A stretch of DNA of 57,032 nt, taken from the IMG/VR virus record IMGVR_UViG_3300017963_000310, positions 1-57,032 of that record; one strand, given 5' to 3'. The translations under genes were made by a program, and so were the position numbers. This DNA is from a virus (lineage: Duplodnaviria > Caudoviricetes). Numbering within the stretch: position 1 is the first letter of the stretch; each line of letters starts with the position of its first letter. The notes beneath the pieces were generated by a model. That model was not told the DNA's origin, did no database searches, and worked only from the letters and a program-made list of their open reading frames with translations. Shown piece by piece: positions 1 to 57,032 of this stretch.

Positions 1-212
1 AACTCACTTTGACAAACAAGTCAAGACTATTGCTCTGTGTGTTAATCAACTCACTTTGACAAACAAGTCAAGACTATTAACGCACAGCATAATCAACTCA
101 CTTTGACAGACAAGTCAAGACTATTGCTCTGTGTGTTAATCAACTCACTTTGACAAACAAGTCAAGACTATTAACGCACAGCATAATCAACTCACTTTGA
201 CAGACAAGTCAA
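1..212. repeat. AT-rich 47-bp tandem repeat (about 4.5 units), continuous with the array at the right end
   Basis: Units start at 1, 48, 95, 142, 189: AACTCACTTTGACA(A/G)ACAAGTCAAGACTAT + 12-nt variable block (TGCTCTGTGTGT or TAACGCACAGCA) + TAATC; internal palindrome TTGAC-N6-GTCAA. Confidence 0.95.
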
Positions 213-214
213 TC

Positions 215-928
215 CTACTCCGCCGGGGTACTACCGTTAGTTAACAGCGGTACCTCTTGCCGTTCCATGAGTGTGAAATGCCCCTTGCGCTGGGACTCCA
301 TCACGGCAACAGTCTTATAGGGTCCGTACAGCTTGTTTTTGTAGGGCGAGTAAAAGCACCGGGCCAGTACCTCGGGCGGCGCGTCTAGCACACCGGGGCT
401 GCCCTCCTGTAACTGGTTTACGAGCTCTTTGTAGCGCCGTAGCTCGGCCCGCAGCTTTTTGACGACGTCGGTTTCATGCTGGGCGCTGCCCCGGTTAGCG
501 ATAGCGTATAGGGTGGCGAACAGGGGTAGAGCTATCGGCATGAGCACGATCCGGGCGTTAACCCATCCGTTTAGCCGGGACTCCCATTCCCCTGTGACAC
601 CGGCTGCATACATGAACTGGCTGGCGTGGTGCAGCGCATACAGCACTTGGGTGTACGCGCTAGCCACGGCGGCGATGGCGAACGCGATGGCCATCGATGT
701 CGACCAGCCATGGGATAAACGCCGGGCAGTGACCATCATGCCCACGTCGATCGCTATGGCCCCCAGCACGCCCTGCAAACCCCACCACAACTGACCGATC
801 GTATCGTCCGGCATGACGCCCTGCAGCGTGATGGCCATCGACCAGGTAGTGTGGGTAAACGTCGCGAAAGCCACGGCGAGATACACCCAGGTTAACGCGG
901 TGAGCGACATCGCTCGTCGTATGATCAT
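215..928 (-). CDS. Membrane protein with about 4 TM segments and a C-terminal coiled coil
   Basis: ORF 215..1012 in track; ATG at 928 preceded by GGAGG chosen as start; hydrophobic helices then VVKKLRAELRRYKELVNQLQE. Confidence 0.7.
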   Translation of the reverse strand: MIIRRAMSLTALTWVYLAVAFATFTHTTWSMAITLQGVMPDDTIGQLWWGLQGVLGAIAIDVGMMVTARRLSHGWSTSMAIAFAIAAVASAYTQVLYALHHASQFMYAAGVTGEWESRLNGWVNARIVLMPIALPLFATLYAIANRGSAQHETDVVKKLRAELRRYKELVNQLQEGSPGVLDAPPEVLARCFYSPYKNKLYGPYKTVAVMESQRKGHFTLMERQEVPLLTNGSTPAE

Positions 929-990
929 GTTGGCCTCCATTCTGTGTTTAGCGCGGTTGAGCTCGGAATAGCGTCCTAGCCTATTCGTTA

Positions 991-1096
991 GAACAAACGT
1001 TCTCAATTCCAAAATAGAACAGTCGTTCTGTAAACCGCAATTCCAAAATAGAACAGTCGTTCTGTAAACCGCAATTCCAAAATAGAACAGTCGTTC
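991..1096. promoter_or_regulatory. Four GAAC-N4-GTTC (Gram-positive-type LexA/SOS box-like) sites, three within a 34-bp tandem repeat
   Basis: Boxes at 991-1002, 1017-1028, 1051-1062, 1085-1096; repeat CAATTCCAAAATAGAACAGTCGTTCTGTAAACCG at 1004, 1038 and partial at 1072. Confidence 0.75.
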
Positions 1097-1115
1097 GTCA
1101 GAATAGCGTACGGCG

Positions 1116-2477
1116 CTATTCTGCGGGAAACGGCAGTTCGTCCAGAATAGCGTCTACCACCGCGCGCTTATCCCGCAGGGCGCGGTGGATCTTGGTGTCG
1201 ACCGTGCCCTTAGTCAACAGGTGGAGATACGTCACGGCGTGCTGCTGACCAGGGCGCATGATGCGGGCGCGGCTCTGTAGGTATGCGCCCAGATCAAAGG
1301 TCAAATCGTAGTATAGCACGTACCGGGCCCGGGTCATGCTGATGCCCTCGCTGCCCGCCTTGATCTGCACCACCAGGGCGTTATACATTCCGCTCTGCCA
1401 TTCGGCCAGTTGGTGGTGTGTTCCTGATAGCTCGGCGGCGCTGCGGCCAGCCCGGGCTAGCTCTTCTAGCACGAGCTGGATGCTGTGCCGGAACAGGCAA
1501 AACACCACCAGCGGCTCTCCGGGCGGCAAGTCGCGCAGCGTATCACGCAGCAGCATACGCTTAGCCCGAGAGATGACCTCGTGCGTTCCGTCATCATACT
1601 GTAGTAGCCCAGCGCTGGCGATCTGGTGCAGGCGCAGCAGCTTGGTCAGGGCGTTAGAGACAGTAACGATCCCGGCTGCGGTCCCGGCGATAAACTCTTT
1701 GTGCAGATCGCGGTATACCCGCTTGGCTTTGGGTTCTAGTACGGCGTAGCGCTCCTGGTCCACCTCGGGCGGTAGATCCAGCACATCCCGGGTACGTACC
1801 TGGACCGACAGGCTAGCGATCTTCTCGCTTAGCTCTCCCTGGTTGACCCACCGTATGACCTCGCGGTTTTCGAAGCCGCCCATGATCGCGTACCGAGCCC
1901 GGAAGTCCTCAAAGCGGGTCCCGAACACCCACGGGGCCAGAAAACGGAACTGAGCGTACACGTCGAGCGGTGAGTTGGGCATCGGGGTGCCGGTCAAAGC
2001 CAGTCGGCGAGGCATACGGCGGCCCAGGTGCCCGAAGAACTTGGAAGCTTTGCCCCCGGGGCTCTTGATACGGTGGCTTTCGTCCAACACGCACAAATCC
2101 CACTCGATAGAGCGCAGAGTAGCCGCCAGTACCGGACGCCAGGCGCTTTCATAGTTGAGTATGGCCCACAGTGGGCGGCGTTGCTGGAAAGCCTGTGTGG
2201 CATGGTTGGCCAACGCGGCGGCTTTGCCTTTAGAGTCACGCTGGTCGGGCGCTACCACGTACCACGGACGGCGCGACCAACGAACCACCTCTTCGGGCCA
2301 GACCGACAGCACGCCCTTAGGGCAGATTAGCAACACCCGGTTACAGTCCCAGCGGTCGGCCAGGTCGACAGCTATCCGGCTCTTACCGGCTCCCATGTCC
2401 AAGAACAGGCCAAACGCCTCGTACTGAGCGGCGGTATCCAGGGCGGCTTGCTGGTGTGGCCAGCGGGGCGGTGTCAT
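1116..2477 (-). CDS. SNF2-family (SF2) DNA helicase
   Basis: Motifs DMGAGKS, LDESHRIK, LTGTP, GSEGISMT, QSRARIMRPGQ. Confidence 0.92.
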   Translation of the reverse strand: MTPPRWPHQQAALDTAAQYEAFGLFLDMGAGKSRIAVDLADRWDCNRVLLICPKGVLSVWPEEVVRWSRRPWYVVAPDQRDSKGKAAALANHATQAFQQRRPLWAILNYESAWRPVLAATLRSIEWDLCVLDESHRIKSPGGKASKFFGHLGRRMPRRLALTGTPMPNSPLDVYAQFRFLAPWVFGTRFEDFRARYAIMGGFENREVIRWVNQGELSEKIASLSVQVRTRDVLDLPPEVDQERYAVLEPKAKRVYRDLHKEFIAGTAAGIVTVSNALTKLLRLHQIASAGLLQYDDGTHEVISRAKRMLLRDTLRDLPPGEPLVVFCLFRHSIQLVLEELARAGRSAAELSGTHHQLAEWQSGMYNALVVQIKAGSEGISMTRARYVLYYDLTFDLGAYLQSRARIMRPGQQHAVTYLHLLTKGTVDTKIHRALRDKRAVVDAILDELPFPAE

Positions 2478-2902
2478 GGCCTACTCCGGTATAACTGCTG
2501 TTCGGTGGTGACGACCCGGTGCAATCGTTGCTCACAGAGCAGCACTACCTCAAACGGGTCGCGTGGGTTGAGCTCGTCCAGTACTCGTAGGGCACTGCCA
2601 CAATGTGGGCAAGGATAGGGCAGTACATCTCCACATATCCGCAGCGCTTCCTCGGGGCTGGTGGCCACCCCGGCTCGAGCTCCCACCGACCGCCAACGTT
2701 TAAGCTGTGCGGCCTGGAGGGGCGTTAGCCGCCCCTCCTTGGTCTTGACCTCGATCGCCACAAACCGACCATGAAAGCAGGCAAACAGATCAGGGCGTCC
2801 ACGTTCGGTATACACTCCGGTGTTTTTGGTAGCGTCGGCCCCCTGATCCTGGATGGCCCGTATGATGGCCCGCACGACCGAGCTTTCAGAAGGGCAAGTC
2901 AT
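2474..2902 (-). CDS. VRR-NUC domain nuclease with C-terminal Cys motif
   Basis: GRPDL...FVAIEVKT..GRLTPLQ; CPHC; adjacent to SNF2 gene as is typical. Confidence 0.88.
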   Translation of the reverse strand: MTCPSESSVVRAIIRAIQDQGADATKNTGVYTERGRPDLFACFHGRFVAIEVKTKEGRLTPLQAAQLKRWRSVGARAGVATSPEEALRICGDVLPYPCPHCGSALRVLDELNPRDPFEVVLLCEQRLHRVVTTEQQLYRSRP

Positions 2903-3614
2903 CGTCCATCCTGGACAAGAACTCGGCTTCTAGCGCAGCCAGGTCTTGGTCGGTCAGCCTGCAGTGCAGGATATAGTTGACCGCAGCCCGGAGATCGGGC
3001 ACCTGCACCACGTCGTGCGCCTCTAGGCTAACTAATGATCCGATCACTATCACCGACTTACCCAGTGCGCGGGCGTATTCAATCTCACGGATAGTACCGA
3101 AGCCCCGGCCCGGGCCCTTTAGGTTGGCTAGCACCAAAGTGCAGTGCTGGATGGCAGCCCGGTTGATGCTGCTAACCGCCTGGGCCATGGCCTGGTGTAC
3201 GTCTTTCAAGTCGGGCAGCTCATAGGCGGTTAGTGGGTTAAAGCAGGCCACCCCTCGCTGGGTTAGTAGCTGCTCAGCCTGATCACGCCAGCAGGCCCCA
3301 TCTACTACGTCGATGTCGTCGATCGGCCCAGCCAGGTACACCATGACCGTGTCGCTGGGCCACTCATCCCGGGCCACCAACAGGGCGATGACGGCATAGC
3401 CTGCGATGTCTTTGATGGTGTCTTCCAGGCTCTCGTTGTCCGGCTGTTGGCCGTTTTGAGCCAGGTTACGCAGGCGCACGATCTTGTCGGTTAGGCGCAT
3501 AGCCACCCCGGGTAGCCCGAGGTGGTATATGTTGTCGCGCGAGTAGTCGCGGCCTTTACCGCCTAGCATCGTGTCTAGCTCGTCTAGTATGGCCTTAATC
3601 TCGGGCGCTGACAT
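2886..3614 (-). CDS. Fusion of DUF1599/Nmad1 (MazG-like all-alpha) domain and nucleoside 2-deoxyribosyltransferase/N-glycosidase-like domain
   Basis: N-term KGRDYS..RLTDKIVRL..ESLEDTIKDIAGYAVI; C-term VYLAGPI..WR..FNP..GTIREIEYARALGKSV; start at MSAPEIK overlapping purZ end. Confidence 0.75.
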   Translation of the reverse strand: MSAPEIKAILDELDTMLGGKGRDYSRDNIYHLGLPGVAMRLTDKIVRLRNLAQNGQQPDNESLEDTIKDIAGYAVIALLVARDEWPSDTVMVYLAGPIDDIDVVDGACWRDQAEQLLTQRGVACFNPLTAYELPDLKDVHQAMAQAVSSINRAAIQHCTLVLANLKGPGRGFGTIREIEYARALGKSVIVIGSLVSLEAHDVVQVPDLRAAVNYILHCRLTDQDLAALEAEFLSRMDDDLPF

Positions 3615-4689
3615 GCGGCACCTCAACGATCGACCACTCTGGCCCCCCGGTCCCAACGAACAGAACCGGTAGATCGAACTCCTGCTCTATCTGGCGCACG
3701 ACTACCCGCCCTTTTTCACTCAGGTCGTCCCAGCGGGTTTTGCCCTCGTCCTCTGGGCTGACGTAGTCCAGGAAGTTGAGCGCCAACCAATGCGGGCCGT
3801 TGACCCGGATGGCGTGTTCCACCAGGCGCGGATTAAACTCGGCCACGCGTCGAACTTTCTTGGTGACGGTGGTGTGCTCCAGCACCGGTCGGCCTACCCG
3901 GGCGCTTAGCTCTTCCCAGCTGATTTCGTCGGCAATCGGCCCGCTGTTGCCACCGACCCGGATCGGGTAGGTACGGATCACCAGGCCCACCTCGGTTACG
4001 GCATGCGGGGGCAGGCCGACGTCGGCGGCGAACTGGGCCGCGTTGGTGTCGTTACTGGTGACGTAGGGCCAGTGGCCATGGATCAAGGACAGCCCAAAGC
4101 CTTGCGCGCCCTCTAACAGGATGCGGCTGTTGGCCTGCCGGGCCTGGTGCAGCCATTGGGCGGTGTCAAGTAGGATACTCTGCAGCGCCCAACCGTTACC
4201 AAGCGTGTGATCGAACGCGACGTCGCGCATGCGCTTAAAATGGTCCGGGTTGCGCCGGATACGATCCAAACGCGCAGCGCCTACGCCTTCACCGGTGGAC
4301 CCGATGCGGGCGTGCAGTTCGCCTTGCGTGCCACCCTCTTCGGCGTGGTGTTGGTGCCCGATGATGCCCGCCCCCAGATCGACCCGCACGCGTTCGTAAA
4401 TGGTGGGGTCGACCTCGGCGATAGCGTCTAGCTCTTGCACTAAGAGCTTGGGGTCGACTAGTGCTCCGGCCCCGATGATGAGCGTAGCCTTGGGGTTAAT
4501 CCACCCACACGGCACGCTCTGCATGGCCCATGTGCGCCCTTGGTGTTTGAAGGAGTGGCCCGCGTTGGGTCCCCCTACCCGGACGTGTACGTCGTACTGT
4601 TGGGCTAGGTACTTAACGATGTTGCCTTTGCCCTCGCTGCCGTACTGGCCACCTATGATAGCTAGGACGGCGGGGTGTTGCTGTTGCAT
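3595..4689 (-). CDS. purZ: PurZ/PurZ0-like 2-amino-deoxyadenylosuccinate synthetase (adenylosuccinate synthetase family)
   Basis: GGQYGSEGKG (Ser at the PurA catalytic Asp position), GGPNAGH, IGSTGEGVG, EGAQG, TYPIRVGGNSGP, TTVTKKVRRV, NFLDY; short 364-aa form. Confidence 0.82.
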   Translation of the reverse strand: MQQQHPAVLAIIGGQYGSEGKGNIVKYLAQQYDVHVRVGGPNAGHSFKHQGRTWAMQSVPCGWINPKATLIIGAGALVDPKLLVQELDAIAEVDPTIYERVRVDLGAGIIGHQHHAEEGGTQGELHARIGSTGEGVGAARLDRIRRNPDHFKRMRDVAFDHTLGNGWALQSILLDTAQWLHQARQANSRILLEGAQGFGLSLIHGHWPYVTSNDTNAAQFAADVGLPPHAVTEVGLVIRTYPIRVGGNSGPIADEISWEELSARVGRPVLEHTTVTKKVRRVAEFNPRLVEHAIRVNGPHWLALNFLDYVSPEDEGKTRWDDLSEKGRVVVRQIEQEFDLPVLFVGTGGPEWSIVEVPHVSARD

Positions 4690-4967
4690 GATGGTTTGTG
4701 CTCCTCTGGTAAGTCGGTAGGTGCTAGGTCTAGTATCTGGTGGACGCTAGACAGGCGGCGCTGGACACCAGCGGCGATGCGCTGGGCACCAGCCTGGGCG
4801 AGTGCCAGGTTTTCACACGCTAAACCGTGCTTATGCTGGTCATCGGCGGTATCGATCAGTAGCTGTAGGTAGTCCAGGTGATCGAGGGCGCTAGCTAGGC
4901 CTTCGAGCATCTCGGGTAACCGTACCAAGTACGGCTGTAGTTGAACATAGCGGTTATCAGTCATCAA
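4662..4967 (-). CDS. Hypothetical helical protein
   Basis: 101-aa ORF overlapping both the polymerase and purZ ends. Confidence 0.6.
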   Translation of the reverse strand: MMTDNRYVQLQPYLVRLPEMLEGLASALDHLDYLQLLIDTADDQHKHGLACENLALAQAGAQRIAAGVQRRLSSVHQILDLAPTDLPEEHKPSCNSNTPPS

Positions 4968-6666
4968 GCATCTCCCCTAGACGCGTGCCGATCTTAACGT
5001 CCACCGCCATCGGGGCGCTGATCCAGCTGGGTACGTCCAGCATGATCTCCTCAACCGCGGCGGCTACCTCGTGTATGCCGTCCAGCGGCGTCTCTATCAG
5101 AAAGTCATCGTGGACCTGCAGCAGTAGATGGGTGTGGTCATCGCATAGCTCCTGGTCGATGCGCATCATGTCTTCGCGCATGATCTCGGCTACTGTGCCC
5201 TGGATGAGATTACTCATCGCTTTGTGGGCGGGGGCTCGTTTCCGGTCGTTGTAGTGCCGCCGTCGTCCGGTGTACAACTGGATGTAACCCCGAGTCTGGG
5301 CTATCCGTTGGGCGCGGTGGTACAGGTCCCGAAAACCGGGATACGCCCCGCGGTGTTGCCCTAGCAGCGCTTGGGCTTCTTTGTATGAGATGTGCAGGTC
5401 GTTAGCTAACGGGCCAGCCCCCATGCCGTACACCATGCCGAAGTTGATGCGTTTAGCAAAGTGCCGCGGTAAGCCTAGCTGCTCGGCGGTCGCGCTGTGT
5501 GGGTCCAGGCCCTGTTCTAACGCCCGGATCAAACCGGTCTCACGGGCATAGTGGGCCCCCACCCGTACCTCGGCTTGTTGGTAGTCGATCGCGATTAAAC
5601 CGTAACCCGGGCGGGCGACGATGACGTCCTTGACCTTGTACACCTCGGTGCGCACCGGCAGCGCTTGCAGGTTGGGGCTGTTGCACGACAGGCGGCTGCT
5701 GACCGTACCGGTGACGTTGAGGTTGGGATGCAGGATGTGTTGCCCGTCCATCTCCTCCAGAAAACGCCGGTAGTAACTGGTCAAGGCCCGGTGCCAGGCC
5801 CGGTAGGTTAGCATCAGCTGCGCGCCGGGGTGATCAGGCATGGTTTCTAATACATCGGCTGCTGAGCTCTGTACACCTAGCCAGGCCTGTACTTGCTTGG
5901 CGCTGCGCGGGTTGAGCTCGTAGCCTGCCAGAGCCTGAATACGGGCTTCGGTGACGGTGTGCTGCTCCTCGCACTCGGCCATGTATTGCTCGATCAGCGG
6001 TACGTCCAACTGCACGCCGTACAGCATCAAGCGGATAATCAGGTGGTTGTACGCGTTGACCTGCAGCCCTAGGTCGTGGAAATACCGCTTAGCCAGGTAT
6101 TGGTGCGCCAGCTCGGCCAGGGCCCAAGTCAGATCGACGTCCTGCACAGCGTACGACTCCACCAAGACAGCCGGTAACTGCCACATGTCGCCCTTGTTTA
6201 AGCCTCCACGCTTACCTAGCGCAGCCTGTAGCTCTCGCTCTTGGGCCTGGGCGTTGCTGTCGATGTACTTAGCCCCTAACTCTTTGAGCTTAAGACTGGG
6301 CTCGTTCTCGTTGAGCAGATGGATCAGGACCATGGTGTCCTCTAGCCGGACGGGGTGCACAGGAAAATCCCAGCCTGCTTGGACCATAAACGCTATATCA
6401 AAGGACCAGTTATGGCCCCGCCATACTGGCGCGTGATAGGTGGCTTCTATCAAAGCGGGTAGTTGTTCGAGCGGTAGGTTGTCCCCCTCTTTGTGCCGGA
6501 AAGGGAAGTAATAGCCTGTGCGTGGGGTACGCACCGCCACCCCGCAGATGCGATCACGGTGTGGCCCCCAGCGCTGTAACCCGGTGGTTTCCAGGTCGAT
6601 AGCTAACATCTCGCTGTTGGCGATGTCCTGCAGGGCGGCCTGAAAATCGGCCTGAGTGACTAGCAT
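4957..6666 (-). CDS. Family A DNA polymerase with 3'-5' exonuclease
   Basis: Exo DLETTG, HNWSFD, YAVQD; TGTVSSRLSCNSPNLQ; motif A DYQQAEVR; motif B AKRINFGMVYG; motif C QVHDD. Confidence 0.95.
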   Translation of the reverse strand: MLVTQADFQAALQDIANSEMLAIDLETTGLQRWGPHRDRICGVAVRTPRTGYYFPFRHKEGDNLPLEQLPALIEATYHAPVWRGHNWSFDIAFMVQAGWDFPVHPVRLEDTMVLIHLLNENEPSLKLKELGAKYIDSNAQAQERELQAALGKRGGLNKGDMWQLPAVLVESYAVQDVDLTWALAELAHQYLAKRYFHDLGLQVNAYNHLIIRLMLYGVQLDVPLIEQYMAECEEQHTVTEARIQALAGYELNPRSAKQVQAWLGVQSSAADVLETMPDHPGAQLMLTYRAWHRALTSYYRRFLEEMDGQHILHPNLNVTGTVSSRLSCNSPNLQALPVRTEVYKVKDVIVARPGYGLIAIDYQQAEVRVGAHYARETGLIRALEQGLDPHSATAEQLGLPRHFAKRINFGMVYGMGAGPLANDLHISYKEAQALLGQHRGAYPGFRDLYHRAQRIAQTRGYIQLYTGRRRHYNDRKRAPAHKAMSNLIQGTVAEIMREDMMRIDQELCDDHTHLLLQVHDDFLIETPLDGIHEVAAAVEEIMLDVPSWISAPMAVDVKIGTRLGEMLDD

Positions 6667-7016
6667 TAGTCCTCCTCAGGGGCAGGCGTGCACCAGCCCG
6701 CCTGCAGGGCTGTCCACCGGTGGCTGTTGTTCAGTAGTTGCTGCACCTCCTGCTTGTTACTGTGGACGTGCAGCCGCTCCTGGTGCCAGTGCGCAAACAG
6801 CACCGAGTGATTGCCCGGACCCGCCTCGGATAGGAAAGCGATCATGCGCGGGCCGTGTTCGTACGCTTGGCTATCCTTATACACGGTAAACAGTACGTTA
6901 TCAGGGTTTATCTCTGGCCAGGTAGCGTGGATAAGCTCGGCCAGACATCTTGCGGCGGCGTCTCGATCGGTAGCGACGCTGCGCATGGTGAACAGGGTCA
7001 CGAGTTGTAACTGCAT
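6666..7016 (-). CDS. Hypothetical protein
   Basis: 116-aa ORF, AGGAG RBS, stop overlaps polymerase start. Confidence 0.65.
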   Translation of the reverse strand: MQLQLVTLFTMRSVATDRDAAARCLAELIHATWPEINPDNVLFTVYKDSQAYEHGPRMIAFLSEAGPGNHSVLFAHWHQERLHVHSNKQEVQQLLNNSHRWTALQAGWCTPAPEED

Positions 7017-7025
7017 GGTGCTCTC

Positions 7026-7535
7026 CTAAAAAAACTCGCGGTGGTCGAGGCACGCGACGGCGTCAGCGATGTCTTGTTTAGTAATCCACCGGCCCTGAAA
7101 GGTACCGGTCTCGGACGGGCGCTGCAGGTCCCACACGAACCAAGCGTACGTGTCCGGGTTGAAATCCTGCCCCATCTGCGCCGGGTGAAGATCGCGCAGG
7201 TGCACCCGGGTTAAACCAGTGCTTTCGAAATCAGCGCGGTGAAACTGTAGGTATCGGGGCGGCATGAGTAACGCGATCTTATGTGTAGCGCAGTGCACCA
7301 TCTTGTTAACCCAGAGTAAGCGATCAAAAGACGGCGGCTGGCCAATGATATTAGGCACTGGGGCCCCCTCGCAGTGTAGCAGAGAGCGAGACGCGGTGCA
7401 GACCGGCAGACCCCAGGCCCGTAAGACCTGGGGAAAGCCGGTGATGTCCCGCGTGGGGTCCCACACCAGCCCCTCGAAACGCTCCATGGATAGTAGCCCG
7501 AGGAGCGCGTCTCGGTGAGATGGTCGGGGCCCCAT
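7026..7535 (-). CDS. Degenerate phage DNA N6-adenine methyltransferase-like protein
   Basis: Family scaffold (ERFEGLVWDP.., NIIGQPP, KIALLMP, YAWFVWD) but SAM motif reads DPTRD and catalytic NPPF/Y reads QPPS. Confidence 0.6.
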   Translation of the reverse strand: MGPRPSHRDALLGLLSMERFEGLVWDPTRDITGFPQVLRAWGLPVCTASRSLLHCEGAPVPNIIGQPPSFDRLLWVNKMVHCATHKIALLMPPRYLQFHRADFESTGLTRVHLRDLHPAQMGQDFNPDTYAWFVWDLQRPSETGTFQGRWITKQDIADAVACLDHREFF

Positions 7536-7537
7536 GA

Positions 7538-8062
7538 TTAGAACTCTTCGCCGGTGTCGGGCCCGGGGGCCTGGTCTTCGATGCGGCTGCCAGCGGCGGG
7601 TGTAGGCTCAAAGTCGGGCACTTCGCCCGCTCCGAGCTTGGTGCCAGCCCCTTCAACGGGGGCCATAACGCGCGTGATCTCGTTGCGCATCTGCTCGTTG
7701 AACATGCTTTTACCCACCACTAAGCGTACCATGGTGTTGACGTATTCCGAGTATACTAGGCGCATCTTGGTGCCCAGCTTGCCCAGGCCAGTGGCCTGCA
7801 GCATCTCGCGGATCTTCCAGGCCGAGCTCTCGCTCTTGACCGTCCAGGTGCGCAGTTCGACCCCTGCGTGCGGCGGGTCGATCAGCACGAACTCCCAGAC
7901 CAACATGTCGTTGTTGTTGCGGCTGACGGCTTCGGTGACCAGCATCAGCACCGCGCGATAGGTGCCCTCTGGTATGGTATTGTCGTCGGACCAGCCGGTG
8001 GTGTCCAGCTCGATCCCCACTTCGCCGGTTTGGTTGTTGCCACCGGGCAGATCATCAGTCAT
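7538..8062 (-). CDS. DUF669-like single-stranded DNA-binding protein
   Basis: IPEGTY, SRNNNDML, acidic C-terminal tail ending in F; follows Sak4-like ATPase. Confidence 0.75.
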   Translation of the reverse strand: MTDDLPGGNNQTGEVGIELDTTGWSDDNTIPEGTYRAVLMLVTEAVSRNNNDMLVWEFVLIDPPHAGVELRTWTVKSESSAWKIREMLQATGLGKLGTKMRLVYSEYVNTMVRLVVGKSMFNEQMRNEITRVMAPVEGAGTKLGAGEVPDFEPTPAAGSRIEDQAPGPDTGEEF

Positions 8063-8103
8063 GTCGAACTCCTTGTTATCTTAGGGTCGGATAGTGCTGC
8101 GGC

Positions 8104-8886
8104 TTACTGACGGCAGCTAAGCAGCAGGTCGTACAGCGTAGCGAGAGTATGCCCCTCTTCCACCTCGCCGGTCTCGGTGTTGGTCCCGGCTACGCGAAAG
8201 GTGGGGCCTATCTGCTGGGCGAACGCATGGCCGCGAGTCTTGGCCATGTAACCGCGGCGCTCGGTGGTTAAGACCATGCGCCGTCCATCCTTAACATACA
8301 CGTACCATACGAAATCGGCGAAGCCCGCCAGGCTGGTGCCCAGCTTACTGGTAAACAGTGGCACAACTTCGATAGGGTCGACGCCGGTCGTGTCTTCGAT
8401 GTTGGGCGGGTATATCTCTTTGGGTAGCGCTGTCATGATGACGTTGACGCGTAAGTCCCGGAACATCCGGCCCAGGCGGCGCAGCGCGGCGGTGTTGACC
8501 CCGTAGTCCTCCAGGTATATGTCGTTCGGCCCGCGGCGGGCGTCGGTGCGGGCTTTTTCCTCAGCGGTCTGGGCTAGCATGACGTTCTGCAGCTCTGTCC
8601 CGCTGTCGATCACTACGGTCTTGATCTGGCTATAGGGCTCCTCCTCGGCCTGGGCCAGCTTCCAAAAGATCTCCTCGACCGCGGCAGCGGTGGGAGTATC
8701 GGCGATCAGGATGTCGTCGCGGTGAGTCAACGATAGCATGCCCCCCTCGACGTTTAGGAACAGGACCTGGCGCATCGCCTCGTGGTCCCCTGCGGTGGCG
8801 GCCAAGCTGGTCTTACCGGCTCCGGCCTTGCCATACAGCAGCAGGTTAAACTGCCACGGTATGTTCGTACTACTATAGATCGTCAT
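8104..8886 (-). CDS. AAA_24 / Sak4-like ssDNA-annealing ATPase
   Basis: LLYGKAGAGKTS Walker A, TVVIDSGTELQ Walker B. Confidence 0.85.
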   Translation of the reverse strand: MTIYSSTNIPWQFNLLLYGKAGAGKTSLAATAGDHEAMRQVLFLNVEGGMLSLTHRDDILIADTPTAAAVEEIFWKLAQAEEEPYSQIKTVVIDSGTELQNVMLAQTAEEKARTDARRGPNDIYLEDYGVNTAALRRLGRMFRDLRVNVIMTALPKEIYPPNIEDTTGVDPIEVVPLFTSKLGTSLAGFADFVWYVYVKDGRRMVLTTERRGYMAKTRGHAFAQQIGPTFRVAGTNTETGEVEEGHTLATLYDLLLSCRQ

Positions 8887-9908
8887 GCATTAGCCTCTTC
8901 TCCGGGCCCAAAACCCGGCTTGTACTGGTACTCGGTCTGGAGCAGCCAGTCGGTGTCTTCGCCCCGGAGTTCAGCCAGGCAGAACTCGCGCACCAGGCAG
9001 CCCCGGCACTCCAGGCCGGTCATGTTGCGCCACGGGTGCATCTTGACCCGACCGATGGCCCAGGCGGCCCGCTGTACGATCTGCTTCCAGAAGGAAGCGA
9101 CGAGCTCGGGACTGCGATAGGCGAACAGCGGATCGAAGAACTTGTTATCGGCCAGTTTATCGGCCATGTCGACATAGTCAGCGGGGTCTAGGCCCGCAGC
9201 CAGTAGGGCCTCGCGATAGGTGGCCCAGTCGGTAATACAGGCGGCCCGGCTCATGCTGCCGTCTTTGTTACGCTTCGGCCAGCGCGGCGTCTCGGACCGT
9301 ATTTGAAACAGGCAGGTGCCGGTCGTTTCCACGCCGTTGCGCGTTAGCAGGTGCTGGTAGGCGGCCAGCTGCAGGTTGGTGTCTTCTGTCTCGGGACCCT
9401 GCAGCGCTTTGCGGGTTTTCCAGTCGACCAGCCACACTAGGCCGCTAGCTGGGTCGCGGGCCACCCAGTCGACTACACCCACGAAGCCCGCAAAGGGCGA
9501 CAGCGGGGCGCACAGCTTTTGCTCGACCAGGGGCAGCCGAACGCCGTCCGGGTCGGTAAACCATACCGTTTGCCAGCCGAGCTTGTTGATCTCGTCGATT
9601 GTGCGGTATACAATACCGATACTGAGCTCTAGTGCCTCATACCCTTCGGCCCGAGCGTCTACTGACAGCTGGCGGTCGTTAGCGTCTTGCTCCCAGCGGT
9701 GCCGCAGCGTGTCCTCAACCGGGCGATCTAGCAGGTGGGCGGCGATGCCCTGGTGTACGAAGCTGCCTAGGCGCATCGGCCCTGACACGGTGCGCCGTTG
9801 GATACCGCGCTTGTAGGCTAGCGCCCAGCGGTATGGGCAGGTAAAGCTTACGATCTGTGAATAACTAAGGTGGTGCTTTTGGGCCCACCAAGTGTTGTTT
9901 CGGGTCAT
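8883..9908 (-). CDS. PD-(D/E)XK Cas4/RecB-like exonuclease
   Basis: LSYSQ..CPYRW, LGSFVH, GVVD..LVDWKT, QLAAY, C-terminal CxxC..C cluster. Confidence 0.88.
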   Translation of the reverse strand: MTRNNTWWAQKHHLSYSQIVSFTCPYRWALAYKRGIQRRTVSGPMRLGSFVHQGIAAHLLDRPVEDTLRHRWEQDANDRQLSVDARAEGYEALELSIGIVYRTIDEINKLGWQTVWFTDPDGVRLPLVEQKLCAPLSPFAGFVGVVDWVARDPASGLVWLVDWKTRKALQGPETEDTNLQLAAYQHLLTRNGVETTGTCLFQIRSETPRWPKRNKDGSMSRAACITDWATYREALLAAGLDPADYVDMADKLADNKFFDPLFAYRSPELVASFWKQIVQRAAWAIGRVKMHPWRNMTGLECRGCLVREFCLAELRGEDTDWLLQTEYQYKPGFGPGEEANA

Positions 9909-9921
9909 GCGTTCGTCCTCC

Positions 9922-11841
9922 TTAAAACACGGGTTTGTCCCCGGCTAAGCTATACCGGAACTGGCTATCCTGGGTAACGGTGCCCTCTTGGCGTAAGGAG
10001 CGTAGGGCGCGGCTGATAGTAGTGCGGTGCACCTTGGTCTTGTTGGCTAAGTCGGCGGCCCGTAGTGGCTGCTCGGCCTGCAGCAGGCGGGTGATTTCAG
10101 CCTCTAGGCCCTGGTCGGGGCCGGTCTCGTCTTCGTCTTCCTCGATGTAGACGTTATAACGGGTGATGTCGGCGTCCTCCTTGCGGATGTCAAAAACCAT
10201 CTGCACGGGTGGTGGCTGGCCTGCGCCCTTGAAGTAGCGCGCTAGCCGGACCTTGCCGGTCTCCTCGTCCGGGTACAGCTGCCATTGTGTCTCGCTGGCG
10301 GCATTTAGGAACTGGCTGCCCCAGCCGCGTTCGCGACCCTCGGTATCGCCTTTCTTGCTATGGTGCACGATTACAAAGCCAACCTGGTACACCTCGCGCA
10401 ATCGTTTGAGCTTGCTAAGCTCTTGGGCGGTGTCGGCCAGGTATCCGTCTAGCTCTCCCCCGGCTACGTATAGTGGATCAATCACCACCAGCACCGGCTT
10501 GATGCGCCGGATTTGCTCCTCTAAGGCCCCTAGCGACCCGTCATGGTTAAGCTGCAGCTCGTTGGCGGGGTGCACGTACAACGGAACGTGCTCGGGTAGA
10601 TTAAACTGCCAGGCGTTTGGTGCGCCTTGTTCATCGCGCTCTAGCACTTCAATCATCGGCTGGTCGCCGTGGACCTTAGGGTGTTGGACGATGACCAGGC
10701 GCTCGGCGGTGGTCTGCCGGGCGTCTTCTTGTTGGTACAGTAGCACCGGGCCTTGCCGATTGACCCTCTCTCCGAGGTAGGTGTAGCCCCCGGCCACCGC
10801 CATAGCCAGGTCCAGCCCCATCCAGGTTTTGTGGCTGCCGGGCGGCCCGACGATGAAATGTAGCGAGTTGTCTGGCAGCCAGCCGTCGACCAGCCAAGTA
10901 ACGCCGGTCCCGGCATACTGTAGGGCATATGACCCGTACAGCTGCATCTCCATCGATCGTTGGGCTGGGTCGTCAAAAGCGGCAATCACCCCGGTAGCTT
11001 GCTCGGTGATATCGACCTCGTAGCGTTCGAGAAACTCGCTTTCGCCCTCCACCGCGCGGGGCGCGGCAGGCGGCGGTTGACGACGGGCGGCGGTGCGGTA
11101 TACCGAGGACACGGTACGATCGACATCCTCACGGGTCATAGGCGGGCGGTTGTGCAAGTTCCAGTTTTGCAGCAGGCCCTGGGCGATGTCTTCGGCTATC
11201 CGGTGCCCATAGAAGAACCCGGCTAGGCCCGCACAGGTCGAGTTGCGCTCTCCGCGCGCCACGCCGTGCTGGAGCTTATGGGCGATCCAGTGCTGGCCCT
11301 TGTTAGCTGCGATAGTGGGCTGGTCCAGCACCCAGGCCGGACAGGTCCCCCGGGTGCCGCTCTGGTGGTAGCTGTACAGCGTGCCGCTCTCGTGTACGCT
11401 AGGTGGCATGACGGCGACGCCACCATCGGCGCGTATGTCAATGCCGTCATCGCCCACACGGTTTGGCACCAACTCTTGGTCGGGCGGGTATTCGTAGTGC
11501 AGATGGTAGCCTCGCCCGGTTTTTACAATACGGGACGTCGGACCGCGTTCTAGCGCTTGGTCTAGTCCCTCGGCATGATCAACGTCCACCACCACGACCC
11601 CAGAGATCCGGCCTGTCACGATGCCCAGATTGGCCTCAGGCCACTTGGTCCACCAGGCGCGGATCTGGTCCGGCCCGGCCCGCTGTTGTTGCTGGGGGAG
11701 CCAGTTGATCATAGGCTCTTTGCCCCGGGGTTCGAGCGGGACAACAGAACAGCCCTGCTCGTGCAGCCGCAGCGCGGCGGCTAGAAGCGGGGCAGTTTGT
11801 TCTCCGGTCGTGGGAGCGGGTTGATTAGACTCGGCGATCAT
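9922..11841 (-). CDS. Bifunctional primase-polymerase + PriCT + AAA_25/RecA-like helicase + C-terminal HTH
   Basis: ANLGIVTG..VVVDVD, GYHLHY, DIRADGG..PPSVH; GERN; GPPGSHKT, LVVIDP, IVHHSKK; terminal HTH. Confidence 0.9.
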   Translation of the reverse strand: MIAESNQPAPTTGEQTAPLLAAALRLHEQGCSVVPLEPRGKEPMINWLPQQQQRAGPDQIRAWWTKWPEANLGIVTGRISGVVVVDVDHAEGLDQALERGPTSRIVKTGRGYHLHYEYPPDQELVPNRVGDDGIDIRADGGVAVMPPSVHESGTLYSYHQSGTRGTCPAWVLDQPTIAANKGQHWIAHKLQHGVARGERNSTCAGLAGFFYGHRIAEDIAQGLLQNWNLHNRPPMTREDVDRTVSSVYRTAARRQPPPAAPRAVEGESEFLERYEVDITEQATGVIAAFDDPAQRSMEMQLYGSYALQYAGTGVTWLVDGWLPDNSLHFIVGPPGSHKTWMGLDLAMAVAGGYTYLGERVNRQGPVLLYQQEDARQTTAERLVIVQHPKVHGDQPMIEVLERDEQGAPNAWQFNLPEHVPLYVHPANELQLNHDGSLGALEEQIRRIKPVLVVIDPLYVAGGELDGYLADTAQELSKLKRLREVYQVGFVIVHHSKKGDTEGRERGWGSQFLNAASETQWQLYPDEETGKVRLARYFKGAGQPPPVQMVFDIRKEDADITRYNVYIEEDEDETGPDQGLEAEITRLLQAEQPLRAADLANKTKVHRTTISRALRSLRQEGTVTQDSQFRYSLAGDKPVF

Positions 11842-12044
11842 TCCTCTAGCGAGAAGATCGTGGTAAGCGGCACGTTGTATAGTGCGGCGTAGCGCAGGGC
11901 GGTAGCCAGGCTGACCCCGATCTTGTTGTTCTCGTGCTTCGAAATCTGACTGACAGCCAGCCCGGTGAGCTCGGCTACTTGTCGTTGACTATACCCAGCC
12001 TGGCGGCGGGCCTCAGCTAGTCCGGTAACAGTGACCTTTTCCAC
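11838..12044 (-). CDS. XRE-family HTH transcriptional regulator
   Basis: LAEARRQAGYSQRQVAELTGLAVSQISKHEN; GTG at 12044 with AAGGAG RBS. Confidence 0.88.
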   Translation of the reverse strand: MEKVTVTGLAEARRQAGYSQRQVAELTGLAVSQISKHENNKIGVSLATALRYAALYNVPLTTIFSLEE

Positions 12045-12084
12045 GTGGTACTCCTTGTTAGCTGCAAGCGGTCGGTGCTTTTCC

Positions 12085-12127
12085 ATTAAAACACGGGGCA
12101 GGCCCGCTGTCAACAGTACCTCGGTAA
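12085..12127 (-). promoter_or_regulatory. Promoter TTGACA-17-TTTAAT with imperfect GTAC-N4-GTAA operator, driving XRE/replication operon
   Basis: -35 at 12108-12113, -10 at 12085-12090, GTAC-CTCG-GTAA at 12116-12127. Confidence 0.75.
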
Positions 12128-12153
12128 AGTTGACGGCAGGCCCTAGATGGTGG

Positions 12154-13170
12154 CTACTCCAGCCGGTCGGAGGCGGCCCCCGGTGTGATACCAGAGCGGA
12201 AATCGGCGTTATCCCCGGCTTCTCGCCCTTTGCGGGCGGCTTGTAGGCTGTAGCCGCCCTTGGTCGACCCGTTGATGGGTCGGCTGCGAACCTTGGTGTT
12301 GAAGGCCTCGGCCACGCGATCGTGCGCGTCCTGCTGGGGAATGACCACCAGCGCGGTCTCCTGCGCGTGTCGGCCTGCGATCCGGTCGGCCCGTTCGCGC
12401 AGGCGGCGGGCGGCGGCCACCAAGAAGGTCTTTTTCCAGGCCATGCCGTCTACGCCCTTGTTGGGGGTCTCGGCGGCGGCCAGCTGGTAAGCGGCCTGCA
12501 GCTGTTCCAGCAAGCTGGTCATCATCACACAGGCGGCCTGCACGCTGACCTCTTCGCCCACGAATAGCGAGTGGGTGTTGCCCATGGTGTAGCCGTGCGT
12601 CAGAGTGACGCTGGCCACCGCCTGGGTAAGGTGTGCGCGCCAGGCGCTCTGTTCCCAGTATCGGCCCGTCAGGACCATGTCGTGCGTGATGATCACAGCC
12701 TGCACGCCCTCGCTGCGTCGGACCTCGGCCAGCGTCAAGCTGTAGCGGGCCAACAGCATGTGCACCCGGTCCCAGGCCAACTCACGTTCGGGGTCGCCGG
12801 TGTTGGGATGTTCGGCCAACGCTACCAGCTTCTCGATGCGGGCCAAGATGTGTTCGGGCGTGACGACCTTTTCGTCGGGCGTATCGTTGACTTCGGGCGC
12901 GGGGGCGGCTGACTGGGCCCCGGAGCGGTACAGAACCCGGATGTAGGACCGAGTGCGCTCCAAGACTTCATAGTGGCAGGGCTGCCCGGCGATGGCCAGG
13001 GCCCGGTCCACCTCGGCCAACAGGTTATCCAGGTGCGCGTTGCTGATGCCGACGCGGCCAAAGATCACCACGGCACCCTGAGAGTGGCTCTCGAGCGCGG
13101 TGCTCTTGAACCGGTCTTCGAAGTCCCGCAGGACCTCCTGCAGTCGTGTTTCGAGCGGCGTGCTGTTCAT
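12154..13170 (-). CDS. DUF2786-domain protein
   Basis: ILARIEKLVALAEHPNT..ERELA..LLARYSL; C-term AARKGREAG. Confidence 0.75.
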   Translation of the reverse strand: MNSTPLETRLQEVLRDFEDRFKSTALESHSQGAVVIFGRVGISNAHLDNLLAEVDRALAIAGQPCHYEVLERTRSYIRVLYRSGAQSAAPAPEVNDTPDEKVVTPEHILARIEKLVALAEHPNTGDPERELAWDRVHMLLARYSLTLAEVRRSEGVQAVIITHDMVLTGRYWEQSAWRAHLTQAVASVTLTHGYTMGNTHSLFVGEEVSVQAACVMMTSLLEQLQAAYQLAAAETPNKGVDGMAWKKTFLVAAARRLRERADRIAGRHAQETALVVIPQQDAHDRVAEAFNTKVRSRPINGSTKGGYSLQAARKGREAGDNADFRSGITPGAASDRLE

Positions 13171-13186
13171 GGGGTCCCTCCTGGGA

Positions 13187-13483
13187 CTAAGTCGTGCTAG
13201 GCTTAAGGTGTTGGATACGGCGGCGGTGGCTGCGCGGTATGTTGGTGCGCCAGGTCTGCCGATGGCGACGGATCTTTTTGGACACGTCCCGCAGCGGCGG
13301 CGGGTCGGGCGTCACGAGGACGTCCTCTACTGTGCGGGCAAAGGCGCGCGGGTTGTGCGCCTTGCGCCACCATTCCCCCTCTTGACGGCGCACAGCCTGG
13401 CGCTCGGCGATGCGCATTTCGCGGGTGTACCACCACTTGCCGGTGTTACGCTTCTTGAAGGTCTTGTCGTAGTAGTGTGCCAT
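13187..13483 (-). CDS. Small Arg/Lys-rich hypothetical protein
   Basis: 98-aa ORF with CCCAGGAGGG RBS. Confidence 0.65.
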   Translation of the reverse strand: MAHYYDKTFKKRNTGKWWYTREMRIAERQAVRRQEGEWWRKAHNPRAFARTVEDVLVTPDPPPLRDVSKKIRRHRQTWRTNIPRSHRRRIQHLKPSTT

Positions 13484-13539
13484 CGTGCGCCCTCCTGGGC
13501 TGTGAGAGGGCCCCGCAGGGCCCCGGGCGGTTGGGCGCG

Positions 13540-14013
13540 TTAGCTAGGCAGCTGCGCCCGGTACTTCACGAGAATGTTGCTGGGCGTCCAGGCGAGATCA
13601 CCTACCTGGACCAGGCGCTGGTCGGCGTTCAGCTGCTCCATGATCGCTTCGTCATACACGTAGAACGCGATCACATCGCCCTCGACGGTCATAAAATCGA
13701 GCTCGGGGGCCAGGCTGGTCAAGTGCTCCAGCGATTGGCGGCGGGCCTTGGCGATGCTGTCGGGGCTGGTGCTGCCACCTGTCAAGCGTAGCGCGTACTC
13801 CCACGCGATCTGATCGGCATATGTTTCGGCGGGAGTGAAGGGGCGCACCAACGAGGCAGCGGCTTTGGTGTGGTACTTCATCTTAGGGCTGTTGCCCAGG
13901 ATGATGCTGTCTTCGTGCGTGGTAATGAACCAGGCTGTTTGTGGCGGGCGTCCACGGCGGGTGAACTTGACCTGGGTGCCGGGTTCGAGCTTGCGGGCTT
14001 CGTTGATATCCAT
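13540..14013 (-). CDS. Hypothetical early protein
   Basis: Start MDINEARK with CCCAGGAGGG RBS, directly below promoter at 14051. Confidence 0.7.
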   Translation of the reverse strand: MDINEARKLEPGTQVKFTRRGRPPQTAWFITTHEDSIILGNSPKMKYHTKAAASLVRPFTPAETYADQIAWEYALRLTGGSTSPDSIAKARRQSLEHLTSLAPELDFMTVEGDVIAFYVYDEAIMEQLNADQRLVQVGDLAWTPSNILVKYRAQLPS

Positions 14014-14050
14014 TGGGGGCCCTCCTGGGCTAGTGTTTGATCGTACTTCT

Positions 14051-14096
14051 ATTATACCACACTTTGAGCCTCGTGTCAATAGTACTCTGGTACTAT
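14051..14096 (-). promoter_or_regulatory. Repeated early promoter P1: TTGACA-17-TATAAT plus operator ATAGTAC-N4-GTACTAT
   Basis: -10 at 14051-56, -35 at 14074-79, palindrome 14079-14096. Confidence 0.9.
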
Positions 14097-14130
14097 ATTG
14101 AGTCGGGGGCCCGGGCGGGCCCCCATGGGC

Positions 14131-14535
14131 TTACTCGTGAAGCCAGTTGTCAACCACGGGATACAGGATCAGCAGATCGCCGTCCTGGGTCTGGGCCAAG
14201 ATCGGCCAGGTGATCGGGTAGAAGGAGTCACGGAACGGCTCACCCCACTCGACCGCGGCGCGGTCCAGATAGTGTTGGTAGCTGGCTTGGGTCATATAGG
14301 CGACCTTGTGATGACCGTCGTAACCACCGCAGCCCGTCAGCTGGAACTCGTCCAGCAGATAGCTATCGTAAACGTGGTCATCCCACCAGGGCACCACAGG
14401 GGCCGCGGTGGCTGGCACTGGGCCCGCCTGGGCGGCGGTCTGGGCGGCTTGGACTGTGGCGCAGCCCGGGCACAGGTCATCGCCCGGGTCGGGCACACCA
14501 CAACGTGCGCAAACGGGGGAATACGGCTTGATCAT
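14131..14535 (-). CDS. Hypothetical protein with N-terminal CxxC..CxxC
   Basis: CARC..LCPGC; CAGGAGG RBS. Confidence 0.65.
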   Translation of the reverse strand: MIKPYSPVCARCGVPDPGDDLCPGCATVQAAQTAAQAGPVPATAAPVVPWWDDHVYDSYLLDEFQLTGCGGYDGHHKVAYMTQASYQHYLDRAAVEWGEPFRDSFYPITWPILAQTQDGDLLILYPVVDNWLHE

Positions 14536-14576
14536 GATGGACCTCCTGGGTCACATGTGTACGGATCGATGCTCCT

Positions 14577-14622
14577 ATTAAATCACGTCCCGGGCAGCCT
14601 GTCAATGGTACCGCGGTACCAT
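14577..14622 (-). promoter_or_regulatory. Promoter TTGACA-17-TTTAAT with operator ATGGTAC-CGCG-GTACCAT
   Basis: -10 at 14577-82, -35 at 14600-05, palindrome 14605-14622. Confidence 0.8.
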
Positions 14623-14626
14623 GCGC

Positions 14627-14968
14627 TTACGCCATCAGGCTAACGACGCCGGACAGGATGAAGAGCGCAGCGCTGAGCAGACCAGGGTTGGGCATCAGAT
14701 CGATGCTCTTGCGGGCGGCGGCACGCGCAGCGCGGGCGGTGGGGTTGATGCCCAGCATTCGCACGGCGGCGTCGGCGGCTTGAGTCCAGTCGGCGGCGGG
14801 GATGGCCAGGCGCTGGCCGGTGCTCTCGCAGATCACGACCAGATAGCGGCGGCTGCGGGACAGGCCGACGATGACCTCATCCTGATCGCCAACCAGGACC
14901 ATGCCGTCCTGTACGCGGGCGCTGGTGTGCTTGCTGACTGCTTGGGCGAACTCTTGCGGGCTGCTCAT
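14627..14968 (-). CDS. Hypothetical protein with C-terminal TM segment
   Basis: Start MSSPQEF with CCCAGGAGGG RBS. Confidence 0.65.
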   Translation of the reverse strand: MSSPQEFAQAVSKHTSARVQDGMVLVGDQDEVIVGLSRSRRYLVVICESTGQRLAIPAADWTQAADAAVRMLGINPTARAARAAARKSIDLMPNPGLLSAALFILSGVVSLMA

Positions 14969-15022
14969 CGGGTGCCCTCCTGGGCTATTGATGCGGGCGG
15001 CGGTGCCCTCATCTCTACTTCT

Positions 15023-15068
15023 ATTATACCACATCTTGAGCCTCGTGTCAATAGTACTCTGGTACTAT
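15023..15068 (-). promoter_or_regulatory. Repeated early promoter P2 plus operator
   Basis: -10 at 15023-28, -35 at 15046-51, palindrome 15051-15068. Confidence 0.9.
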
Positions 15069-15072
15069 ATGG

Positions 15073-15103
15073 CCCAAGACCCCTAAAGCTTAGGGGTCTT
15101 GGG
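15073..15103. other. Perfect 13-bp-stem hairpin, related to hairpins at 16.3 kb
   Basis: CCCAAGACCCCTA-AAGCT-TAGGGGTCTTGGG. Confidence 0.6.
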
Positions 15104-15216
15104 GGCAGCCCTCCGGAGCCCTCCGAAGGGCCACGGAGAGGCGGGCCCGCTGCGGGGCCTCGGGCCCGTGCCATGCGGCTCTGGGCCCGAGGCGGGCTTC
15201 CGGTGAGCTCCGGGAC

Positions 15217-15921
15217 CTATTCCAGCCGGAGCGCTAAGCGTAGGACCTTAACCCGGACGGAGTAGCAGCGGGCGGCTGCCGAGAACACCTGTTCCACCGT
15301 GAGCTCGTTGTTGGCGAAGAGCTCACCGCCCTCGGCCTTGACCTTGGCCCGGGCCCACTCCAGCAACCGGTTTTCGGCCCGTACCAGGGCGCAGAACGCG
15401 CTATCGGTGATGCCCTCTTCCAGCTCGTCGATCATGCTGGAGCCCTCGCTGTAGCTGATGGCTTCCTGGCCTACGGCTTCGTACACCGGCTTGGCCAACC
15501 AGTCGGCGATGTCCTTAGTGCGTTTGTACAGCGCGGCGGCTTGGCGGTACGCGGCTTTGACGTCGGTGACTGCGGCAGCCTGGGTGGCTGGCCCCAGGTC
15601 GACGATGGTGATCGGGCCGAATGGTCCGGGCAGCCCAGCGGCGTTAAGCAGGTCGAAGATTTCGTAATCGTCGAGCTCGTCGCTGCCATAAGCTTCGCGG
15701 ATAGTCCACTCGATGTTGTCGGCCAGCACGGTGACCTGCCCGTTGCCGGTGTCGACCATGGCCCGCATCAGGTCGCCTGCTGTCTCGCTGTTGTCCAGGT
15801 CCAGCACGCGGTTGTCGCTAACGAATAGGGCGGTGGGGTCGACGGGTTCGCCCCCAAGCGTCCACAGGATCAGCGCGGCGTGTCGGCGTTCGATCTGTCG
15901 TTCAAAGGCGTTGACGTCCAT
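15217..15921 (-). CDS. Hypothetical acidic early protein
   Basis: 234-aa ORF with CCCAGGAGGG RBS. Confidence 0.7.
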   Translation of the reverse strand: MDVNAFERQIERRHAALILWTLGGEPVDPTALFVSDNRVLDLDNSETAGDLMRAMVDTGNGQVTVLADNIEWTIREAYGSDELDDYEIFDLLNAAGLPGPFGPITIVDLGPATQAAAVTDVKAAYRQAAALYKRTKDIADWLAKPVYEAVGQEAISYSEGSSMIDELEEGITDSAFCALVRAENRLLEWARAKVKAEGGELFANNELTVEQVFSAAARCYSVRVKVLRLALRLE

Positions 15922-15978
15922 AGTATTGCCCTCCTGGGGCTGTGGGGCCCGATGTGGGCCCCGGCTATTGATGGTGGC

Positions 15979-16191
15979 TTACCCGGCGGCTGCGATCCTC
16001 CAGAACCACTCCAGCAGCTCGTCCATGCCCTCGTCGTCCAGGATCATCTGGGCTGCCTGGTACAGGGCGCTGGACTTGTCCAGCTCGGAGAGGAAGAACT
16101 CGGCCATACGACGGGCCTTGGCGGGGGAGCTCATGTGGGCGATCCGTTGGATCATAAGCTTCTGTCCGTTGGTGATCTTGATCTCGTTCAT
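15979..16191 (-). CDS. Small hypothetical early protein
   Basis: 70-aa ORF with CCCAGGAGGG RBS below P3. Confidence 0.7.
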   Translation of the reverse strand: MNEIKITNGQKLMIQRIAHMSSPAKARRMAEFFLSELDKSSALYQAAQMILDDEGMDELLEWFWRIAAAG

Positions 16192-16247
16192 CTGTTGTGC
16201 CCTCCTGGGCTGGCGACGAGAGCGGTGTTGCCCTCATCTCTACTTCT

Positions 16248-16276
16248 ATTATACCACATCTTGAGCCTCGTGTCAA
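16248..16276 (-). promoter_or_regulatory. Repeated early promoter P3, lacking the operator
   Basis: -10 at 16248-53, -35 at 16271-76; upstream sequence is CCCCTA..TAGGGG hairpin repeats instead. Confidence 0.88.
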
Positions 16277-16361
16277 TCCCCAATCTTTAGGGGGTCGGCG
16301 CAAGACCCCTAAGCTTTAGGGGGTTGACCTCCTAAAGCCTGGGGGGTTGACCTCCTAAGCC

Positions 16362-16673
16362 TTAGGGGGCTAGCAGGTCGTCCAGGTCGGGCATGCCTCG
16401 CGGGACCCAGTACAGCAGCATAGTGCAGTCAGTCTCGCCACGCAGCTCGGCGGGCAAGCTGTCCAGGATCGATAGGTAGGTCTGGGTGTTGGGGTGGTAG
16501 GCTTCGGTGCCGCCAGCGGCGGTCAAGCCAGCCGCTAGGGCTTCCAGGCTTACAATGGCGGTGGGCAGCTGGTAGCCCTCGTTGAACACGCCATCGGGCG
16601 TGCCGCGGGCGATGTAGACTTCGCTCTCGGGGTCCATGGCTTGCAGTGCGGTGATCAGCTCTTTAACCTTCAT
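16362..16673 (-). CDS. Hypothetical protein (MKVKELI..L..MDPE motif)
   Basis: Common small phage protein N-terminus; CCCAGGAGGG RBS. Confidence 0.7.
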   Translation of the reverse strand: MKVKELITALQAMDPESEVYIARGTPDGVFNEGYQLPTAIVSLEALAAGLTAAGGTEAYHPNTQTYLSILDSLPAELRGETDCTMLLYWVPRGMPDLDDLLAP

Positions 16674-16750
16674 GGTGTGCCCTCCTGGGCTCGGGGCTTG
16701 CGCCCTCGATGTGATAGGGGTGCCCGGGGCTTGCGCCCCGGGCGGCTGCC

Positions 16751-16945
16751 CTAGGGCAGCCATTCGTGCTTGTACGGCGAGAAGACTTTGGTCATGCTGG
16801 TCATGCCGGACACCAGGTAGCGGAAAAAGCCAGGGCCGGTGCTGTCAGTGTCAGTCACCACGACCAACGTCCAGGACTTGGTGCCCTTTTCGCGGACCAG
16901 GATCACCTGGCCAACTCGGGGGGTGCGCTTGCGGGTGTTGCTCAT
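16751..16945 (-). CDS. Small beta-rich protein, paralog of 17035..17241
   Basis: QVILVREKG..W.LVVV..D..G.GFFRYLVSG; CCCAGGAGGG RBS. Confidence 0.7.
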   Translation of the reverse strand: MSNTRKRTPRVGQVILVREKGTKSWTLVVVTDTDSTGPGFFRYLVSGMTSMTKVFSPYKHEWLP

Positions 16946-16987
16946 CGTGTGCCCTCCTGGGCTGCTAGTGCGCTCAACTATACTTCT

Positions 16988-17033
16988 ATTATACCACACC
17001 TTGGGCTTCGTGTCAATAGTACTCTGGTACTAT
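16988..17033 (-). promoter_or_regulatory. Repeated early promoter P4 plus operator
   Basis: -10 at 16988-93, -35 at 17011-16, palindrome 17016-17033. Confidence 0.9.
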
Positions 17034-17034
17034 G

Positions 17035-17241
17035 TCACTCGTTCGACATGAAAACCGGCCCGTGGCGTAGGTCCTTCCACTCCATCAGGCCGGGCACGAA
17101 CGTGCGCTCCTCGGGCTGGGCTCCTAGCACCCGGTACCGGAACCAGCCGTCCGGGTCCACGTGCACGACCAGGACCAGGTCCCACAGGATGCGGCCCTGA
17201 TCGCGCACGAAGATCACCTGGTACTGCTGCAGCGTGTCCAT
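17035..17241 (-). CDS. Small beta-rich protein, paralog of 16751..16945
   Basis: QVIFVRDQG..W.LVLV..DPDGWFRYRVLG; GAGG RBS. Confidence 0.65.
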   Translation of the reverse strand: MDTLQQYQVIFVRDQGRILWDLVLVVHVDPDGWFRYRVLGAQPEERTFVPGLMEWKDLRHGPVFMSNE

Positions 17242-17248
17242 GGCGGCC

Positions 17249-17875
17249 TCACTCCCGGGCCGATCGGGTGGCGACAGGCAGCCCGCGGTACAACACCTGG
17301 GCAGGGTCGAAGGGCCGAGGCTCGGGCAGGACCCGGTACACCATGCGGTAGGTGCGGGCTTTGTAGCCACGGATGTGGCGTAGCTTTTGTAGCCGCGGGT
17401 CCTGCCGGATGATGTGAAAGGCGGTGCCGTGCCGGTGTGGGCCCTCGACCACTACTACCACTATGTCCTTGCGGGTGAAAGCCTGGACTACGCCCTCGAA
17501 CCCGCAGGTAGCATACGCGTGCGCAATCCGCTGCGCGCGGCCCTCGACGGTGTCCCGGTAGGGCTGGCAGTCGAGGTTGGGCAACCTATAGCCGATCTCG
17601 ACCCAAGTGTTGTCGACGTCAACGATGTCAGTCTCGATGTCCAGCGCTTTGCGCAGCGCGTGGCATACGGACGAGTAGAAATCCTGTCCGATGTCGGGGC
17701 TGCCGTCCGGGGTGTTCCAGCGATCGAAGCTCAGAACGATGTGATCAGCTTCGACGTGCTCGGGCCATACCTCAAAGCGCCCCCAGTCGCCCTCGGCTGC
17801 GCCCTGTTCCTGGACCTGGACACAAATCTCGAAGAGCATGGCTTCCAGCTCGTGCAGAGTCGTATCTTTAAGCAT
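17249..17875 (-). CDS. Hypothetical early protein
   Basis: Start MLKDTTL with CCCAGGAGG RBS. Confidence 0.7.
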   Translation of the reverse strand: MLKDTTLHELEAMLFEICVQVQEQGAAEGDWGRFEVWPEHVEADHIVLSFDRWNTPDGSPDIGQDFYSSVCHALRKALDIETDIVDVDNTWVEIGYRLPNLDCQPYRDTVEGRAQRIAHAYATCGFEGVVQAFTRKDIVVVVVEGPHRHGTAFHIIRQDPRLQKLRHIRGYKARTYRMVYRVLPEPRPFDPAQVLYRGLPVATRSARE

Positions 17876-17903
17876 AGTGTTGTCCTCCTGGGACTGTGGG
17901 GCC

Positions 17904-18155
17904 TTAGCCCCAGCGGATGATAGTGGCTTGCTCGGTCCGGAGGTCAACCCCGCCCCCGCGCTGGATCACGCCGTCCCAGAAGCCGGTGATCACGTAGCCG
18001 TTGCTACGCTCTACCGTCAGCTGGCGCTGGTTGTGTTCCACCAGCAGGATCGTGCCGATGGGCAGCTTGCCTCGGCACCAGCCGGGCTGCCCCTCTTCCA
18101 AGAACGCTTGCGCGTCCTGGGGGAGTTCGGGGCTGGTCGTGCGCTGGGTTGTCAT
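17904..18155 (-). CDS. Hypothetical early protein
   Basis: Start MTTQRTT with GAGGAGGG RBS below P5. Confidence 0.65.
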   Translation of the reverse strand: MTTQRTTSPELPQDAQAFLEEGQPGWCRGKLPIGTILLVEHNQRQLTVERSNGYVITGFWDGVIQRGGGVDLRTEQATIIRWG

Positions 18156-18210
18156 CGGGTCCCTCCTCGGGAGCCTGGTGGACGATGCGGGGTGCCCGTC
18201 CTCATTTTCT

Positions 18211-18256
18211 ATTATACCACATCTTGGGCCTCGTGTCAATAGTACTCTGGTACTAT
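18211..18256 (-). promoter_or_regulatory. Repeated early promoter P5 plus operator
   Basis: -10 at 18211-16, -35 at 18234-39, palindrome 18239-18256. Confidence 0.9.
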
Positions 18257-18637
18257 ATCGGGGTCGGGTGGCATGATCTGGCACTGGTGCAGATAAGTGC
18301 GGCGTGCGCGTACTGCGGCGGGATAGTCTTCGAAGGGACCAGCTACCCGATGCCACCCGGCCAGCGGCGCGGTGGATAGGATGCAGTTATGCCGTCCGAC
18401 ATGTTCCTCTTCACTACCGGCCCGTCGCAACACCAGCCAGCCCTCGCTTAACAGGCTGGCGGCCACGTATAACCGCTCAGTGCCGTGTGGGTGGGTGCGG
18501 GCCTCTTCCTGGTTGAAGTCGTCCGCTAAGCGCAGCGCCTCCTCTTCGGACGAGCACACCGCGCTAACAACGGGGGTTACCCGGTGGCCAAGCGGGTTAG
18601 CGTAGCGTCCGATGCGGGCTACGATCCAGCAAATCAT
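18236..18637 (-). CDS. Hypothetical protein
   Basis: 133-aa ORF with AGGAGG RBS; 3' end runs into P5. Confidence 0.6.
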   Translation of the reverse strand: MICWIVARIGRYANPLGHRVTPVVSAVCSSEEEALRLADDFNQEEARTHPHGTERLYVAASLLSEGWLVLRRAGSEEEHVGRHNCILSTAPLAGWHRVAGPFEDYPAAVRARRTYLHQCQIMPPDPDIVPEYY

Positions 18638-18684
18638 AGGGTCCTCCTAACAGACCCGGGCCACTAGGGCCCGGGTGGGTGTCA

Positions 18685-18894
18685 CTACGTGCGCCATTCA
18701 GGCGAACGCTCAAAGGTGGGCGCGGGGATCGGCGGTACATCGCCGCGGGCCATCCGGTGCGCGTGATCCAGGCAGTAGTGGCCTGGGATAGGGGTGGGAT
18801 TGGAGCAGCCGGGCCACTGGCACGGGTTCCAATCTTTGCGGGGCTGCTGGTCGGGCAGCTGGCTATAGTTCGGGTTAACCACCTTACGGGACAT
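18685..18894 (-). CDS. Small Zn-finger-like protein
   Basis: CQWPGC..YCLDH; GAGGAGG RBS. Confidence 0.6.
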   Translation of the reverse strand: MSRKVVNPNYSQLPDQQPRKDWNPCQWPGCSNPTPIPGHYCLDHAHRMARGDVPPIPAPTFERSPEWRT

Positions 18895-18925
18895 ACAAAA
18901 TCCTCCTCTCACCTAACCGGACGGT

Positions 18926-18947
18926 AAAAAGGGCGGCGGGGCCGCCC
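18926..18947 (-). terminator. Intrinsic terminator downstream of the mini-tmRNA
   Basis: Minus strand GGGCGG-CCCCG-CCGCCC-TTTTT. Confidence 0.8.
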
Positions 18948-18956
18948 TGTAATGCG

Positions 18957-19068
18957 TGGTGGACGTGCCCGGAGTTGAACCGGGGTCTTGATCACGGGTG
19001 GTGGGCTGCGGGGTGTTGTGTGTCAGCGGCTGCAGCCCGCCCATGCCAATCGATGGCCTGTCACGCCC
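18957..19068 (-). ncRNA. tmRNA-like RNA reduced to the tRNA-like domain (112 nt, Ala identity, encoded CCA)
   Basis: 5' GGGCGTG pairs with 3' CACGTCC-A-CCA giving G3.U70; T arm CCCGG-TTCAACT-CCGGG preceded by AGAC; stemless D-loop ACAGGCCATCGA; long helix in place of anticodon arm. Confidence 0.78.
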
Positions 19069-19571
19069 TACGAAAGCGCTTGGATCAGCTCGTCGATGTT
19101 GCATTCCTGGCTGCCCAGGTAGTGGTGGTTCTGGCTGGCGCACATCTCGAGCGTGGGCAGGATGTAGGCCCGGGCGCGGCCTTGCTCCTCGGTGCCTTGG
19201 GTAGCCTGCTGGATCAGCCCGATGGCTGACAGTAGGTGATCGCGCGCTTCTTCCAGCTGCAGCACGCGCTCGTCCCGCTCATGCTGGGCTACGGCTTCGG
19301 CATGCAGCTCAATCTCGGCAGCGACGAGGTCCACACCATAGACCCATATCATCCAGTGACTGAGGGGGCTTTCTCGGTTCTCCAACCAGACCAGCCGGAC
19401 ATCGCCGTCCAATGTCTGGGTCAGCTGGCGGTAGTCCTCACGTGTGCCGTCCGTCTTGATGTAGAAGTAGATAAACGGGCCACACTGGGTCATGCGCTGC
19501 ACGACGGCGTACTCGCGGGTGTTATATTCCTCAACAATGTCTTGCGCGTGAGTGTCGATGTCGATGGTCAT
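19068..19571 (-). CDS. Hypothetical early protein
   Basis: 167-aa ORF with CCCAGGAGG RBS below P6; last base of its TAG is G1 of the ncRNA. Confidence 0.7.
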   Translation of the reverse strand: MTIDIDTHAQDIVEEYNTREYAVVQRMTQCGPFIYFYIKTDGTREDYRQLTQTLDGDVRLVWLENRESPLSHWMIWVYGVDLVAAEIELHAEAVAQHERDERVLQLEEARDHLLSAIGLIQQATQGTEEQGRARAYILPTLEMCASQNHHYLGSQECNIDELIQALS

Positions 19572-19607
19572 GCGATGCCTCCTGGGCTAGTGTTTAATCG
19601 TACTTCC

Positions 19608-19653
19608 ATTATACCACGCCTTGCGTCTCGTGTCAATAGTACTCTGGTACTAT
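19608..19653 (-). promoter_or_regulatory. Repeated early promoter P6 plus operator
   Basis: -10 at 19608-13, -35 at 19631-36, palindrome 19636-19653. Confidence 0.9.
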
Positions 19654-19952
19654 ATCGAGTTGGCATACTTGCGCGACCAGGGGCTGCGCGCGGCAACACG
19701 CCACCGACGCAGGTCGCCGGTGATGCGGCGCATCTCCCGCGCGAGTTCTACCAGGTCGTAGTAGCGGCTGGCGGAGGGGTGCCACAGGGCACTGTCGGGC
19801 GCGCGTTGGTGTAGCACCAGACGATAGGCCCGGTCCTCTGGCCCTAACCAGACCGGGTGCACATAGGCCCAGGTGTTGGTGTCTTCGTACTCCAGGGCAT
19901 ACGCGCCCTGGGGGTGGTCTAGATACTTGCCGATGCGAGTGGTGGGCGGCAT
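19650..19952 (-). CDS. Hypothetical protein, paralog of 20204..20521
   Basis: LD.P...Y.L.Y.D...WAY.HPV......R.YRLV...R.P....W.P shared; AAGGAG RBS. Confidence 0.7.
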   Translation of the reverse strand: MPPTTRIGKYLDHPQGAYALEYEDTNTWAYVHPVWLGPEDRAYRLVLHQRAPDSALWHPSASRYYDLVELAREMRRITGDLRRWRVAARSPWSRKYANSI

Positions 19953-19956
19953 GCTG

Positions 19957-20199
19957 TTACTCCTTGGTGACGGCGATTAGCCGCAGCACGTATAGCTCTT
20001 GGACTCGGTCGATGGCAATCGTAGTTAACGTAAACTGGCCGATGGTTAGCCTCTCACTCGTGCACAGCAGGTCACTGCTGCCGCGCAGGTAGTGTACGAC
20101 GTCAAACGACGCCAGGGTGTACGGCGACACGCCTATCCAATGGTACTCGTACTGGTCAAGGTCGGGATAGTAGGTCACCCGGATGGTGGAGTACCGCAT
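19957..20199 (-). CDS. Hypothetical protein
   Basis: Start MRYSTIRV; fills the gap between coupled ORFs. Confidence 0.55.
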   Translation of the reverse strand: MRYSTIRVTYYPDLDQYEYHWIGVSPYTLASFDVVHYLRGSSDLLCTSERLTIGQFTLTTIAIDRVQELYVLRLIAVTKE

Positions 20200-20203
20200 G
20201 CCG

Positions 20204-20521
20204 TCACCCTTCCGGCCAGGGGCCATAGTGTAGGATGCAGGACGAGGGGCGCAGCACCGGCTTCCAGAGGTCCAGGTCTGGGACCAGGTCGCGCATCGCA
20301 CGCGTGACCTCCTGCAGCGTGCGGTGCCGGGTGTCTTGCACTGGGTCCCAGATGTTGGTGCCAGGCACGCGACGGTTGTGCACTAAGCGGTACAACCGTT
20401 CTCCCGAGTGCGGCAGGACGGGGTGCGCGTAGGCCCACAGGTCCGGGTCCTTGTACTGTAGGCCGTACCGGCTGGAGGGGTTGTCTAGCCAGGTGCGAAA
20501 GCGAACCGGGTAGTCATCCAT
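20204..20521 (-). CDS. Hypothetical protein, paralog of 19650..19952
   Basis: Shared motif with 19650..19952. Confidence 0.7.
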   Translation of the reverse strand: MDDYPVRFRTWLDNPSSRYGLQYKDPDLWAYAHPVLPHSGERLYRLVHNRRVPGTNIWDPVQDTRHRTLQEVTRAMRDLVPDLDLWKPVLRPSSCILHYGPWPEG

Positions 20522-20804
20522 GGCGCGGGCTCTGGTAGTATGCTAACCGCTCGTAGAGGCGCTGGCGCTCGGAGCGCGTGAAGCCGCCCCGAGCTAGAAA
20601 GTCCTCGTTGTAGCCGCGCAGCAGATCAACAAAGGCCTGGGCCAGCTCCCATTCGTGCTGGTCCCACAGGTAGCGCAAGATGCGACCCGTGCGCCAGGAT
20701 ACCGCGGGCAGCAGGGTGTCCAGCCGTTGCATGACCTCGGGGTCTCGTTGACGTAAACGCTGCTCGATGGTCGGGCAGATCACGCTAGTCTGGGGGTGCA
20801 GCAT
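20514..20804 (-). CDS. Hypothetical protein
   Basis: 96-aa ORF, GGAGG RBS, coupled to neighbours. Confidence 0.6.
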   Translation of the reverse strand: MLHPQTSVICPTIEQRLRQRDPEVMQRLDTLLPAVSWRTGRILRYLWDQHEWELAQAFVDLLRGYNEDFLARGGFTRSERQRLYERLAYYQSPRHG

Positions 20805-21072
20805 CGGAGACCTCCAAGAGCGCAGCCAACACCATGTGCCCCGCCTCGGTCAGCTGGTAGCGGTTGCCCGGCAAACGCTCAACCAGCCTACGCCGCAGCA
20901 GTGTCGACCACAACTGGGTAATGGCGCTGGGCGGGGGTGGCAAATACGGACCGGGCACCGACTCTTCGCCCTGGAACGAGCGCACAATGTGCCGCTCGTC
21001 GGGGGACATATCACGCAGCGCCCAGAACGCGACTAGCTCGTCCTTGTTCATCTTGCGCGGTAGCTTAGTCAT
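20785..21072 (-). CDS. Winged-helix-like DNA-binding protein
   Basis: WSTLLRRRLVE....YQLTEAG. Confidence 0.55.
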   Translation of the reverse strand: MTKLPRKMNKDELVAFWALRDMSPDERHIVRSFQGEESVPGPYLPPPPSAITQLWSTLLRRRLVERLPGNRYQLTEAGHMVLAALLEVSDAAPPD

Positions 21073-21598
21073 GCGCCATGACCTCCTGCATCACCACGGT
21101 CAGCACCTCGCGGCCCAACGGGGTAATGCGGTACCGGGCGGTCAGCCAGTCTTCGTTCCAGGCCTTGGTGATGACGCCAGCCCGCAGCATGGCTTCCAGC
21201 GCGGGTCGGGTGGGCTGGGGGGTGTGGGTCGGGCTGTTGACGTCGATACCGCTTAGGCTGGTCTGGTTGAGGTAGAAACCTTGCAACAGCAGGTTGTGGG
21301 CCAGCGGCGGCAAGGCCTCGTAGGCAGCCACCGGGCCCAACTCACCCGCGGGCGGGTCGTTGCGGCTAGCGAACTCGGGGTCCAGGCGACGCTCTAAGAC
21401 ATCCACCCGGGCCATCACGCGGCGCTGTAGCTCACGCCGGTACTCGGGGGACAGGACGGTGTCGTGCAGCTCCTTGCGCATGGCGGCGATCGGAAAGTAA
21501 CGCGGCCCGGTACTGTCCGGGTGGTTACGCCAAGAGAAGATGCGCCATAACGCTATCGAGCGGGCGTGACGGCAGACAAAACGATTAGCAGGGGTCAT
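21065..21598 (-). CDS. Hypothetical protein with C-terminal winged-helix-like motif
   Basis: LEAMLRAGVI....YRITPLGREVL; AAGGAG RBS below promoter at 21633. Confidence 0.6.
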   Translation of the reverse strand: MTPANRFVCRHARSIALWRIFSWRNHPDSTGPRYFPIAAMRKELHDTVLSPEYRRELQRRVMARVDVLERRLDPEFASRNDPPAGELGPVAAYEALPPLAHNLLLQGFYLNQTSLSGIDVNSPTHTPQPTRPALEAMLRAGVITKAWNEDWLTARYRITPLGREVLTVVMQEVMAHD

Positions 21599-21632
21599 GA
21601 TCTTGCTCTCCTTGGTGGTGGTCGGTGTTTTC

Positions 21633-21678
21633 ATTAAACCACGGCTTAGCGCTCGGTGCAATAGTACCCTGGTACTAG
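21633..21678 (-). promoter_or_regulatory. Promoter TTGCAC-17-TTTAAT with TAGTAC-CCTG-GTACTA operator
   Basis: -10 at 21633-38, -35 at 21656-61, GTAC at 21664 and 21672. Confidence 0.75.
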
Positions 21679-21924
21679 GCCATCGCTAGGCTGCCAAGGC
21701 TCGAGGCCCAGGTACTCCACCTGCCAGGTTATGCCCGTCGTGACCCGGTCCCAGGCTAACACAGGCCGACCGGGCCGGTGCCACCAGGCGCGCGGGCGAC
21801 GCCAGCGGTACTGGTAGATGGTAGCCCGCGCGATTTCGCCATCCACTAGGATACGCACGCGGGCGTATGGGCGGCGGTGGGCCTCGATCGGGCCCAGCAG
21901 CAGGTCAAGTAGTCGGCTTAGCAT
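21646..21924 (-). CDS. Hypothetical protein
   Basis: 92-aa ORF in overlapping chain. Confidence 0.55.
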   Translation of the reverse strand: MLSRLLDLLLGPIEAHRRPYARVRILVDGEIARATIYQYRWRRPRAWWHRPGRPVLAWDRVTTGITWQVEYLGLEPWQPSDGLVPGYYCTER

Positions 21925-22288
21925 GACTCAACCTATCCAGCACGGCACCAGCCAACGCGGCTTCGGTTTCGATCCAAGGGCGCATGTTGGTGTACGCAAT
22001 CAGGGCCCCGTTGGGCGCGGTGCGGGTGATGCGCTCGATGCCGTCAAACCCTTCTTTAGCGATCTGCAGTATAGCGTCGATGTACTCGGCATCGGCGGCC
22101 ACCGGGCGCACCGTATAGATACGCACAGCCGGGTACCAGCCAACTAGATCAAAGTCGTCGATGTCGACGTTAAGCTCGATGACCTTGCAGCCCAGCCAGT
22201 ACAGCCGGAACCAGGTCTTGTGACCTAGCCAGCGCAACAGGCGGGGGATCAGGCCGGGGCGGTGCCCGTATATGATGTTACTTTTCAT
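21905..22288 (-). CDS. Hypothetical protein
   Basis: Start MKSNIIYG with GAGGAG RBS. Confidence 0.6.
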   Translation of the reverse strand: MKSNIIYGHRPGLIPRLLRWLGHKTWFRLYWLGCKVIELNVDIDDFDLVGWYPAVRIYTVRPVAADAEYIDAILQIAKEGFDGIERITRTAPNGALIAYTNMRPWIETEAALAGAVLDRLSHAKPTT

Positions 22289-22787
22289 CGGTTGTTTGCT
22301 CCTCGGTCGGCTCTTGCGGACCAGAATACAGGTCAAGACTACGGTAAATGGGCGGTATGGGGCGACGCTCGGCGGTTCGCAGCAATAGGGTGTCCCGCGC
22401 GGGGCAATAACCCACTCGCAGCAGCAGATACACGCCCTGGGCGGGGTCCTGGGCAATTAGCTGCTCCAGCTTTACGACGTCCTCAACGATGGATGGAGAC
22501 AGCTCGGGGTAAAAGACCAGCTCGGGCAGTAAGCGCAAGCGGCGTAACCAGCGGGTCTTGCGGCCAGGCTTGAACGAATACGGCGGCACGTACCCGGCCC
22601 GACAGCTAGCAGGACGGAAGATGACCTCGGTTGGCCGGTATACGCAACGGATGGTAGTAGTATGGTTGATCTGCGGCCATTTATCCAGCAGGGCCCCATA
22701 GGCGATCTGGACCACGCGTTCGTGCCAGTCGCCCAACAGTGCGGCGAGTTCCTCGTTACGTCGATGCATCGTCTTCCTCTTCGACAT
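22278..22787 (-). CDS. Hypothetical protein
   Basis: Start near MSKRKTM; overlapping chain. Confidence 0.55.
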   Translation of the reverse strand: MSKRKTMHRRNEELAALLGDWHERVVQIAYGALLDKWPQINHTTTIRCVYRPTEVIFRPASCRAGYVPPYSFKPGRKTRWLRRLRLLPELVFYPELSPSIVEDVVKLEQLIAQDPAQGVYLLLRVGYCPARDTLLLRTAERRPIPPIYRSLDLYSGPQEPTEEQTTDEK

Positions 22788-23640
22788 GGGCGTCCACTCC
22801 GGCCAGATACTCGGCATAGGTAGCGTACGCTTCACCGGTGAGCTCTGACACAAAAGGCTTAGGTCGTGTTGGCCAGGGGCCGGTGCCGTGACTGTAAGGG
22901 CCGGACGTGCCGTAGCTGTAAGGCATGCCCTGCATGTACCCACTGTAGGCTGGGGGGTTATCCTCCCACCAGTCGCGTTTTTCGGCGTGTGTGGCGGTGT
23001 ACCCTAGCAGGACGTCCTCGGGTTTGGGCCAGCCAAGGCTGGGCTCGTCCGGTACGGGGATAGGCGGCGGCTTTTTGCGTAAAAACAAAAAGTCAAGAAG
23101 CAAGCCGCCTGGTACCACTATGCCGGTAAAAAGCAAGAAGCCACGGGACGCCCAACCTGCGAAGATCCCCCACAGGGCAATGGCCACCAACCGGGTTAAC
23201 CAGCCCCATGGGTTACGGCGCAGCCAGGCGGGCATCGACCGGGGGCGGCGTTTGCGCTTGCGGCGGTACAGGGGCATGTCGGGCAGGTCAACCTCGGCTT
23301 TAGCGCTGGAGTGATAGTACACCGGGCAGCGCAGCTTGCCGGTGGCGTGTGTGCTCAGAGGCTGCCCGGTGCGGGAGTCGTACCTGGTGGCGTTGTACGA
23401 TACGTCCAACAGCAAACGTCGCCCACAGGCCGGGCAGTGGCTATGCTCAAACTCGCCCGGTTTTACGCGCCGGGTGTATTTACCCACGCGACGATGGGTA
23501 ACGAGCCAGCGGCTAAGCAGCTTGCCGGGGGTAGGGATCAGCACGTGTAGCGCATCGTCCAGCATGAGGATGGTCACCTCGGCCAACAGCCAGAAGGGCC
23601 AGAAAAGGAGCAGAACGAATAGCAGATCACCATCGGTCAT
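22756..23640 (-). CDS. Membrane protein with internal Zn-ribbon (CPACG..C..H)
   Basis: N-terminal TM, two further hydrophobic segments; GGAGG RBS. Confidence 0.6.
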   Translation of the reverse strand: MTDGDLLFVLLLFWPFWLLAEVTILMLDDALHVLIPTPGKLLSRWLVTHRRVGKYTRRVKPGEFEHSHCPACGRRLLLDVSYNATRYDSRTGQPLSTHATGKLRCPVYYHSSAKAEVDLPDMPLYRRKRKRRPRSMPAWLRRNPWGWLTRLVAIALWGIFAGWASRGFLLFTGIVVPGGLLLDFLFLRKKPPPIPVPDEPSLGWPKPEDVLLGYTATHAEKRDWWEDNPPAYSGYMQGMPYSYGTSGPYSHGTGPWPTRPKPFVSELTGEAYATYAEYLAGVDAHVEEEDDAST

Positions 23641-23905
23641 GGTGTTCCTCCCGGAAGAGATCCTCGATCCGGATGTCCAGCTGCCAGTCCTCCCAAGGCT
23701 TGGGGCGGCGCGTGTAGGCGGCTATCTCGACTAGGACGCCAAAAAAGACGACCCAGAACGCAAACAGCCAGGGGCGCAGGGTGATGTCCAGCAGCTGGGT
23801 GCAGACCAGGTATACCACCACAGCGGTACAGCCTCGCCCGATCCAGCTTCGGGGACGGCTAAAGGCGGCGCGAATAAAACGCAAGATTGGGTGTCGATCA
23901 GTCAT
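23627..23905 (-). CDS. Small two-TM membrane protein
   Basis: Start MTDRHP with AGGAG RBS; two hydrophobic stretches. Confidence 0.6.
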   Translation of the reverse strand: MTDRHPILRFIRAAFSRPRSWIGRGCTAVVVYLVCTQLLDITLRPWLFAFWVVFFGVLVEIAAYTRRPKPWEDWQLDIRIEDLFREEHHDRW

Positions 23906-24311
23906 CGGTAGGGGGCTCCTGTCGGTTATTGGGCGAGTCGAGCACGATCTGCTTGGCCTTGGTGATGGCTTCATACCGGAACCAGCGGGCCCCGAGATCG
24001 GTTAGTCTAAAGATGCTTACGGGCGGGGCGTGAACGACAAAATCAGCCAGACCCAGCTGCTCCATCTGCACCGCCTGCTGGAGGGTGCACGGGGTGCTTT
24101 CCCATTCCGAAGCACAAAACAGCATGTGCCCCAACGGTAGACAGGTAGGGCGCAGGGCGTTGATCTGGGCCACGATGCGGCGCATAGACGCGGTAGGCTT
24201 GCCAGGCGGGTCTTTCCGCAGCGCGGCGTAGCGTACGGCGGTCACCTTGTCCTGCCAGCGGCGCAGCCGAGACAAGCGCTTCACGATCGAGTTGCGGTTC
24301 CTAGTAGGCAT
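23898..24311 (-). CDS. Hypothetical basic protein
   Basis: Start MPTRNRN; C-term FRLTDLG winged-helix-like. Confidence 0.55.
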   Translation of the reverse strand: MPTRNRNSIVKRLSRLRRWQDKVTAVRYAALRKDPPGKPTASMRRIVAQINALRPTCLPLGHMLFCASEWESTPCTLQQAVQMEQLGLADFVVHAPPVSIFRLTDLGARWFRYEAITKAKQIVLDSPNNRQEPPTDD

Positions 24312-24591
24312 AGTCGTCTCCCATCTCGGGGAACTGTTCGCAAGCGACGGCACCCGGCACTTTGTCGCCGTAGTCGCGCACCGCCTCGAACGGGACAGGG
24401 TCGCCGTACAGCTCGGCATACTCGGCAGGCATACGCTTTAACAACAGGTAGGCACACCAACCATCGACCCGTTTGGAGACCACGACCCGCACCGGGATCA
24501 TGCCCCAAGCGTAGGTCTCGATGAAAGAATACTGGCCGGGCTCTAGCGGCGGGTACGGGACCGGCTGGCCGGGTATAAAGGACATGGTCAT
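24301..24591 (-). CDS. Hypothetical protein
   Basis: 96-aa ORF with AGGAGG RBS. Confidence 0.6.
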   Translation of the reverse strand: MTMSFIPGQPVPYPPLEPGQYSFIETYAWGMIPVRVVVSKRVDGWCAYLLLKRMPAEYAELYGDPVPFEAVRDYGDKVPGAVACEQFPEMGDDYAY

Positions 24592-24592
24592 G

Positions 24593-24895
24593 CTATTCCT
24601 CCTGGGGTGTATGATCGGGCGGCATAGGCCCGCAGCGGTTGGGGTGACGGGCGGCTAGAGTCCGTAGGGGCCCGATCTCCTCGCGCAGCTGGCGCAGCTC
24701 CTGGTGCCAGCGCGGGCCGACATCTCGCCAGTCGCGAAGCTCCAGCAGGGCGCTGCGTACCAAGTCGGGACTAAGGACAGGCGCGGGCTGGGTGCTGGCC
24801 ACGCGCAGCAAGAGGTCGAGATTGTCCCGGCTGATGGGGTCGTAGCGGTTAGTGGCGCCGGGTAGCTCCCAAGGTCGAATGCGACGGGGTGACAT
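24593..24895 (-). CDS. Hypothetical protein with one copy of the RALWEL-type module
   Basis: YDPISRDNLDLLL..LVRSALLELRDWR then coiled coil; GAGGAG RBS. Confidence 0.65.
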   Translation of the reverse strand: MSPRRIRPWELPGATNRYDPISRDNLDLLLRVASTQPAPVLSPDLVRSALLELRDWRDVGPRWHQELRQLREEIGPLRTLAARHPNRCGPMPPDHTPQEE

Positions 24896-24896
24896 G

Positions 24897-26123
24897 TTAC
24901 TCCTCCTGCTCAATCGCGCGCCGTTCGGCTAACTCCCACAGGGCGCGGCGCAGTACTAGCTGATCGCGAACACAAAAGCCGTCGATATACAATGTGCTGG
25001 CTTGCCTTAACGCGTGCTCTATCTCGTCCGCAGTAACTGGGCTATACTCACCGCCCACGTGCGGGTCTGGGTGGTTATACCGTAGTTCACGACGACGCTG
25101 CATAAAGGTTAGTGCCTTGACCTGGGCCCACAGGGTCTGGCGCTCCTCGACCAGGCTGGCCCCGATGGCCCGCCACTCCTGCAGCTCCCACAGAGCCCGC
25201 TGTACAAGGGGGCGTTGGGGTTCAGGAAAATAGTCGTCGAGGGTTTTTAGCAGCATGTCGACAGAGGTCGGGTAGAGGGGTAAGTAGGTCTCGTCCAGGC
25301 CAGCGTCAGGCCGTAGGTAGCGGGGTGCAATCAGTGGCGGGGGGTCGAAGCCCTGTAGCAAGGCCGACTGGTGCGCGGCTTTTTCTTCCAGGCGCTCGTT
25401 GTCAGCCAGCAGGTCGTCGCGCTCGGCCTCTAACGCTTCTAACGTGGCCAGCAGCTCGTCATGCTGCCGGTGCAGGTCGTAGATCCGGTTTTCCATCCCG
25501 GTGATGGTGGAGCGGTGTGTTTCCTCCGCTACCTGGTACTTGGTCAAGCTACTCTGCAGATCGGCGATCGTGATAAGTAGCCTCTCTCTGACCGGCTGCG
25601 AGTCGGCAGTCTCCTGCTGGGCGATACGCAGCGCTTGCAGCTCCCACAGCGCACGCTGCACGATGGACCGGCGATCGGGGCGCTCGATGCACCACCACAA
25701 CACCTGGTCGATCTCGTTTTCGCCCACGCGCAGGTACTCGCCGGGCGGCGGTACGTCCCACGGCACGCGGCGCTCGGGCGGGGGCAGGTGTTCGGTGCCA
25801 GGCTGTGGGTCGTCCGACAGGGTGGTGTACGCACCTAGCTGCCGGGCCCGCTGTTCCAGGTGGGCCTCGTCCCAGGCGCTATCGTAGGGCAGCTGATCCG
25901 CTTCACGCTGGCGTTGGTGCCATCCACGCCGTAGCCCATCGGGCCACTCAGGCAAGCGGTCGTCCCACGATTTAAGGGGCGGCAGCCTGCGCTCGGTGTC
26001 AGCGGACAGGTTGGCTACCTGGTCGAGCACCTCCTCTTCGGTTTCGGCGGGCACCGCGGGGCGCGGCAGGCCAAGGCTCTCGGCCATTTCGGCCAGGGCC
26101 ACACTCAAACGGTAATAGGTCAT
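24897..26123 (-). CDS. Coiled-coil protein with three internal RALWEL modules
   Basis: IVQRALWELQALR, LVQRALWELQEWR, VLRRALWELAERR. Confidence 0.7.
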   Translation of the reverse strand: MTYYRLSVALAEMAESLGLPRPAVPAETEEEVLDQVANLSADTERRLPPLKSWDDRLPEWPDGLRRGWHQRQREADQLPYDSAWDEAHLEQRARQLGAYTTLSDDPQPGTEHLPPPERRVPWDVPPPGEYLRVGENEIDQVLWWCIERPDRRSIVQRALWELQALRIAQQETADSQPVRERLLITIADLQSSLTKYQVAEETHRSTITGMENRIYDLHRQHDELLATLEALEAERDDLLADNERLEEKAAHQSALLQGFDPPPLIAPRYLRPDAGLDETYLPLYPTSVDMLLKTLDDYFPEPQRPLVQRALWELQEWRAIGASLVEERQTLWAQVKALTFMQRRRELRYNHPDPHVGGEYSPVTADEIEHALRQASTLYIDGFCVRDQLVLRRALWELAERRAIEQEE

Positions 26124-26404
26124 GCGTCACTCTCCGGGTCTAGGCTGTTCCATAGGGGCGGGCGGTGGGCGTTAAGCTCGGCCTCGGCGTGCAGGCGGCG
26201 GTTATACCGTCGCAGGCTGTCGGCTTTGTTTTGCAGGCGGTCGACCTGCTGTTTCAAGTCGCGGACTTGTTTCTCTAGGGCGCTGGCCTGGTAGCGGGCG
26301 TCTTGCAGGGCAGCTACCAATACGAGCGTGGTCTCAGGCGGCATCGTACCGCCTGCTTCCAAGAACGCGCGCCAATACGCCAGGTCGTGCTCATTCTGTA
26401 TCAA
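26120..26404 (-). CDS. Small coiled-coil protein
   Basis: LEKQVRDLKQQVDRLQNKADSL; GGAGG RBS. Confidence 0.6.
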   Translation of the reverse strand: MIQNEHDLAYWRAFLEAGGTMPPETTLVLVAALQDARYQASALEKQVRDLKQQVDRLQNKADSLRRYNRRLHAEAELNAHRPPLWNSLDPESDA

Positions 26405-26708
26405 TGCCGTGCCTCCAGGGGACGTACCGCAGGTTATAGGCGGCCAGGTTGAAGCGATCGCCGTCTCGATGTCGGACCACCACCATCTCGCCCAGCGGCG
26501 GCGGCGGTAGAAAGGCTTGCGCCACTAGCCAGCGGGCCCGCAGCAGCACCGGCTGGCCGGTCTCGTCGGGCAGCTGTACCGCCACTTCGTCGCGCGTGAT
26601 GCACGGGATGATGGCCAGGGGCGGGCGGCCCGGGACTAAACGCCGGATCTCGCCGGTGTCGCTTACTTCGTGCCGCGGGAAACCGCGGATCGGTCGCCAA
26701 ACGGGCAT
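26391..26708 (-). CDS. NUMOD4/HNH homing-endonuclease-like protein, probably truncated
   Basis: WRPIRGF..EVSDTGEIR (NUMOD4); LVAQAFL..VRHRDGDRFN..NLRYV (HNH); ends just after. Confidence 0.75.
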   Translation of the reverse strand: MPVWRPIRGFPRHEVSDTGEIRRLVPGRPPLAIIPCITRDEVAVQLPDETGQPVLLRARWLVAQAFLPPPPLGEMVVVRHRDGDRFNLAAYNLRYVPWRHGIDTE

Positions 26709-26727
26709 GGTCTCACCTCCTGGTCCC

Positions 26728-26770
26728 ATTAAATCACAGGCCGGGCCGCCTGTCCATGGTACCTTAGTAC
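26728..26770 (-). promoter_or_regulatory. Leftward promoter TGGACA-17-TTTAAT with GTAC-CTTA-GTAC operator at the start of the left arm
   Basis: -10 at 26728-33, -35 at 26751-56, GTAC at 26759 and 26767. Confidence 0.75.
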
Positions 26771-26892
26771 TGTTGACGTCAGGCGCTCGTCACCCGCCGT
26801 TTTGGTTAGAATCCTCTAACCGAAGCAAACCGGTTTCAAACGAGCTAAAGGTGAGGTAAGATGATCACTTTTGGTGCTCATGCTCAACGGGG

Positions 26893-27124
26893 TTGAGCTC
26901 ATACTCAACAAAGACGAGGGGAACGAGGGCGGTTGGGTATGAGCTCAACTGTCTCGGATTGAGCTCATACCCAACAGCGTCGGAGAGGACGGTTGGGTAT
27001 GAGCTCAACTATGCTCAGATTGAGCTCATACCCAACGGGGTTGAGCTCATACCCAACGCTCGTTCCCCTCAGAGAGCGGGGTTGGGTATGAGCTCAAGGG
27101 GGTCAGATTGAGCTCATACCCAAC
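26893..27124. repeat. Eight copies of 17-mer TTGAGCTCATACCCAAC in mixed orientation
   Basis: F 26893 (one mismatch), R 26932, F 26959, R 26992, F 27020, F 27041, R 27081, F 27108. Confidence 0.95.
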
Positions 27125-27229
27125 CCGAGGGACCTACAAGCGAGGGGTGAGCACGGGCCCCGCGGACCCTTTAGGGGTCCGGGGCTCGTGGCTCACTCTC
27201 GACTAGGCGATATTAACGAAGGCGTTATC

Positions 27230-27258
27230 TTGACAGATTAGCTAAGCCGTGATTTAAT
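27230..27258 (+). promoter_or_regulatory. Rightward promoter TTGACA-17-TTTAAT for the morphogenesis arm
   Basis: TTGACA 27230-35, TTTAAT 27253-58; no GTAC operator, but TAACG-N4-CGTTA lies just upstream. Confidence 0.75.
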
Positions 27259-27367
27259 GGAGGTGGCATGGGTGACTGATCAGCGGCGGCCTGTGCGCAA
27301 GACCTCCTGGATGGTGGGCGGCTTTGGTTATTTCCAGCCGCCCACTACACTAGACGGGGAGTAGGGG

Positions 27368-28051
27368 ATGCCAGGACTTCTGGCGGGCGTACAACAAGAG
27401 GGCGAGACGAGTAACGCAGTACTAGCATGTAACGACTGGCTACGCATGGGACCGGGCCGGTCTTTTGCTGTGTTAAACCAGCGCTACAACGACATGCCTC
27501 GGTCACAATCCCCCACCCAATCGCTAGATACTCTACATCGTTGGTCGTCCAATAACGACTGGGCGCGGCGGGCCCAGCTGTTTGACCAGCGGTGGGACGA
27601 CATTAAGACCGAAGCGTACCAACAAGAGATGGAGACCGGGCTGGCGCTGGCCAACGAGCGCGTGCGAAAGCTAAAACGGCTGGCACACGTCCTAGAAGGG
27701 CAGATGTACGAGCGCGGGCCGGTCGACGAGACCGGAGAGCGACCGTTCGTTAACCTGTGGCTGACCGAGCACAAGATGACAGGACCGGGCCGCGACGCCC
27801 AGCTGGTGGTGTCTAAACGGCGGTTTAACGCCGCCCTGGTGGCGCAATATCTGGCCACCCTCAACGATTTGGCGCGCGAGACCGGGGGCAGGACGACAAC
27901 GCATGACCATAGCATCTCAGGCCGACTCGACAGCGCTCCTCTCGTCACTCCCGAGGGATACACTGACAGCCTGGCTAAGCTCGTTGAAACCCTCGGAGCT
28001 GTGCTACCTTCAGGCGGTAATGGACGGGACGGCGCTATGGGTGCCTCGTAG
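27368..28051 (+). CDS. terS: Terminase small subunit
   Basis: MGPGRS..LHRWSSNNDWARRAQLFD HTH-type motif; position before TerL. Confidence 0.75.
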   Translation: MPGLLAGVQQEGETSNAVLACNDWLRMGPGRSFAVLNQRYNDMPRSQSPTQSLDTLHRWSSNNDWARRAQLFDQRWDDIKTEAYQQEMETGLALANERVRKLKRLAHVLEGQMYERGPVDETGERPFVNLWLTEHKMTGPGRDAQLVVSKRRFNAALVAQYLATLNDLARETGGRTTTHDHSISGRLDSAPLVTPEGYTDSLAKLVETLGAVLPSGGNGRDGAMGAS

Positions 28052-29432
28052 CGTCCCCCAGTGGGCGGCGGTACTGTCGCCTGCTGATGAGTTGTTTTAT
28101 GGTGGGGCGGCTGGTGGTGGCAAAACCGATCTATCGTTGGCGCTCGGGCTGTTCGCCCATCGCCGGGCCATCATCTTTCGACGTGAGTACACCCAGTTTC
28201 GAGATGTGATCGACCGGGGCAACGAGCTCCTCTCACATCTCGGCATTAGCTTTAACGCGCTGCGGGCGCGATGGGAGCTACCCAACGGGGCGTGGTTAGA
28301 ACTCGGGGCGGTGGACCATCCCAAGGACCTTAACAAGTATAAAGGGCGGCCCCACGATCTGATCGCGATAGATGAGGCGGCGGATATGCCCGAGTGGTGG
28401 GTCCGGTTTCTGAGCGCGTGGAAGCGCACCACGGACCCCAACCAGCGCACCCGTACTCTACTATGCGGCAACCCACCCACAGACAGCCAGGGCGAGTGGA
28501 TCATCCAGTATTTTGCTCCGTGGTTGGACGAGGACCACCCCAACCCAGCCAAGCCAGGTGAACTACGCTGGTTCGTGGCGATGGATGGCAAAGACCACGA
28601 GGTCGAGGGACCAGAACCCGTGGCGCACAAGGGCGAGAGCCTGCAGCCGATCTCTCGTTCCTTTATACCGGCCCTGTTGAAGGATAACCCGTTCTTACGC
28701 AACACCGGCTACGAGGGCGTGCTACAGGCTTTGCCCGAACCGTTGCGCAGCAAGCTACTGTTCGGTGATTTCGGCGCGGCGGCCATACCGAACCCGTGGC
28801 AGGTCATCCCCACCGAGTGGGTCAAGCTGGCCCAGGCCCGGTATAAGCGGGGCAAACGACCGGATTTAGCGCTGCGGGCGGTCGGGCTGGACGTGTCGCG
28901 CGGGGGCAAGGATCACACCGTAGCAGCGCGGCTATACCATGAGTGGTTCGAGACCGACGCTTGGCCGGGGGTCGAGATCAAGGACGGGCCCGCGGCAGCT
29001 GACCGGACGATCGCGCTACTGATGAACGACGGGCCCGCACCAATCGGGGTGGATGTGATTGGGTGGGGATCAAGCGCGTTCGACTTCCTGGTGTTTCACG
29101 GCATGGATGCCTACCCGGTCAACGTCAGCGACGGCACCACCGAGACGGACTCGACTGGGAAGTTTCGGTTTGCCAACATACGGGCGTTGATGCATTGGCG
29201 GATGAGAGAGGCGCTGGACCCCAACGGGCCACACGCCATCGCCCTGCCTCCAGGTCGGCGGATACGCACCGACCTATGCGCGGCCCGGTACACCGTGATC
29301 AAGTCGGGCATTAAGATCGAGAGTAAAGAGGCGATCGTGGACCGGCTGAAATACTCGCCTGACTGGGGCGACGCGATCATGCTAGCGTGGTACATCGCCC
29401 ACCACAGCGCACCCGGGATTAGCTTTAGCTAG
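27903..29432 (+). CDS. terL: Terminase large subunit
   Basis: YGGAAGGGKT Walker A, IAIDEA Walker B, GNPP, GLDVSRGGKD, SPDWGDA; start could also be ATG at 28020. Confidence 0.93.
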   Translation: MTIASQADSTALLSSLPRDTLTAWLSSLKPSELCYLQAVMDGTALWVPRSVPQWAAVLSPADELFYGGAAGGGKTDLSLALGLFAHRRAIIFRREYTQFRDVIDRGNELLSHLGISFNALRARWELPNGAWLELGAVDHPKDLNKYKGRPHDLIAIDEAADMPEWWVRFLSAWKRTTDPNQRTRTLLCGNPPTDSQGEWIIQYFAPWLDEDHPNPAKPGELRWFVAMDGKDHEVEGPEPVAHKGESLQPISRSFIPALLKDNPFLRNTGYEGVLQALPEPLRSKLLFGDFGAAAIPNPWQVIPTEWVKLAQARYKRGKRPDLALRAVGLDVSRGGKDHTVAARLYHEWFETDAWPGVEIKDGPAAADRTIALLMNDGPAPIGVDVIGWGSSAFDFLVFHGMDAYPVNVSDGTTETDSTGKFRFANIRALMHWRMREALDPNGPHAIALPPGRRIRTDLCAARYTVIKSGIKIESKEAIVDRLKYSPDWGDAIMLAWYIAHHSAPGISFS

Positions 29433-31823
29433 GTGACTATGCAGCTCTTACGGCGGTTTAGACGGCAGACTCTTCCTTCTCAGGCGCACCTGTACGCGGT
29501 GGGCCCCAGCGGCATACAGCCTTTTCGCAACGACCGAGGCAACCCGTTAACCGACGCGTTTCATGGTATCCTTAGCGAGAACGGCGACAACGAGTTCACT
29601 CGCAACGACCGAGGATATGCCCGGGCGTATAAAGCTTCGGGCTGGGCCTTCCGGTGTGTGATGACGCGGGCCCGGACGCTGGCCTCGATACCGATCATAG
29701 TGCAGGACGAGAACGGTAACGAGCTGCCCACCCACCCCATGCACCGCCTGTTAAAGTACAGCAGGCGACTGATGGACACGACCGAGCGCGACCTGCTGGT
29801 GTTTGGCCGGGCGTACTGGTCGATGGGCCTACGGAACGGGGTTAGCTCGGCCCGTCGTCTTAACCCGCAAACGATGTACAACCGGGCGGGGGTTAAGGGG
29901 CTGGAGGGTTTCTACCAGGAGATCGACGGCGTGTGTACGGGTAACTGGGCCCCGCATGAGATGAGCTATTTCTGGGATTACGACCCGGACGACGATTTTA
30001 ACGGCGTAGCCCCGCTGTCGTACACGCTGTCGGCGGTAGGCGTGACGCTCAACGTCTCGGCCTTTGCCGAGTACTATTTTAAGAACGGGGCGTTCCCCTC
30101 CGGTATCTTGGTTTCGGAGACCAGGCTGAGCGACCCCGACCGCGAACGGGTGCTGGCCGAGTGGCGGGCTAAGTTCCAGGGGTTGGACAACTCACACGGC
30201 ACCGCCCTGTTGGAAAAGGGCCGGATCACCTATCAACCGTTGACGCCACCGTTGAACGAGCTGGCCATGGTGGAGCTCTCAGAGGAAAAGCGGCGCGACA
30301 TCGCCGGGCCGCTGGGCGTGCCACCGGTGATAGCCGGTATTACGGACGCGGCTAACTTTGCGACGGCACAAGAGCAGCGGCTAAGCTTCTACACCGAAAC
30401 ACTGCTGCCCGAGCTGGACTTCATACTCGACACGCTAAACACCCAGGTTATGCCGTTGCACGGGGTGGGCCGGTTGATGTACGATGTCAGTATGCTGGAC
30501 GTAATGCAAGAAGACAAGACCGAGCTTACCACGCGCAACCAGGCCGCGGTGGGGGCGGGCTACATGAGCGTCAATGAGGCCCGGCAGCGCGAGGGGCTCG
30601 ATCCGCTGCAGAGTGATTTCTTCTTGATCGGCGGCCAACCGATAGACCGGGTTTCGGTAGAGGCGGGGGATTTCTCCTCTCTGGAGCAGTTGGCCCCGAG
30701 CGGCTTTCCTTTCTCCTTGACGGGGTTAACTGGGAGCGATCCCCCGCGCGTTTTGGAGCTACCTGCCCCGGCAGCACCAGCAGACCGCCAGCGCGTGATA
30801 GTAAGCGACACGTTGGCGCTCGACCTGCGGCGCTGGCAACGCAAGATCGAACGCTTGGGGGCCGACACACCGTTCTATCCGGACTATCTGCCGTCTACCA
30901 TTACCGGCTGGCTGCGCATGGACCTGGCCGCGTGGGATGGTGAAACCGACCGGGACGAGTGGGTGCGGGCGGCGTTTCAGTGGGCCGGGGCGCTGGTACG
31001 GGCTGAAGAGCCAGACACCACGCCGGAGGAGTTCGAACGCTTCTGGCGCGACATCGAAGCCCACTATGAGCAGCTGATTGCCGAGTGGGACGATCTGTGG
31101 GACGTCAACACGCAGATGATCGCCGGGCTGCTGCAGCAAGGCGCGGACATGACGACCATTAGCGCAGCGCTGGACCGGTCCGAAGAGCCCATGGTCGATC
31201 TGCTGGTTGGCACCGAAGAGCAACCCGGGCCGATAGCCAAAATCTTTATCGCGGGCACCATCCGCGGGCAAGAGCTGCTAGACGGCGAAGAGGCCAGCGC
31301 CGAGGTGCTGCGTAGCAGCCTGGGCATCGATTGGGACCTCGTCGCGCAGCTTAGCACGCAGTGGGGCCGGAGGCGGGTGGGCAGCCAGATACGTGGGATC
31401 AACAAGACCACTATCCGGCTGTTAGAGGAAAAGATCGTCGACTGGGTTGAGCGTGGCGGGACACTAGAGCAGTTTGCCGACTGGATACTGGGCAAGCTAC
31501 CGTTATTAGACATCCCCGAGGGTTGGAGCGCGGGCAAGGCTGAGTGGGCGCTAAGCCGAGCCCGTGCCCGCCTGATTGCTCAGACCGAGACGACGGCGGC
31601 ATTTTTTGAGGGCAACGTAGCCCGGTGGCAGCAGGTAGGGGTCACGCGGGGGACGTGGCGCACACAGCGCGAGAAGCGGGTCTGCAAGGACATCTGCCGT
31701 CCGCTGCACAACCAGGTCGGCGAGTTAGTGACGGGCTGGACTCACCCAGATAACGGTAAGCTGTACCGGCCTCCAGCCCACCCGGGGTGCCGCTGTTTCG
31801 CGGCCCCTAAGCGTGATGGCTAA
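29433..31823 (+). CDS. HK97-type portal protein fused to MuF-like head morphogenesis domain
   Basis: YFKNGAFPSGIL, DIAGPLGVPP, MSVNEARQREGLDP; C-term RARLIAQTET, RVC..C.PLH, PPAHPGCRC. Confidence 0.88.
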   Translation: MTMQLLRRFRRQTLPSQAHLYAVGPSGIQPFRNDRGNPLTDAFHGILSENGDNEFTRNDRGYARAYKASGWAFRCVMTRARTLASIPIIVQDENGNELPTHPMHRLLKYSRRLMDTTERDLLVFGRAYWSMGLRNGVSSARRLNPQTMYNRAGVKGLEGFYQEIDGVCTGNWAPHEMSYFWDYDPDDDFNGVAPLSYTLSAVGVTLNVSAFAEYYFKNGAFPSGILVSETRLSDPDRERVLAEWRAKFQGLDNSHGTALLEKGRITYQPLTPPLNELAMVELSEEKRRDIAGPLGVPPVIAGITDAANFATAQEQRLSFYTETLLPELDFILDTLNTQVMPLHGVGRLMYDVSMLDVMQEDKTELTTRNQAAVGAGYMSVNEARQREGLDPLQSDFFLIGGQPIDRVSVEAGDFSSLEQLAPSGFPFSLTGLTGSDPPRVLELPAPAAPADRQRVIVSDTLALDLRRWQRKIERLGADTPFYPDYLPSTITGWLRMDLAAWDGETDRDEWVRAAFQWAGALVRAEEPDTTPEEFERFWRDIEAHYEQLIAEWDDLWDVNTQMIAGLLQQGADMTTISAALDRSEEPMVDLLVGTEEQPGPIAKIFIAGTIRGQELLDGEEASAEVLRSSLGIDWDLVAQLSTQWGRRRVGSQIRGINKTTIRLLEEKIVDWVERGGTLEQFADWILGKLPLLDIPEGWSAGKAEWALSRARARLIAQTETTAAFFEGNVARWQQVGVTRGTWRTQREKRVCKDICRPLHNQVGELVTGWTHPDNGKLYRPPAHPGCRCFAAPKRDG

Positions 31824-32382
31824 AGCGTCGCTCGACCTGCGGCCCCATCGCCGGGTACAGCAGGCTATCAAGCAGCTGACCATTGGCCAGGCGGCTACCG
31901 AGGTGCTGCGGTACGCGGGTAACGACGTCGGGGTGGCTTTCGACGAGTTCGTGCGAAAGCAGCTACCGCCTAATGTGGTGCCCGGACGGCAGGCGCACCT
32001 ATGGACTAAGAAGCAAATGGCTTGGTGGTGGGCTACGATGCACGCTAAGGCCCAGGGGCTGTCGGACGCATTACCAGGTTGGACGGCTGAGTACAGGCGG
32101 ATCGACGGGGTCAAGACGCTGGTTATTAGCGGGTCGTATAAGCGCACGGGCTTAATGGTGCGATCGTTACACCACGCGGTAACAGCTGGGCCCCGGGGCG
32201 TAGATGTACAGTATGGGACGGCGGTTAAGTACGCGCGCCGGGTGATAAGCAAGGAGCACCAGGCTGAGTACCACCGGGGCAACTGGCCCGTGTTAGAGGA
32301 CCTGCTGTTCCAGTACGCGCCCGAGGCCCGCCGTGTCTTCGAGAACACGTTAACTGCCGAGATACAGCGGCGGCTAAACTAG
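31813..32382 (+). CDS. Putative virion morphogenesis/neck protein
   Basis: YKRTGLMVRSL, YGTAVKYA motif resembling gp10/gpG-type proteins. Confidence 0.55.
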   Translation: MMAKASLDLRPHRRVQQAIKQLTIGQAATEVLRYAGNDVGVAFDEFVRKQLPPNVVPGRQAHLWTKKQMAWWWATMHAKAQGLSDALPGWTAEYRRIDGVKTLVISGSYKRTGLMVRSLHHAVTAGPRGVDVQYGTAVKYARRVISKEHQAEYHRGNWPVLEDLLFQYAPEARRVFENTLTAEIQRRLN

Positions 32383-32438
32383 CCTATTCTGGGCGCTGGC
32401 TCGGCTGGCCCCAGAATGGGCCAGGACGACATTTGGAC

Positions 32439-32778
32439 GAACGGTTGTTCTATCACAGAATGTAGAACGGTTGTTCTAACGAATGGACTAGGACGACATT
32501 CTGGGCTTGGTTCAAAATAGGCCAGGGCGACATTTAGAAGAACGGCTGTTCTAACGGAAAATGGAGAGGGCGGCTTTGACCAAGAACGCTCGTTCTACGA
32601 AAAACCGAGGGGTTCTGAACCATAGAACATCTGTTCTATGCTCGACAAATCGCAGAACACCTGTTCTTGGTGGTTGGGCCGGGCTTGATTTTGGCCTTGG
32701 CTGTGTTTGGTTTTAAGCGAGGCCGGGCGTTATTCTTAAAGAACGCCTGTTCTACAACAAAGTGCAGAACTAGCGTTC
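32439..32778. promoter_or_regulatory. Array of eight GAAC-N4-GTTC (LexA/SOS box-like) palindromes
   Basis: 32439, 32465, 32540, 32584, 32625, 32655, 32741, 32767; seven are AGAAC-N4-GTTCT. Confidence 0.8.
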
Positions 32779-32793
32779 TATGCGAGGGACAGT

Positions 32794-33099
32794 ATGACGG
32801 TACCGACGATCTATAACGAGACGCTGGCGGTGGCAGACCAGGAGTACGACGTCACGCTGCCTGCCAACACGCTGCGGTATGACATCCAGTGCCGGGACGC
32901 GCAGGTGGTGCGGTTTGCTTTTGAGACTGGCAAAGTAGCCACCCCAACGGAGCCCTACGCCACACTAAAGGCGGGGAGCAGTTTCGCTTCGGACCATCTG
33001 CCGCAGCGTATCGCGGTGGTGGATGCGGGTATTGTTTTGTATTTCGCCTCATCGACAGCGGGCGCGGTGGTCGAGGTCATCGCTCACCCCAGAACGTAA
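32794..33099 (+). CDS. Small beta-rich putative virion protein
   Basis: 101-aa ORF with GAGGG RBS in the head region. Confidence 0.65.
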   Translation: MTVPTIYNETLAVADQEYDVTLPANTLRYDIQCRDAQVVRFAFETGKVATPTEPYATLKAGSSFASDHLPQRIAVVDAGIVLYFASSTAGAVVEVIAHPRT

Positions 33100-33111
33100 A
33101 GGAGCGCAACT

Positions 33112-33516
33112 ATGCCGTGGAGCGGCGGGGGTAGTGGTGGTGCGGACGGCGCGGTTAGCGTTGAGCGTAAGACCACCTCGGTTACAATGACGATCGCCAG
33201 CGGGGCGTCGCTTAGCGACGCCATCGATATGAGCGCGTACGCCAGCGGGGAAATCATCATGCCTGCTGCCTGGACGGCAGCGGACATTGGGGCGCACACC
33301 AGCGACGCCCAAGCGGGGACATACCAGCCGAAGTACGACCGGTATAACGAGCTGTCTGCTGATGTTAGCATCGACGGACCAGCAGCCGCGCGCAACTATA
33401 TCATCCCACAGGACTGGTTCAGCGCGCAGTGGCTAAAGTTATGGTCGCACGACGGGACCGGCAGCAACACCAACCAAGGCGGGGACCGGTCGATTACCCT
33501 GCTCCTTAAATCGTAG
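33112..33516 (+). CDS. Putative virion structural protein
   Basis: TIASGASLSDAID..IIMPAAWTAADI; AAGGAG RBS. Confidence 0.65.
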   Translation: MPWSGGGSGGADGAVSVERKTTSVTMTIASGASLSDAIDMSAYASGEIIMPAAWTAADIGAHTSDAQAGTYQPKYDRYNELSADVSIDGPAAARNYIIPQDWFSAQWLKLWSHDGTGSNTNQGGDRSITLLLKS

Positions 33517-33525
33517 GAGGGCACT

Positions 33526-35772
33526 ATGCCGTACGCTATCGTTCCACAGGGGACCGAGTGGTGTGTCTTTGCAGAAGAGGGCGGCCAGCTGGCGGGCGAG
33601 GCTCTGGGCAATCACTCCACCCTAGAAGAGGCCCAGGAACAGATCACGGCACTGCGCGCTAGCGAACGCAGCGCGATGCCCGATGGGAGCGGCTTCACTC
33701 TTAGCCCATCGGCTGGTGCCACTACCGTGACTGTTGCGCTAACCGACGATGGCCTGGTAGTTAAGCCGACAGGGGGTAGTCCTCAACCGGACAACACTAT
33801 CCGGAGGATAGGCGAGGACCGGGTTGGTGGTTATGGCGTGACGTGGGGCAGCCCAGATGAACGGGACATGTACGGTACGTATTGGACCCGTCAAACATAC
33901 CTGGGCGAGGCGATCGACCTATCCGGGGAACCAACCGAGATACGCATCACGTGGTATTATGACCATGGGCTAAGCGAACTGCCGCCCTCGATCGTAGAGC
34001 ATGAGGACATCCGCGACTACGTGATGGGTGAGGTGGTGCTGGCCCGGGTGGACGACGTAGGCGTGTGGATTGAGGCGCAACGGCAGCGGCACGATGAATG
34101 GTCGGAAGCCGTAATGCAGCTTATTGAGGACGGAGAGCTAGGCTGGTCTTTGGGGACAGCCCCGCATCTGGCCTTTATCGAAGAGGACGGTTGGGTTAAG
34201 GCTTGGCCGGTGGTGGAGTGGAGCAGCACCCCATCGCCAGCCGTCAACAACACAGCTATTAAAACACTGCGACACTTGGTGGACCGCGGCCAGACAGCGC
34301 TAGAGCGAAGCGATGGGCCAGGGGGAACCGGTGATGGCACGGTATCGAACGGAACGACAATCGAGCAAGGAGGGCGCATCATGCCCGAGATTAACGAGGC
34401 CACGCGTGCGGAATGGTACCGCGCTTACGTGGCGACTAACTGGGAACAGATCGAAGAGGCAATCGGGGACGTCGTACGGCAAGAGGGCGGCGCTAACCTG
34501 GTAGCCGAGGCCTTGCAGCCTTTAGCGGACGAGCTGGCCGGTATTGCCGGTGGCACAGCCGAAGAGGCGCTGGCTCTCTTGACCATGTACGTAGTCGAGA
34601 TGGCGCAGGGCGGGCCGACTGAGGAAGAGATCACCGAGGAGCCCGTCATGACCGACGACGCGGTGTATACGGTGAGCGAAGAACAGCTGCAGACCCTGAT
34701 CCAAACGGCGGTAGATGCCCGTTTGCCCGAGGCCCCGACCGGGGACGCTTTGACCGAGCGGGCGCGTAGCATCAACGTGCTGGGACGGGCGCAGCCTCCG
34801 ATGACCCTCGCGCGGCACATTCGCGCGGTGCGGGATAAAGACCACGCGTTTATGGCGCAACAACGACCGGCTGTGCTGCGCGGTTATCGAGCGTTGGGCA
34901 TCAGCCCGGACACGGCGGGCGGCTACTTGGTTCCCGTCGAGCAATCTAACCAGATCATCGAGCTCTTGCGGGCTAGCGCGGTGGTGTTACCGCTGTGTCG
35001 CCAGGTCCCGATGAACAGCTGGACGATGACCATCCCCTCGCAGACCGATGGCGCGACGGCGTACTGGGGCGACGAAAACGCCCAGTTGACCGCCAGTGAG
35101 CAGACCTTCAGTCAGATCCTCCTGGTGGCCAAGAAGCTGTCGGTACTGGTCAAGCTCAGTAATGAGCTGTTGGATGACTCAGACCCCGCGGTCGACGCTT
35201 TGATCCGAAGCGATATTGCCCGTGTGGCGGCGCTGAAAGTGGACGAGGCGATCTTGCGTGGTTCAGGCGTAGGCAGTGTACCGCTCGGTGTGCTGCACTC
35301 CGGAGCCACCACCACCGTGCTTAACGCGGCCTTGACGTACGCGGCCCTTAGCGGTTGTGTTAGCCGGGTTGAAGTCGAGAACGTAGACGAGGCCCCGCCC
35401 TGGGCGTGGGTCTTCCACCCCGCAGTGAAAGATACGCTCCGCCAAGTCGAAGACACGGCGGGCAATCTGATCTGGTCAGCCAGTGGGGACTATCAGACCA
35501 GCATGGCGACCGGTTCGCCTTCTTCGCTGCTCGGTTATCCGATGCACACCACGAGTAACATCACCCGCACCGGATCACCCGCGGAGTCTCGGGGGTATTT
35601 CGGCCAGTGGAACGATGTGGTTGTGGGCCAACGCAAGACACTCGAGATCGTGGCGTCCGGCGAAGCTGGGACCAGCTTTGAATATGACCAAACGTGGATC
35701 CGCGCGATCCTGCGTTTGGACGTGGCGCTCCGTCACAACGAGGCCATGGAAGTCCTGACGGACATTCGCTAA
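33526..35772 (+). CDS. Prohead protease fused in frame to HK97-fold major capsid protein
   Basis: Protease-like GYGVTWG..D.YG, YDH, DDVGVWIEA, GWSLG, VEWSSTPSPA; capsid GGYLVP, SNELLDDS, GSGVG.PLG, LLGYPM; internal RBS and ATG at 34381. Confidence 0.9.
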   Translation: MPYAIVPQGTEWCVFAEEGGQLAGEALGNHSTLEEAQEQITALRASERSAMPDGSGFTLSPSAGATTVTVALTDDGLVVKPTGGSPQPDNTIRRIGEDRVGGYGVTWGSPDERDMYGTYWTRQTYLGEAIDLSGEPTEIRITWYYDHGLSELPPSIVEHEDIRDYVMGEVVLARVDDVGVWIEAQRQRHDEWSEAVMQLIEDGELGWSLGTAPHLAFIEEDGWVKAWPVVEWSSTPSPAVNNTAIKTLRHLVDRGQTALERSDGPGGTGDGTVSNGTTIEQGGRIMPEINEATRAEWYRAYVATNWEQIEEAIGDVVRQEGGANLVAEALQPLADELAGIAGGTAEEALALLTMYVVEMAQGGPTEEEITEEPVMTDDAVYTVSEEQLQTLIQTAVDARLPEAPTGDALTERARSINVLGRAQPPMTLARHIRAVRDKDHAFMAQQRPAVLRGYRALGISPDTAGGYLVPVEQSNQIIELLRASAVVLPLCRQVPMNSWTMTIPSQTDGATAYWGDENAQLTASEQTFSQILLVAKKLSVLVKLSNELLDDSDPAVDALIRSDIARVAALKVDEAILRGSGVGSVPLGVLHSGATTTVLNAALTYAALSGCVSRVEVENVDEAPPWAWVFHPAVKDTLRQVEDTAGNLIWSASGDYQTSMATGSPSSLLGYPMHTTSNITRTGSPAESRGYFGQWNDVVVGQRKTLEIVASGEAGTSFEYDQTWIRAILRLDVALRHNEAMEVLTDIR

Positions 35773-35832
35773 GACGGGCTTTAAGTACGAACTAGCGTAG
35801 GCTAGGATGAGGTAAAACGGAAGGGATCAGTT

Positions 35833-36270
35833 ATGGACCACGATTTCAACCACAACTTCGCCGTTCGTAACATGGGGACCCCGGCCCAGTGGGCCGACGC
35901 AACCCTGTACGCGGTTAGCACGTGGATCAGCATGGCCGGGTATGACCGCGCTATCTTCCTGCCGCACTGCGGCGAGTTGGACGGCGACATGGTGGTGTCG
36001 GTGTACGAAGCGACCGACAGCGCTGGGACTGGAGCCCAAGCGGTTAGCGGGCTGACGGGTACGTTCACCAACGGCGAGGACGAAGGACTGCCGGGTATCA
36101 TCGAGTTGCGCGCTGCGCAGCTGACTGATGGTTACCAGTACATCAACCTGCAGGTCAATCCTGGGGCAGCCGACGGCTTCTCGGGTATCTTGCTGTTGAC
36201 CGATGCCAAATCAGCGCCGGTGACAAACACGCTGAATTCGCATGTGGCATTCAAGACCGGCGAACAATAA
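35833..36270 (+). CDS. Putative head decoration protein
   Basis: ISMAGYD..VYEATDSAGTGA; directly after capsid gene. Confidence 0.6.
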   Translation: MDHDFNHNFAVRNMGTPAQWADATLYAVSTWISMAGYDRAIFLPHCGELDGDMVVSVYEATDSAGTGAQAVSGLTGTFTNGEDEGLPGIIELRAAQLTDGYQYINLQVNPGAADGFSGILLLTDAKSAPVTNTLNSHVAFKTGEQ

Positions 36271-36342
36271 GCCGGTCAGCCGGGGCGTTAGCCCTGTAGC
36301 TTGCAGTGGGGGCACTATGAGCACACGGATGAGGGGCGAGTG

Positions 36343-37521
36343 ATGCGAGTACTACTGGTATCTGACTCGCCCTTTTCCACCAGCGCGTACGGGGCGCTAG
36401 GCCTGGAGCTTAGCACGCGTATGCGCGACGAGGGACACGAGGTTACCATCCTGGGCAGCAACTATTACGGTCATCCGCAGTCTATAGACGGGCTGCAGGT
36501 GGTGGGCGGGGTAGGGCCCCAGGACTTATACGGGCAGACTATCATGGACGCGTGCGCCCAGCAGGTAGGCGCTGACGTCATCATGACGCTAAAGGACCCG
36601 TACGTCTTCGATGCGAACCGGTTACAGCGGCTGGGCACCCCGTGGGTGCCGGTGGTGTGCATCGACACCGAGCCCCTAAACCTGGCTGTGCGTGAGCAGT
36701 TACGGCACGCGGCCCAGGTGTTCACACCAACCCAGGTCGGGCAGCAGATGCTAGCCGACGAGCTGGTTACATCGCACTATACGCCGTTTGGGGTGGACAC
36801 CTCATTCTGGACGCCGGGCGACAAGGCCACAGCTCGGGTAGCGCTGGGACTAGATACCGAGTCGTTTGTGGCGGCGTTTGTTGGATCGAACCAAACCCGA
36901 CCCAGCCGCAAGGGCTTAGAGCAGCTCGTCCTTAGTTGGTGGCTGTTCTTACAGCGGGCCGAGGAGTACCGGGACTCGATACTGTACCTGCACACCTCAA
37001 TGGACGGCTGGCGGGGCGGGGTTAACCTGGACGTCATGCTGCACAGCGTAGGCGTGCCAGCGGTCAACTACCGACACCCCGACCGGATCGAGTACGAGAC
37101 CGGCAGCCTGCCCCGAGAGCGGCTACGTGACCTATATCGGGCCGCGGATGTGCTGATCGGGCCCAGTACGGGCGAAGGCTTCTGGATGCCTGGGCTAGAG
37201 GCGATGGCGTGCGGCTGCCCGACTATCGGCTGCGACTTTGCTGGCCAGCGCGAGACAGCGCGCGTGGGGTGGCGTATTCCGGTTAATGACGATACCGGCC
37301 AGACACTGTGGAGCCCACTAGGGGCGTTTCGTTTTCTGCCTAAGCGGCAAGCCATCCTGGCCGCCCTGGTGCAGGCCTACCAAAACCGCGACGATGCCGA
37401 GCTTCAGGCTAACGCCCGAATGGCGGCAGTAAGATACGAATGGGGTACGGTGTTTGACACGCACTGGGCACCCGCGTTACAAGCAACTGAGGGGTTAATA
37501 AAGGAGGCTTGTCTTGTCTGA
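36343..37521 (+). CDS. GT-B glycosyltransferase (GT4-like)
   Basis: MRVLLVSDSP, GVDT, RKG, YRAADV..PSTGEGFWMPGLEAMACGCP. Confidence 0.9.
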   Translation: MRVLLVSDSPFSTSAYGALGLELSTRMRDEGHEVTILGSNYYGHPQSIDGLQVVGGVGPQDLYGQTIMDACAQQVGADVIMTLKDPYVFDANRLQRLGTPWVPVVCIDTEPLNLAVREQLRHAAQVFTPTQVGQQMLADELVTSHYTPFGVDTSFWTPGDKATARVALGLDTESFVAAFVGSNQTRPSRKGLEQLVLSWWLFLQRAEEYRDSILYLHTSMDGWRGGVNLDVMLHSVGVPAVNYRHPDRIEYETGSLPRERLRDLYRAADVLIGPSTGEGFWMPGLEAMACGCPTIGCDFAGQRETARVGWRIPVNDDTGQTLWSPLGAFRFLPKRQAILAALVQAYQNRDDAELQANARMAAVRYEWGTVFDTHWAPALQATEGLIKEACLV

Positions 37522-38266
37522 TCACACACAGTTAGAGCACCGCATGGAGAAGGACTGGGACGAGCGGGCCAAGCGCGGGCCGTTCCACCACGTGTTAAAC
37601 CGGTACCCGATCGGCGAGTGGGACCTGGACGAGTTCTACGGTTCGGGCGGCCTGGACATGCAGCGCTGGTTGGACCCGTTTTGTGACAGAAACGGCATCA
37701 ACACCCGGACCCGGGTACTGCTCGAAATCGGCTGCGGGGTTGGACGGCAGACCATGCACCTGGCTCAGCGCTTCAAGCGCGTAATAGCGCTAGATATCTC
37801 CCAGGAGATGTTAGAAGTCGCGGCGCGCATGGTTGAGGCTGACAACGTGACGTGGGTTAAGGGCGACGGCGTATCGTTACGTGGCTTAAAAGCCAGCTCG
37901 GTGTCGTTTGCGTACAGCATGATCGTGCTGATGCACATCCCGGACCCCGAGATCCAGTACGCTTACCTGGCCGAGATGGGGCGCGTGCTGCGTCCGGGCG
38001 GCTGGTTCTTCATACAGCTGTACAACGATGTGGAGGGGTACGCCACCAAGCTACCCAAATGGCAGGACCGCGCAGCTACGCAAGAGCTTAAAGGTTGGAG
38101 CGAGGCGGCTCGGTGGGAGCTTGAAAACAACCGGTTCTACACCGGCATCCAGACCGCGGTTGACGCCGAGCGCACACTAGCAGTCTTGGCCGAGGCTGGG
38201 CTGGTGGTGTTGGAGAACGAAGGGCAGGGCACGCCGTTATGGGTCCTAGGGGGGCGCAAGGAATGA
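37514..38266 (+). CDS. Class I SAM-dependent methyltransferase
   Basis: LLEIGCGVGR, LDIS.EM, VLMH, RVLRPGG. Confidence 0.9.
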   Translation: MSDHTQLEHRMEKDWDERAKRGPFHHVLNRYPIGEWDLDEFYGSGGLDMQRWLDPFCDRNGINTRTRVLLEIGCGVGRQTMHLAQRFKRVIALDISQEMLEVAARMVEADNVTWVKGDGVSLRGLKASSVSFAYSMIVLMHIPDPEIQYAYLAEMGRVLRPGGWFFIQLYNDVEGYATKLPKWQDRAATQELKGWSEAARWELENNRFYTGIQTAVDAERTLAVLAEAGLVVLENEGQGTPLWVLGGRKE

Positions 38267-39363
38267 CCCTCTTTGAAGCAGACGACGTACGGACCCTACC
38301 GGGGGAGTGCGGCAGTCATACCTTCATGTACCGCGGCGCGGGCCTGGCAGGCTTGCGCCGGGCGTTTAACCGGGACAACATCGCGGCCAAGATCCATCAC
38401 CGGGCTCTGCGCTGGGACGAGGGACCAGAACAATACGTATGGGGTTATCACTACCTGCCCCCAGCCGAGCAGACCCCGTTGATAGAGGCGTTGACTATCC
38501 AGAACGTGTACGCAGCGCTGGGTCTGGCCCCGCGAGTGTATGGCCTGGCGACGTGGCAGGATGAGTTCGGGCAACGGCACCCGGTGCAAGTGACCGAGGA
38601 TCTCGGGTGCTGCGATTGGGGCCAGCCGCCCCAGCTGGCGTACGATCTGTTCGACCGCATCGTGCAGCTGGCGGGTGAGTACGGTTTTATCGCGCCGGGG
38701 CGGGACAGCGGCGTGCATAACTACGTAGCTGGTAAGTGGGTCGACTTTAACGGCTTTCGGTTCGGGCCGGACTACTACCAGCAGCTAATGGACCGGTTTT
38801 GGCGAGGCACGCAGTGGGGCGACCGGCCCTACCAACAGGTACTGCAGGGTAGCCTGCGTAACACCTGCCGAGACATGCAGGTACGCATCACGGATCTCGG
38901 GCTTGACCGGCTGGATTTCAGCCCGCGGCATGTGCTGGACGTGGGCTGCAGCGGCGGCCAGTTCTTGAACTATTTGAACCGGCAGTACGGGGCCCGCGGC
39001 ACCGGATACGACACGCCGCGCGCTGTGCTATCTGCAGCCGAGTTTAGCGCTACAGCTGGGGCGTGGAACGTAGATTACTACAGCGCCGACTTGCGCGAAC
39101 AGGACGCCGTCGAGGGGCAGTACGACCTGGTCTTGTTTTTGAGCGTGTCGCGGCATATCGGCCTACCGGAGTACGTCAAGCAGTGCGCCAGCAAGCGGCT
39201 AATCATCGAGGCACACGACGAGCACCGGGAGGCGATCGAGCCATGGCTAGGGGACGAGTTCGAGATTGTACACCAGCAGGTCAGCGTCGACTACGGGCGG
39301 CGGGTGTACCACGCGGAGAGGCGAACGAATGGGCGAGAGGTTAACGTGGGCCGGGCCGTTTGA
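38263..39363 (+). CDS. Kinase-like domain fused to SAM methyltransferase
   Basis: N-term AAKI, GLAPRVYG, TEDLG, RDSGVHN, WVDF; C-term VLDVGCSGGQF, YDLVLFLSV. Confidence 0.7.
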   Translation: MTLFEADDVRTLPGECGSHTFMYRGAGLAGLRRAFNRDNIAAKIHHRALRWDEGPEQYVWGYHYLPPAEQTPLIEALTIQNVYAALGLAPRVYGLATWQDEFGQRHPVQVTEDLGCCDWGQPPQLAYDLFDRIVQLAGEYGFIAPGRDSGVHNYVAGKWVDFNGFRFGPDYYQQLMDRFWRGTQWGDRPYQQVLQGSLRNTCRDMQVRITDLGLDRLDFSPRHVLDVGCSGGQFLNYLNRQYGARGTGYDTPRAVLSAAEFSATAGAWNVDYYSADLREQDAVEGQYDLVLFLSVSRHIGLPEYVKQCASKRLIIEAHDEHREAIEPWLGDEFEIVHQQVSVDYGRRVYHAERRTNGREVNVGRAV

Positions 39364-40306
39364 GGGCAGCGGCGCGTACCCGACCATGAACCGGCAGCTA
39401 TGCCGAGCGCTTGCGCGCTTGGGGCATGCTCCGCTGCGTAACGAACACAACGACGGCGCGGAGCTAACGCCGGTCCAGATCCGCAACACCTACCCGCTCG
39501 GTAGCCCGACGATTAGGCACCCGATTAACGTGGGGCTGGCCATCTGGGAGTTTACCGGCCAGCAGGGCGTACCGCTTAGCTTTAGGCGGGCCTTTGAGGA
39601 GTACGATCTGATTTGCGCTCCCGGAAAGTGGGTTTGCGACCAGTTCAAGGCGGTAACCGATACGCCGGTGGTCCAGGTACCGCTCGGAGTAGACCCTAGC
39701 GAGTTCTACCCGGACGGTCCGGCTATGCGCTGGGAAGAATGGCTGGGCTGTGAGGCCGTGCTGCTGTGGGTAGGCGGTACCGATCGACGGCACGGTTTCG
39801 ACGTGGCCCTGGAGGTCATGCGGCGGCTGCCGGACCGCTACCACTTGGTGGCCAAACAGTCGGTGCACTACCCAGAGGCCGAGGTTGAGGACCCGCGGGT
39901 GCACGTGATACGCGAGGATCTCCCTACCCTGGCCCCGTTGTACCGGGCGGCCCATTTGTTGCTACATACCGCTCGGGGCGTGGGCGACAGCCTGCCGGTG
40001 CGCGAGGCGCTGGCCTGTGGCTGCCCGGTGGTGTCTAGCGATCTGCCCCCGGTGCGCGAGTACGCGCCCGAGGGCCAGGTCCGGTTTGGGCGCGGAGAGT
40101 GGCAGCCCATGGGCATACACCATGTACACCGCGATTGTCTGCCGGTGTGGTTCGAGCCCGACCCTGCGCATTTGGCCCAGCTAGTGCTAGCGGGCGGCTT
40201 TGCGCCGTGGGCACCGCGTGCGTGGGCGCATGAGCATGCATGGGACGTAGCGGCTGGACGGCTGCTACAGGCATTACGTGAGCACCTAGGGCTGACGTTA
40301 GCCTGA
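39329..40306 (+). CDS. GT-B glycosyltransferase (GT4-like)
   Basis: PLGVD, LYRAA..ARGVGDSLPVREALACGCPVV. Confidence 0.85.
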   Translation: MGERLTWAGPFEGSGAYPTMNRQLCRALARLGHAPLRNEHNDGAELTPVQIRNTYPLGSPTIRHPINVGLAIWEFTGQQGVPLSFRRAFEEYDLICAPGKWVCDQFKAVTDTPVVQVPLGVDPSEFYPDGPAMRWEEWLGCEAVLLWVGGTDRRHGFDVALEVMRRLPDRYHLVAKQSVHYPEAEVEDPRVHVIREDLPTLAPLYRAAHLLLHTARGVGDSLPVREALACGCPVVSSDLPPVREYAPEGQVRFGRGEWQPMGIHHVHRDCLPVWFEPDPAHLAQLVLAGGFAPWAPRAWAHEHAWDVAAGRLLQALREHLGLTLA

Positions 40307-40365
40307 AAGGCGAGATGCCCCCATCGCTGGTGCTCACGTGTGGGGGTTTAGTAGGAGGGGCAACG

Positions 40366-40563
40366 ATGACAACGAGCACGAAGATCTATCTATGGCGTAA
40401 TACGCGCCGGGGCGTGTTGGCGGTGGCAGCTACCAGTCTGGAAAAAGCGCTTGGGATAATCGAGACCGAGCACCCTAACTGGCACAACTACGCCCGGGGA
40501 CATAAACCCGAGGAGATGTCGGCCAAAGCCGGGTCGACGCTATACACGAGGTTTCGAGGGTGA
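40366..40563 (+). CDS. Small hypothetical protein
   Basis: AGGAGG RBS; stop overlaps GT2 start. Confidence 0.6.
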   Translation: MTTSTKIYLWRNTRRGVLAVAATSLEKALGIIETEHPNWHNYARGHKPEEMSAKAGSTLYTRFRG

Positions 40564-41258
40564 TTAGCCTGCTGATCCTCACACGGGGGCGTTTTGGGGT
40601 GACGGCGCGGTGTATGCGTTCGCTGGCCCCTATTTTAGCCCGTGAGGACGTCGAATGGGTGGTGCTGCACAACGGGGGTGAAGAGCCTCTGGGGCTGTGG
40701 TGGCTTAAGGTAGCGCAGCAGTACCCACAAGTACGAGTCGTATTGCAGGACAACAACCTGGGCGTAGCGGGCGGCAGGCAAAAGCTGCTAGGCCTGGCCC
40801 GGGGCGAGTATTTGGTGATCCTAGACAATGACGTCGAAGCGGTGCGGGCTGGGTGGTTGGACAGGCTGTTATGGCCCTTGGACCACGTCGAGGGGGTTGG
40901 GCTGTGCGGGCCAGGTGGGAATTGGATCACGCCGGGCTGGGAGTGGTACGATCCGGTATACCCGGGTTACGTGGGCTATGTGGACACGGTAGCTGGGTAT
41001 TGCCAGGCTTTTAAGCGGGACGTGCTATGGCAGGGCGTAGCCCTGGACCAGGCGTTTAACCCGTATTGGCACGAAGACACCGACATGGCTATGCAGATCG
41101 CGGCGCTGGGCCAAACAGTGTGGTGTACCGGGGACATCGGGATACGACACATCTTTGCGGGCACCGGGGATGACGGACGGGGCCAGGACAAACAGCGGTA
41201 TTTAGCGAGTAAATGGGCCGGGCGAGGCCTGGCCCGGTTCGAGAGGGCGGCGGTATGA
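40560..41258 (+). CDS. GT-A glycosyltransferase (GT2-like)
   Basis: NLGVAGGR, GEYLVILDND, HEDTD. Confidence 0.88.
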   Translation: MISLLILTRGRFGVTARCMRSLAPILAREDVEWVVLHNGGEEPLGLWWLKVAQQYPQVRVVLQDNNLGVAGGRQKLLGLARGEYLVILDNDVEAVRAGWLDRLLWPLDHVEGVGLCGPGGNWITPGWEWYDPVYPGYVGYVDTVAGYCQAFKRDVLWQGVALDQAFNPYWHEDTDMAMQIAALGQTVWCTGDIGIRHIFAGTGDDGRGQDKQRYLASKWAGRGLARFERAAV

Positions 41259-41839
41259 CGGACTATTGCACCTCAACGCAGCTAAAACGATACATCGGCA
41301 CCGCCCAGGCGGGGGACGACGCGCTGCTGGCTGAACTGGTCACGCGGGCCAGTCGGCGAGTGGATGAGTACTGCGGGCGCACCTTTGTACAGCGCACTGA
41401 AACGCGCAAATACGACGCGGTGCGGGACGTGGACGGTCGGGTGCTGCTGGTGGACGACGACTTGTTAGCGATTACGACGCTAACCAACGGTGACGGCGAA
41501 GTCATCGCTGCGACGGAGTACGTGCTGTTGCCCACTAACGACACACCCAAGCACGCCATCCGGATCAGGGCCTCGGCCAGCAACACCTGGACGTATACTA
41601 CGGACCCTGAAGAGGCGATCGAGATAGCCGGTACGTGGGGCTTTGCCTTGGGGACGACCGCACCGGATGACATTCAACACCTGACTATCCGACTGGCGGC
41701 GTGGTACTACGCCCAGCGCAAAGCGCCCTTTGAAGCCACGCGTTTGCCAGGTCTGGGGCAGACTATTATCCCGGCCAGCATACCACCGGACATCGCCCGG
41801 GGCCTAGACCTGTACGTCCGGGTCAGAGTAGGGGGTTAA
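41255..41839 (+). CDS. Head-tail connector (gp6-like)
   Basis: YCT..LK.Y, DDALL..L...ASR.VDEYCGRTF, GTWG, PDDI. Confidence 0.8.
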   Translation: MTDYCTSTQLKRYIGTAQAGDDALLAELVTRASRRVDEYCGRTFVQRTETRKYDAVRDVDGRVLLVDDDLLAITTLTNGDGEVIAATEYVLLPTNDTPKHAIRIRASASNTWTYTTDPEEAIEIAGTWGFALGTTAPDDIQHLTIRLAAWYYAQRKAPFEATRLPGLGQTIIPASIPPDIARGLDLYVRVRVGG

Positions 41840-41840
41840 C

Positions 41841-42302
41841 ATGCCACCCGATACGGTTAAACCCCGGCTGGCGTCTATCGCAGAGGATTACATCACGGGC
41901 GTTGTGACCGGGCACAGCCGCATACCACGCGATTTATCCACCGCCGACATGCCCGCCCTGGTGGTGATGACCGGGGCCGCGCAGCAGGTCCAGCTCGGTG
42001 GGGGCGTGATCCAAGAGCTACGCACCTATTCGTTGGCGCTGCTAGCGCTGCCGTGGGTGATGGGGGTTGAGACCGAAGCCGAAGAGATACTAGAGCCTTT
42101 CTTTAGGCGGGTAGCTCTGTGCTTTTGGGGTCGCCCGGGTTTACACCTGGAGGATAACACGGACGCCCTAGCGGGTGTGCAGGACGTCCAGGTACTGGGC
42201 GATAGCGGCGTGATAGAGATCGCTCTGGCGGCGGTGTCGTATGCTGGGACTATGATCGAGCTCCAAGTAGAGGAGCTGTTTCTGGTAGAGCGAGGTGCTT
42301 GA
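41841..42302 (+). CDS. Putative tail terminator/neck protein
   Basis: Size and position between connector and major tail protein. Confidence 0.55.
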   Translation: MPPDTVKPRLASIAEDYITGVVTGHSRIPRDLSTADMPALVVMTGAAQQVQLGGGVIQELRTYSLALLALPWVMGVETEAEEILEPFFRRVALCFWGRPGLHLEDNTDALAGVQDVQVLGDSGVIEIALAAVSYAGTMIELQVEELFLVERGA

Positions 42303-42490
42303 TGGCTCACGGCAAGGTAGCGATCGTTAGGGTAGCTACGAGCAGCGGGGACGAGGTGCTAGCGGTAGAGATTAGCCTGGGAGATAAAGAGCTTACTATC
42401 TCGGACCAGGACCACACGCTAACGCCTAAGCTTCGGGAGATGGCACTGGCTTTGATCGAACAGGTAGAACAGGAAAGCAACAAGGAGTAA
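42302..42490 (+). CDS. Small hypothetical protein
   Basis: GAGG RBS, coupled to upstream stop. Confidence 0.55.
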   Translation: MAHGKVAIVRVATSSGDEVLAVEISLGDKELTISDQDHTLTPKLREMALALIEQVEQESNKE

Positions 42491-42494
42491 CACC

Positions 42495-43331
42495 ATGGCA
42501 AACGGACCAGAGATCACCGCAGCCTGTGGCTTGCGGCGTATCCAAATCTTCTTGGTGAACAGCGACGGGTACCCGGACGGAGACCAATCAGGAGCGGACG
42601 GCTACGACGGCACCGAGGTAGAAGCCTGCCGCAGCCTGAACCTTAGCATCCCGGGCGTACGGCGCATCGCACACGTGGGTTCGGACCGGCTGAAAGCGCA
42701 GGACTTCCTGCCGCCGACTGATGGCGCGGGGGCCGAGATCACCACCGCGTACACCAACCTGACGTTGGACAACGTGCTGACCGGCATCAACTCGGTGCAG
42801 GTTGGTGAGACGACCATGACCGGGCTCCTGACGGACGCCCAGGGCAATGAAAAAGATATCTGCTTGATCGGCTACCGGCAGGCGTTGAAAGCAGGCCGGG
42901 GCAACACCCAGACTCGGGTGTGGCAGATGCACGTCTTCCCCATTGGCCGGATGGTCCCCAAGGCGGGCAACCCGACCGAGGGCGGGGCCGATGAGAACAG
43001 TTACGATTTCGCGGCTTCGGTGGCGCAAGCTCCTCCGTGGGGTCACGCTTTCGCCGAGGGGGCCGGTCAAGAGGGCTACTTGGAAGCGCAGTACTTACGT
43101 TTCTCAAGTGAATACCCGGCTATGGTTGACGCATGGGTGGGAGACGGTACCCTTACCGAGTTCAACTTAGCTTGGACGCCGATTTCGGTCGATAAGACAG
43201 CGGTCTTTTCGAACGGGGTTGAGGCGACTGTCTCGTCGGTGAACACCACCACCAAAACGGTGACGGTGTCGTCTCCACCAGCATACTTGGAGCGAGTCGT
43301 AGCCTGGTACGAGACCAGCGACGACATCTAA
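42495..43331 (+). CDS. Major tail protein
   Basis: 278 aa, beta-rich with C-terminal Ig-like extension; precedes chaperone and tape measure. Confidence 0.7.
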   Translation: MANGPEITAACGLRRIQIFLVNSDGYPDGDQSGADGYDGTEVEACRSLNLSIPGVRRIAHVGSDRLKAQDFLPPTDGAGAEITTAYTNLTLDNVLTGINSVQVGETTMTGLLTDAQGNEKDICLIGYRQALKAGRGNTQTRVWQMHVFPIGRMVPKAGNPTEGGADENSYDFAASVAQAPPWGHAFAEGAGQEGYLEAQYLRFSSEYPAMVDAWVGDGTLTEFNLAWTPISVDKTAVFSNGVEATVSSVNTTTKTVTVSSPPAYLERVVAWYETSDDI

Positions 43332-43346
43332 TAGGAGGCGGGGGCC

Positions 43347-43826
43347 ATGCGTTGGGACGTAACGTTTTATAACGAACAAGAGGGTCGTTTGTACCGAGTA
43401 GCGGCCAAGCGGCTAACGGTGGGAGAGGGCATCACGGTGGACCAACAGCAGGATGAGTTGGCGCTCCGTGAAGGCTTAGAGGGGCGTTTGTTGTTGATGA
43501 TGCTCAACTACCCTCTCCTGCTACACGCCACCGAGCGGATTGAGTGGGCCTCGCGGGCCGAAGAGCCCGAGCGTGAAGGCGACCTGCACCAGATGGACGA
43601 GGTGTGGCAGTGGGTGCCCCTAGAGCTAACCGAGGACCGCTTTTTGAAGCTGGATGAGTTCGCGATGTGGGGCTGGCTGACGGCGGTGTACCATTACAAC
43701 CCACACCGTGACCGGTCGTACGAGTCTATAAAAAAAGCGTTGGCTCTGGCACGGCAGAGCCAACCCAACGACGAAGATACGACCGAGAGCGAACTCAGCG
43801 AGAAGAGCTCCGAGGACAAGTCGTAG
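43347..43826 (+). CDS. Tail assembly chaperone (gpG-like)
   Basis: Position; contains slippery A AAA AAA at 43730-43736. Confidence 0.75.
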   Translation: MRWDVTFYNEQEGRLYRVAAKRLTVGEGITVDQQQDELALREGLEGRLLLMMLNYPLLLHATERIEWASRAEEPEREGDLHQMDEVWQWVPLELTEDRFLKLDEFAMWGWLTAVYHYNPHRDRSYESIKKALALARQSQPNDEDTTESELSEKSSEDKS

Positions 43827-44107
43827 ACGTACTATACGACTATATCCAGGACCGGCGGCTAGTTGAGAAGGGTAAACGCATCGGGGACGACAGCATCTTA
43901 GACCGTGATTGGACGCTGCGTTACCCGCGGGCCTCGGTGCTGCTGTATAAGACGCTGGACACTCGGGGTTGGCCACACCTGCCGGGCACGGGGGGCTGGT
44001 TGGACCAGGACGAGGCGTTGATGGAAGACCTGGCGACGCTGTCCCAGCTAGCTTACGTCTTGGAGGCTCATATCGAGGTAGACGAGAAACTAGGCGACGA
44101 TGGCTGA
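43736..44107 (+). CDS. Tail assembly chaperone -1 frameshift extension (gpT-like), absent from the ORF track
   Basis: -1 frame open from the slippery site to TGA at 44105-07; encodes HLPGTGGWLDQDEALM. Confidence 0.78.
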   Translation, partial: SVGSGTAEPTQRRRYDRERTQREELRGQVVDVLYDYIQDRRLVEKGKRIGDDSILDRDWTLRYPRASVLLYKTLDTRGWPHLPGTGGWLDQDEALMEDLATLSQLAYVLEAHIEVDEKLGDDG

Positions 44108-46406
44108 CATAGTCGAAGTACGATACCGTTTCGCACATGACCGCAACGCTACCAACCGCTTCTTGCGCGATCAGAAGCGGGTGGATGATGCGTTAGAAGG
44201 GCAGGCTGACGCAGCGCACGAGGTAGGCCAGGCCCACCTGCAGATGGAGCAGATCGTCGAGCGGTCAGCGGAAGCTATGCGCCGGTCGCACGAGGCCCAG
44301 ATCGACGCGGCCCGTAAAACAGCCGAGGTATACGGCGATGTTGCCAGCCGCACAGCGTCTTTTGCGGCGCTAACCTCGGGGCTGGGCGGCCAGGCGCTAG
44401 GCGGGCGTATGATGATTGTGTCCGACATCTTGGATGCAACCGAGGCGGCCAAGCTGCTGTCGGCTGAGATACCTAAGATGGTCGATCAGATGGCGGGCGC
44501 GGTAGGCGGTACCCGGAACCTAACCTTGGGCTTGGGGGCGCTAGGTGTTGCGATGGCGGCGGGCGTGATTGGGTTCAAGCTGTTGACAGATGCCCAGAAG
44601 GAAGCTACCCGCACGGCAGAAGCATGGATCGACGCCACACACCGGTTCCATGAAATGGACCCGTACGGGTTGACGTCCGCACAGATTGACGAGCAAATCG
44701 CGGCCCTAGGAAAGATAACCCACGCACGTAACTTTGAGATTAGCGCCGTGGAAGAGCAGATCGCAGCCCTTGGCGCTGAGGCCAACATGCTGGAGCAAGC
44801 GGGGGACATGCTGGGCGTTTGGGGTGAGGACCTGGAGAGGTACCGCAGCCAGCGCGCTGAACTGATGGCCCAAAACGACGCCGATGCTATGTTAATGGCG
44901 CAGTTGGTTGGACAAAGAGAGTCCAGTATTGTAGCCGTCAATGACATGATCGCTGCCGAGAAAGAGCTGGCCGAGGTGCGGTATACAGCTGGACAGCGCT
45001 TAGTGGGGATAGTCGTCGAACGGGCCCAGCTAGAAGAGACGATGCTTAAGCGCGCAGCCAGCTGGACGGTGGACCAGTCCAACCAGCGACTAAAGCAGAT
45101 CGAGATTGAGATACGCACCCAGGCTGTTATCCAGGACGGGCTCGACGCCCGACTGGCGGCGGGGGACCTCGAACAAAAAGCATATGATGAGGCCATGAAC
45201 GCTAGCAAAGACCGGGTGCTAGCCTTGCAGCATGAGCAGATCGAGATCGAGCGCGGGATACTGCCCGCTGCCGAGGCACGGGCGCGGGAGGCCGAGGCAG
45301 CGAAAGAGCTGGTCGAGGTTGAGAAAAGCCGGACCGAGGGGCTGTCGACCATGGCGCAGCTATCACTAAGCCTGACCGAGGCCGAAGGGCAGTATTTAGC
45401 TCAGCGGCAGGAGATCCTGGACTCAATCGGCGACCAGATGCAGGCGGCGCGCAGTAAGTTTCAGGAGCAAGACCGCAAAAACCGGGCAGCCATGCTAACC
45501 GAGTTGCAGGCCAGCGAGGAGGCGCATCAGGCTTCGCTTACGGAGCTAGACGAGGAGCACAAGGACGAAGAGCTAGAGCGGGTCCGAGACTTTGCCCGAG
45601 AACGAGCCCGGGCCGAGGAGGATAGCCGGGACCGTATCGCCGACTCGGCGGCGCGGCTGGACGCTATCGCGGTAATGGACGAGTTGCGCAGCGCGGAGAA
45701 GGACCGCAAACGGGCCCAGGAGGATTTCGACCAAGAGACGGACGACCGCAAGGCCCAACACCGGCAACGCAAGGAGCAAGAAGAGCAAGCTTTTGACGAG
45801 CGGCAGCGGGCGCGACGACAGCAGTACCAGACCCAGCGCACCGAGCTGCGAACCGCTCTTCGAAATGAACTAACCGAGCTGCGGGCCTCCAAGCGGCAGC
45901 AACTAACTGATTTACGTACGAGCTACGACCAGGAGACAGCCCTGCTGCGCAACAATGCCGTGAACCGGGTGGCTACGCTGACGGGCTTCTATAGCCAGGA
46001 AGAGCTGCTGCTACAGCAGCACATCAGCCGTCTGACCGCCATCTGGCAGGCGGGCAGCATGGGCAGCAAGGTCTCGTCGGTTATGGGCTCGGTCTCGTCG
46101 GTGGTCTCGTCGGCTTACGGTTCGGTGCGGGATTTCCTAGGCAGCTTCCAGGGCGGCGGCTACCTGCCTCGTGATGGGGTATTTGAAGGCCACCAGGGCG
46201 AGTGGGTGGCTGACCGCCACACCGCGCAGGCACTGGCGGGTATGGTGGGTGGGCGCTTAACTCAGCACAACGTGCGCAACCTAGACCGCAGCCAATCGGT
46301 TAGCATTGGCCAACTGGTGCTAGGCGACGTGGGCGGGTACTCGCCCGGGCAGATCGAGCAGCTGGTTGAGCGGGGCCTTATTCGGGCGCTAGAGAGGACG
46401 GTTTAA
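44100..46406 (+). CDS. Tape measure protein
   Basis: 768 aa, Ala-rich and helical with a hydrophobic segment; C-term FQGGG..H.GEWV. Confidence 0.85.
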   Translation: MADIVEVRYRFAHDRNATNRFLRDQKRVDDALEGQADAAHEVGQAHLQMEQIVERSAEAMRRSHEAQIDAARKTAEVYGDVASRTASFAALTSGLGGQALGGRMMIVSDILDATEAAKLLSAEIPKMVDQMAGAVGGTRNLTLGLGALGVAMAAGVIGFKLLTDAQKEATRTAEAWIDATHRFHEMDPYGLTSAQIDEQIAALGKITHARNFEISAVEEQIAALGAEANMLEQAGDMLGVWGEDLERYRSQRAELMAQNDADAMLMAQLVGQRESSIVAVNDMIAAEKELAEVRYTAGQRLVGIVVERAQLEETMLKRAASWTVDQSNQRLKQIEIEIRTQAVIQDGLDARLAAGDLEQKAYDEAMNASKDRVLALQHEQIEIERGILPAAEARAREAEAAKELVEVEKSRTEGLSTMAQLSLSLTEAEGQYLAQRQEILDSIGDQMQAARSKFQEQDRKNRAAMLTELQASEEAHQASLTELDEEHKDEELERVRDFARERARAEEDSRDRIADSAARLDAIAVMDELRSAEKDRKRAQEDFDQETDDRKAQHRQRKEQEEQAFDERQRARRQQYQTQRTELRTALRNELTELRASKRQQLTDLRTSYDQETALLRNNAVNRVATLTGFYSQEELLLQQHISRLTAIWQAGSMGSKVSSVMGSVSSVVSSAYGSVRDFLGSFQGGGYLPRDGVFEGHQGEWVADRHTAQALAGMVGGRLTQHNVRNLDRSQSVSIGQLVLGDVGGYSPGQIEQLVERGLIRALERTV

Positions 46407-46768
46407 TGGCAGTCCAGACAGCTACCGGCTGGGATAACGCCGGGGCATTGGCTGATCTTAGCGTTCAGCCGCGCGTATACCTACCCGAACCTGGGCGACG
46501 ACGTCGGGCGGGGGACGGCTTGACCTACATCGACGGGGCGCTGGTTCAGCGTATGACGTACGGCTACCTGACCAAGGCTAACTACACCACTACGCTAACC
46601 GAGATGGGGGTGGCTAGCGCTGAAAGCGCTAAGATGACGGTGCGTACGCTGGGGCGAGACGGGACCGAGGCTAACTGGAACGCGATCATTACCCGTCCAC
46701 CGGCCCCCGAGCTGTTCCAGAAAGTCCTCGGTATCGAGTTCGAAGTGTTACTGGTGGAGGCGCTGTAA
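46406..46768 (+). CDS. Putative distal tail protein
   Basis: Coupled directly after TMP. Confidence 0.55.
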   Translation: MAVQTATGWDNAGALADLSVQPRVYLPEPGRRRRAGDGLTYIDGALVQRMTYGYLTKANYTTTLTEMGVASAESAKMTVRTLGRDGTEANWNAIITRPPAPELFQKVLGIEFEVLLVEAL

Positions 46769-49700
46769 TGCCAGCCATCCCCAGCCCGGCCACCTGGCGC
46801 ACACACCCCCAGATCGCGCGCGGTCTGTTATGGGTACACGTCCCAGAGGAGGTCATCAGTCGGCGGGTCAACCAGGCTAGCTTTACCTACCCTATTACCT
46901 CGTTGACATTTGACAATCCGGACGCCGACGCAGGCAGCACTGCCGACGTAGAGGCAGGCATGACGCTGCGCGTTACCACCTCGGCAGGGGTGTTGAAAGG
47001 CTACGCTCGGGTGCGTACCATCACCGGCACGGACACCGGTACGCTTGGCATCGGGGCAGTCGGCCAGGGGGACCTGGATTTCGCCGATAATGATATCCTG
47101 GTGGTGCTGGATGAGTACCGGATTTGGAACCTATCGCCCTCTATTAGCAGCGCGGGCGTGCTGTTCAAGGATTATGACGTCGCGTATAGCGATCAGACCG
47201 AAGAGCCGCCACCGGTGGCCAACGTTCTGATCGAGTGCGACGACTGGATGGTCGACCCTAGCACCAGCAAGATAACGGTCGAGTTCGATGGGACAAGCAG
47301 CTTGGTAGTAGCGCCGGGCGCTGCCGAGCACGGAACCACGCCGTACGTGTGGGACGTAGGCGACGGCACGATCACGGTCGGTACCGTCAACACGTCCACG
47401 ATCACGGCGACCTTTCCAGCTGGGGTGCGGTACGTAACGCTAACCTTCCAGGACGACAACGACAAGACGCACACCCAACGCGTACTGATCCCGGCTCTAA
47501 CAGAAGCCAGCACGGGCCTATATCCGGTGCTGGTCTCGCGCCTAGGCGACACGCTAGAGTTGGGCTGGGAGGCGAGTTTTAGCCTGCTGGCCGATGACGT
47601 CTCCGATTTCGAAGAGGGCGCGCGGGTGCTGTACTTCGAGCAGGAATGGTACGACGGCACCGCGGGGCCCCTGGACGGGCTGTGCACGAAGTTCGACGGG
47701 TGGATTGTCCAAGAGACGCAGAGCTTAACCCCTCTCGCTAGCGACGATGTGGTGATTAATTGCAAGGGGCCGATGGGCATACTGATGGAGCGCCCAGCCT
47801 TTCCACAAACGGTCAGTGAGGACGACACCCCGGACAACTGGGCTGAGATGAAAACGCTGGACGTGGTGCGGCTGTTGCACTATTTGTTGCAGTGGCATAG
47901 CACTATACTCGATCTGTACCCGTTGACCTGGCAGCCCAGCCTGGGCTACTGGACACGGCCCCGCATGGACACCGACGTCGACACGCTTAAGGCTCAGATC
48001 GATTTCTGGGCTAACGCGATAGCGGCTAAGTTCACCTGCGACAAGCACGGGCATCTGTACCTGCGGCTGTGGCCGGTGCTACAGGCTAGCGGCTTTCGGG
48101 ACACGGTGGCCGTAACCGAGACCTTAACCGAGGTTGACTGGGACGAAGACGGACTGCAGATCGAGGTACGTGACGCCGACGATGTGGCATGGGTCCGAGG
48201 GTCAGCCTTGGTAGCGTCCCCTACCCTATCCACCCCGTATCGCAGTGCAGCCCCGGGCGCGGTGGCCGGGCAAGGCGCGATCGTGGAGGGGCTGGAGCGG
48301 CAAATCGTGTCCGGCCAGACCGAGCTCAACAACCGCACCGGTTGGTGGTACGCTTGGCGCAACAGTAGACAAGACGGCAGGCGCGTTATTCGTCGCGTGA
48401 CAGTGCCGTTGCTGCACCGCGGGCTGTTGTTCGACACCGCCTGGTGCGAGTGGACTAAGCTCACCTTTACGGCGGCCAGCAACAAACGCGGGCTGGCCCG
48501 TACCGCGGCGCGGTTTGTATTAATGGGGGTCGAGAGCACATACGACCACGAGCGCATGGTGTCTAAAGAGACCTTGACCCTGGTTGAGGAAACAGATGGC
48601 GCAGCAGGGATCACGGTCGAGGTACCAACCGATGGCATCGAGGACGCGCCGATCCCGTCTTACCCACCGATCGTGATCGAGGACCCGGTGCCGGACGGGG
48701 CCACCCCGACCGACCTGGACCTGGTATACGCGGCCACCCAGTCGGTTATTAAGCGTACCTGGGAGTTCACAGCGGGTACGCCGGTGTGGGAGACGGTGTA
48801 CACCCCACCGGCTGGGTACGACATCCGGGACTTTCGGCTGGACCAGCACGACCCGAAGAATAAGGCGGTTGTGGTGTTGGTATACGGCAGCGGGTCGTGG
48901 GCCGACAAAAAGGTAGTCGGCTTGACCAACCTGAACGACGCCAGCCCGACCGCCACCGATCTGTATACGGGGTCATGGTGCGCGGGCGCGCACCAGTTAC
49001 TGCTCACGCACACTATCCAGTACCCGGACATGTGGTTCATCGGGATCGTGGACTACGGGCGCTTTCAGGTGCTGCATACGCACGACTACTGGCAGACTGT
49101 CACGAAAGTTCAGCCCAACACCGCTGACTTGAATTCGGTCGCCACCGCGTTTTCGATCTCATACAACCCAACCGCCGAAGACGCGGGCGGGGTGTGGTGT
49201 GGCGATGCACCAGGTAAGCTACGGGTCGGGGCTGACTATGGCGGCACGTTTCCGACCAGTATCACGATTACCGGGTCGGGTTACCAGCCGCATTGGATGA
49301 TGGTGCCCTGGTGGGATAACGCTAGCGACCTAAACATCTGGACAGCGGGTGGCTCGGGAGCCAGCCATGACGGCTGGATGCGGTATTCGGATGATGGGGG
49401 TGGCTCGTGGGCCAATCGATCGCCGAGCTACGGAGGCTACACCTGGGGCGGTGGGTACCGTCACCAGGACATACGGCGGCCTTTGTTATCCTTTGTGACC
49501 GACCCGTCTCGGCTGGTGGTGGCGGCCTATCAGAGCCAGGACAAACGCGGTACGACCGACCCGCGTTGTTTCGTCTCAGAAGACACCGGCCAGACCTGGA
49601 CGCACCGCAAGCAGTTTGCTAGCAAGGTCTTTGAGCTAGGCGGTTGGCCATACGACCAGGACGTGATTATCAGCACTGCCGAGGACAACATCGAGTACAG

Positions 49701-49785
49701 CGATGACTTCGGGGTGACGTGGTCGTATAAGAGTTGGGTCGGTTATTCGGATGGTTTATGCACCATCCCGGTATGGCTAGCATGA
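46768..49785 (+). CDS. Large tail tip/hub protein with PKD-like domain and BNR/Asp-box repeats
   Basis: FDGTSS..YVWDVGDG; SDDGGGSW, SEDTGQTW, SDDFGVTW. Confidence 0.75.
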   Translation: MPAIPSPATWRTHPQIARGLLWVHVPEEVISRRVNQASFTYPITSLTFDNPDADAGSTADVEAGMTLRVTTSAGVLKGYARVRTITGTDTGTLGIGAVGQGDLDFADNDILVVLDEYRIWNLSPSISSAGVLFKDYDVAYSDQTEEPPPVANVLIECDDWMVDPSTSKITVEFDGTSSLVVAPGAAEHGTTPYVWDVGDGTITVGTVNTSTITATFPAGVRYVTLTFQDDNDKTHTQRVLIPALTEASTGLYPVLVSRLGDTLELGWEASFSLLADDVSDFEEGARVLYFEQEWYDGTAGPLDGLCTKFDGWIVQETQSLTPLASDDVVINCKGPMGILMERPAFPQTVSEDDTPDNWAEMKTLDVVRLLHYLLQWHSTILDLYPLTWQPSLGYWTRPRMDTDVDTLKAQIDFWANAIAAKFTCDKHGHLYLRLWPVLQASGFRDTVAVTETLTEVDWDEDGLQIEVRDADDVAWVRGSALVASPTLSTPYRSAAPGAVAGQGAIVEGLERQIVSGQTELNNRTGWWYAWRNSRQDGRRVIRRVTVPLLHRGLLFDTAWCEWTKLTFTAASNKRGLARTAARFVLMGVESTYDHERMVSKETLTLVEETDGAAGITVEVPTDGIEDAPIPSYPPIVIEDPVPDGATPTDLDLVYAATQSVIKRTWEFTAGTPVWETVYTPPAGYDIRDFRLDQHDPKNKAVVVLVYGSGSWADKKVVGLTNLNDASPTATDLYTGSWCAGAHQLLLTHTIQYPDMWFIGIVDYGRFQVLHTHDYWQTVTKVQPNTADLNSVATAFSISYNPTAEDAGGVWCGDAPGKLRVGADYGGTFPTSITITGSGYQPHWMMVPWWDNASDLNIWTAGGSGASHDGWMRYSDDGGGSWANRSPSYGGYTWGGGYRHQDIRRPLLSFVTDPSRLVVAAYQSQDKRGTTDPRCFVSEDTGQTWTHRKQFASKVFELGGWPYDQDVIISTAEDNIEYSDDFGVTWSYKSWVGYSDGLCTIPVWLA

Positions 49786-51176
49786 GGCTAAAACGAGCGT
49801 TAGACCAGGCAATCGAGGCCTCGGCTCGACGCACCACTTATTACGCGGTGCTGGGCAAGGGGGATGAGGACCAAACCCTGACGGTTACGGGCCGGACCTC
49901 TTTTGTGTGGGCGCGTATCCGGATGCCGGAGGGCGAGGCGGTGCGCCAAGTGCGGTGCCGCAAAAGCCGCCCGGTATATGGGGCTCCGGTGTTGGTGCGG
50001 GTGCACGCCATTGACCAGGAGATGGAAGTAGTCGAGGAAGACCCGATCGACGGGCCGGAATACTATGGCGACAGCTACGGCACCGGCAACGTGGGGGTGC
50101 ACGCTACCACCCATGGGTTGTACGGGGGCGACACGCTGTATATCGAAGGGCGACAGATGCTACCCTTCTTGACGCACCCCACCGATCCACCGTCGTTATC
50201 GGTGACTATCCGACCGTACACCTACCCGTACGGCACGGTTAAGCATTTCGCCGGGGACGACGTCGATCTAACCGCCTGGACACCCACTACCATCAACTTC
50301 CAACGGCTGGTGGTGACAGGCATCAACGGGCGCACCAACCAGGCAACGTACCTAGCCGGTGATCAGACCTTTATTTACTCAGCCGACCCGACCGGGGTCC
50401 CTTTTGTAGGGGTCGACGTAGCGGCGCTAATCAACGGGGCGGGGTCACCAGACTTTATACCCTCGGCGGCGGTGCGGCTGCGGTACGCCATGACCAGTAT
50501 TGAGCAGTATGACGTATGGTTTGATTGCCGGGGGTGGGCCGGGCGCGGAACGGTCGAGGGACGAGCCAAGGTCTCCTCTAACGACGACACGTTCGGCTAT
50601 TTGGGCGCTAAGCTGGTGGCGGGCGCTAATGTCACGCTAACCGAGAACAACGACGGCGGTAACGAAACGCTAACTATCGCGGCCTCGGAAGAAAGCGTGC
50701 CGATGATCCGTGTGCCGATGGACGACGGCGCAGGATCGGGGTCAGGATCGTCACCCAGCCTCGGTACCATTACGATCACGAACTGGTATATCCAAACCTG
50801 GGCGTTCGATCAGTCGAACCAAGAATACGTGGACTGGTTTCTTGCGTTGGCGGGAGCGCAGTCAGGGCTAACCACCACCGTGCGGGTGTACTGGACCGCC
50901 CAGGGCGGCACGGTAGGGCATAACGTCCTATGGCGGGCGGTGTGGCGCGTGGTGGCCGACGACGAGGCGTTAGGTACGGCGGGTACAACCGACGCTTTCA
51001 CCGAGGACGCCCTATTAGCGGTTAACGACGAGCACACGATCTCTAATGAGATCGCGCTGACCGGCTGGGACGCGGGCGACTTGTTGCAGCTTCGTATAGA
51101 GCGACTGCCCTCGGGTGAAAGCACCAGCCTGGCCGCGGACGCCCATCTGTTGGGCGTTAGCCTAAGCTTTGCGTAG
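49782..51176 (+). CDS. Minor tail/fibre protein
   Basis: Coupled start; KVSSNDDTFGYLGAKLVAGANVTLT fibre-type motif. Confidence 0.65.
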   Translation: MRLKRALDQAIEASARRTTYYAVLGKGDEDQTLTVTGRTSFVWARIRMPEGEAVRQVRCRKSRPVYGAPVLVRVHAIDQEMEVVEEDPIDGPEYYGDSYGTGNVGVHATTHGLYGGDTLYIEGRQMLPFLTHPTDPPSLSVTIRPYTYPYGTVKHFAGDDVDLTAWTPTTINFQRLVVTGINGRTNQATYLAGDQTFIYSADPTGVPFVGVDVAALINGAGSPDFIPSAAVRLRYAMTSIEQYDVWFDCRGWAGRGTVEGRAKVSSNDDTFGYLGAKLVAGANVTLTENNDGGNETLTIAASEESVPMIRVPMDDGAGSGSGSSPSLGTITITNWYIQTWAFDQSNQEYVDWFLALAGAQSGLTTTVRVYWTAQGGTVGHNVLWRAVWRVVADDEALGTAGTTDAFTEDALLAVNDEHTISNEIALTGWDAGDLLQLRIERLPSGESTSLAADAHLLGVSLSFA

Positions 51177-51183
51177 GAGAGGC

Positions 51184-51555
51184 ATGATGTCGAAGAGCTT
51201 AGTAGGACGAGCGGGCCCGGTACGCCGAGTGGCGGCGGTATTGTTGTTCTTGTTGGGGTATCAGGTCTCGATTGAAGGGTCGATGGTGGCGCGATGGATA
51301 GCTGAGAGGGGCTTCCCAGCCGCGCTGTTCGGCGGCGCGATGATGGGCGTCGCGATGCTGTTGCTGGTTTTTGTGCAGGAGGACGTTGTGTTTGTGATCG
51401 CTACAGCGCCCTATGCGGTTTACGTTAGTATCGCAGTATGGTTGGTTATCAGCCGAGGGTCAGGCTACGCCACGGGCATCATCTACTCATTGACGCTAGT
51501 GCTGCTAGTTGACTTGTACCTAGCCGATAGGAGGAGATACGACAGTGGACGTTGA
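51184..51555 (+). CDS. Four-TM membrane protein (holin candidate)
   Basis: Hydrophobic segments; AGGAG RBS. Confidence 0.55.
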   Translation: MMSKSLVGRAGPVRRVAAVLLFLLGYQVSIEGSMVARWIAERGFPAALFGGAMMGVAMLLLVFVQEDVVFVIATAPYAVYVSIAVWLVISRGSGYATGIIYSLTLVLLVDLYLADRRRYDSGR

Positions 51556-52159
51556 AACCTTGGGCTCGGTCGTTTTTGCCGTATTAACCGGTGTGTCGGC
51601 CTATTGGGGGTCGGTTCAGCGGATGCGCAAGTCGGCCAGCGAAGCAGCTGGACGGGTAACGGAGCTAGAAACGAAGTACACCCGGTTAAAAGCCGACCAT
51701 GGCACCCTAGAAGGCCGGTACACCACGTTAAAGGAGGAGGCGGGCGAGTTGCGCGCTACGTCGGACTCACAAGAGAAGCAGCTAGAAAGCGCGCAGGAGG
51801 AACTAACCGATTTGCGGCAGGTCAAAGCGATGCATGAGTTGTTAGAGCGCAATCATGAGCTCTTGACCGAAAACCACGAACGCCTGGTCGCGGAGTTTGC
51901 GACCGTAACCGCACGACTGGACGAGCAAGAGGCCCAGATTGAGCAGCTGTCTAAAGACCTCAAACGACGCGGCGACGAGGTGGTGTCACTTCGAGAGCGT
52001 AACGAAGCGCTGGTCGAGGAGCTGGCGGCGCGGGATGAGGCTGTGCGTGAGCTGGAGACTCGGGTCGAGGCCTTGCGAGAGGCGTTGATGTTGGTGCGCC
52101 CGGACGCGGCCCAGTCGATAGAAGGAGAAGAGAATGAGCCACACACTGAACGTAGCTGA
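51545..52159 (+). CDS. N-terminal TM plus long coiled-coil protein
   Basis: TM then heptad repeats; AGGAG RBS. Confidence 0.65.
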   Translation: MDVETLGSVVFAVLTGVSAYWGSVQRMRKSASEAAGRVTELETKYTRLKADHGTLEGRYTTLKEEAGELRATSDSQEKQLESAQEELTDLRQVKAMHELLERNHELLTENHERLVAEFATVTARLDEQEAQIEQLSKDLKRRGDEVVSLRERNEALVEELAARDEAVRELETRVEALREALMLVRPDAAQSIEGEENEPHTERS

Positions 52160-54638
52160 CACGATCCGTATTCTGGATGAGCCCCCGCTGCGTTACCTGG
52201 TACGGGATTTCTTCTCAGAGGCCGAGGCTGCGCCGTTGGCGTCGCCCCGCACAGCGGACCACGAGGGGTACTGGGACGTGGAGCAGGACGCCGACGATGA
52301 TTTTAAGATCGTAGCGGGCCATCTCCAAAAGGACCAGCACACTGCGTTTGCCGATAGCTGGCTGGCCGTGTCCGACAGCGGCGGCACGCCGATCCCATTG
52401 ACACCGCGGGCGGGGATGGCTTGTTTTCTGGGCGAAGCCGCCGACACCCTGACCAAGATGATGGCGGGTTTTGCGGCAAACGTGGCCAGCGCGAATGGCA
52501 TGTGGTCGGGTTCGGGTGGCGTAGCGCTGTATGCGCGGGGCCTGTATTCGGCGGGTATGCCTGGTTCGTCGTGGGATGACGGAGATGACCTAGCTATTGT
52601 GCTGCGCAACTATGGGGCGTACTTGCTCAGAGCGAACGGCGAGCTATTGTGGGTCATGGCGACCACCTGGGGCGTCGATCCCATGTACGGCATGGTGAGC
52701 GGCACAGTAGCGGCTGACCAGGACTTGGTCAGCCAGGTGGCCTACGCTCGGCTGCCCGGCTCACCGACCGACGCCATCCAGGGCAACCATTACGATATGT
52801 GGGGTCACCGTGATTTGGACATCTCCGAGATTTTCACCTTTGTGGCGAATGGCCCGTTTGATCACACAATGGACTGCTACGTATCAGCCGTACTGACCAC
52901 GATGCCTACGGTTTCGAATACGGCGATCTGGTTGAGTGCTTCTGATTACGGGGCCGGTGCTCCGAATGACGGGTTGTACTTGCGCCCGGCACCCGGTAGC
53001 AACAACCTGCAAGTGTACAAGCGGATCGGGGGCGCGGCTGTTGAGGCTCTCGGTCAGATTAATGCGGTACTTTCTGATGGGTGTACTATTCAGGCTGTGC
53101 TGACTGCCGACAAGTTCATTGTAGGTGTGGACAACACAATACACGCCACCTACACCGACATTCTTGATGTCGTGCGGGTAGCGGAGGGGTACGTAGTCGA
53201 TGACGACGTGGTTGGCGCATGGGGCGACATCATTAGCTACACCCTGGACGGCACGGGCAATCACCAGTTCCCGGTTGAAGAACTGCTGACCGATGGCGAC
53301 ATGGAAGCTGCCGATACGAGCGCATACTCCGCCCTGAACGGGGCAACGCTCACCAAAGAGAGCACCGACCCCTATGAAGGGACGCAGTGCTTACGAGTGG
53401 CCTATAACGGGTTTAACAGCCCTATCGCGGCTCAGTCTGTGTTGCGGGCGGGGGAGTGGTTTTTGGTCACAGGTCGGGCGCGCAGTGACGGCAACGTCGC
53501 GCCGGAAATCCGGGGCGATAGCGCGGCTCAAGACGATCTGTGGGTGGGCACTACAAGCACCGACTGGCAAGAAATCTTTGTAGCGTTTGAGAGTACCACC
53601 AGTACAGCGGTGTGGCTTTTGGCGCGGTGCGTTGGCGCGGGTCAGTATTGTGAGTTCGATGATATGTGCGTAACCCGGATCAACCCCTACGCCGTGACTC
53701 CGGTCGATGGCTCGGAGCTACTCGCAGATGGCGATATGGAAGCGGTGGGAGTTGGGGATTGGTCGGCTGGTTTGAGTGCCACACTGACTAAAGAAACTAC
53801 TGATCCGTATGAGGGGGCACAGTGTTTACGGGTGGCCTACAATGGCACAGCTAATCCGTATGCGTATCAGTCAATTCTCACGGCTGGAGAAAGATACAGA
53901 ATTACAGGTGCGGCGCGGGGTGACGGTGTAGTGGCTCCAAGAATAATATCGGGGTCAAATCTGGACGAAACGCTACTGGCTTCAACAGACTGGCAATTGT
54001 TCAGCTTCACGTGGGTAGCCGATAATGCCGTGTTGGGTCTGCGTATTGTAGCGGCGGCTGCGGGGTATGCTGAATTCGATGACGTGAGCGTGGTTCAAAT
54101 CCCCGCTGACACCAACTGTCCCGGCTACGGTATAGCGACCGCTGTGCTGCCTGGGCCGCGTACTTTGACTCAATACTGCACGCATGAAGCGGGGCAAGAC
54201 GGAGTAAACATCGAGTTTGTGGTGGACGCTTTGCCCAGCGCGGGCTCAATCGTCACTTTTTTTGGGTATCAAGACGATCTGAACGGGTGGTATATTGATG
54301 TCACGAGCGGTGGTTACCTTTTTGTGCGGGAGTATATCGCGGGCGTGGCAACTATCCGGATTAACGCCGGGGCTGTGATCTCCGGGGGTGAGCGACTTAT
54401 TCTTAAGTGGAAGGGCGATACAATGGCCCTTTACTACGAACTAGCAGGGACACTCAATCTAGCAGGGACATATAGCTCTGCGGCCACGTACCTGGACAAG
54501 ACTACGGTCAAGATCCACACGTTGGGCACAGCCGGGGAAATGTCCAATTTGATCACGCGACCGTCTTTCCTGTACGATACCGCCTTGACGCCCAGCGCAC
54601 CGCGGGCGGGGCGGGCAATCACCCTTCTAGGGCAATAG
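52134..54638 (+). CDS. Receptor-binding/fibre-like protein with two tandem CBM-like modules
   Basis: Duplicated ELL.DGDMEA..SA..ATLTKE.TDPYEG.QCLRVAYNG..EFDD. Confidence 0.65.
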   Translation: MSHTLNVADTIRILDEPPLRYLVRDFFSEAEAAPLASPRTADHEGYWDVEQDADDDFKIVAGHLQKDQHTAFADSWLAVSDSGGTPIPLTPRAGMACFLGEAADTLTKMMAGFAANVASANGMWSGSGGVALYARGLYSAGMPGSSWDDGDDLAIVLRNYGAYLLRANGELLWVMATTWGVDPMYGMVSGTVAADQDLVSQVAYARLPGSPTDAIQGNHYDMWGHRDLDISEIFTFVANGPFDHTMDCYVSAVLTTMPTVSNTAIWLSASDYGAGAPNDGLYLRPAPGSNNLQVYKRIGGAAVEALGQINAVLSDGCTIQAVLTADKFIVGVDNTIHATYTDILDVVRVAEGYVVDDDVVGAWGDIISYTLDGTGNHQFPVEELLTDGDMEAADTSAYSALNGATLTKESTDPYEGTQCLRVAYNGFNSPIAAQSVLRAGEWFLVTGRARSDGNVAPEIRGDSAAQDDLWVGTTSTDWQEIFVAFESTTSTAVWLLARCVGAGQYCEFDDMCVTRINPYAVTPVDGSELLADGDMEAVGVGDWSAGLSATLTKETTDPYEGAQCLRVAYNGTANPYAYQSILTAGERYRITGAARGDGVVAPRIISGSNLDETLLASTDWQLFSFTWVADNAVLGLRIVAAAAGYAEFDDVSVVQIPADTNCPGYGIATAVLPGPRTLTQYCTHEAGQDGVNIEFVVDALPSAGSIVTFFGYQDDLNGWYIDVTSGGYLFVREYIAGVATIRINAGAVISGGERLILKWKGDTMALYYELAGTLNLAGTYSSAATYLDKTTVKIHTLGTAGEMSNLITRPSFLYDTALTPSAPRAGRAITLLGQ

Positions 54639-54648
54639 GAGCAACCGA

Positions 54649-55281
54649 ATGGCGTTTGACTTCGAACGGATTATCGCGTTCGCACAGCGGTTTCAGCAAC
54701 AACCCTTAGGTACCGAACTGGGGTTCGTGCTGTCCGAGTGGACGTCGGGCGAACCGCTTGGCTTAGAAACGGCGTACCCGGCTGTGCGCGAAGACTTGCC
54801 ACCAACCGAGGACGCGCCAGCTAGCCGGGCGCGGCAAATGTGGGCCCGGCTCAACGGCGGGCCCTGGCAGCAGGTGATTAGCGTGGGGTCGGTGACCAAT
54901 GTTGGCCTGGGCCGCGTGGGCGTGTTGACTGGCGGCGTAGGCAACAGTATGGAGATCATACCCTGGCCCGCAAAAAACGTCGCGGTAGCCTGGGTCATCG
55001 CCCCTACCGCCACCATGAGCCAGATCAACGCAGACCGCGCCGAGGGCGTGGTCTTAATCCGTGTTATGGTCAACGAGGGCGACGGCGACAATCCTCTCGC
55101 ACCAGAGGAGCCATTCACCCAGGCACAAGTGGCTGTATTGGGCACCTGGCTCAATGATCACAGCATCACCGATGCCGAGTTCGCCGACCTGTTTGATATC
55201 TCGGCTTCCGAATTGGCGGCCTGGCTCAAAGGGCACCCGCGCTGGCGGTTCGCCCAACAAATTCATAACCGGTTTGGATAG
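54649..55281 (+). CDS. Hypothetical protein
   Basis: 210-aa ORF with AGGAG RBS. Confidence 0.65.
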   Translation: MAFDFERIIAFAQRFQQQPLGTELGFVLSEWTSGEPLGLETAYPAVREDLPPTEDAPASRARQMWARLNGGPWQQVISVGSVTNVGLGRVGVLTGGVGNSMEIIPWPAKNVAVAWVIAPTATMSQINADRAEGVVLIRVMVNEGDGDNPLAPEEPFTQAQVAVLGTWLNDHSITDAEFADLFDISASELAAWLKGHPRWRFAQQIHNRFG

Positions 55282-55293
55282 AGGAGCAATACA

Positions 55294-55617
55294 GTGGAGT
55301 TACACGAGAACGCAATAACCGTTTTAGAGGCGGCGCTTAGCCTGGGCGTTCCGGCCCTGGTTGTGTTGGTGTTTGGCATTTTGGGGGCGTTGGGGCTGGA
55401 GCACGTCGTAGTGCGCGCTAAGGCTGTGGCCCGATCGCTTAAGAGCGCAGTGGACGAGCCCACTGACCCGCTAGTGGTGTTAGCGGAGCATTTGGCCGAG
55501 GCCATTCTGCAACGCGACGTAGACCCCGAACTGGTGCAGCGTGTGCTGGAAGCCTTACAGCAAGCGGCGGCCCAGCCACCGGTGGAAGTCAGCCTCGAAG
55601 AGACCCTTAAGCTGTGA
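55294..55617 (+). CDS. Holin-like single-TM protein
   Basis: N-terminal TM; GAGGAG RBS; precedes putative hydrolase. Confidence 0.5.
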   Translation: MELHENAITVLEAALSLGVPALVVLVFGILGALGLEHVVVRAKAVARSLKSAVDEPTDPLVVLAEHLAEAILQRDVDPELVQRVLEALQQAAAQPPVEVSLEETLKL

Positions 55618-56894
55618 CTCGTCGGGTAGGCTGGTTTATACTGGGGGCGGTGTGTTATGCGGTGGTGTCTTTCGCGGTTCAGGCATGGGCCGGGGGAGAG
55701 GGCGACCCTTTCCTGTGTTTGTACCAAGATGGTAGCTGGCAGTACACCTCGGCTTCGTTACCAACGCCGACACCGAGCGCGACGCCAGCGCCGGTGGCAT
55801 CAGCGACGGTAGCGTGGCCTACGCCGACTGTCGAGGTAGGGCCACTACCTACCTCGACACCCGGGCCTACGCTGCCACCGCCCGACCGGCTATGTCCGGG
55901 CCGAGCACTGGTTAACCTTAACCTGCGGGTGGCCCCTGGAGTGGACGAGGCGTGGCTGGGTACTGTGCCGCGCGGGGCAGGGGTGTGGGTACTGTCTGAG
56001 CCCGTCGAGCACGATGGTGATGTGTGGGCTTACGTGCGCGCCAGTAACGAGCTCGAAGGTTGGGGCGCGGTGGTGTATGGCGGTACGGTGTTTTTGTCGT
56101 ACTCGTGCGATACCGCGTGGGGTGTGCATGTCGACCCCGGGGCTAACCGGGACGAGTTGCTACGCTTCGGGAGACAGCTACAAGAGGCCGGACGGCTGCC
56201 AACCGCCACCGTGTATGGCGCACCACAGACCGCCAACCTACTGTATGACGCGGGCTGGCTAGTGCTGGCCCGCCCTTTTATCGGGGACTGCCCATTCTTT
56301 AATATGGGCCCTGAACGCAGCGCCAGTGAGTGGGTCGATCGTGCGGTGGTCGACCTAGAACTCGTGCGCTATGACTGGCTAGTGCTAAGCAACGAGTGCC
56401 TCTTTCCAGATGCCGAGTACGCGGCGGCCTGGGTCGCGGCGGCGGTGCGCCGGGCTGAACGGCGGGGCATAGACGCTTTGGTCCCCACCGTGTTCGGTAC
56501 CGGGGGACCCGAGCTAAAAGACGTCCCAGCCTTAGCAGCCGCCCACCACAGCGACACGATGTTGGTGGGCTGGGGCCTGAACAGCTACCCGTTTTACGAC
56601 GGGGTGGCGCTCGACCAGTGGGACAACCAAACCGCTTGGACCACTTTTAGGCTGTTCTTGTACCAGGCGCAGCTGGGCGGCCTGCCGGTGTTGGTTACCG
56701 AAGTGGCCCGCTCTTGGGGCGAAGACGCGCCGGTGTGGGACGAATACCCGGGCTGGATACGGGTGTTTGACGGCATGGTGCAGGCAGTCTGCTTTTGGTA
56801 TACCGCGGGGGTCGACCTGCCCGCCTGGCGTGAGGCTAACCTGGCGGGCAAACTGGACGCTTTGGCCCAGGTGTTACTGAACTACACCTCGTAA
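55614..56894 (+). CDS. Secreted SH3b + glycoside-hydrolase-like protein (putative lysin)
   Basis: Signal-like N-terminus, PT-rich linker, NLNLRVAPG..GW (SH3b), LSNEC and PVLVTE (TIM-barrel GH-like). Confidence 0.6.
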   Translation: MTRRVGWFILGAVCYAVVSFAVQAWAGGEGDPFLCLYQDGSWQYTSASLPTPTPSATPAPVASATVAWPTPTVEVGPLPTSTPGPTLPPPDRLCPGRALVNLNLRVAPGVDEAWLGTVPRGAGVWVLSEPVEHDGDVWAYVRASNELEGWGAVVYGGTVFLSYSCDTAWGVHVDPGANRDELLRFGRQLQEAGRLPTATVYGAPQTANLLYDAGWLVLARPFIGDCPFFNMGPERSASEWVDRAVVDLELVRYDWLVLSNECLFPDAEYAAAWVAAAVRRAERRGIDALVPTVFGTGGPELKDVPALAAAHHSDTMLVGWGLNSYPFYDGVALDQWDNQTAWTTFRLFLYQAQLGGLPVLVTEVARSWGEDAPVWDEYPGWIRVFDGMVQAVCFWYTAGVDLPAWREANLAGKLDALAQVLLNYTS

Positions 56895-57032
56895 GACAAG
56901 TCAAGACTATTGCTCTGTGTGTTAATCAACTCACTTTGACAAACAAGTCAAGACTATTAACACACAGCATAATCAACTCACTTTGACAAACAAGTCAAGA
57001 CTATTAACACACAGCATAATCAACTCACTTTG
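56894..57032. repeat. Right-hand part of the 47-bp tandem repeat
   Basis: Same unit as 1-212; variable blocks TGCTCTGTGTGT then TAACACACAGCA twice; last 11 nt equal nt 1-11. Confidence 0.95.

Follow-up and report, generated by a model that had tools for sequence, protein, structure and literature searches.

We found a compact replication operon on the minus strand of a 57,032-bp viral contig (the whole stretch of DNA analyzed, hereafter the window). The genes are arranged in the order PolA, ORF101, PurZ-like, DUF1599::NDT, VRR-NUC, and SNF2, all with overlapping ends. PolA (4957..6666; 569 aa) was identified by Pfam as a family A DNA polymerase with a 3'-5' exonuclease domain and is a candidate replicase tolerant of 2-aminoadenine (Z). 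It is separated from the PurZ-like gene by ORF101 (4662..4967), a hypothetical 101-aa ORF with zero Pfam or PHROG matches; its counterpart is absent in one relative (L004), where the PolA-PurZ spacing is 5 nt. The PurZ-like gene (3595..4689; 364 aa) encodes a candidate PurZ-family 2-aminoadenylosuccinate synthetase, the key enzyme for the substitution of 2-aminoadenine for adenine in DNA, based on Pfam, PHROG, residues, and trees. Directly downstream is a two-domain ORF (2886-3656 in its longest form) that combines a DUF1599 (Nmad1) domain, a predicted three-helix module (3360..3614; PF07659 and AF2 model), with a DmtZ-like domain of the NDT superfamily (2886..3347; PF05014, PF15891, Foldseek, and residues). 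Two conserved operon members follow, namely a VRR-NUC nuclease (2474..2902; PF08774 and phrog_93), which is also downstream of the fusion in relatives, and a SNF2-family helicase (1116..2477; PF00176, PF00271, and phrog_62), which is syntenic in relatives. The overlaps are 11 nt for PolA/ORF101, 28 nt for ORF101/PurZ, 17 nt for fusion/VRR-NUC, and 4 nt for VRR-NUC/SNF2. For the fusion, the most likely start is the ATG at 3614, which gives a protein of 242 aa; this codon is 20 nt inside the 3' end of the PurZ-like gene and has a GAGG 5-6 nt upstream. An initial annotation had described a PurA-family gene with the motifs GSEGKG, PIRVGGNSGP, and TTVTKKVRR in an overlapping operon with a family A polymerase, followed by a DUF1599 plus NDT-like protein. 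ORF coordinates and Pfam confirm this description, and both domains of the fusion score above the Pfam cut-offs (DUF1599: residues 53-93, 26.9 bits, cut-off 25, rising to 29.1 bits when this domain is scanned by itself; Nuc_deoxyrib_tr: residues 106-204, 35.5 bits, cut-off 28.8).

The PolA protein matches the Pfam families DNA_pol_A (2.7e-67) and DNA_pol_A_exo1 (9.2e-11). It shares 37-45% identity with the PolA adjoining PurZ-like genes in uncultured relatives and at most 29% with any PolA among 50,697 phage records, including 27% with DpoZ of the phiVC8 group. By identity alone, the 26-27% shared with the PolA of Ghobes (~26%) and the phiVC8 group is equal to that shared with Bacillus phages.

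The PurZ-like protein matches Adenylsucc_synt (PF00709; E = 3e-57) and phrog_1211, '2-aminooxy adenylosuccinate synthetase' (E = 9e-79). Its residues Y16 (a conservative aromatic), S18, T273, F306, and Y309 align with F12, S14, T262, F295, and Y298 of VpPurZ, respectively, the roles of which in dGMP and ATP handling are described in a recent preprint (bioRxiv 10.1101/2025.10.22.683976). S18, located in GSEGKG, replaces the catalytic Asp13 of PurA; this column has Ser in 12/12 rows of the window clade and Asp in 5/5 archaeal PurA rows and E. coli PurA. The T262 column, occupied by T273 in the window, has Gly in archaeal and E. coli PurA. All 12 window-clade rows have S, T, F, and Y at the S14, T262, F295, and Y298 columns of VpPurZ, and the F12 column has Tyr in nine rows, Phe in two, and Ala in one. 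The F306/Y309 pair at the NTP site is F/Y as in PurZ, whereas most PurZ0 have M/Q. In the IQ-TREE phylogeny (60 rows), the protein is within a Ser-type superclade (starred support of 100), outside of which the archaeal Asp-type PurA rows are placed, and within a viral group (88). It belongs to an 11-row clade (96, starred) nested in the 15-row window clade, which forms an unresolved 25-row group together with PurZ0 and a pair of metagenome rows (93). The FastTree phylogeny (104 rows) is concordant (Ser-type superclade, 99, starred; group with PurZ0, 91). The supports of 88-93 in these trees carry no star.

Residues and trees agree with the initial annotation in assigning this gene to the PurZ/PurZ0 family rather than to true PurA. 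As judged from the sequence, the enzyme is a member of the PurZ family, in a viral clade that is new and adjoins PurZ0. The solved structures count against this assignment, as the best sequence match is true PurA (5k7x/2d7u; E = 8e-64), with weaker matches to 7vf6 'PurA-like' (2.6e-45) and phiVC8 PurZ (1e-42). This short archaeal-type PurA, titled 'Adenylosuccinate synthetase' and from Pyrococcus horikoshii, shares the architecture of ~340-360 aa with the window protein (match over residues 6-351), but its motifs GDEGKG, RVGAGPFP, and GTVTGRRRRVG correspond to GSEGKG, RVGGNSGP, and TTVTKKVRRV in the window.

For the NDT domain, the AF2 model (pLDDT 85.5) has Foldseek matches to NDTs, MilB, BcmB, and DNPH1 (E = 2e-5 to 1e-3). 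These matches (7m5h, 6evs, 7o62, MilB, and DNPH1) are the set named for DmtZ in PMC12884076. According to this paper (February 2026), which includes assays of DmtZ, DutZ, and DUF5664, the DmtZ of PurZ0 phages hydrolyzes dAMP and can also pass deoxyribose 5-phosphate on to Z. An association of NDT with dZ contigs is described in bioRxiv 10.1101/2025.10.22.683976. The window residues Y93, D99, P127, N151, G173, and E177 align with Y6, D12, P57, N77, G99, and E103 of Ghobes DmtZ. The catalytic triad Tyr6/Asn77/Glu103, in which Asn is an unusual catalytic residue, is matched by Y93/N151/E177, and Asp12 is described as essential, with a proposed contact to adenine N6 (PMC12884076). Asp occupies the Asp12 column in the window, 26/28 fused forms, and 8/8 PurZ0-phage DmtZ; Asn occupies the Asn77 column in the window, 22/28 fused forms, and 8/8 PurZ0-phage DmtZ. 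In 15 NDT-likes from records without a detected PurA-like gene, the Asp12 column is Asn in 12 and the Asn77 column is Asp in all 15. By this alignment, Asp and Asn at these two columns, as in DmtZ, distinguish NDTs linked to PurZ.

The Trp124 lid of DmtZ, provided by the second monomer, has no match in a region of uncertain alignment (E198 in the window and Phe in 22/28 fused forms). In the unrooted NDT tree (145 columns), the window is placed in a 51-row clade (98, starred) distinct from the actinophage DmtZ, which are in the other half with generic NDT-likes; fused and unfused NDTs are interleaved. With the HMM of the window NDT family, the matches to generic NDT-likes of phages (1e-15 to 1e-19) are stronger than those to DmtZ (7e-11 to 3e-5), which counts against the DmtZ assignment. 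Compared with DNPH1/Rcl, MilB, and BcmB, which are nucleoside 5'-monophosphate N-glycosidases of the NDT superfamily (fold matches, E = 8e-5 to 1e-3), the window domain likewise lacks an acidic residue at the transferase 5'-OH-binding position (F172/G173). It is only 12-19% identical to them and differs in having Asn151 for the catalytic Asp and in the presence of Pro127, a position at which Pro is typical of transferases (PMC12884076). From the active-site residues, we infer that the NDT domain may act like DmtZ on dAMP. The role of dAMP N-glycosidase or base-exchange enzyme suggested in the initial annotation fits the DmtZ signature and the tight linkage to purZ, and such a role is already known as that of DmtZ from PMC12884076.

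Searches for enzyme families in all six frames of the complete window found no HD, HD_3, YfbR-like, DUF550, MazG, DUF5664, or dUTPase match, in agreement with an earlier reading that DatZ and MazZ are absent. As controls, the HD_3 search recovered DatZ in 3/3 known PurZ phages and the dUTPase search recovered the gene in 5/5 related records; the DUF550 search is without a positive control, as its control run gave zero matches anywhere. Another 45 ORFs of the window were scanned with Pfam and gave no nucleotide-metabolism enzymes. Within the window sequence, the phage lacks every known dATP-removing enzyme.

A DatZ, DutZ, or MazZ gene could be located in a part of the genome outside the contig, and the CheckV completeness estimate of 74%, the classification of the record as linear in IMG/VR, and the lack of a recognized endolysin or holin among the late ORFs scanned with Pfam are in favor of this explanation. 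However, the same 47-bp (94-bp) tandem array is found at both contig ends (1..212, TRF 4.5 copies; 56923..57032, TRF 2.3 copies with 100% matches; neither assigned to a strand), with 98% identity over 110 bp (blastn), and because of this shared array, the contig probably closes on itself and the genome is probably complete. In addition, the identical fusion protein is found on three contigs, the longest of which is 57,092 bp, and the Dut gene, where relatives carry it, is always between purZ and the NDT gene, which in the window overlap by 20 nt. We consider it highly improbable that such a gene was missed in this way.

The DUF1599::NDT fusion recurs in 30 fetched loci. PurZ is upstream of the fusion in 13/13 of those with at least 1800 bp of upstream sequence. 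Among IMG/VR loci with an NDT at least 41% identical to that of the window, 7/8 hold PurZ; a PurA-like gene is absent from three complete records with more distant NDT-likes. A DutZ-like dUTPase gene, absent from the window, is located between purZ and the fusion in 19/21 related loci. Because this gene is directly upstream of the same fusion, DUF1599 normally co-exists with a known dATP/dGTP pyrophosphatase, which weakens the proposal in the initial annotation that the fusion takes the place of DatZ as well as MazZ.

Bacterial chromosomes, too, commonly carry Ser-type PurA-like genes, within operons that have no assigned function, so Ser alone is no proof of a Z genome. Such genes occupy at least 70 loci in the genomes of bacteria and archaea; their conserved neighbors (dCTP-deaminase-like, dNK, DUF7002, CapP-like M78 peptidase, and RNase_H_2/DUF429 genes) are unrelated to phage replication. 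The same PolA/Dut/NDT context also surrounds the genes of a sister viral group whose P-loop has Asp. The Asp-type clade in this context and the Ser-type genes in bacterial defense-like operons suggest that PurA-family chemistry is wider than Z genomes. Both observations, as well as the lack of a DatZ or Dut to keep dATP out, favor a PurA-like enzyme and NDT fusion that serve another nucleotide-pool purpose (purine salvage or another modified purine) in a phage with ordinary adenine in its DNA. We regard this explanation as improbable, given that all five VpPurZ residues for dGMP and ATP handling are matched, that the viral group around the protein holds both assayed kinds (PurZ and PurZ0), and that the NDT domain has the Asp and Asn states of PurZ-linked enzymes.

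In the proposed pathway, the PurZ-like enzyme would condense dGMP and aspartate, as suggested by its residues and its position in the tree. The phosphate would likely come from ATP, since the Phe/Tyr pair with which VpPurZ stacks adenine is also found in this enzyme. The remaining steps to dZTP would then be carried out by host PurB and kinases. The NDT domain would convert dAMP to adenine and deoxyribose 5-phosphate in the manner of DmtZ, as its active-site signature and linkage to purZ suggest, and may hand the sugar phosphate to free Z. The conversions of dATP to dAMP and of dGTP to dGMP would be required first. In nearly all relatives, the DutZ-like dUTPase would serve this purpose; in the window phage, its gene may have been lost or never present, and because of its absence, either DUF1599 or enzymes of the host would have to perform this step.

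DUF1599 (Nmad1) is an orphan family with ~15,000 representative clusters. The AF2 model of the domain has three helices (3-23, 27-54, and 63-81; pLDDT 83-85), and 15 residues are invariant in 13/13 aligned N-domains (K20, Y24, N28, I29, G36, R40, D43, K44, R47, E61, D65, D69, Y73, I76, and W85). The suggestion that this all-alpha domain is a dNTP pyrophosphatase gained no support from profile, PDB, or fold searches. The hhalign probability against DUF5664 was 0.06% with thin profiles and 0.16% with profiles of 143 and 121 rows, no PDB sequence matched at E up to 10, DUF1599 was the sole Pfam family listed at E up to 1, and Foldseek found nothing significant (best E-value 0.27), with weak rows for 2p06, 6j22, 2gta, 1yvw, 2yxh, and 1y6x (TMq 0.39-0.57) among ribosomal protein rows. 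It is plausible, although somewhat less likely than not, that DUF1599 is non-catalytic within the same Z module and acts as a nucleotide/base-binding, regulatory, or oligomerization module for NDT, in a Dut-loss phage that uses host dNTP pyrophosphatases or dAMP from degraded host DNA. This is consistent with the search results and the three-helix model, with the frequent presence of the Dut gene in relatives, with the interleaving of fused and unfused NDTs, and with the complete relative G005, which has PurZ, Dut, and an unfused NDT without DUF1599. On the other hand, the invariant residues are mostly charged (including the E61/D65/D69 ladder and K20/R40/K44/R47), a pattern that fits a site for catalysis or a ligand better than a scaffold. 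NDT-likes elsewhere are fused to proven dNTP pyrophosphatases, namely, to a C-terminal Dut in Wayne (PMC12884076) and to DUF5664 in 2/120 among the proteins listed. Moreover, in L131, the other fusion locus that clearly lacks Dut, motif reading points to a MazG-like ORF, which suggests that a pyrophosphatase step is needed. A pyrophosphatase role of DUF1599 in the dATP/dGTP step of the phage is a tentative and rather unlikely assignment; otherwise, the domain would partner the NDT domain in nucleotide binding or assembly. Somewhat more doubtful still is the fuller version, in which DUF1599 would be a new kind of dNTP pyrophosphatase that passes dAMP to the fused DmtZ-like domain; a Z genome free of adenine would then need two genes at the minimum, purZ and the fusion, and this route would be the third to have arisen independently, after DatZ/MazZ and DutZ/DmtZ.

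The locus shares features with two known arrangements. Like the PurZ0/DmtZ phages (Ghobes and Wayne), the window has a Ser-P-loop PurA-family enzyme adjoining PolA, an NDT-superfamily enzyme with the Tyr/Asn/Glu triad, Asp12, and Pro57, and no DatZ or MazZ. As in Wayne, a second nucleotide-metabolism domain is joined to the NDT domain, but this partner is an N-terminal DUF1599 instead of Dut. Unlike these phages, the window has no neighboring or fused dutZ and no DUF5664, and its PurZ-like protein is 37% identical to Ghobes PurZ0 in a separate clade. The PurZ/DatZ/MazZ/DpoZ cluster of Vibrio phage phiVC8, a type also represented by cyanophage S-2L, shares the PurZ residues S14, T262, F295, and Y298 and a nearby exonuclease-domain PolA; the identity to phiVC8 PurZ is 34%, and the window differs in lacking an HD-domain DatZ and a DUF550/MazG-type MazZ. 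The new Z-pathway architecture suggested in the initial annotation stands in part: the NDT role was already published as DmtZ, and the DUF1599 fusion is absent from the main text of both PMC12884076 and bioRxiv 10.1101/2025.10.22.683976.

Taken as a whole, the window is a probably complete genome of an uncultured tailed phage, with a replication operon that probably includes a 2-aminoadenine (Z) DNA module of an undescribed lineage. This lineage would add a third PurZ clade, with PurZ0-like ancestry and PurZ-type ATP-site residues, and a new domain partner for a DmtZ-type enzyme. Z-genome phages are relevant to phage defense evasion and synthetic biology, and this natural Dut-less genome provides a system for asking how dATP stays out of DNA. 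The locus also gives the orphan family DUF1599 a concrete and testable biochemical context.

The left arm of the 57,032-bp IMG/VR virus record is transcribed leftwards and contains a compact operon that, by ORF calls in the window, spans 6666 down to 1116. All of its genes lie on the minus strand and encode, in order, a PolA that includes a 3'-5' exonuclease domain (4957-6666), the 101-aa product of an ORF call (4662-4967), a PurA-family protein (3595-4689), a two-domain protein joining DUF1599 (residues 1-88) to a nucleoside deoxyribosyltransferase (NDT) domain (residues 88-242; gene at 2886-3614 from the ATG, or to 3656 from an upstream TTG; Pfam), a VRR-NUC nuclease (2474-2902), and an SNF2 helicase (1116-2477); PolA, the PurA-family protein, the nuclease, and the helicase were assigned by both Pfam and PHROGs. 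These searches agree with the gene assignments made in the initial annotation for PolA, the PurA-family gene, and the two-domain gene, and the three PurA motifs that it listed were found in the ORF. The ATG of the two-domain gene (hereafter the fusion) precedes the end of the PurA-like gene by 20 nt and has GAGG 5-6 nt upstream; the same 242-aa product is also predicted by other gene callers (P0001). Elsewhere in the window, approximately 30 early ORFs (12154-26729, minus strand) have almost no family assignment, the exceptions being DUF2786/DUF7168 at 12154-13170 (-) and, at 26391-26729 (-), weak matches to HNH_3/NUMOD4 under the Pfam cut-offs.

The PurA-like protein shares at most 37% identity with any of the 219 matching phage records; the best matches are from the Gordonia phages Frizzle and Ghobes, and phiVC8 reaches 34%. 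Among solved structures, a true PurA (5k7x/2d7u, E = 8e-64) ranks first by sequence, followed lower down by 7vf6 ("PurA-like", 2.6e-45) and the PurZ proteins of phiVC8 (6fko, 1e-42) and S-2L (7odx, 1e-27). Because true PurA ranks above PurZ in this comparison, a tree was needed. We sampled cultured Z phages, IMG/VR loci, 80 genome loci, and E. coli, and built a FastTree phylogeny of 104 rows (the short rows L044 and L112 were left out) and an IQ-TREE phylogeny (LG+C20 PMSF, quick search) of a chosen 60-row subset. The two trees agree, and in both the archaeal Asp-type short PurA are basal and one superclade takes in all Ser-type sequences (support 99 in FastTree and 100 in IQ-TREE, both starred). 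In the IQ-TREE phylogeny the viral sequences cluster with an unstarred support of 88, and the window belongs to an 11-row clade (96, starred) nested in a 15-row window clade. This clade, the PurZ0 clade (100, starred; Ghobes, Goodman, Wayne, HunterDalle, and Hiyaa), and a metagenome pair form a 25-row group of unsettled branching order (93, unstarred); FastTree places the window clade as sister to PurZ0 (91, unstarred). In the PurA/PurZ/PurZ0 phylogeny that the initial annotation had proposed, the protein thus sits in the viral group within the Ser-type superclade, outside the archaeal Asp-type PurA.

The active-site columns point in the same direction. Residues Y16, S18, T273, F306, and Y309 correspond to F12, S14, T262, F295, and Y298 of the reference enzyme VpPurZ, the key residues being those described in section 8 of a preprint (bioRxiv 10.1101/2025.10.22.683976). 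The last four columns hold S, T, F, and Y in all 12 window-clade rows checked, and the F12 column holds Tyr in nine, Phe in two, and Ala in one. In contrast, PurZ0 mostly has M and Q where the window has the F/Y pair (F295/Y298), and in true PurA the S14, T262, F295, and Y298 columns are occupied by D, G, K/N, and a non-aromatic residue. On its tree placement and VpPurZ-type residues, we place the protein, as a putative member, in the PurZ family; it belongs to a new clade and carries an adenine-stacking pair of the PurZ type. PMC12884076 states that PurZ0 prefers ATP and PurZ prefers GTP, and the preprint that in VpPurZ the adenine of ATP stacks on F295 and Y298 (10.1101/2025.10.22.683976); we infer the phosphate donor of the window enzyme from the latter, residue-level statement. 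Neither the PurZ-like protein nor the fusion has a match in PADLOC. The closest PurZ-like relative (56% identity) is L043, an 18-kb contig of the genome collection in a Paludibacter MAG bin; its PurZ-like gene has directly upstream a PolA 43% identical to that of the window, and the contig is most likely from a phage and misbinned into a bacterial MAG.

The PurA-like family extends beyond these viruses. Short PurA-like proteins of the Ser type are encoded at about 70 bacterial or archaeal genome loci (within L045-L122; for example, L046:2762-3790, L047:5992-7044, and L049:6013-7089), many of them on contigs of Mb size, so the P-loop Ser is not confined to phages. Conserved neighbors at these loci are a dCTP-deaminase-like protein, a deoxynucleoside kinase, DUF7002, a CapP-like M78 peptidase, RNase_H_2/DUF429, and an AAA ATPase. 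The PurA-like proteins of these loci have no PADLOC match; the loci look like stress or defense operons of an uncharacterized kind. There is also a viral Asp-type clade (L005:10423-11460, L012:8690-9781, L013:7254-8336, L016:8642-9724, L028:2831-3916, and members in L137, L138, L182-L184, and L193) placed within the Ser-type superclade beside PurZ. Its members keep the P-loop Asp, have NAEH for NAGH, and are missing the TTVTxKxRR motif; their genes adjoin PolA and NDT, in L137 and L138 with a dUTPase-family (Dut) gene too.

No cultured-phage PolA exceeds 29% identity to that of the window, which is equally distant from the DpoZ of the phiVC8 group (27%) and from Bacillus phages taken without regard to purZ. 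Identity rises to 37-45% against the PolA proteins adjoining PurZ-like genes in uncultured relatives.

Co-occurrence of the fusion with purZ, which the initial annotation had proposed to test, is seen in both IMG/VR and metagenome loci. Among 38 IMG/VR loci retrieved with the fusion profile, 14 have a PurA-like gene in the fetched flank. For the eight with an NDT identity to the window of 41% or more, the flank holds one in six; in a seventh, the complete record L008, the gene is reached across the record ends, and the last of the eight is a 4.6-kb fragment. In the 24 records with no such gene in the flank, it occurs elsewhere in L008 only, and it was not found in three complete records among them. 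A set of 30 loci with DUF1599 and NDT, from 68 metagenome loci plus the closest relative L004, represents about six lineages by our count on the NDT tree rather than independent cases; a PurZ-like gene lies upstream in 13 of the 13 fusion loci having at least 1800 bp upstream. The commonest gene order is PolA, PurZ, Dut, DUF1599::NDT, VRR-NUC, and SNF2. None of 30 matching cultured-phage records covered at least 80% of the fusion. Two of 120 proteins among the matches listed (P0277, 336 aa; P0302, 275 aa) carry, in precomputed Pfam, an NDT-like DUF4406 at the N terminus and DUF5664 (dATP/dGTP diphosphohydrolase) at the C terminus, a third type of NDT-plus-pyrophosphatase fusion.

The NDT domain resembles a known enzyme of Z phages. 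PMC12884076 (February 2026), the sole relevant paper found on DmtZ, describes this NDT-type dAMP hydrolase in PurZ0 phages, mostly adjoining or fused with DutZ, an enzyme of the dUTPase family that turns dATP and dGTP into their monophosphates. Section 11 of the preprint ties PF05014 to dZ contigs and demonstrates a dA-preferring transferase (10.1101/2025.10.22.683976). An AlphaFold2 model of the fusion (pLDDT 85.5, pTM 0.75) matches NDT, MilB, and DNPH1 structures, which PMC12884076 likewise cites for DmtZ. By alignment, Y93, D99, P127, N151, G173, and E177 correspond to Y6, D12, P57, N77, G99, and E103 of Ghobes DmtZ, and the Trp124 lid, in a less certain stretch of the alignment, is not kept; residue numbering identifies this DmtZ as gp53, and gp51 was rejected as a candidate. 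At the discriminating columns, the fused forms have Asp12 in 26 of 28 and Asn77 in 22 of 28, and PurZ0-phage DmtZ have both in 8/8, whereas the 15 NDT-like proteins from records with no PurA-like gene have Asn at the former (12/15) and Asp at the latter (15/15). A tree of 88 domains over 145 columns, built after removal of duplicates and of rows shorter than 90 residues, groups the window NDT in a 51-row clade (98, starred) together with almost every fused form and the unfused NDTs that belong to the same PurZ clade; actinophage DmtZ lie apart. By its signature, the domain would act like DmtZ, and given the separate clades this likeness is one of signature and not evidence of shared ancestry. 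The proposed dAMP N-glycosidase or base-exchange role was therefore right in kind but is no longer new, since a paper of February 2026 already describes it.

Six-frame family searches of the whole window gave no match to HD, DUF550, dUTPase, MazG, YfbR-like, HD_3, or DUF5664. The dUTPase search was positive in five of five related virus records and the HD_3 search recovered DatZ in three of three known PurZ phages, so those two negatives carry weight. The searches agree with the earlier statement that neither DatZ nor a DUF550 MazZ is recognizable, the DUF550 search being one with no positive control. A Pfam scan of 45 further ORFs in the window revealed no nucleotide-metabolism enzyme. CheckV estimates the record at 74% completeness. 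A 47-bp tandem array (94-bp super-unit) occurs at both contig ends (1-212 and 56923-57032), which are 98% identical across 110 bp, and an identical fusion protein is found on three contigs, the longest 57,092 bp; from these observations the two ends of the contig most likely join, so that the absences probably apply to the whole genome. The early and late arms converge on this array, which is probably the point at which the assembler cut a circular or terminally redundant genome, and which could also be an origin or packaging region. L004 was discarded as a guide to genes missing from the window, its flank past the shared synteny being unrelated and on the opposite strand; no nucleotide enzyme was found downstream of that synteny.

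Among 21 loci with at least 600 bp upstream of the fusion, 19 have a dUTPase-family gene directly upstream, mostly 40-48% identical to Ghobes DutZ (35-37% in distant loci); that of L004 (8559-9047) matches PF00692 (E = 9e-26). The exceptions are L151, with another ORF in the usual place, and L131, the only other clearly Dut-less PurZ/fusion locus, in which PurZ and the fusion are immediate neighbors, as they are in the window. A downstream 242-aa ORF of L131 (3381-4106) has what by eye read as MazG-type motifs (for example, ...GEACEALEEWR... and ...ELADAVIRIMD...) and no homologue in the window; it suggests that a MazG-type enzyme may stand in for Dut. The window is thus alone, among the genomes examined, in having the fusion and no recognizable dNTP pyrophosphatase.

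That activity had been tentatively proposed for the DUF1599 domain, a module predicted to consist of three helices (3-23, 27-54, and 63-81). Fifteen residues are invariant over 13 aligned N-domains, including K20, R40, D43, K44, R47, E61, D65, and D69, and such a charged face would suit a dNTP pyrophosphatase, as would the parallel with the NDT-Dut of Wayne and the NDT-like plus DUF5664 fusions. Six MazG, HisE, or AF_0060-type entries also occur among the non-significant Foldseek rows for the N-domain model (best E = 0.27). However, hhalign, with thin profiles and then with 143 and 121 rows, rejected kinship with DUF5664 at the level tested, PDB sequences gave no match, Dut is normally present alongside DUF1599, and one complete relative has PurZ, Dut, and NDT but not DUF1599. 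On this balance, a pyrophosphatase role for DUF1599, argued from sequence and analogy, appears rather unlikely. None of the comparisons made supports this role. The family comprises 14,915 representative clusters (E ≤ 0.001), and an ESM Atlas search returned DUF1599 clusters alone. In a Pfam scan of ten DUF1599 proteins chosen from the best 150, all six long ones (261-307 aa) with DUF1599 at the N terminus were NDT fusions, three had DUF1599 alone behind an N-terminal part with no family assignment, and one had it in tandem. Duplicated tandem DUF1599, matched in two separate segments within roughly 180-235 aa, was seen in P0065, P0073, P0097, P0098, and P0183; the tandem proteins hint that the working unit may be a pair of modules.

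The Nmad domain reportedly owes its name to Iyer et al. in 2013. No biochemical study of DUF1599 was apparent from literature listings, and searches for Nmad1 gave unrelated papers only. DUF1599, Nmad, and PF07659 do not appear in the main texts of PMC12884076 or 10.1101/2025.10.22.683976, nor "fused" or "fusion" in that of the latter, and such fusions could be in the supplements (the NDT sequences of Supplementary Fig. S4B of the preprint and the DmtZ lists of the NAR paper). The interpretation in the initial annotation is therefore supported in part, for the PurZ-family enzyme and the kind of NDT role, and not for a DUF1599 pyrophosphatase. The DUF1599 fusion and the Dut-less state go unmentioned in the two main texts searched, and the window, as judged from its sequence, carries a Z-type module in which a PurZ-like protein of a new clade is paired with a DmtZ-like enzyme.

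Follow-up and report, generated by a model that had tools for sequence, protein, structure and literature searches.

Trans-translation is nearly universal in bacteria, and RNase P cleavage, alanylation through a G3.U70 pair and discriminator A73, and binding of the tRNA-like domain by SmpB and EF-Tu are established parts of tRNA and tmRNA biology. To our knowledge, the dealings of phages with trans-translation are poorly known.

The closest described systems are tmRNAs that lack a tag reading frame. One publication (PMC4131195) lists 'Mycobacterium phage DS6A (TLD only)' and, crediting Mao et al. 2009, states that tmRNA was strongly inhibited by a similar molecule, in chargeable and unchargeable form alike, with SmpB titration offered as a possible cause. 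A second source (PMC11915505) counts 9 'Standard, no CDS' cases among 97,179 curated tmRNA sequences, and gives 79 bacteriophage sequences. In E. coli, according to this source, the endogenous tmRNA was inhibited by the DS6A form; DS6A is the one phage case named in the text consulted. The same source describes CDS-less tmRNAs in jakobid mitochondria and in Mallomonadaceae plastids (~65 bp), and argues that a CDS-less mitochondrial tmRNA, retained together with SmpB, still helps with incomplete mRNAs. Our literature search returned no tag-less phage tmRNA beyond DS6A, and a longer published list is possible.

Here, we analyze a candidate of this kind in a 57,032-nt stretch of DNA (the window), which is an IMG/VR virus record, 74% complete. 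A preliminary description had read in it a mini-tmRNA consisting of the tRNA-like domain. We put the probability that this element is a real, tmRNA-derived, tag-less RNA gene at about 85%. It is well supported as a divergent further case of a known, barely studied kind, the tag-less phage tmRNA. The idea of SmpB titration is already in print for a DS6A-type molecule, so the finding is less novel than the preliminary description assumed.

An RNA gene with the tRNA-like end of tmRNA

Read on the minus strand from 19068 to 18957, the sequence gives a 112-nt RNA that has the tRNA-like end of tmRNA and no tag; RNA position p corresponds to window coordinate 19069-p. Its parts are listed below (the models RF00023 and R1 are treated in the next section).

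18957-19068, minus strand: tag-less mini-tmRNA gene, 112 nt; 50.8 bits with R1, 26.6 bits with RF00023; motif pattern unique in the window
19062-19068, minus strand: acceptor stem (P1), 5' strand GGGCGUG; 7 of 7 pairs with 18961-18967, G3.U70 included
19050-19061, minus strand: stemless D loop ACAGGCCAUCGA, 12 nt, with GG and UCGA motifs; UCGA aligned to the tmRNA consensus UCGA
19040-19049, minus strand: P2 helix, 5' strand UUGGCAUGGG; 10 standard pairs with 18988-18998, one bulged A
19003-19038, minus strand: P2b hairpin, GGGCUGC / 22-nt loop (19010-19031) / GCAGCCC; 7 bp, pair probabilities 0.985-1.0
18988-18998, minus strand: P2 helix, 3' strand CCCGUG(A)UCAA; contains the UGA that ends the open frame of the preliminary description
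18985-18987, minus strand: GAC linker 5' of the T arm; the same in all sequences of the 14-sequence alignment, and matched to the GAC of RF00023
18968-18984, minus strand: T arm CCCGG-UUCAACU-CCGGG, after AGAC; 5 of 5 pairs
18957-18967, minus strand: acceptor stem, 3' strand CACGUCC (18967-18961), then discriminator A and encoded CCA (18960-18957)

All the hallmarks first noticed, i.e., the acceptor stem with G3.U70, the discriminator A, the CCA, the T arm after AGAC and the stemless D loop ending in UCGA, are read here. What had been drawn as an irregular helix around a loop of about 22 nt is P2, with its 10 pairs and one bulged A, followed by the 7-bp P2b that closes the 22-nt loop. The acceptor and T stems contain standard pairs throughout (12 of 12); together with P2 they hold 22 intact pairs, and P2b adds 7. 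The GG of the D loop is one base off the class consensus in the R1 alignment. P2b and its 22-nt loop have no homologue among the elements found and are specific to the lineage of the window. Reads from two DNA runs, apparently one data set, contained no variants within the RNA gene.

In the nearest-neighbour model, the tmRNA-like fold has a free energy of -42.0 kcal/mol, 1.6 kcal/mol above the minimum (-43.6 kcal/mol), in which the D region pairs with the 5' strand of P2 as a competing local hairpin. The two folds are nearly isoenergetic; the choice of the tmRNA-like fold rests on the class model, not on thermodynamics.

Recognition by tmRNA models

Over the whole window, ARAGORN reported no tRNA gene, no tmRNA gene and no tag, Rfam gave no match at gathering thresholds, and a genome search with RF00023, the tmRNA model, reported no match. 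An Rfam search of 351 nt at E<=10 returned only a 13-bit match to tmRNA_permuted, covering the T arm and the acceptor strand. When a 116-nt stretch was searched by itself with laxer filters, RF00023 matched 18957-19068 on the minus strand with 26.6 bits (E=1.3e-9 in this small search), below the Rfam gathering cut-off of 47 bits. The alignment runs over model positions 1-374. The acceptor, the D-loop UCGA, the start of P2, the GAC, the T arm and ACCA are aligned, and 316 central positions, which hold the pseudoknots, the resume codon, the tag frame and helix 5, are replaced by 54 nt. The interior of the RNA folds as a single hairpin, with PK1-PK4 absent. The preliminary description had expected Infernal to hit both tmRNA ends with a central deletion. 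The ends and the deletion are there, in a match that is below threshold and appears in the isolated 116-nt search only.

We also used a covariance model, R1, built from 14 other phage mini-tmRNAs with the window element left out. With filters off, R1 matched the window element at exactly 18957-19068 (minus strand) over the full model length (50.8 bits, E=1.3e-11), and its second-best match within the window scored 14.7 bits. The published DS6A element scored 54.6 bits. Seven Bdellovibrionales tRNA-Ala(GGC) genes that have the same T loop and 3' acceptor strand scored 24.7 bits, so about 26 bits of the window score come from tmRNA-specific features. Across other loci, later class members scored 48.9-111.9 bits, ordinary tRNAs about 35 bits or less, and pattern matches with imperfect stems at most 43.7 bits. 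A pattern derived from the window element was used to find the class members, and 17 of the sequences had also passed a filter that required P1 and the T stem to be perfect; the P1 and T-arm pairing and the R1 score are therefore circular in part. The P2 pairing, U70 (opposite G3, the stem filter accepted either C or U) and the Rfam matches are free of this circularity.

The element does not read as an ordinary tRNA: ARAGORN finds none, the tmRNA model is the match retained among the overlapping matches of its clan, the tRNA-Ala controls stay at 24.7 bits, and no match to the tRNA model was reported in the Rfam searches of the 351-nt or 116-nt stretch. The aligned RF00023 ends and the R1 score bear out the original identification as a tmRNA tRNA-like domain that has neither pseudoknots nor a normal tag.

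One could still suppose that the resemblance arose by chance in DNA rich in G+C. For the molecule as a whole, the folding z-score is a modest -1.63, with 10 of 200 shuffles folding as well, as such a resemblance would allow. Against it, the motif pattern, which uses the single-stranded hallmarks, has one match in the window and none in 100 dinucleotide-preserving shuffles, the E-values are 1.3e-11 with R1 and 1.3e-9 with RF00023 on the short stretch, and every pair of the acceptor and T stems is standard. We find chance scarcely credible.

A class of mini-tmRNAs in uncultured phages

Applied to IMG/VR, the motif pattern matched at least 117 stretches. The loci listed contained 166 pattern matches, and in 22 of these both the acceptor stem (7 bp) and the T stem (5 bp) were perfect. 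One of these, L040, was rejected as a class member because it consists of two adjacent tRNAs. Leaving out L040 and the window, 20 loci remained among the matches listed, and their elements, 98-127 nt long, comprise 17 distinct sequences. When the T loop was fixed to that of the window, a second scan found five stretches in the whole collection, four of which had already been seen, which argues that the first scan covered most of the collection. Of 15 loci searched with RF00023, 14 scored above its cut-off (49.1-75.6 bits, over model positions 1-374) and L057 was missed; ARAGORN called a tmRNA at none of the 20 loci. Shorter forms, of 81-83 nt, were picked up by R1 as well (L014, L031, L021, L076, L058). 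Together, the motif scan and the covariance model yielded at least 24 further distinct elements from uncultured phage contigs.

The class alignment holds 26 distinct elements of 81-127 nt, those of the window and DS6A included, in 22 clusters at 80% identity. Identity between the window element and any other in the alignment does not exceed 65%. R1 placed the DS6A element at 28478-28560 of JN698994 (plus strand, 83 nt), where it is unannotated in both the GenBank and the RefSeq records; with RF00023 it scores 34.7 bits, below the cut-off. A pattern keyed to the acceptor stem of the window found L021, L123, L124, L125 and L126 (the same as L123). In L021, L123, L124 and L125, the acceptor stem is common to the window by construction, and the interiors differ. 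L124, the nearest relative, has an interior unlike that of the window and was not reported by R1 with default filters; it was excluded from the class alignment together with L123 (34.5 bits) and L125 (40.4 bits).

These counts suggest that tag-less phage tmRNAs are much commoner in uncultured phages than the literature consulted indicates. Because ARAGORN called none of the 20 loci and the most divergent elements, including those of the window and DS6A, fall below the Rfam cut-off, phage annotation probably under-counts mini-tmRNAs.

Conservation and absence of a coding part

In the 26 elements, 94.1% of the pair cells are standard, versus 64.5% in shuffles and 45-53% with the partners slid. 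Pairs that change on both sides number 19 of 22, and all eight main P2 pairs and all five T-arm pairs covary; the T-arm pairs are 100% paired across the class. G1-C72, G2-C71, G3.U70 and the discriminator A occur in all 26 elements and CCA in 25, the exception being DS6A with CUA. This covariation is a property of the class. The covariation anticipated among phage homologues was found for the class as a whole; for the helices of the window element itself, the searches returned no close relative. Compensatory change across 22 lineages shows selection on the class.

The same evidence bears on whether the element might be a non-functional remnant, either a tmRNA gene in decay or a host tmRNA or tRNA-Ala gene copied in the manner of an attP site. 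Integration into tmRNA genes is frequent among phages, bacterial tRNA-Ala genes and tmRNAs contain the same 3' motif, and, the record being 74% complete, an integrase could lie outside it. A remnant is nevertheless hard to reconcile with a gene that has both halves and intact helices (22 pairs across P1, P2 and the T arm, 7 more in P2b), and that sits in its own promoter-terminator unit. A true att-type fragment, L139, retains the 3' part only, no integrase or resolvase was found in the window, and the compensatory changes argue for selection on the class. We consider a remnant very improbable, and the attP hypothesis in particular, which the preliminary description had raised against itself, was rejected on the completeness of the element and the absence of an integrase or resolvase from the window.

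No coding part is conserved. Across the 26 elements, the interiors vary from 16 to 61 nt, stop positions are not conserved, and in three elements all frames between P2 and the 3' end are free of stops. The open frame across the loop that had been pointed out as a possible vestigial tag does read AAAADTQHPAAHHP-stop. It spans 14 codons, lies largely within the P2b helix and stops in the 3' strand of P2; none of the 25 other elements has a counterpart. With inconsistent stops across the class and no conserved tag frame, a vestigial tag is unsupported and the frame is best read as chance, as had also been allowed.

Transcription unit and phage context

The RNA gene is flanked by the following features.

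19608-19636, minus strand: sigma-70 consensus promoter TTGACA-17-TATAAT with TG; 12 of 12 hexamer matches
19068-19571, minus strand: ORF167, 167 aa; TAG stop codon at 19070-19068
18926-18948, minus strand: intrinsic terminator, 8-bp G+C-rich hairpin, CCC loop, U5; -17.1 kcal/mol, z -3.3

Both a terminator after the RNA and a promoter one gene upstream had been proposed, and both were located: a hairpin with U5 at 18948-18926 and a perfect sigma-70 consensus at 19636-19608. The promoter belongs to a family of six perfect and three one-mismatch copies with a conserved spacer (chance expectation 0.03), eight of the nine on the minus strand, between 12085 and 19636. The terminator hairpin begins 9 nt past the CCA, and none of 200 shuffles folds as well; a generic terminator scan did not list it. 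Promoter, ORF167, RNA and terminator follow one another in order, which makes them one unit. The last base (G) of the ORF167 TAG stop is G1 of the RNA. ORF167 has no relatives in viral contigs, finds only itself among 5.8 billion proteins (E<=0.001), belongs to no Pfam or PHROG family and gave no usable Atlas match.

The plus strand of the window carries terminase, portal and capsid genes, and its minus strand carries replication genes; searches of the window for an SmpB, a tyrosine integrase and a resolvase found none. The nearest cultured terminases, at 41-47% identity, are those of phages of Limnohabitans, Acidovorax, Acinetobacter and Bordetella. The 3' motif of the RNA matches Bdellovibrionales tRNA-Ala and tmRNAs of Clostridia and Opitutaceae, and since it occurs in several bacterial groups, inference of the host from this motif is ambiguous. 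Searches by blastn with 3 kb around the element found no near or distant match among cultured phages, and with the element itself gave short T-arm matches only and no similarity to DS6A. An exact 25-mer of the element had no match in viral contigs. A PrimPol search returned one distant locus, L002, which has no tRNA-like gene.

Neighborhoods of tRNA genes are the usual setting of translation-supporting genes, and tRNA genes are present at 9 of the 20 loci of the class. In L114 and L057, same-strand tRNA genes flank the element on both sides, and in L071 a tRNA-Tyr gene follows it after 4 nt, so that it is between or near same-strand tRNA genes in at least these three. A same-strand open frame of 62-380 codons precedes the element by 0-21 nt in 10 of 29 elements. 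The gene directly upstream of the element in L071 encodes a polynucleotide kinase-phosphatase, an enzyme of the tRNA-repair type, and a homologous frame lies within 4 kb in L057. Terminase is the only neighbor family present in three lineages; no recurring release-factor-like or hydrolase gene was found beside the elements, nor any association with defence or anti-defence genes.

These surroundings would also be compatible with an SmpB-independent tRNA-like decoy or processing element, for example a decoy target for host nucleases or defence sensors that recognise tmRNA or tRNA-Ala, or a cleavage site at which RNase P sets the 3' end of the ORF167 mRNA. The close spacing behind a long same-strand frame in 10 of 29 elements, the G1 shared with the ORF167 stop and the polynucleotide kinase-phosphatase genes point in this direction. 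Such a role is improbable in our view, given that the conserved features (UCGA, GAC, P2) are tmRNA-specific rather than a generic tRNA shape and that no defence or anti-defence association was found.

Proposed function

The main function of the RNA may be that of an inhibitor or competitor of host tmRNA, to which we give slightly less than an even chance. The RNA and ORF167 would be transcribed together from the strong consensus promoter, up to the terminator 9 nt past the CCA. RNase P would cleave at G1, as it does in tRNAs, and alanyl-tRNA synthetase would charge the RNA through G3.U70 and A73. SmpB and EF-Tu of the host would bind it as they bind tmRNA, the SmpB being that of the host since the window encodes none. 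Competition with host tmRNA for SmpB and stalled ribosomes would then suppress proteolysis tagging during infection. As the RNA has no resume or stop codon, competition with host tmRNA would be its most likely net effect.

G3.U70 and A73 are invariant and CCA is nearly so, an argument for selection on charging. By the literature quoted above, a pure SmpB sponge would need no charging, yet the signals are invariant, which favours a role on the ribosome. Judging from this invariance of the charging signals, the data suggest that the RNA may act charged and on ribosomes.

A role on the ribosome also fits tag-free rescue, the main and a serious rival to the competitor mechanism, although we hold it to be doubtful. 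Here the charged RNA, with SmpB and EF-Tu, would enter stalled ribosomes, and its alanine would accept the nascent chain; release would follow by drop-off or through a stop-independent release factor, and ribosomes would be recycled without marking for proteolysis. In its favour, the alanine identity elements and CCA vary little or not at all among the 26 elements, a sign that charging is important, and tRNA genes lie beside the element at nine of 20 loci. The argument in PMC11915505 that a CDS-less mitochondrial tmRNA with SmpB aids the handling of incomplete mRNAs points the same way. Against rescue, the RNA has no resume or stop codon and hence no known release route, the one experimental statement quoted from PMC4131195 and PMC11915505 is of inhibition, not rescue, and no release-factor-like or hydrolase neighbor recurs, terminase being the sole family in three lineages.

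A broader proposal combines several of these points: tag-less mini-tmRNAs would be a widespread, selected phage class, beyond the single case of DS6A, that works charged on the ribosome and not as a passive sponge for SmpB, and in this phage the RNA would be wired in cis to ORF167. We consider this combination unlikely. Because G1 is the last base of the ORF167 stop, a cut by RNase P would deprive the ORF167 mRNA of an intact stop codon. If so, the fate of ORF167 would hang on the trans-translation pathway, which the RNA itself would perturb. More generally, the conserved charging signals raise the question of whether phages block ribosome rescue or take it over.

Comparison with known systems

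Compared with canonical one-piece tmRNA, the window RNA aligns to RF00023 at both ends (model positions 1-374) and differs in having no pseudoknots, resume codon, tag frame or helix 5. With the organellar CDS-less tmRNAs described in PMC11915505, it shares a reduced form without a tag reading frame; unlike them it is viral, whereas the mitochondrial genes are, in the account given there, usually permuted, and no match to the Rfam mitochondrial tmRNA model was reported on the element.

The RNA has the same alanine identity set as tRNA-Ala, and shares the T loop and 3' strand CACGUCCACCA with Bdellovibrionales tRNA-Ala(GGC), but it has no D stem, anticodon arm or variable loop. Like L139, an att-site tmRNA fragment in an Opitutus MAG, it has a T arm, acceptor strand and CCA at its 3' end; att-site fragments have no D loop, no P2 and no 5' strand of the acceptor stem, all of which are present in the window element.

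The phage counterpart in print is the DS6A 'TLD only' tmRNA, which is also listed on the tmRNA Website. The DS6A element is shorter (83 nt, with a 20-nt interior, versus 112 nt with the extra 7-bp hairpin and 22-nt loop), ends in CUA and has CAC where the window has CCA and GAC, and its phage encodes a tyrosine integrase, of which none was found in the window. In other respects the two agree: both are phage-encoded, with G3.U70, a discriminator A, a T arm, a stemless D loop and no tag frame; in both, P2 is closed by a short hairpin and the element closely follows a same-strand open frame; and the window and DS6A elements score similarly with R1 (50.8 and 54.6 bits) and with RF00023 (26.6 and 34.7 bits).

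Tag-less mini-tmRNAs in other phage contigs

Tag-less mini-tmRNAs of 81-127 nt, forming at least 22 sequence clusters, occur in IMG/VR loci (L-numbers denote collected loci, IMG/VR contigs among them). Examples are:

L089:2544-2655, minus strand, mini-tmRNA
L062:889-1000, plus strand, mini-tmRNA
L014:6686-6766, plus strand, mini-tmRNA
L021:1490-1572, minus strand, mini-tmRNA

ARAGORN called the mini-tmRNA in none of 20 such loci examined, nine of which have tRNA genes. In at least three loci (L114, L071 and L057), the mini-tmRNA is located between same-strand tRNA genes or within a few bases of them.

Genes of note near these elements, and two Rfam matches above the gathering cut-off in phage contigs that also carry mini-tmRNAs, are:

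L071:4301-5149, plus strand, polynucleotide kinase-phosphatase gene (HAD_PNKP, E=1.6e-48)
L071:6302-6338, minus strand, abiF RNA (55.2 bits)
L062:10932-11017, minus strand, Pistol ribozyme (39.5 bits)

Polynucleotide kinase-phosphatase is a type of tRNA-repair enzyme. In L071, its gene immediately precedes the mini-tmRNA, and a homologous open frame lies no more than 4 kb from the mini-tmRNA in L057. The mini-tmRNAs of L019 and L116 are preceded by a gene for a zinc-ribbon metallophosphoesterase, whose Pfam scores are weak.

The ORF167 stop codon and the first base of the RNA

In the window, the mini-tmRNA directly follows ORF167, a 167-aa frame on the same strand, and the last base of the ORF167 TAG stop codon (19068-19070) is also the first base of the RNA, G1. 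RNase P cleavage at G1 would thus leave an ORF167 mRNA that ends in UA, with an incomplete stop codon. Among 29 mini-tmRNAs, this overlap is found only in the window's element; nine others lie 1-21 nt downstream of a long open frame.

Promoters and other genes of the window

Nine near-identical sigma-70 consensus promoters (six perfect and three with one mismatch) share a common spacer, e.g., CGAGGCTCAAGATGTGG, compared with a chance expectation of 0.03 for this family. Eight of them drive the leftward small-gene block. The metagenome assembly graph is broken at the promoter copies. These and other features are:

12085-19636, minus strand, eight copies of the promoter
27230-27258, plus strand, ninth copy
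18688-18912, minus strand, small gene just 3' of the mini-tmRNA terminator, which weakly matches an HNH endonuclease PHROG (E=6.4e-4)
3598-4689, minus strand, adenylosuccinate-synthetase-like (PurA-like) gene
2889-3656, minus strand, nucleoside deoxyribosyltransferase/DUF1599 gene
4960-6666, minus strand, family A DNA polymerase gene

The last two genes are beside the PurA-like gene, which is 35-38% identical to PurA-like/PurZ of Gordonia, Arthrobacter and Microbacterium phages. The window's phage may use 2-aminoadenine, i.e., have a Z-genome.

Comparison with related and known elements

L124:823-922, plus strand, 100-nt relative of the window's element in a 1528-nt metagenome contig
L139:3667-3691, minus strand, lone tmRNA 3' fragment (T arm, acceptor strand and CCA)
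L134:7546-7904, minus strand, full tmRNA gene in the same Opitutus MAG contig as the fragment
L121 (JN698994) 28478-28560, plus strand, TLD-only tmRNA of phage DS6A

The first 9 and last 30 nt of the L124 relative are identical to those of the window's element, whereas its interior is unrelated and it has CAC in place of GAC. It was not among the matches reported with default filters by R1, a covariance model built from 14 other phage mini-tmRNAs. The Opitutus fragment, ~3.9 kb from the full gene, looks like an att duplication that an integrated element has left behind. The published DS6A TLD-only tmRNA, for which both the GenBank and RefSeq records lack an annotation, is located between gp33 and gp34.
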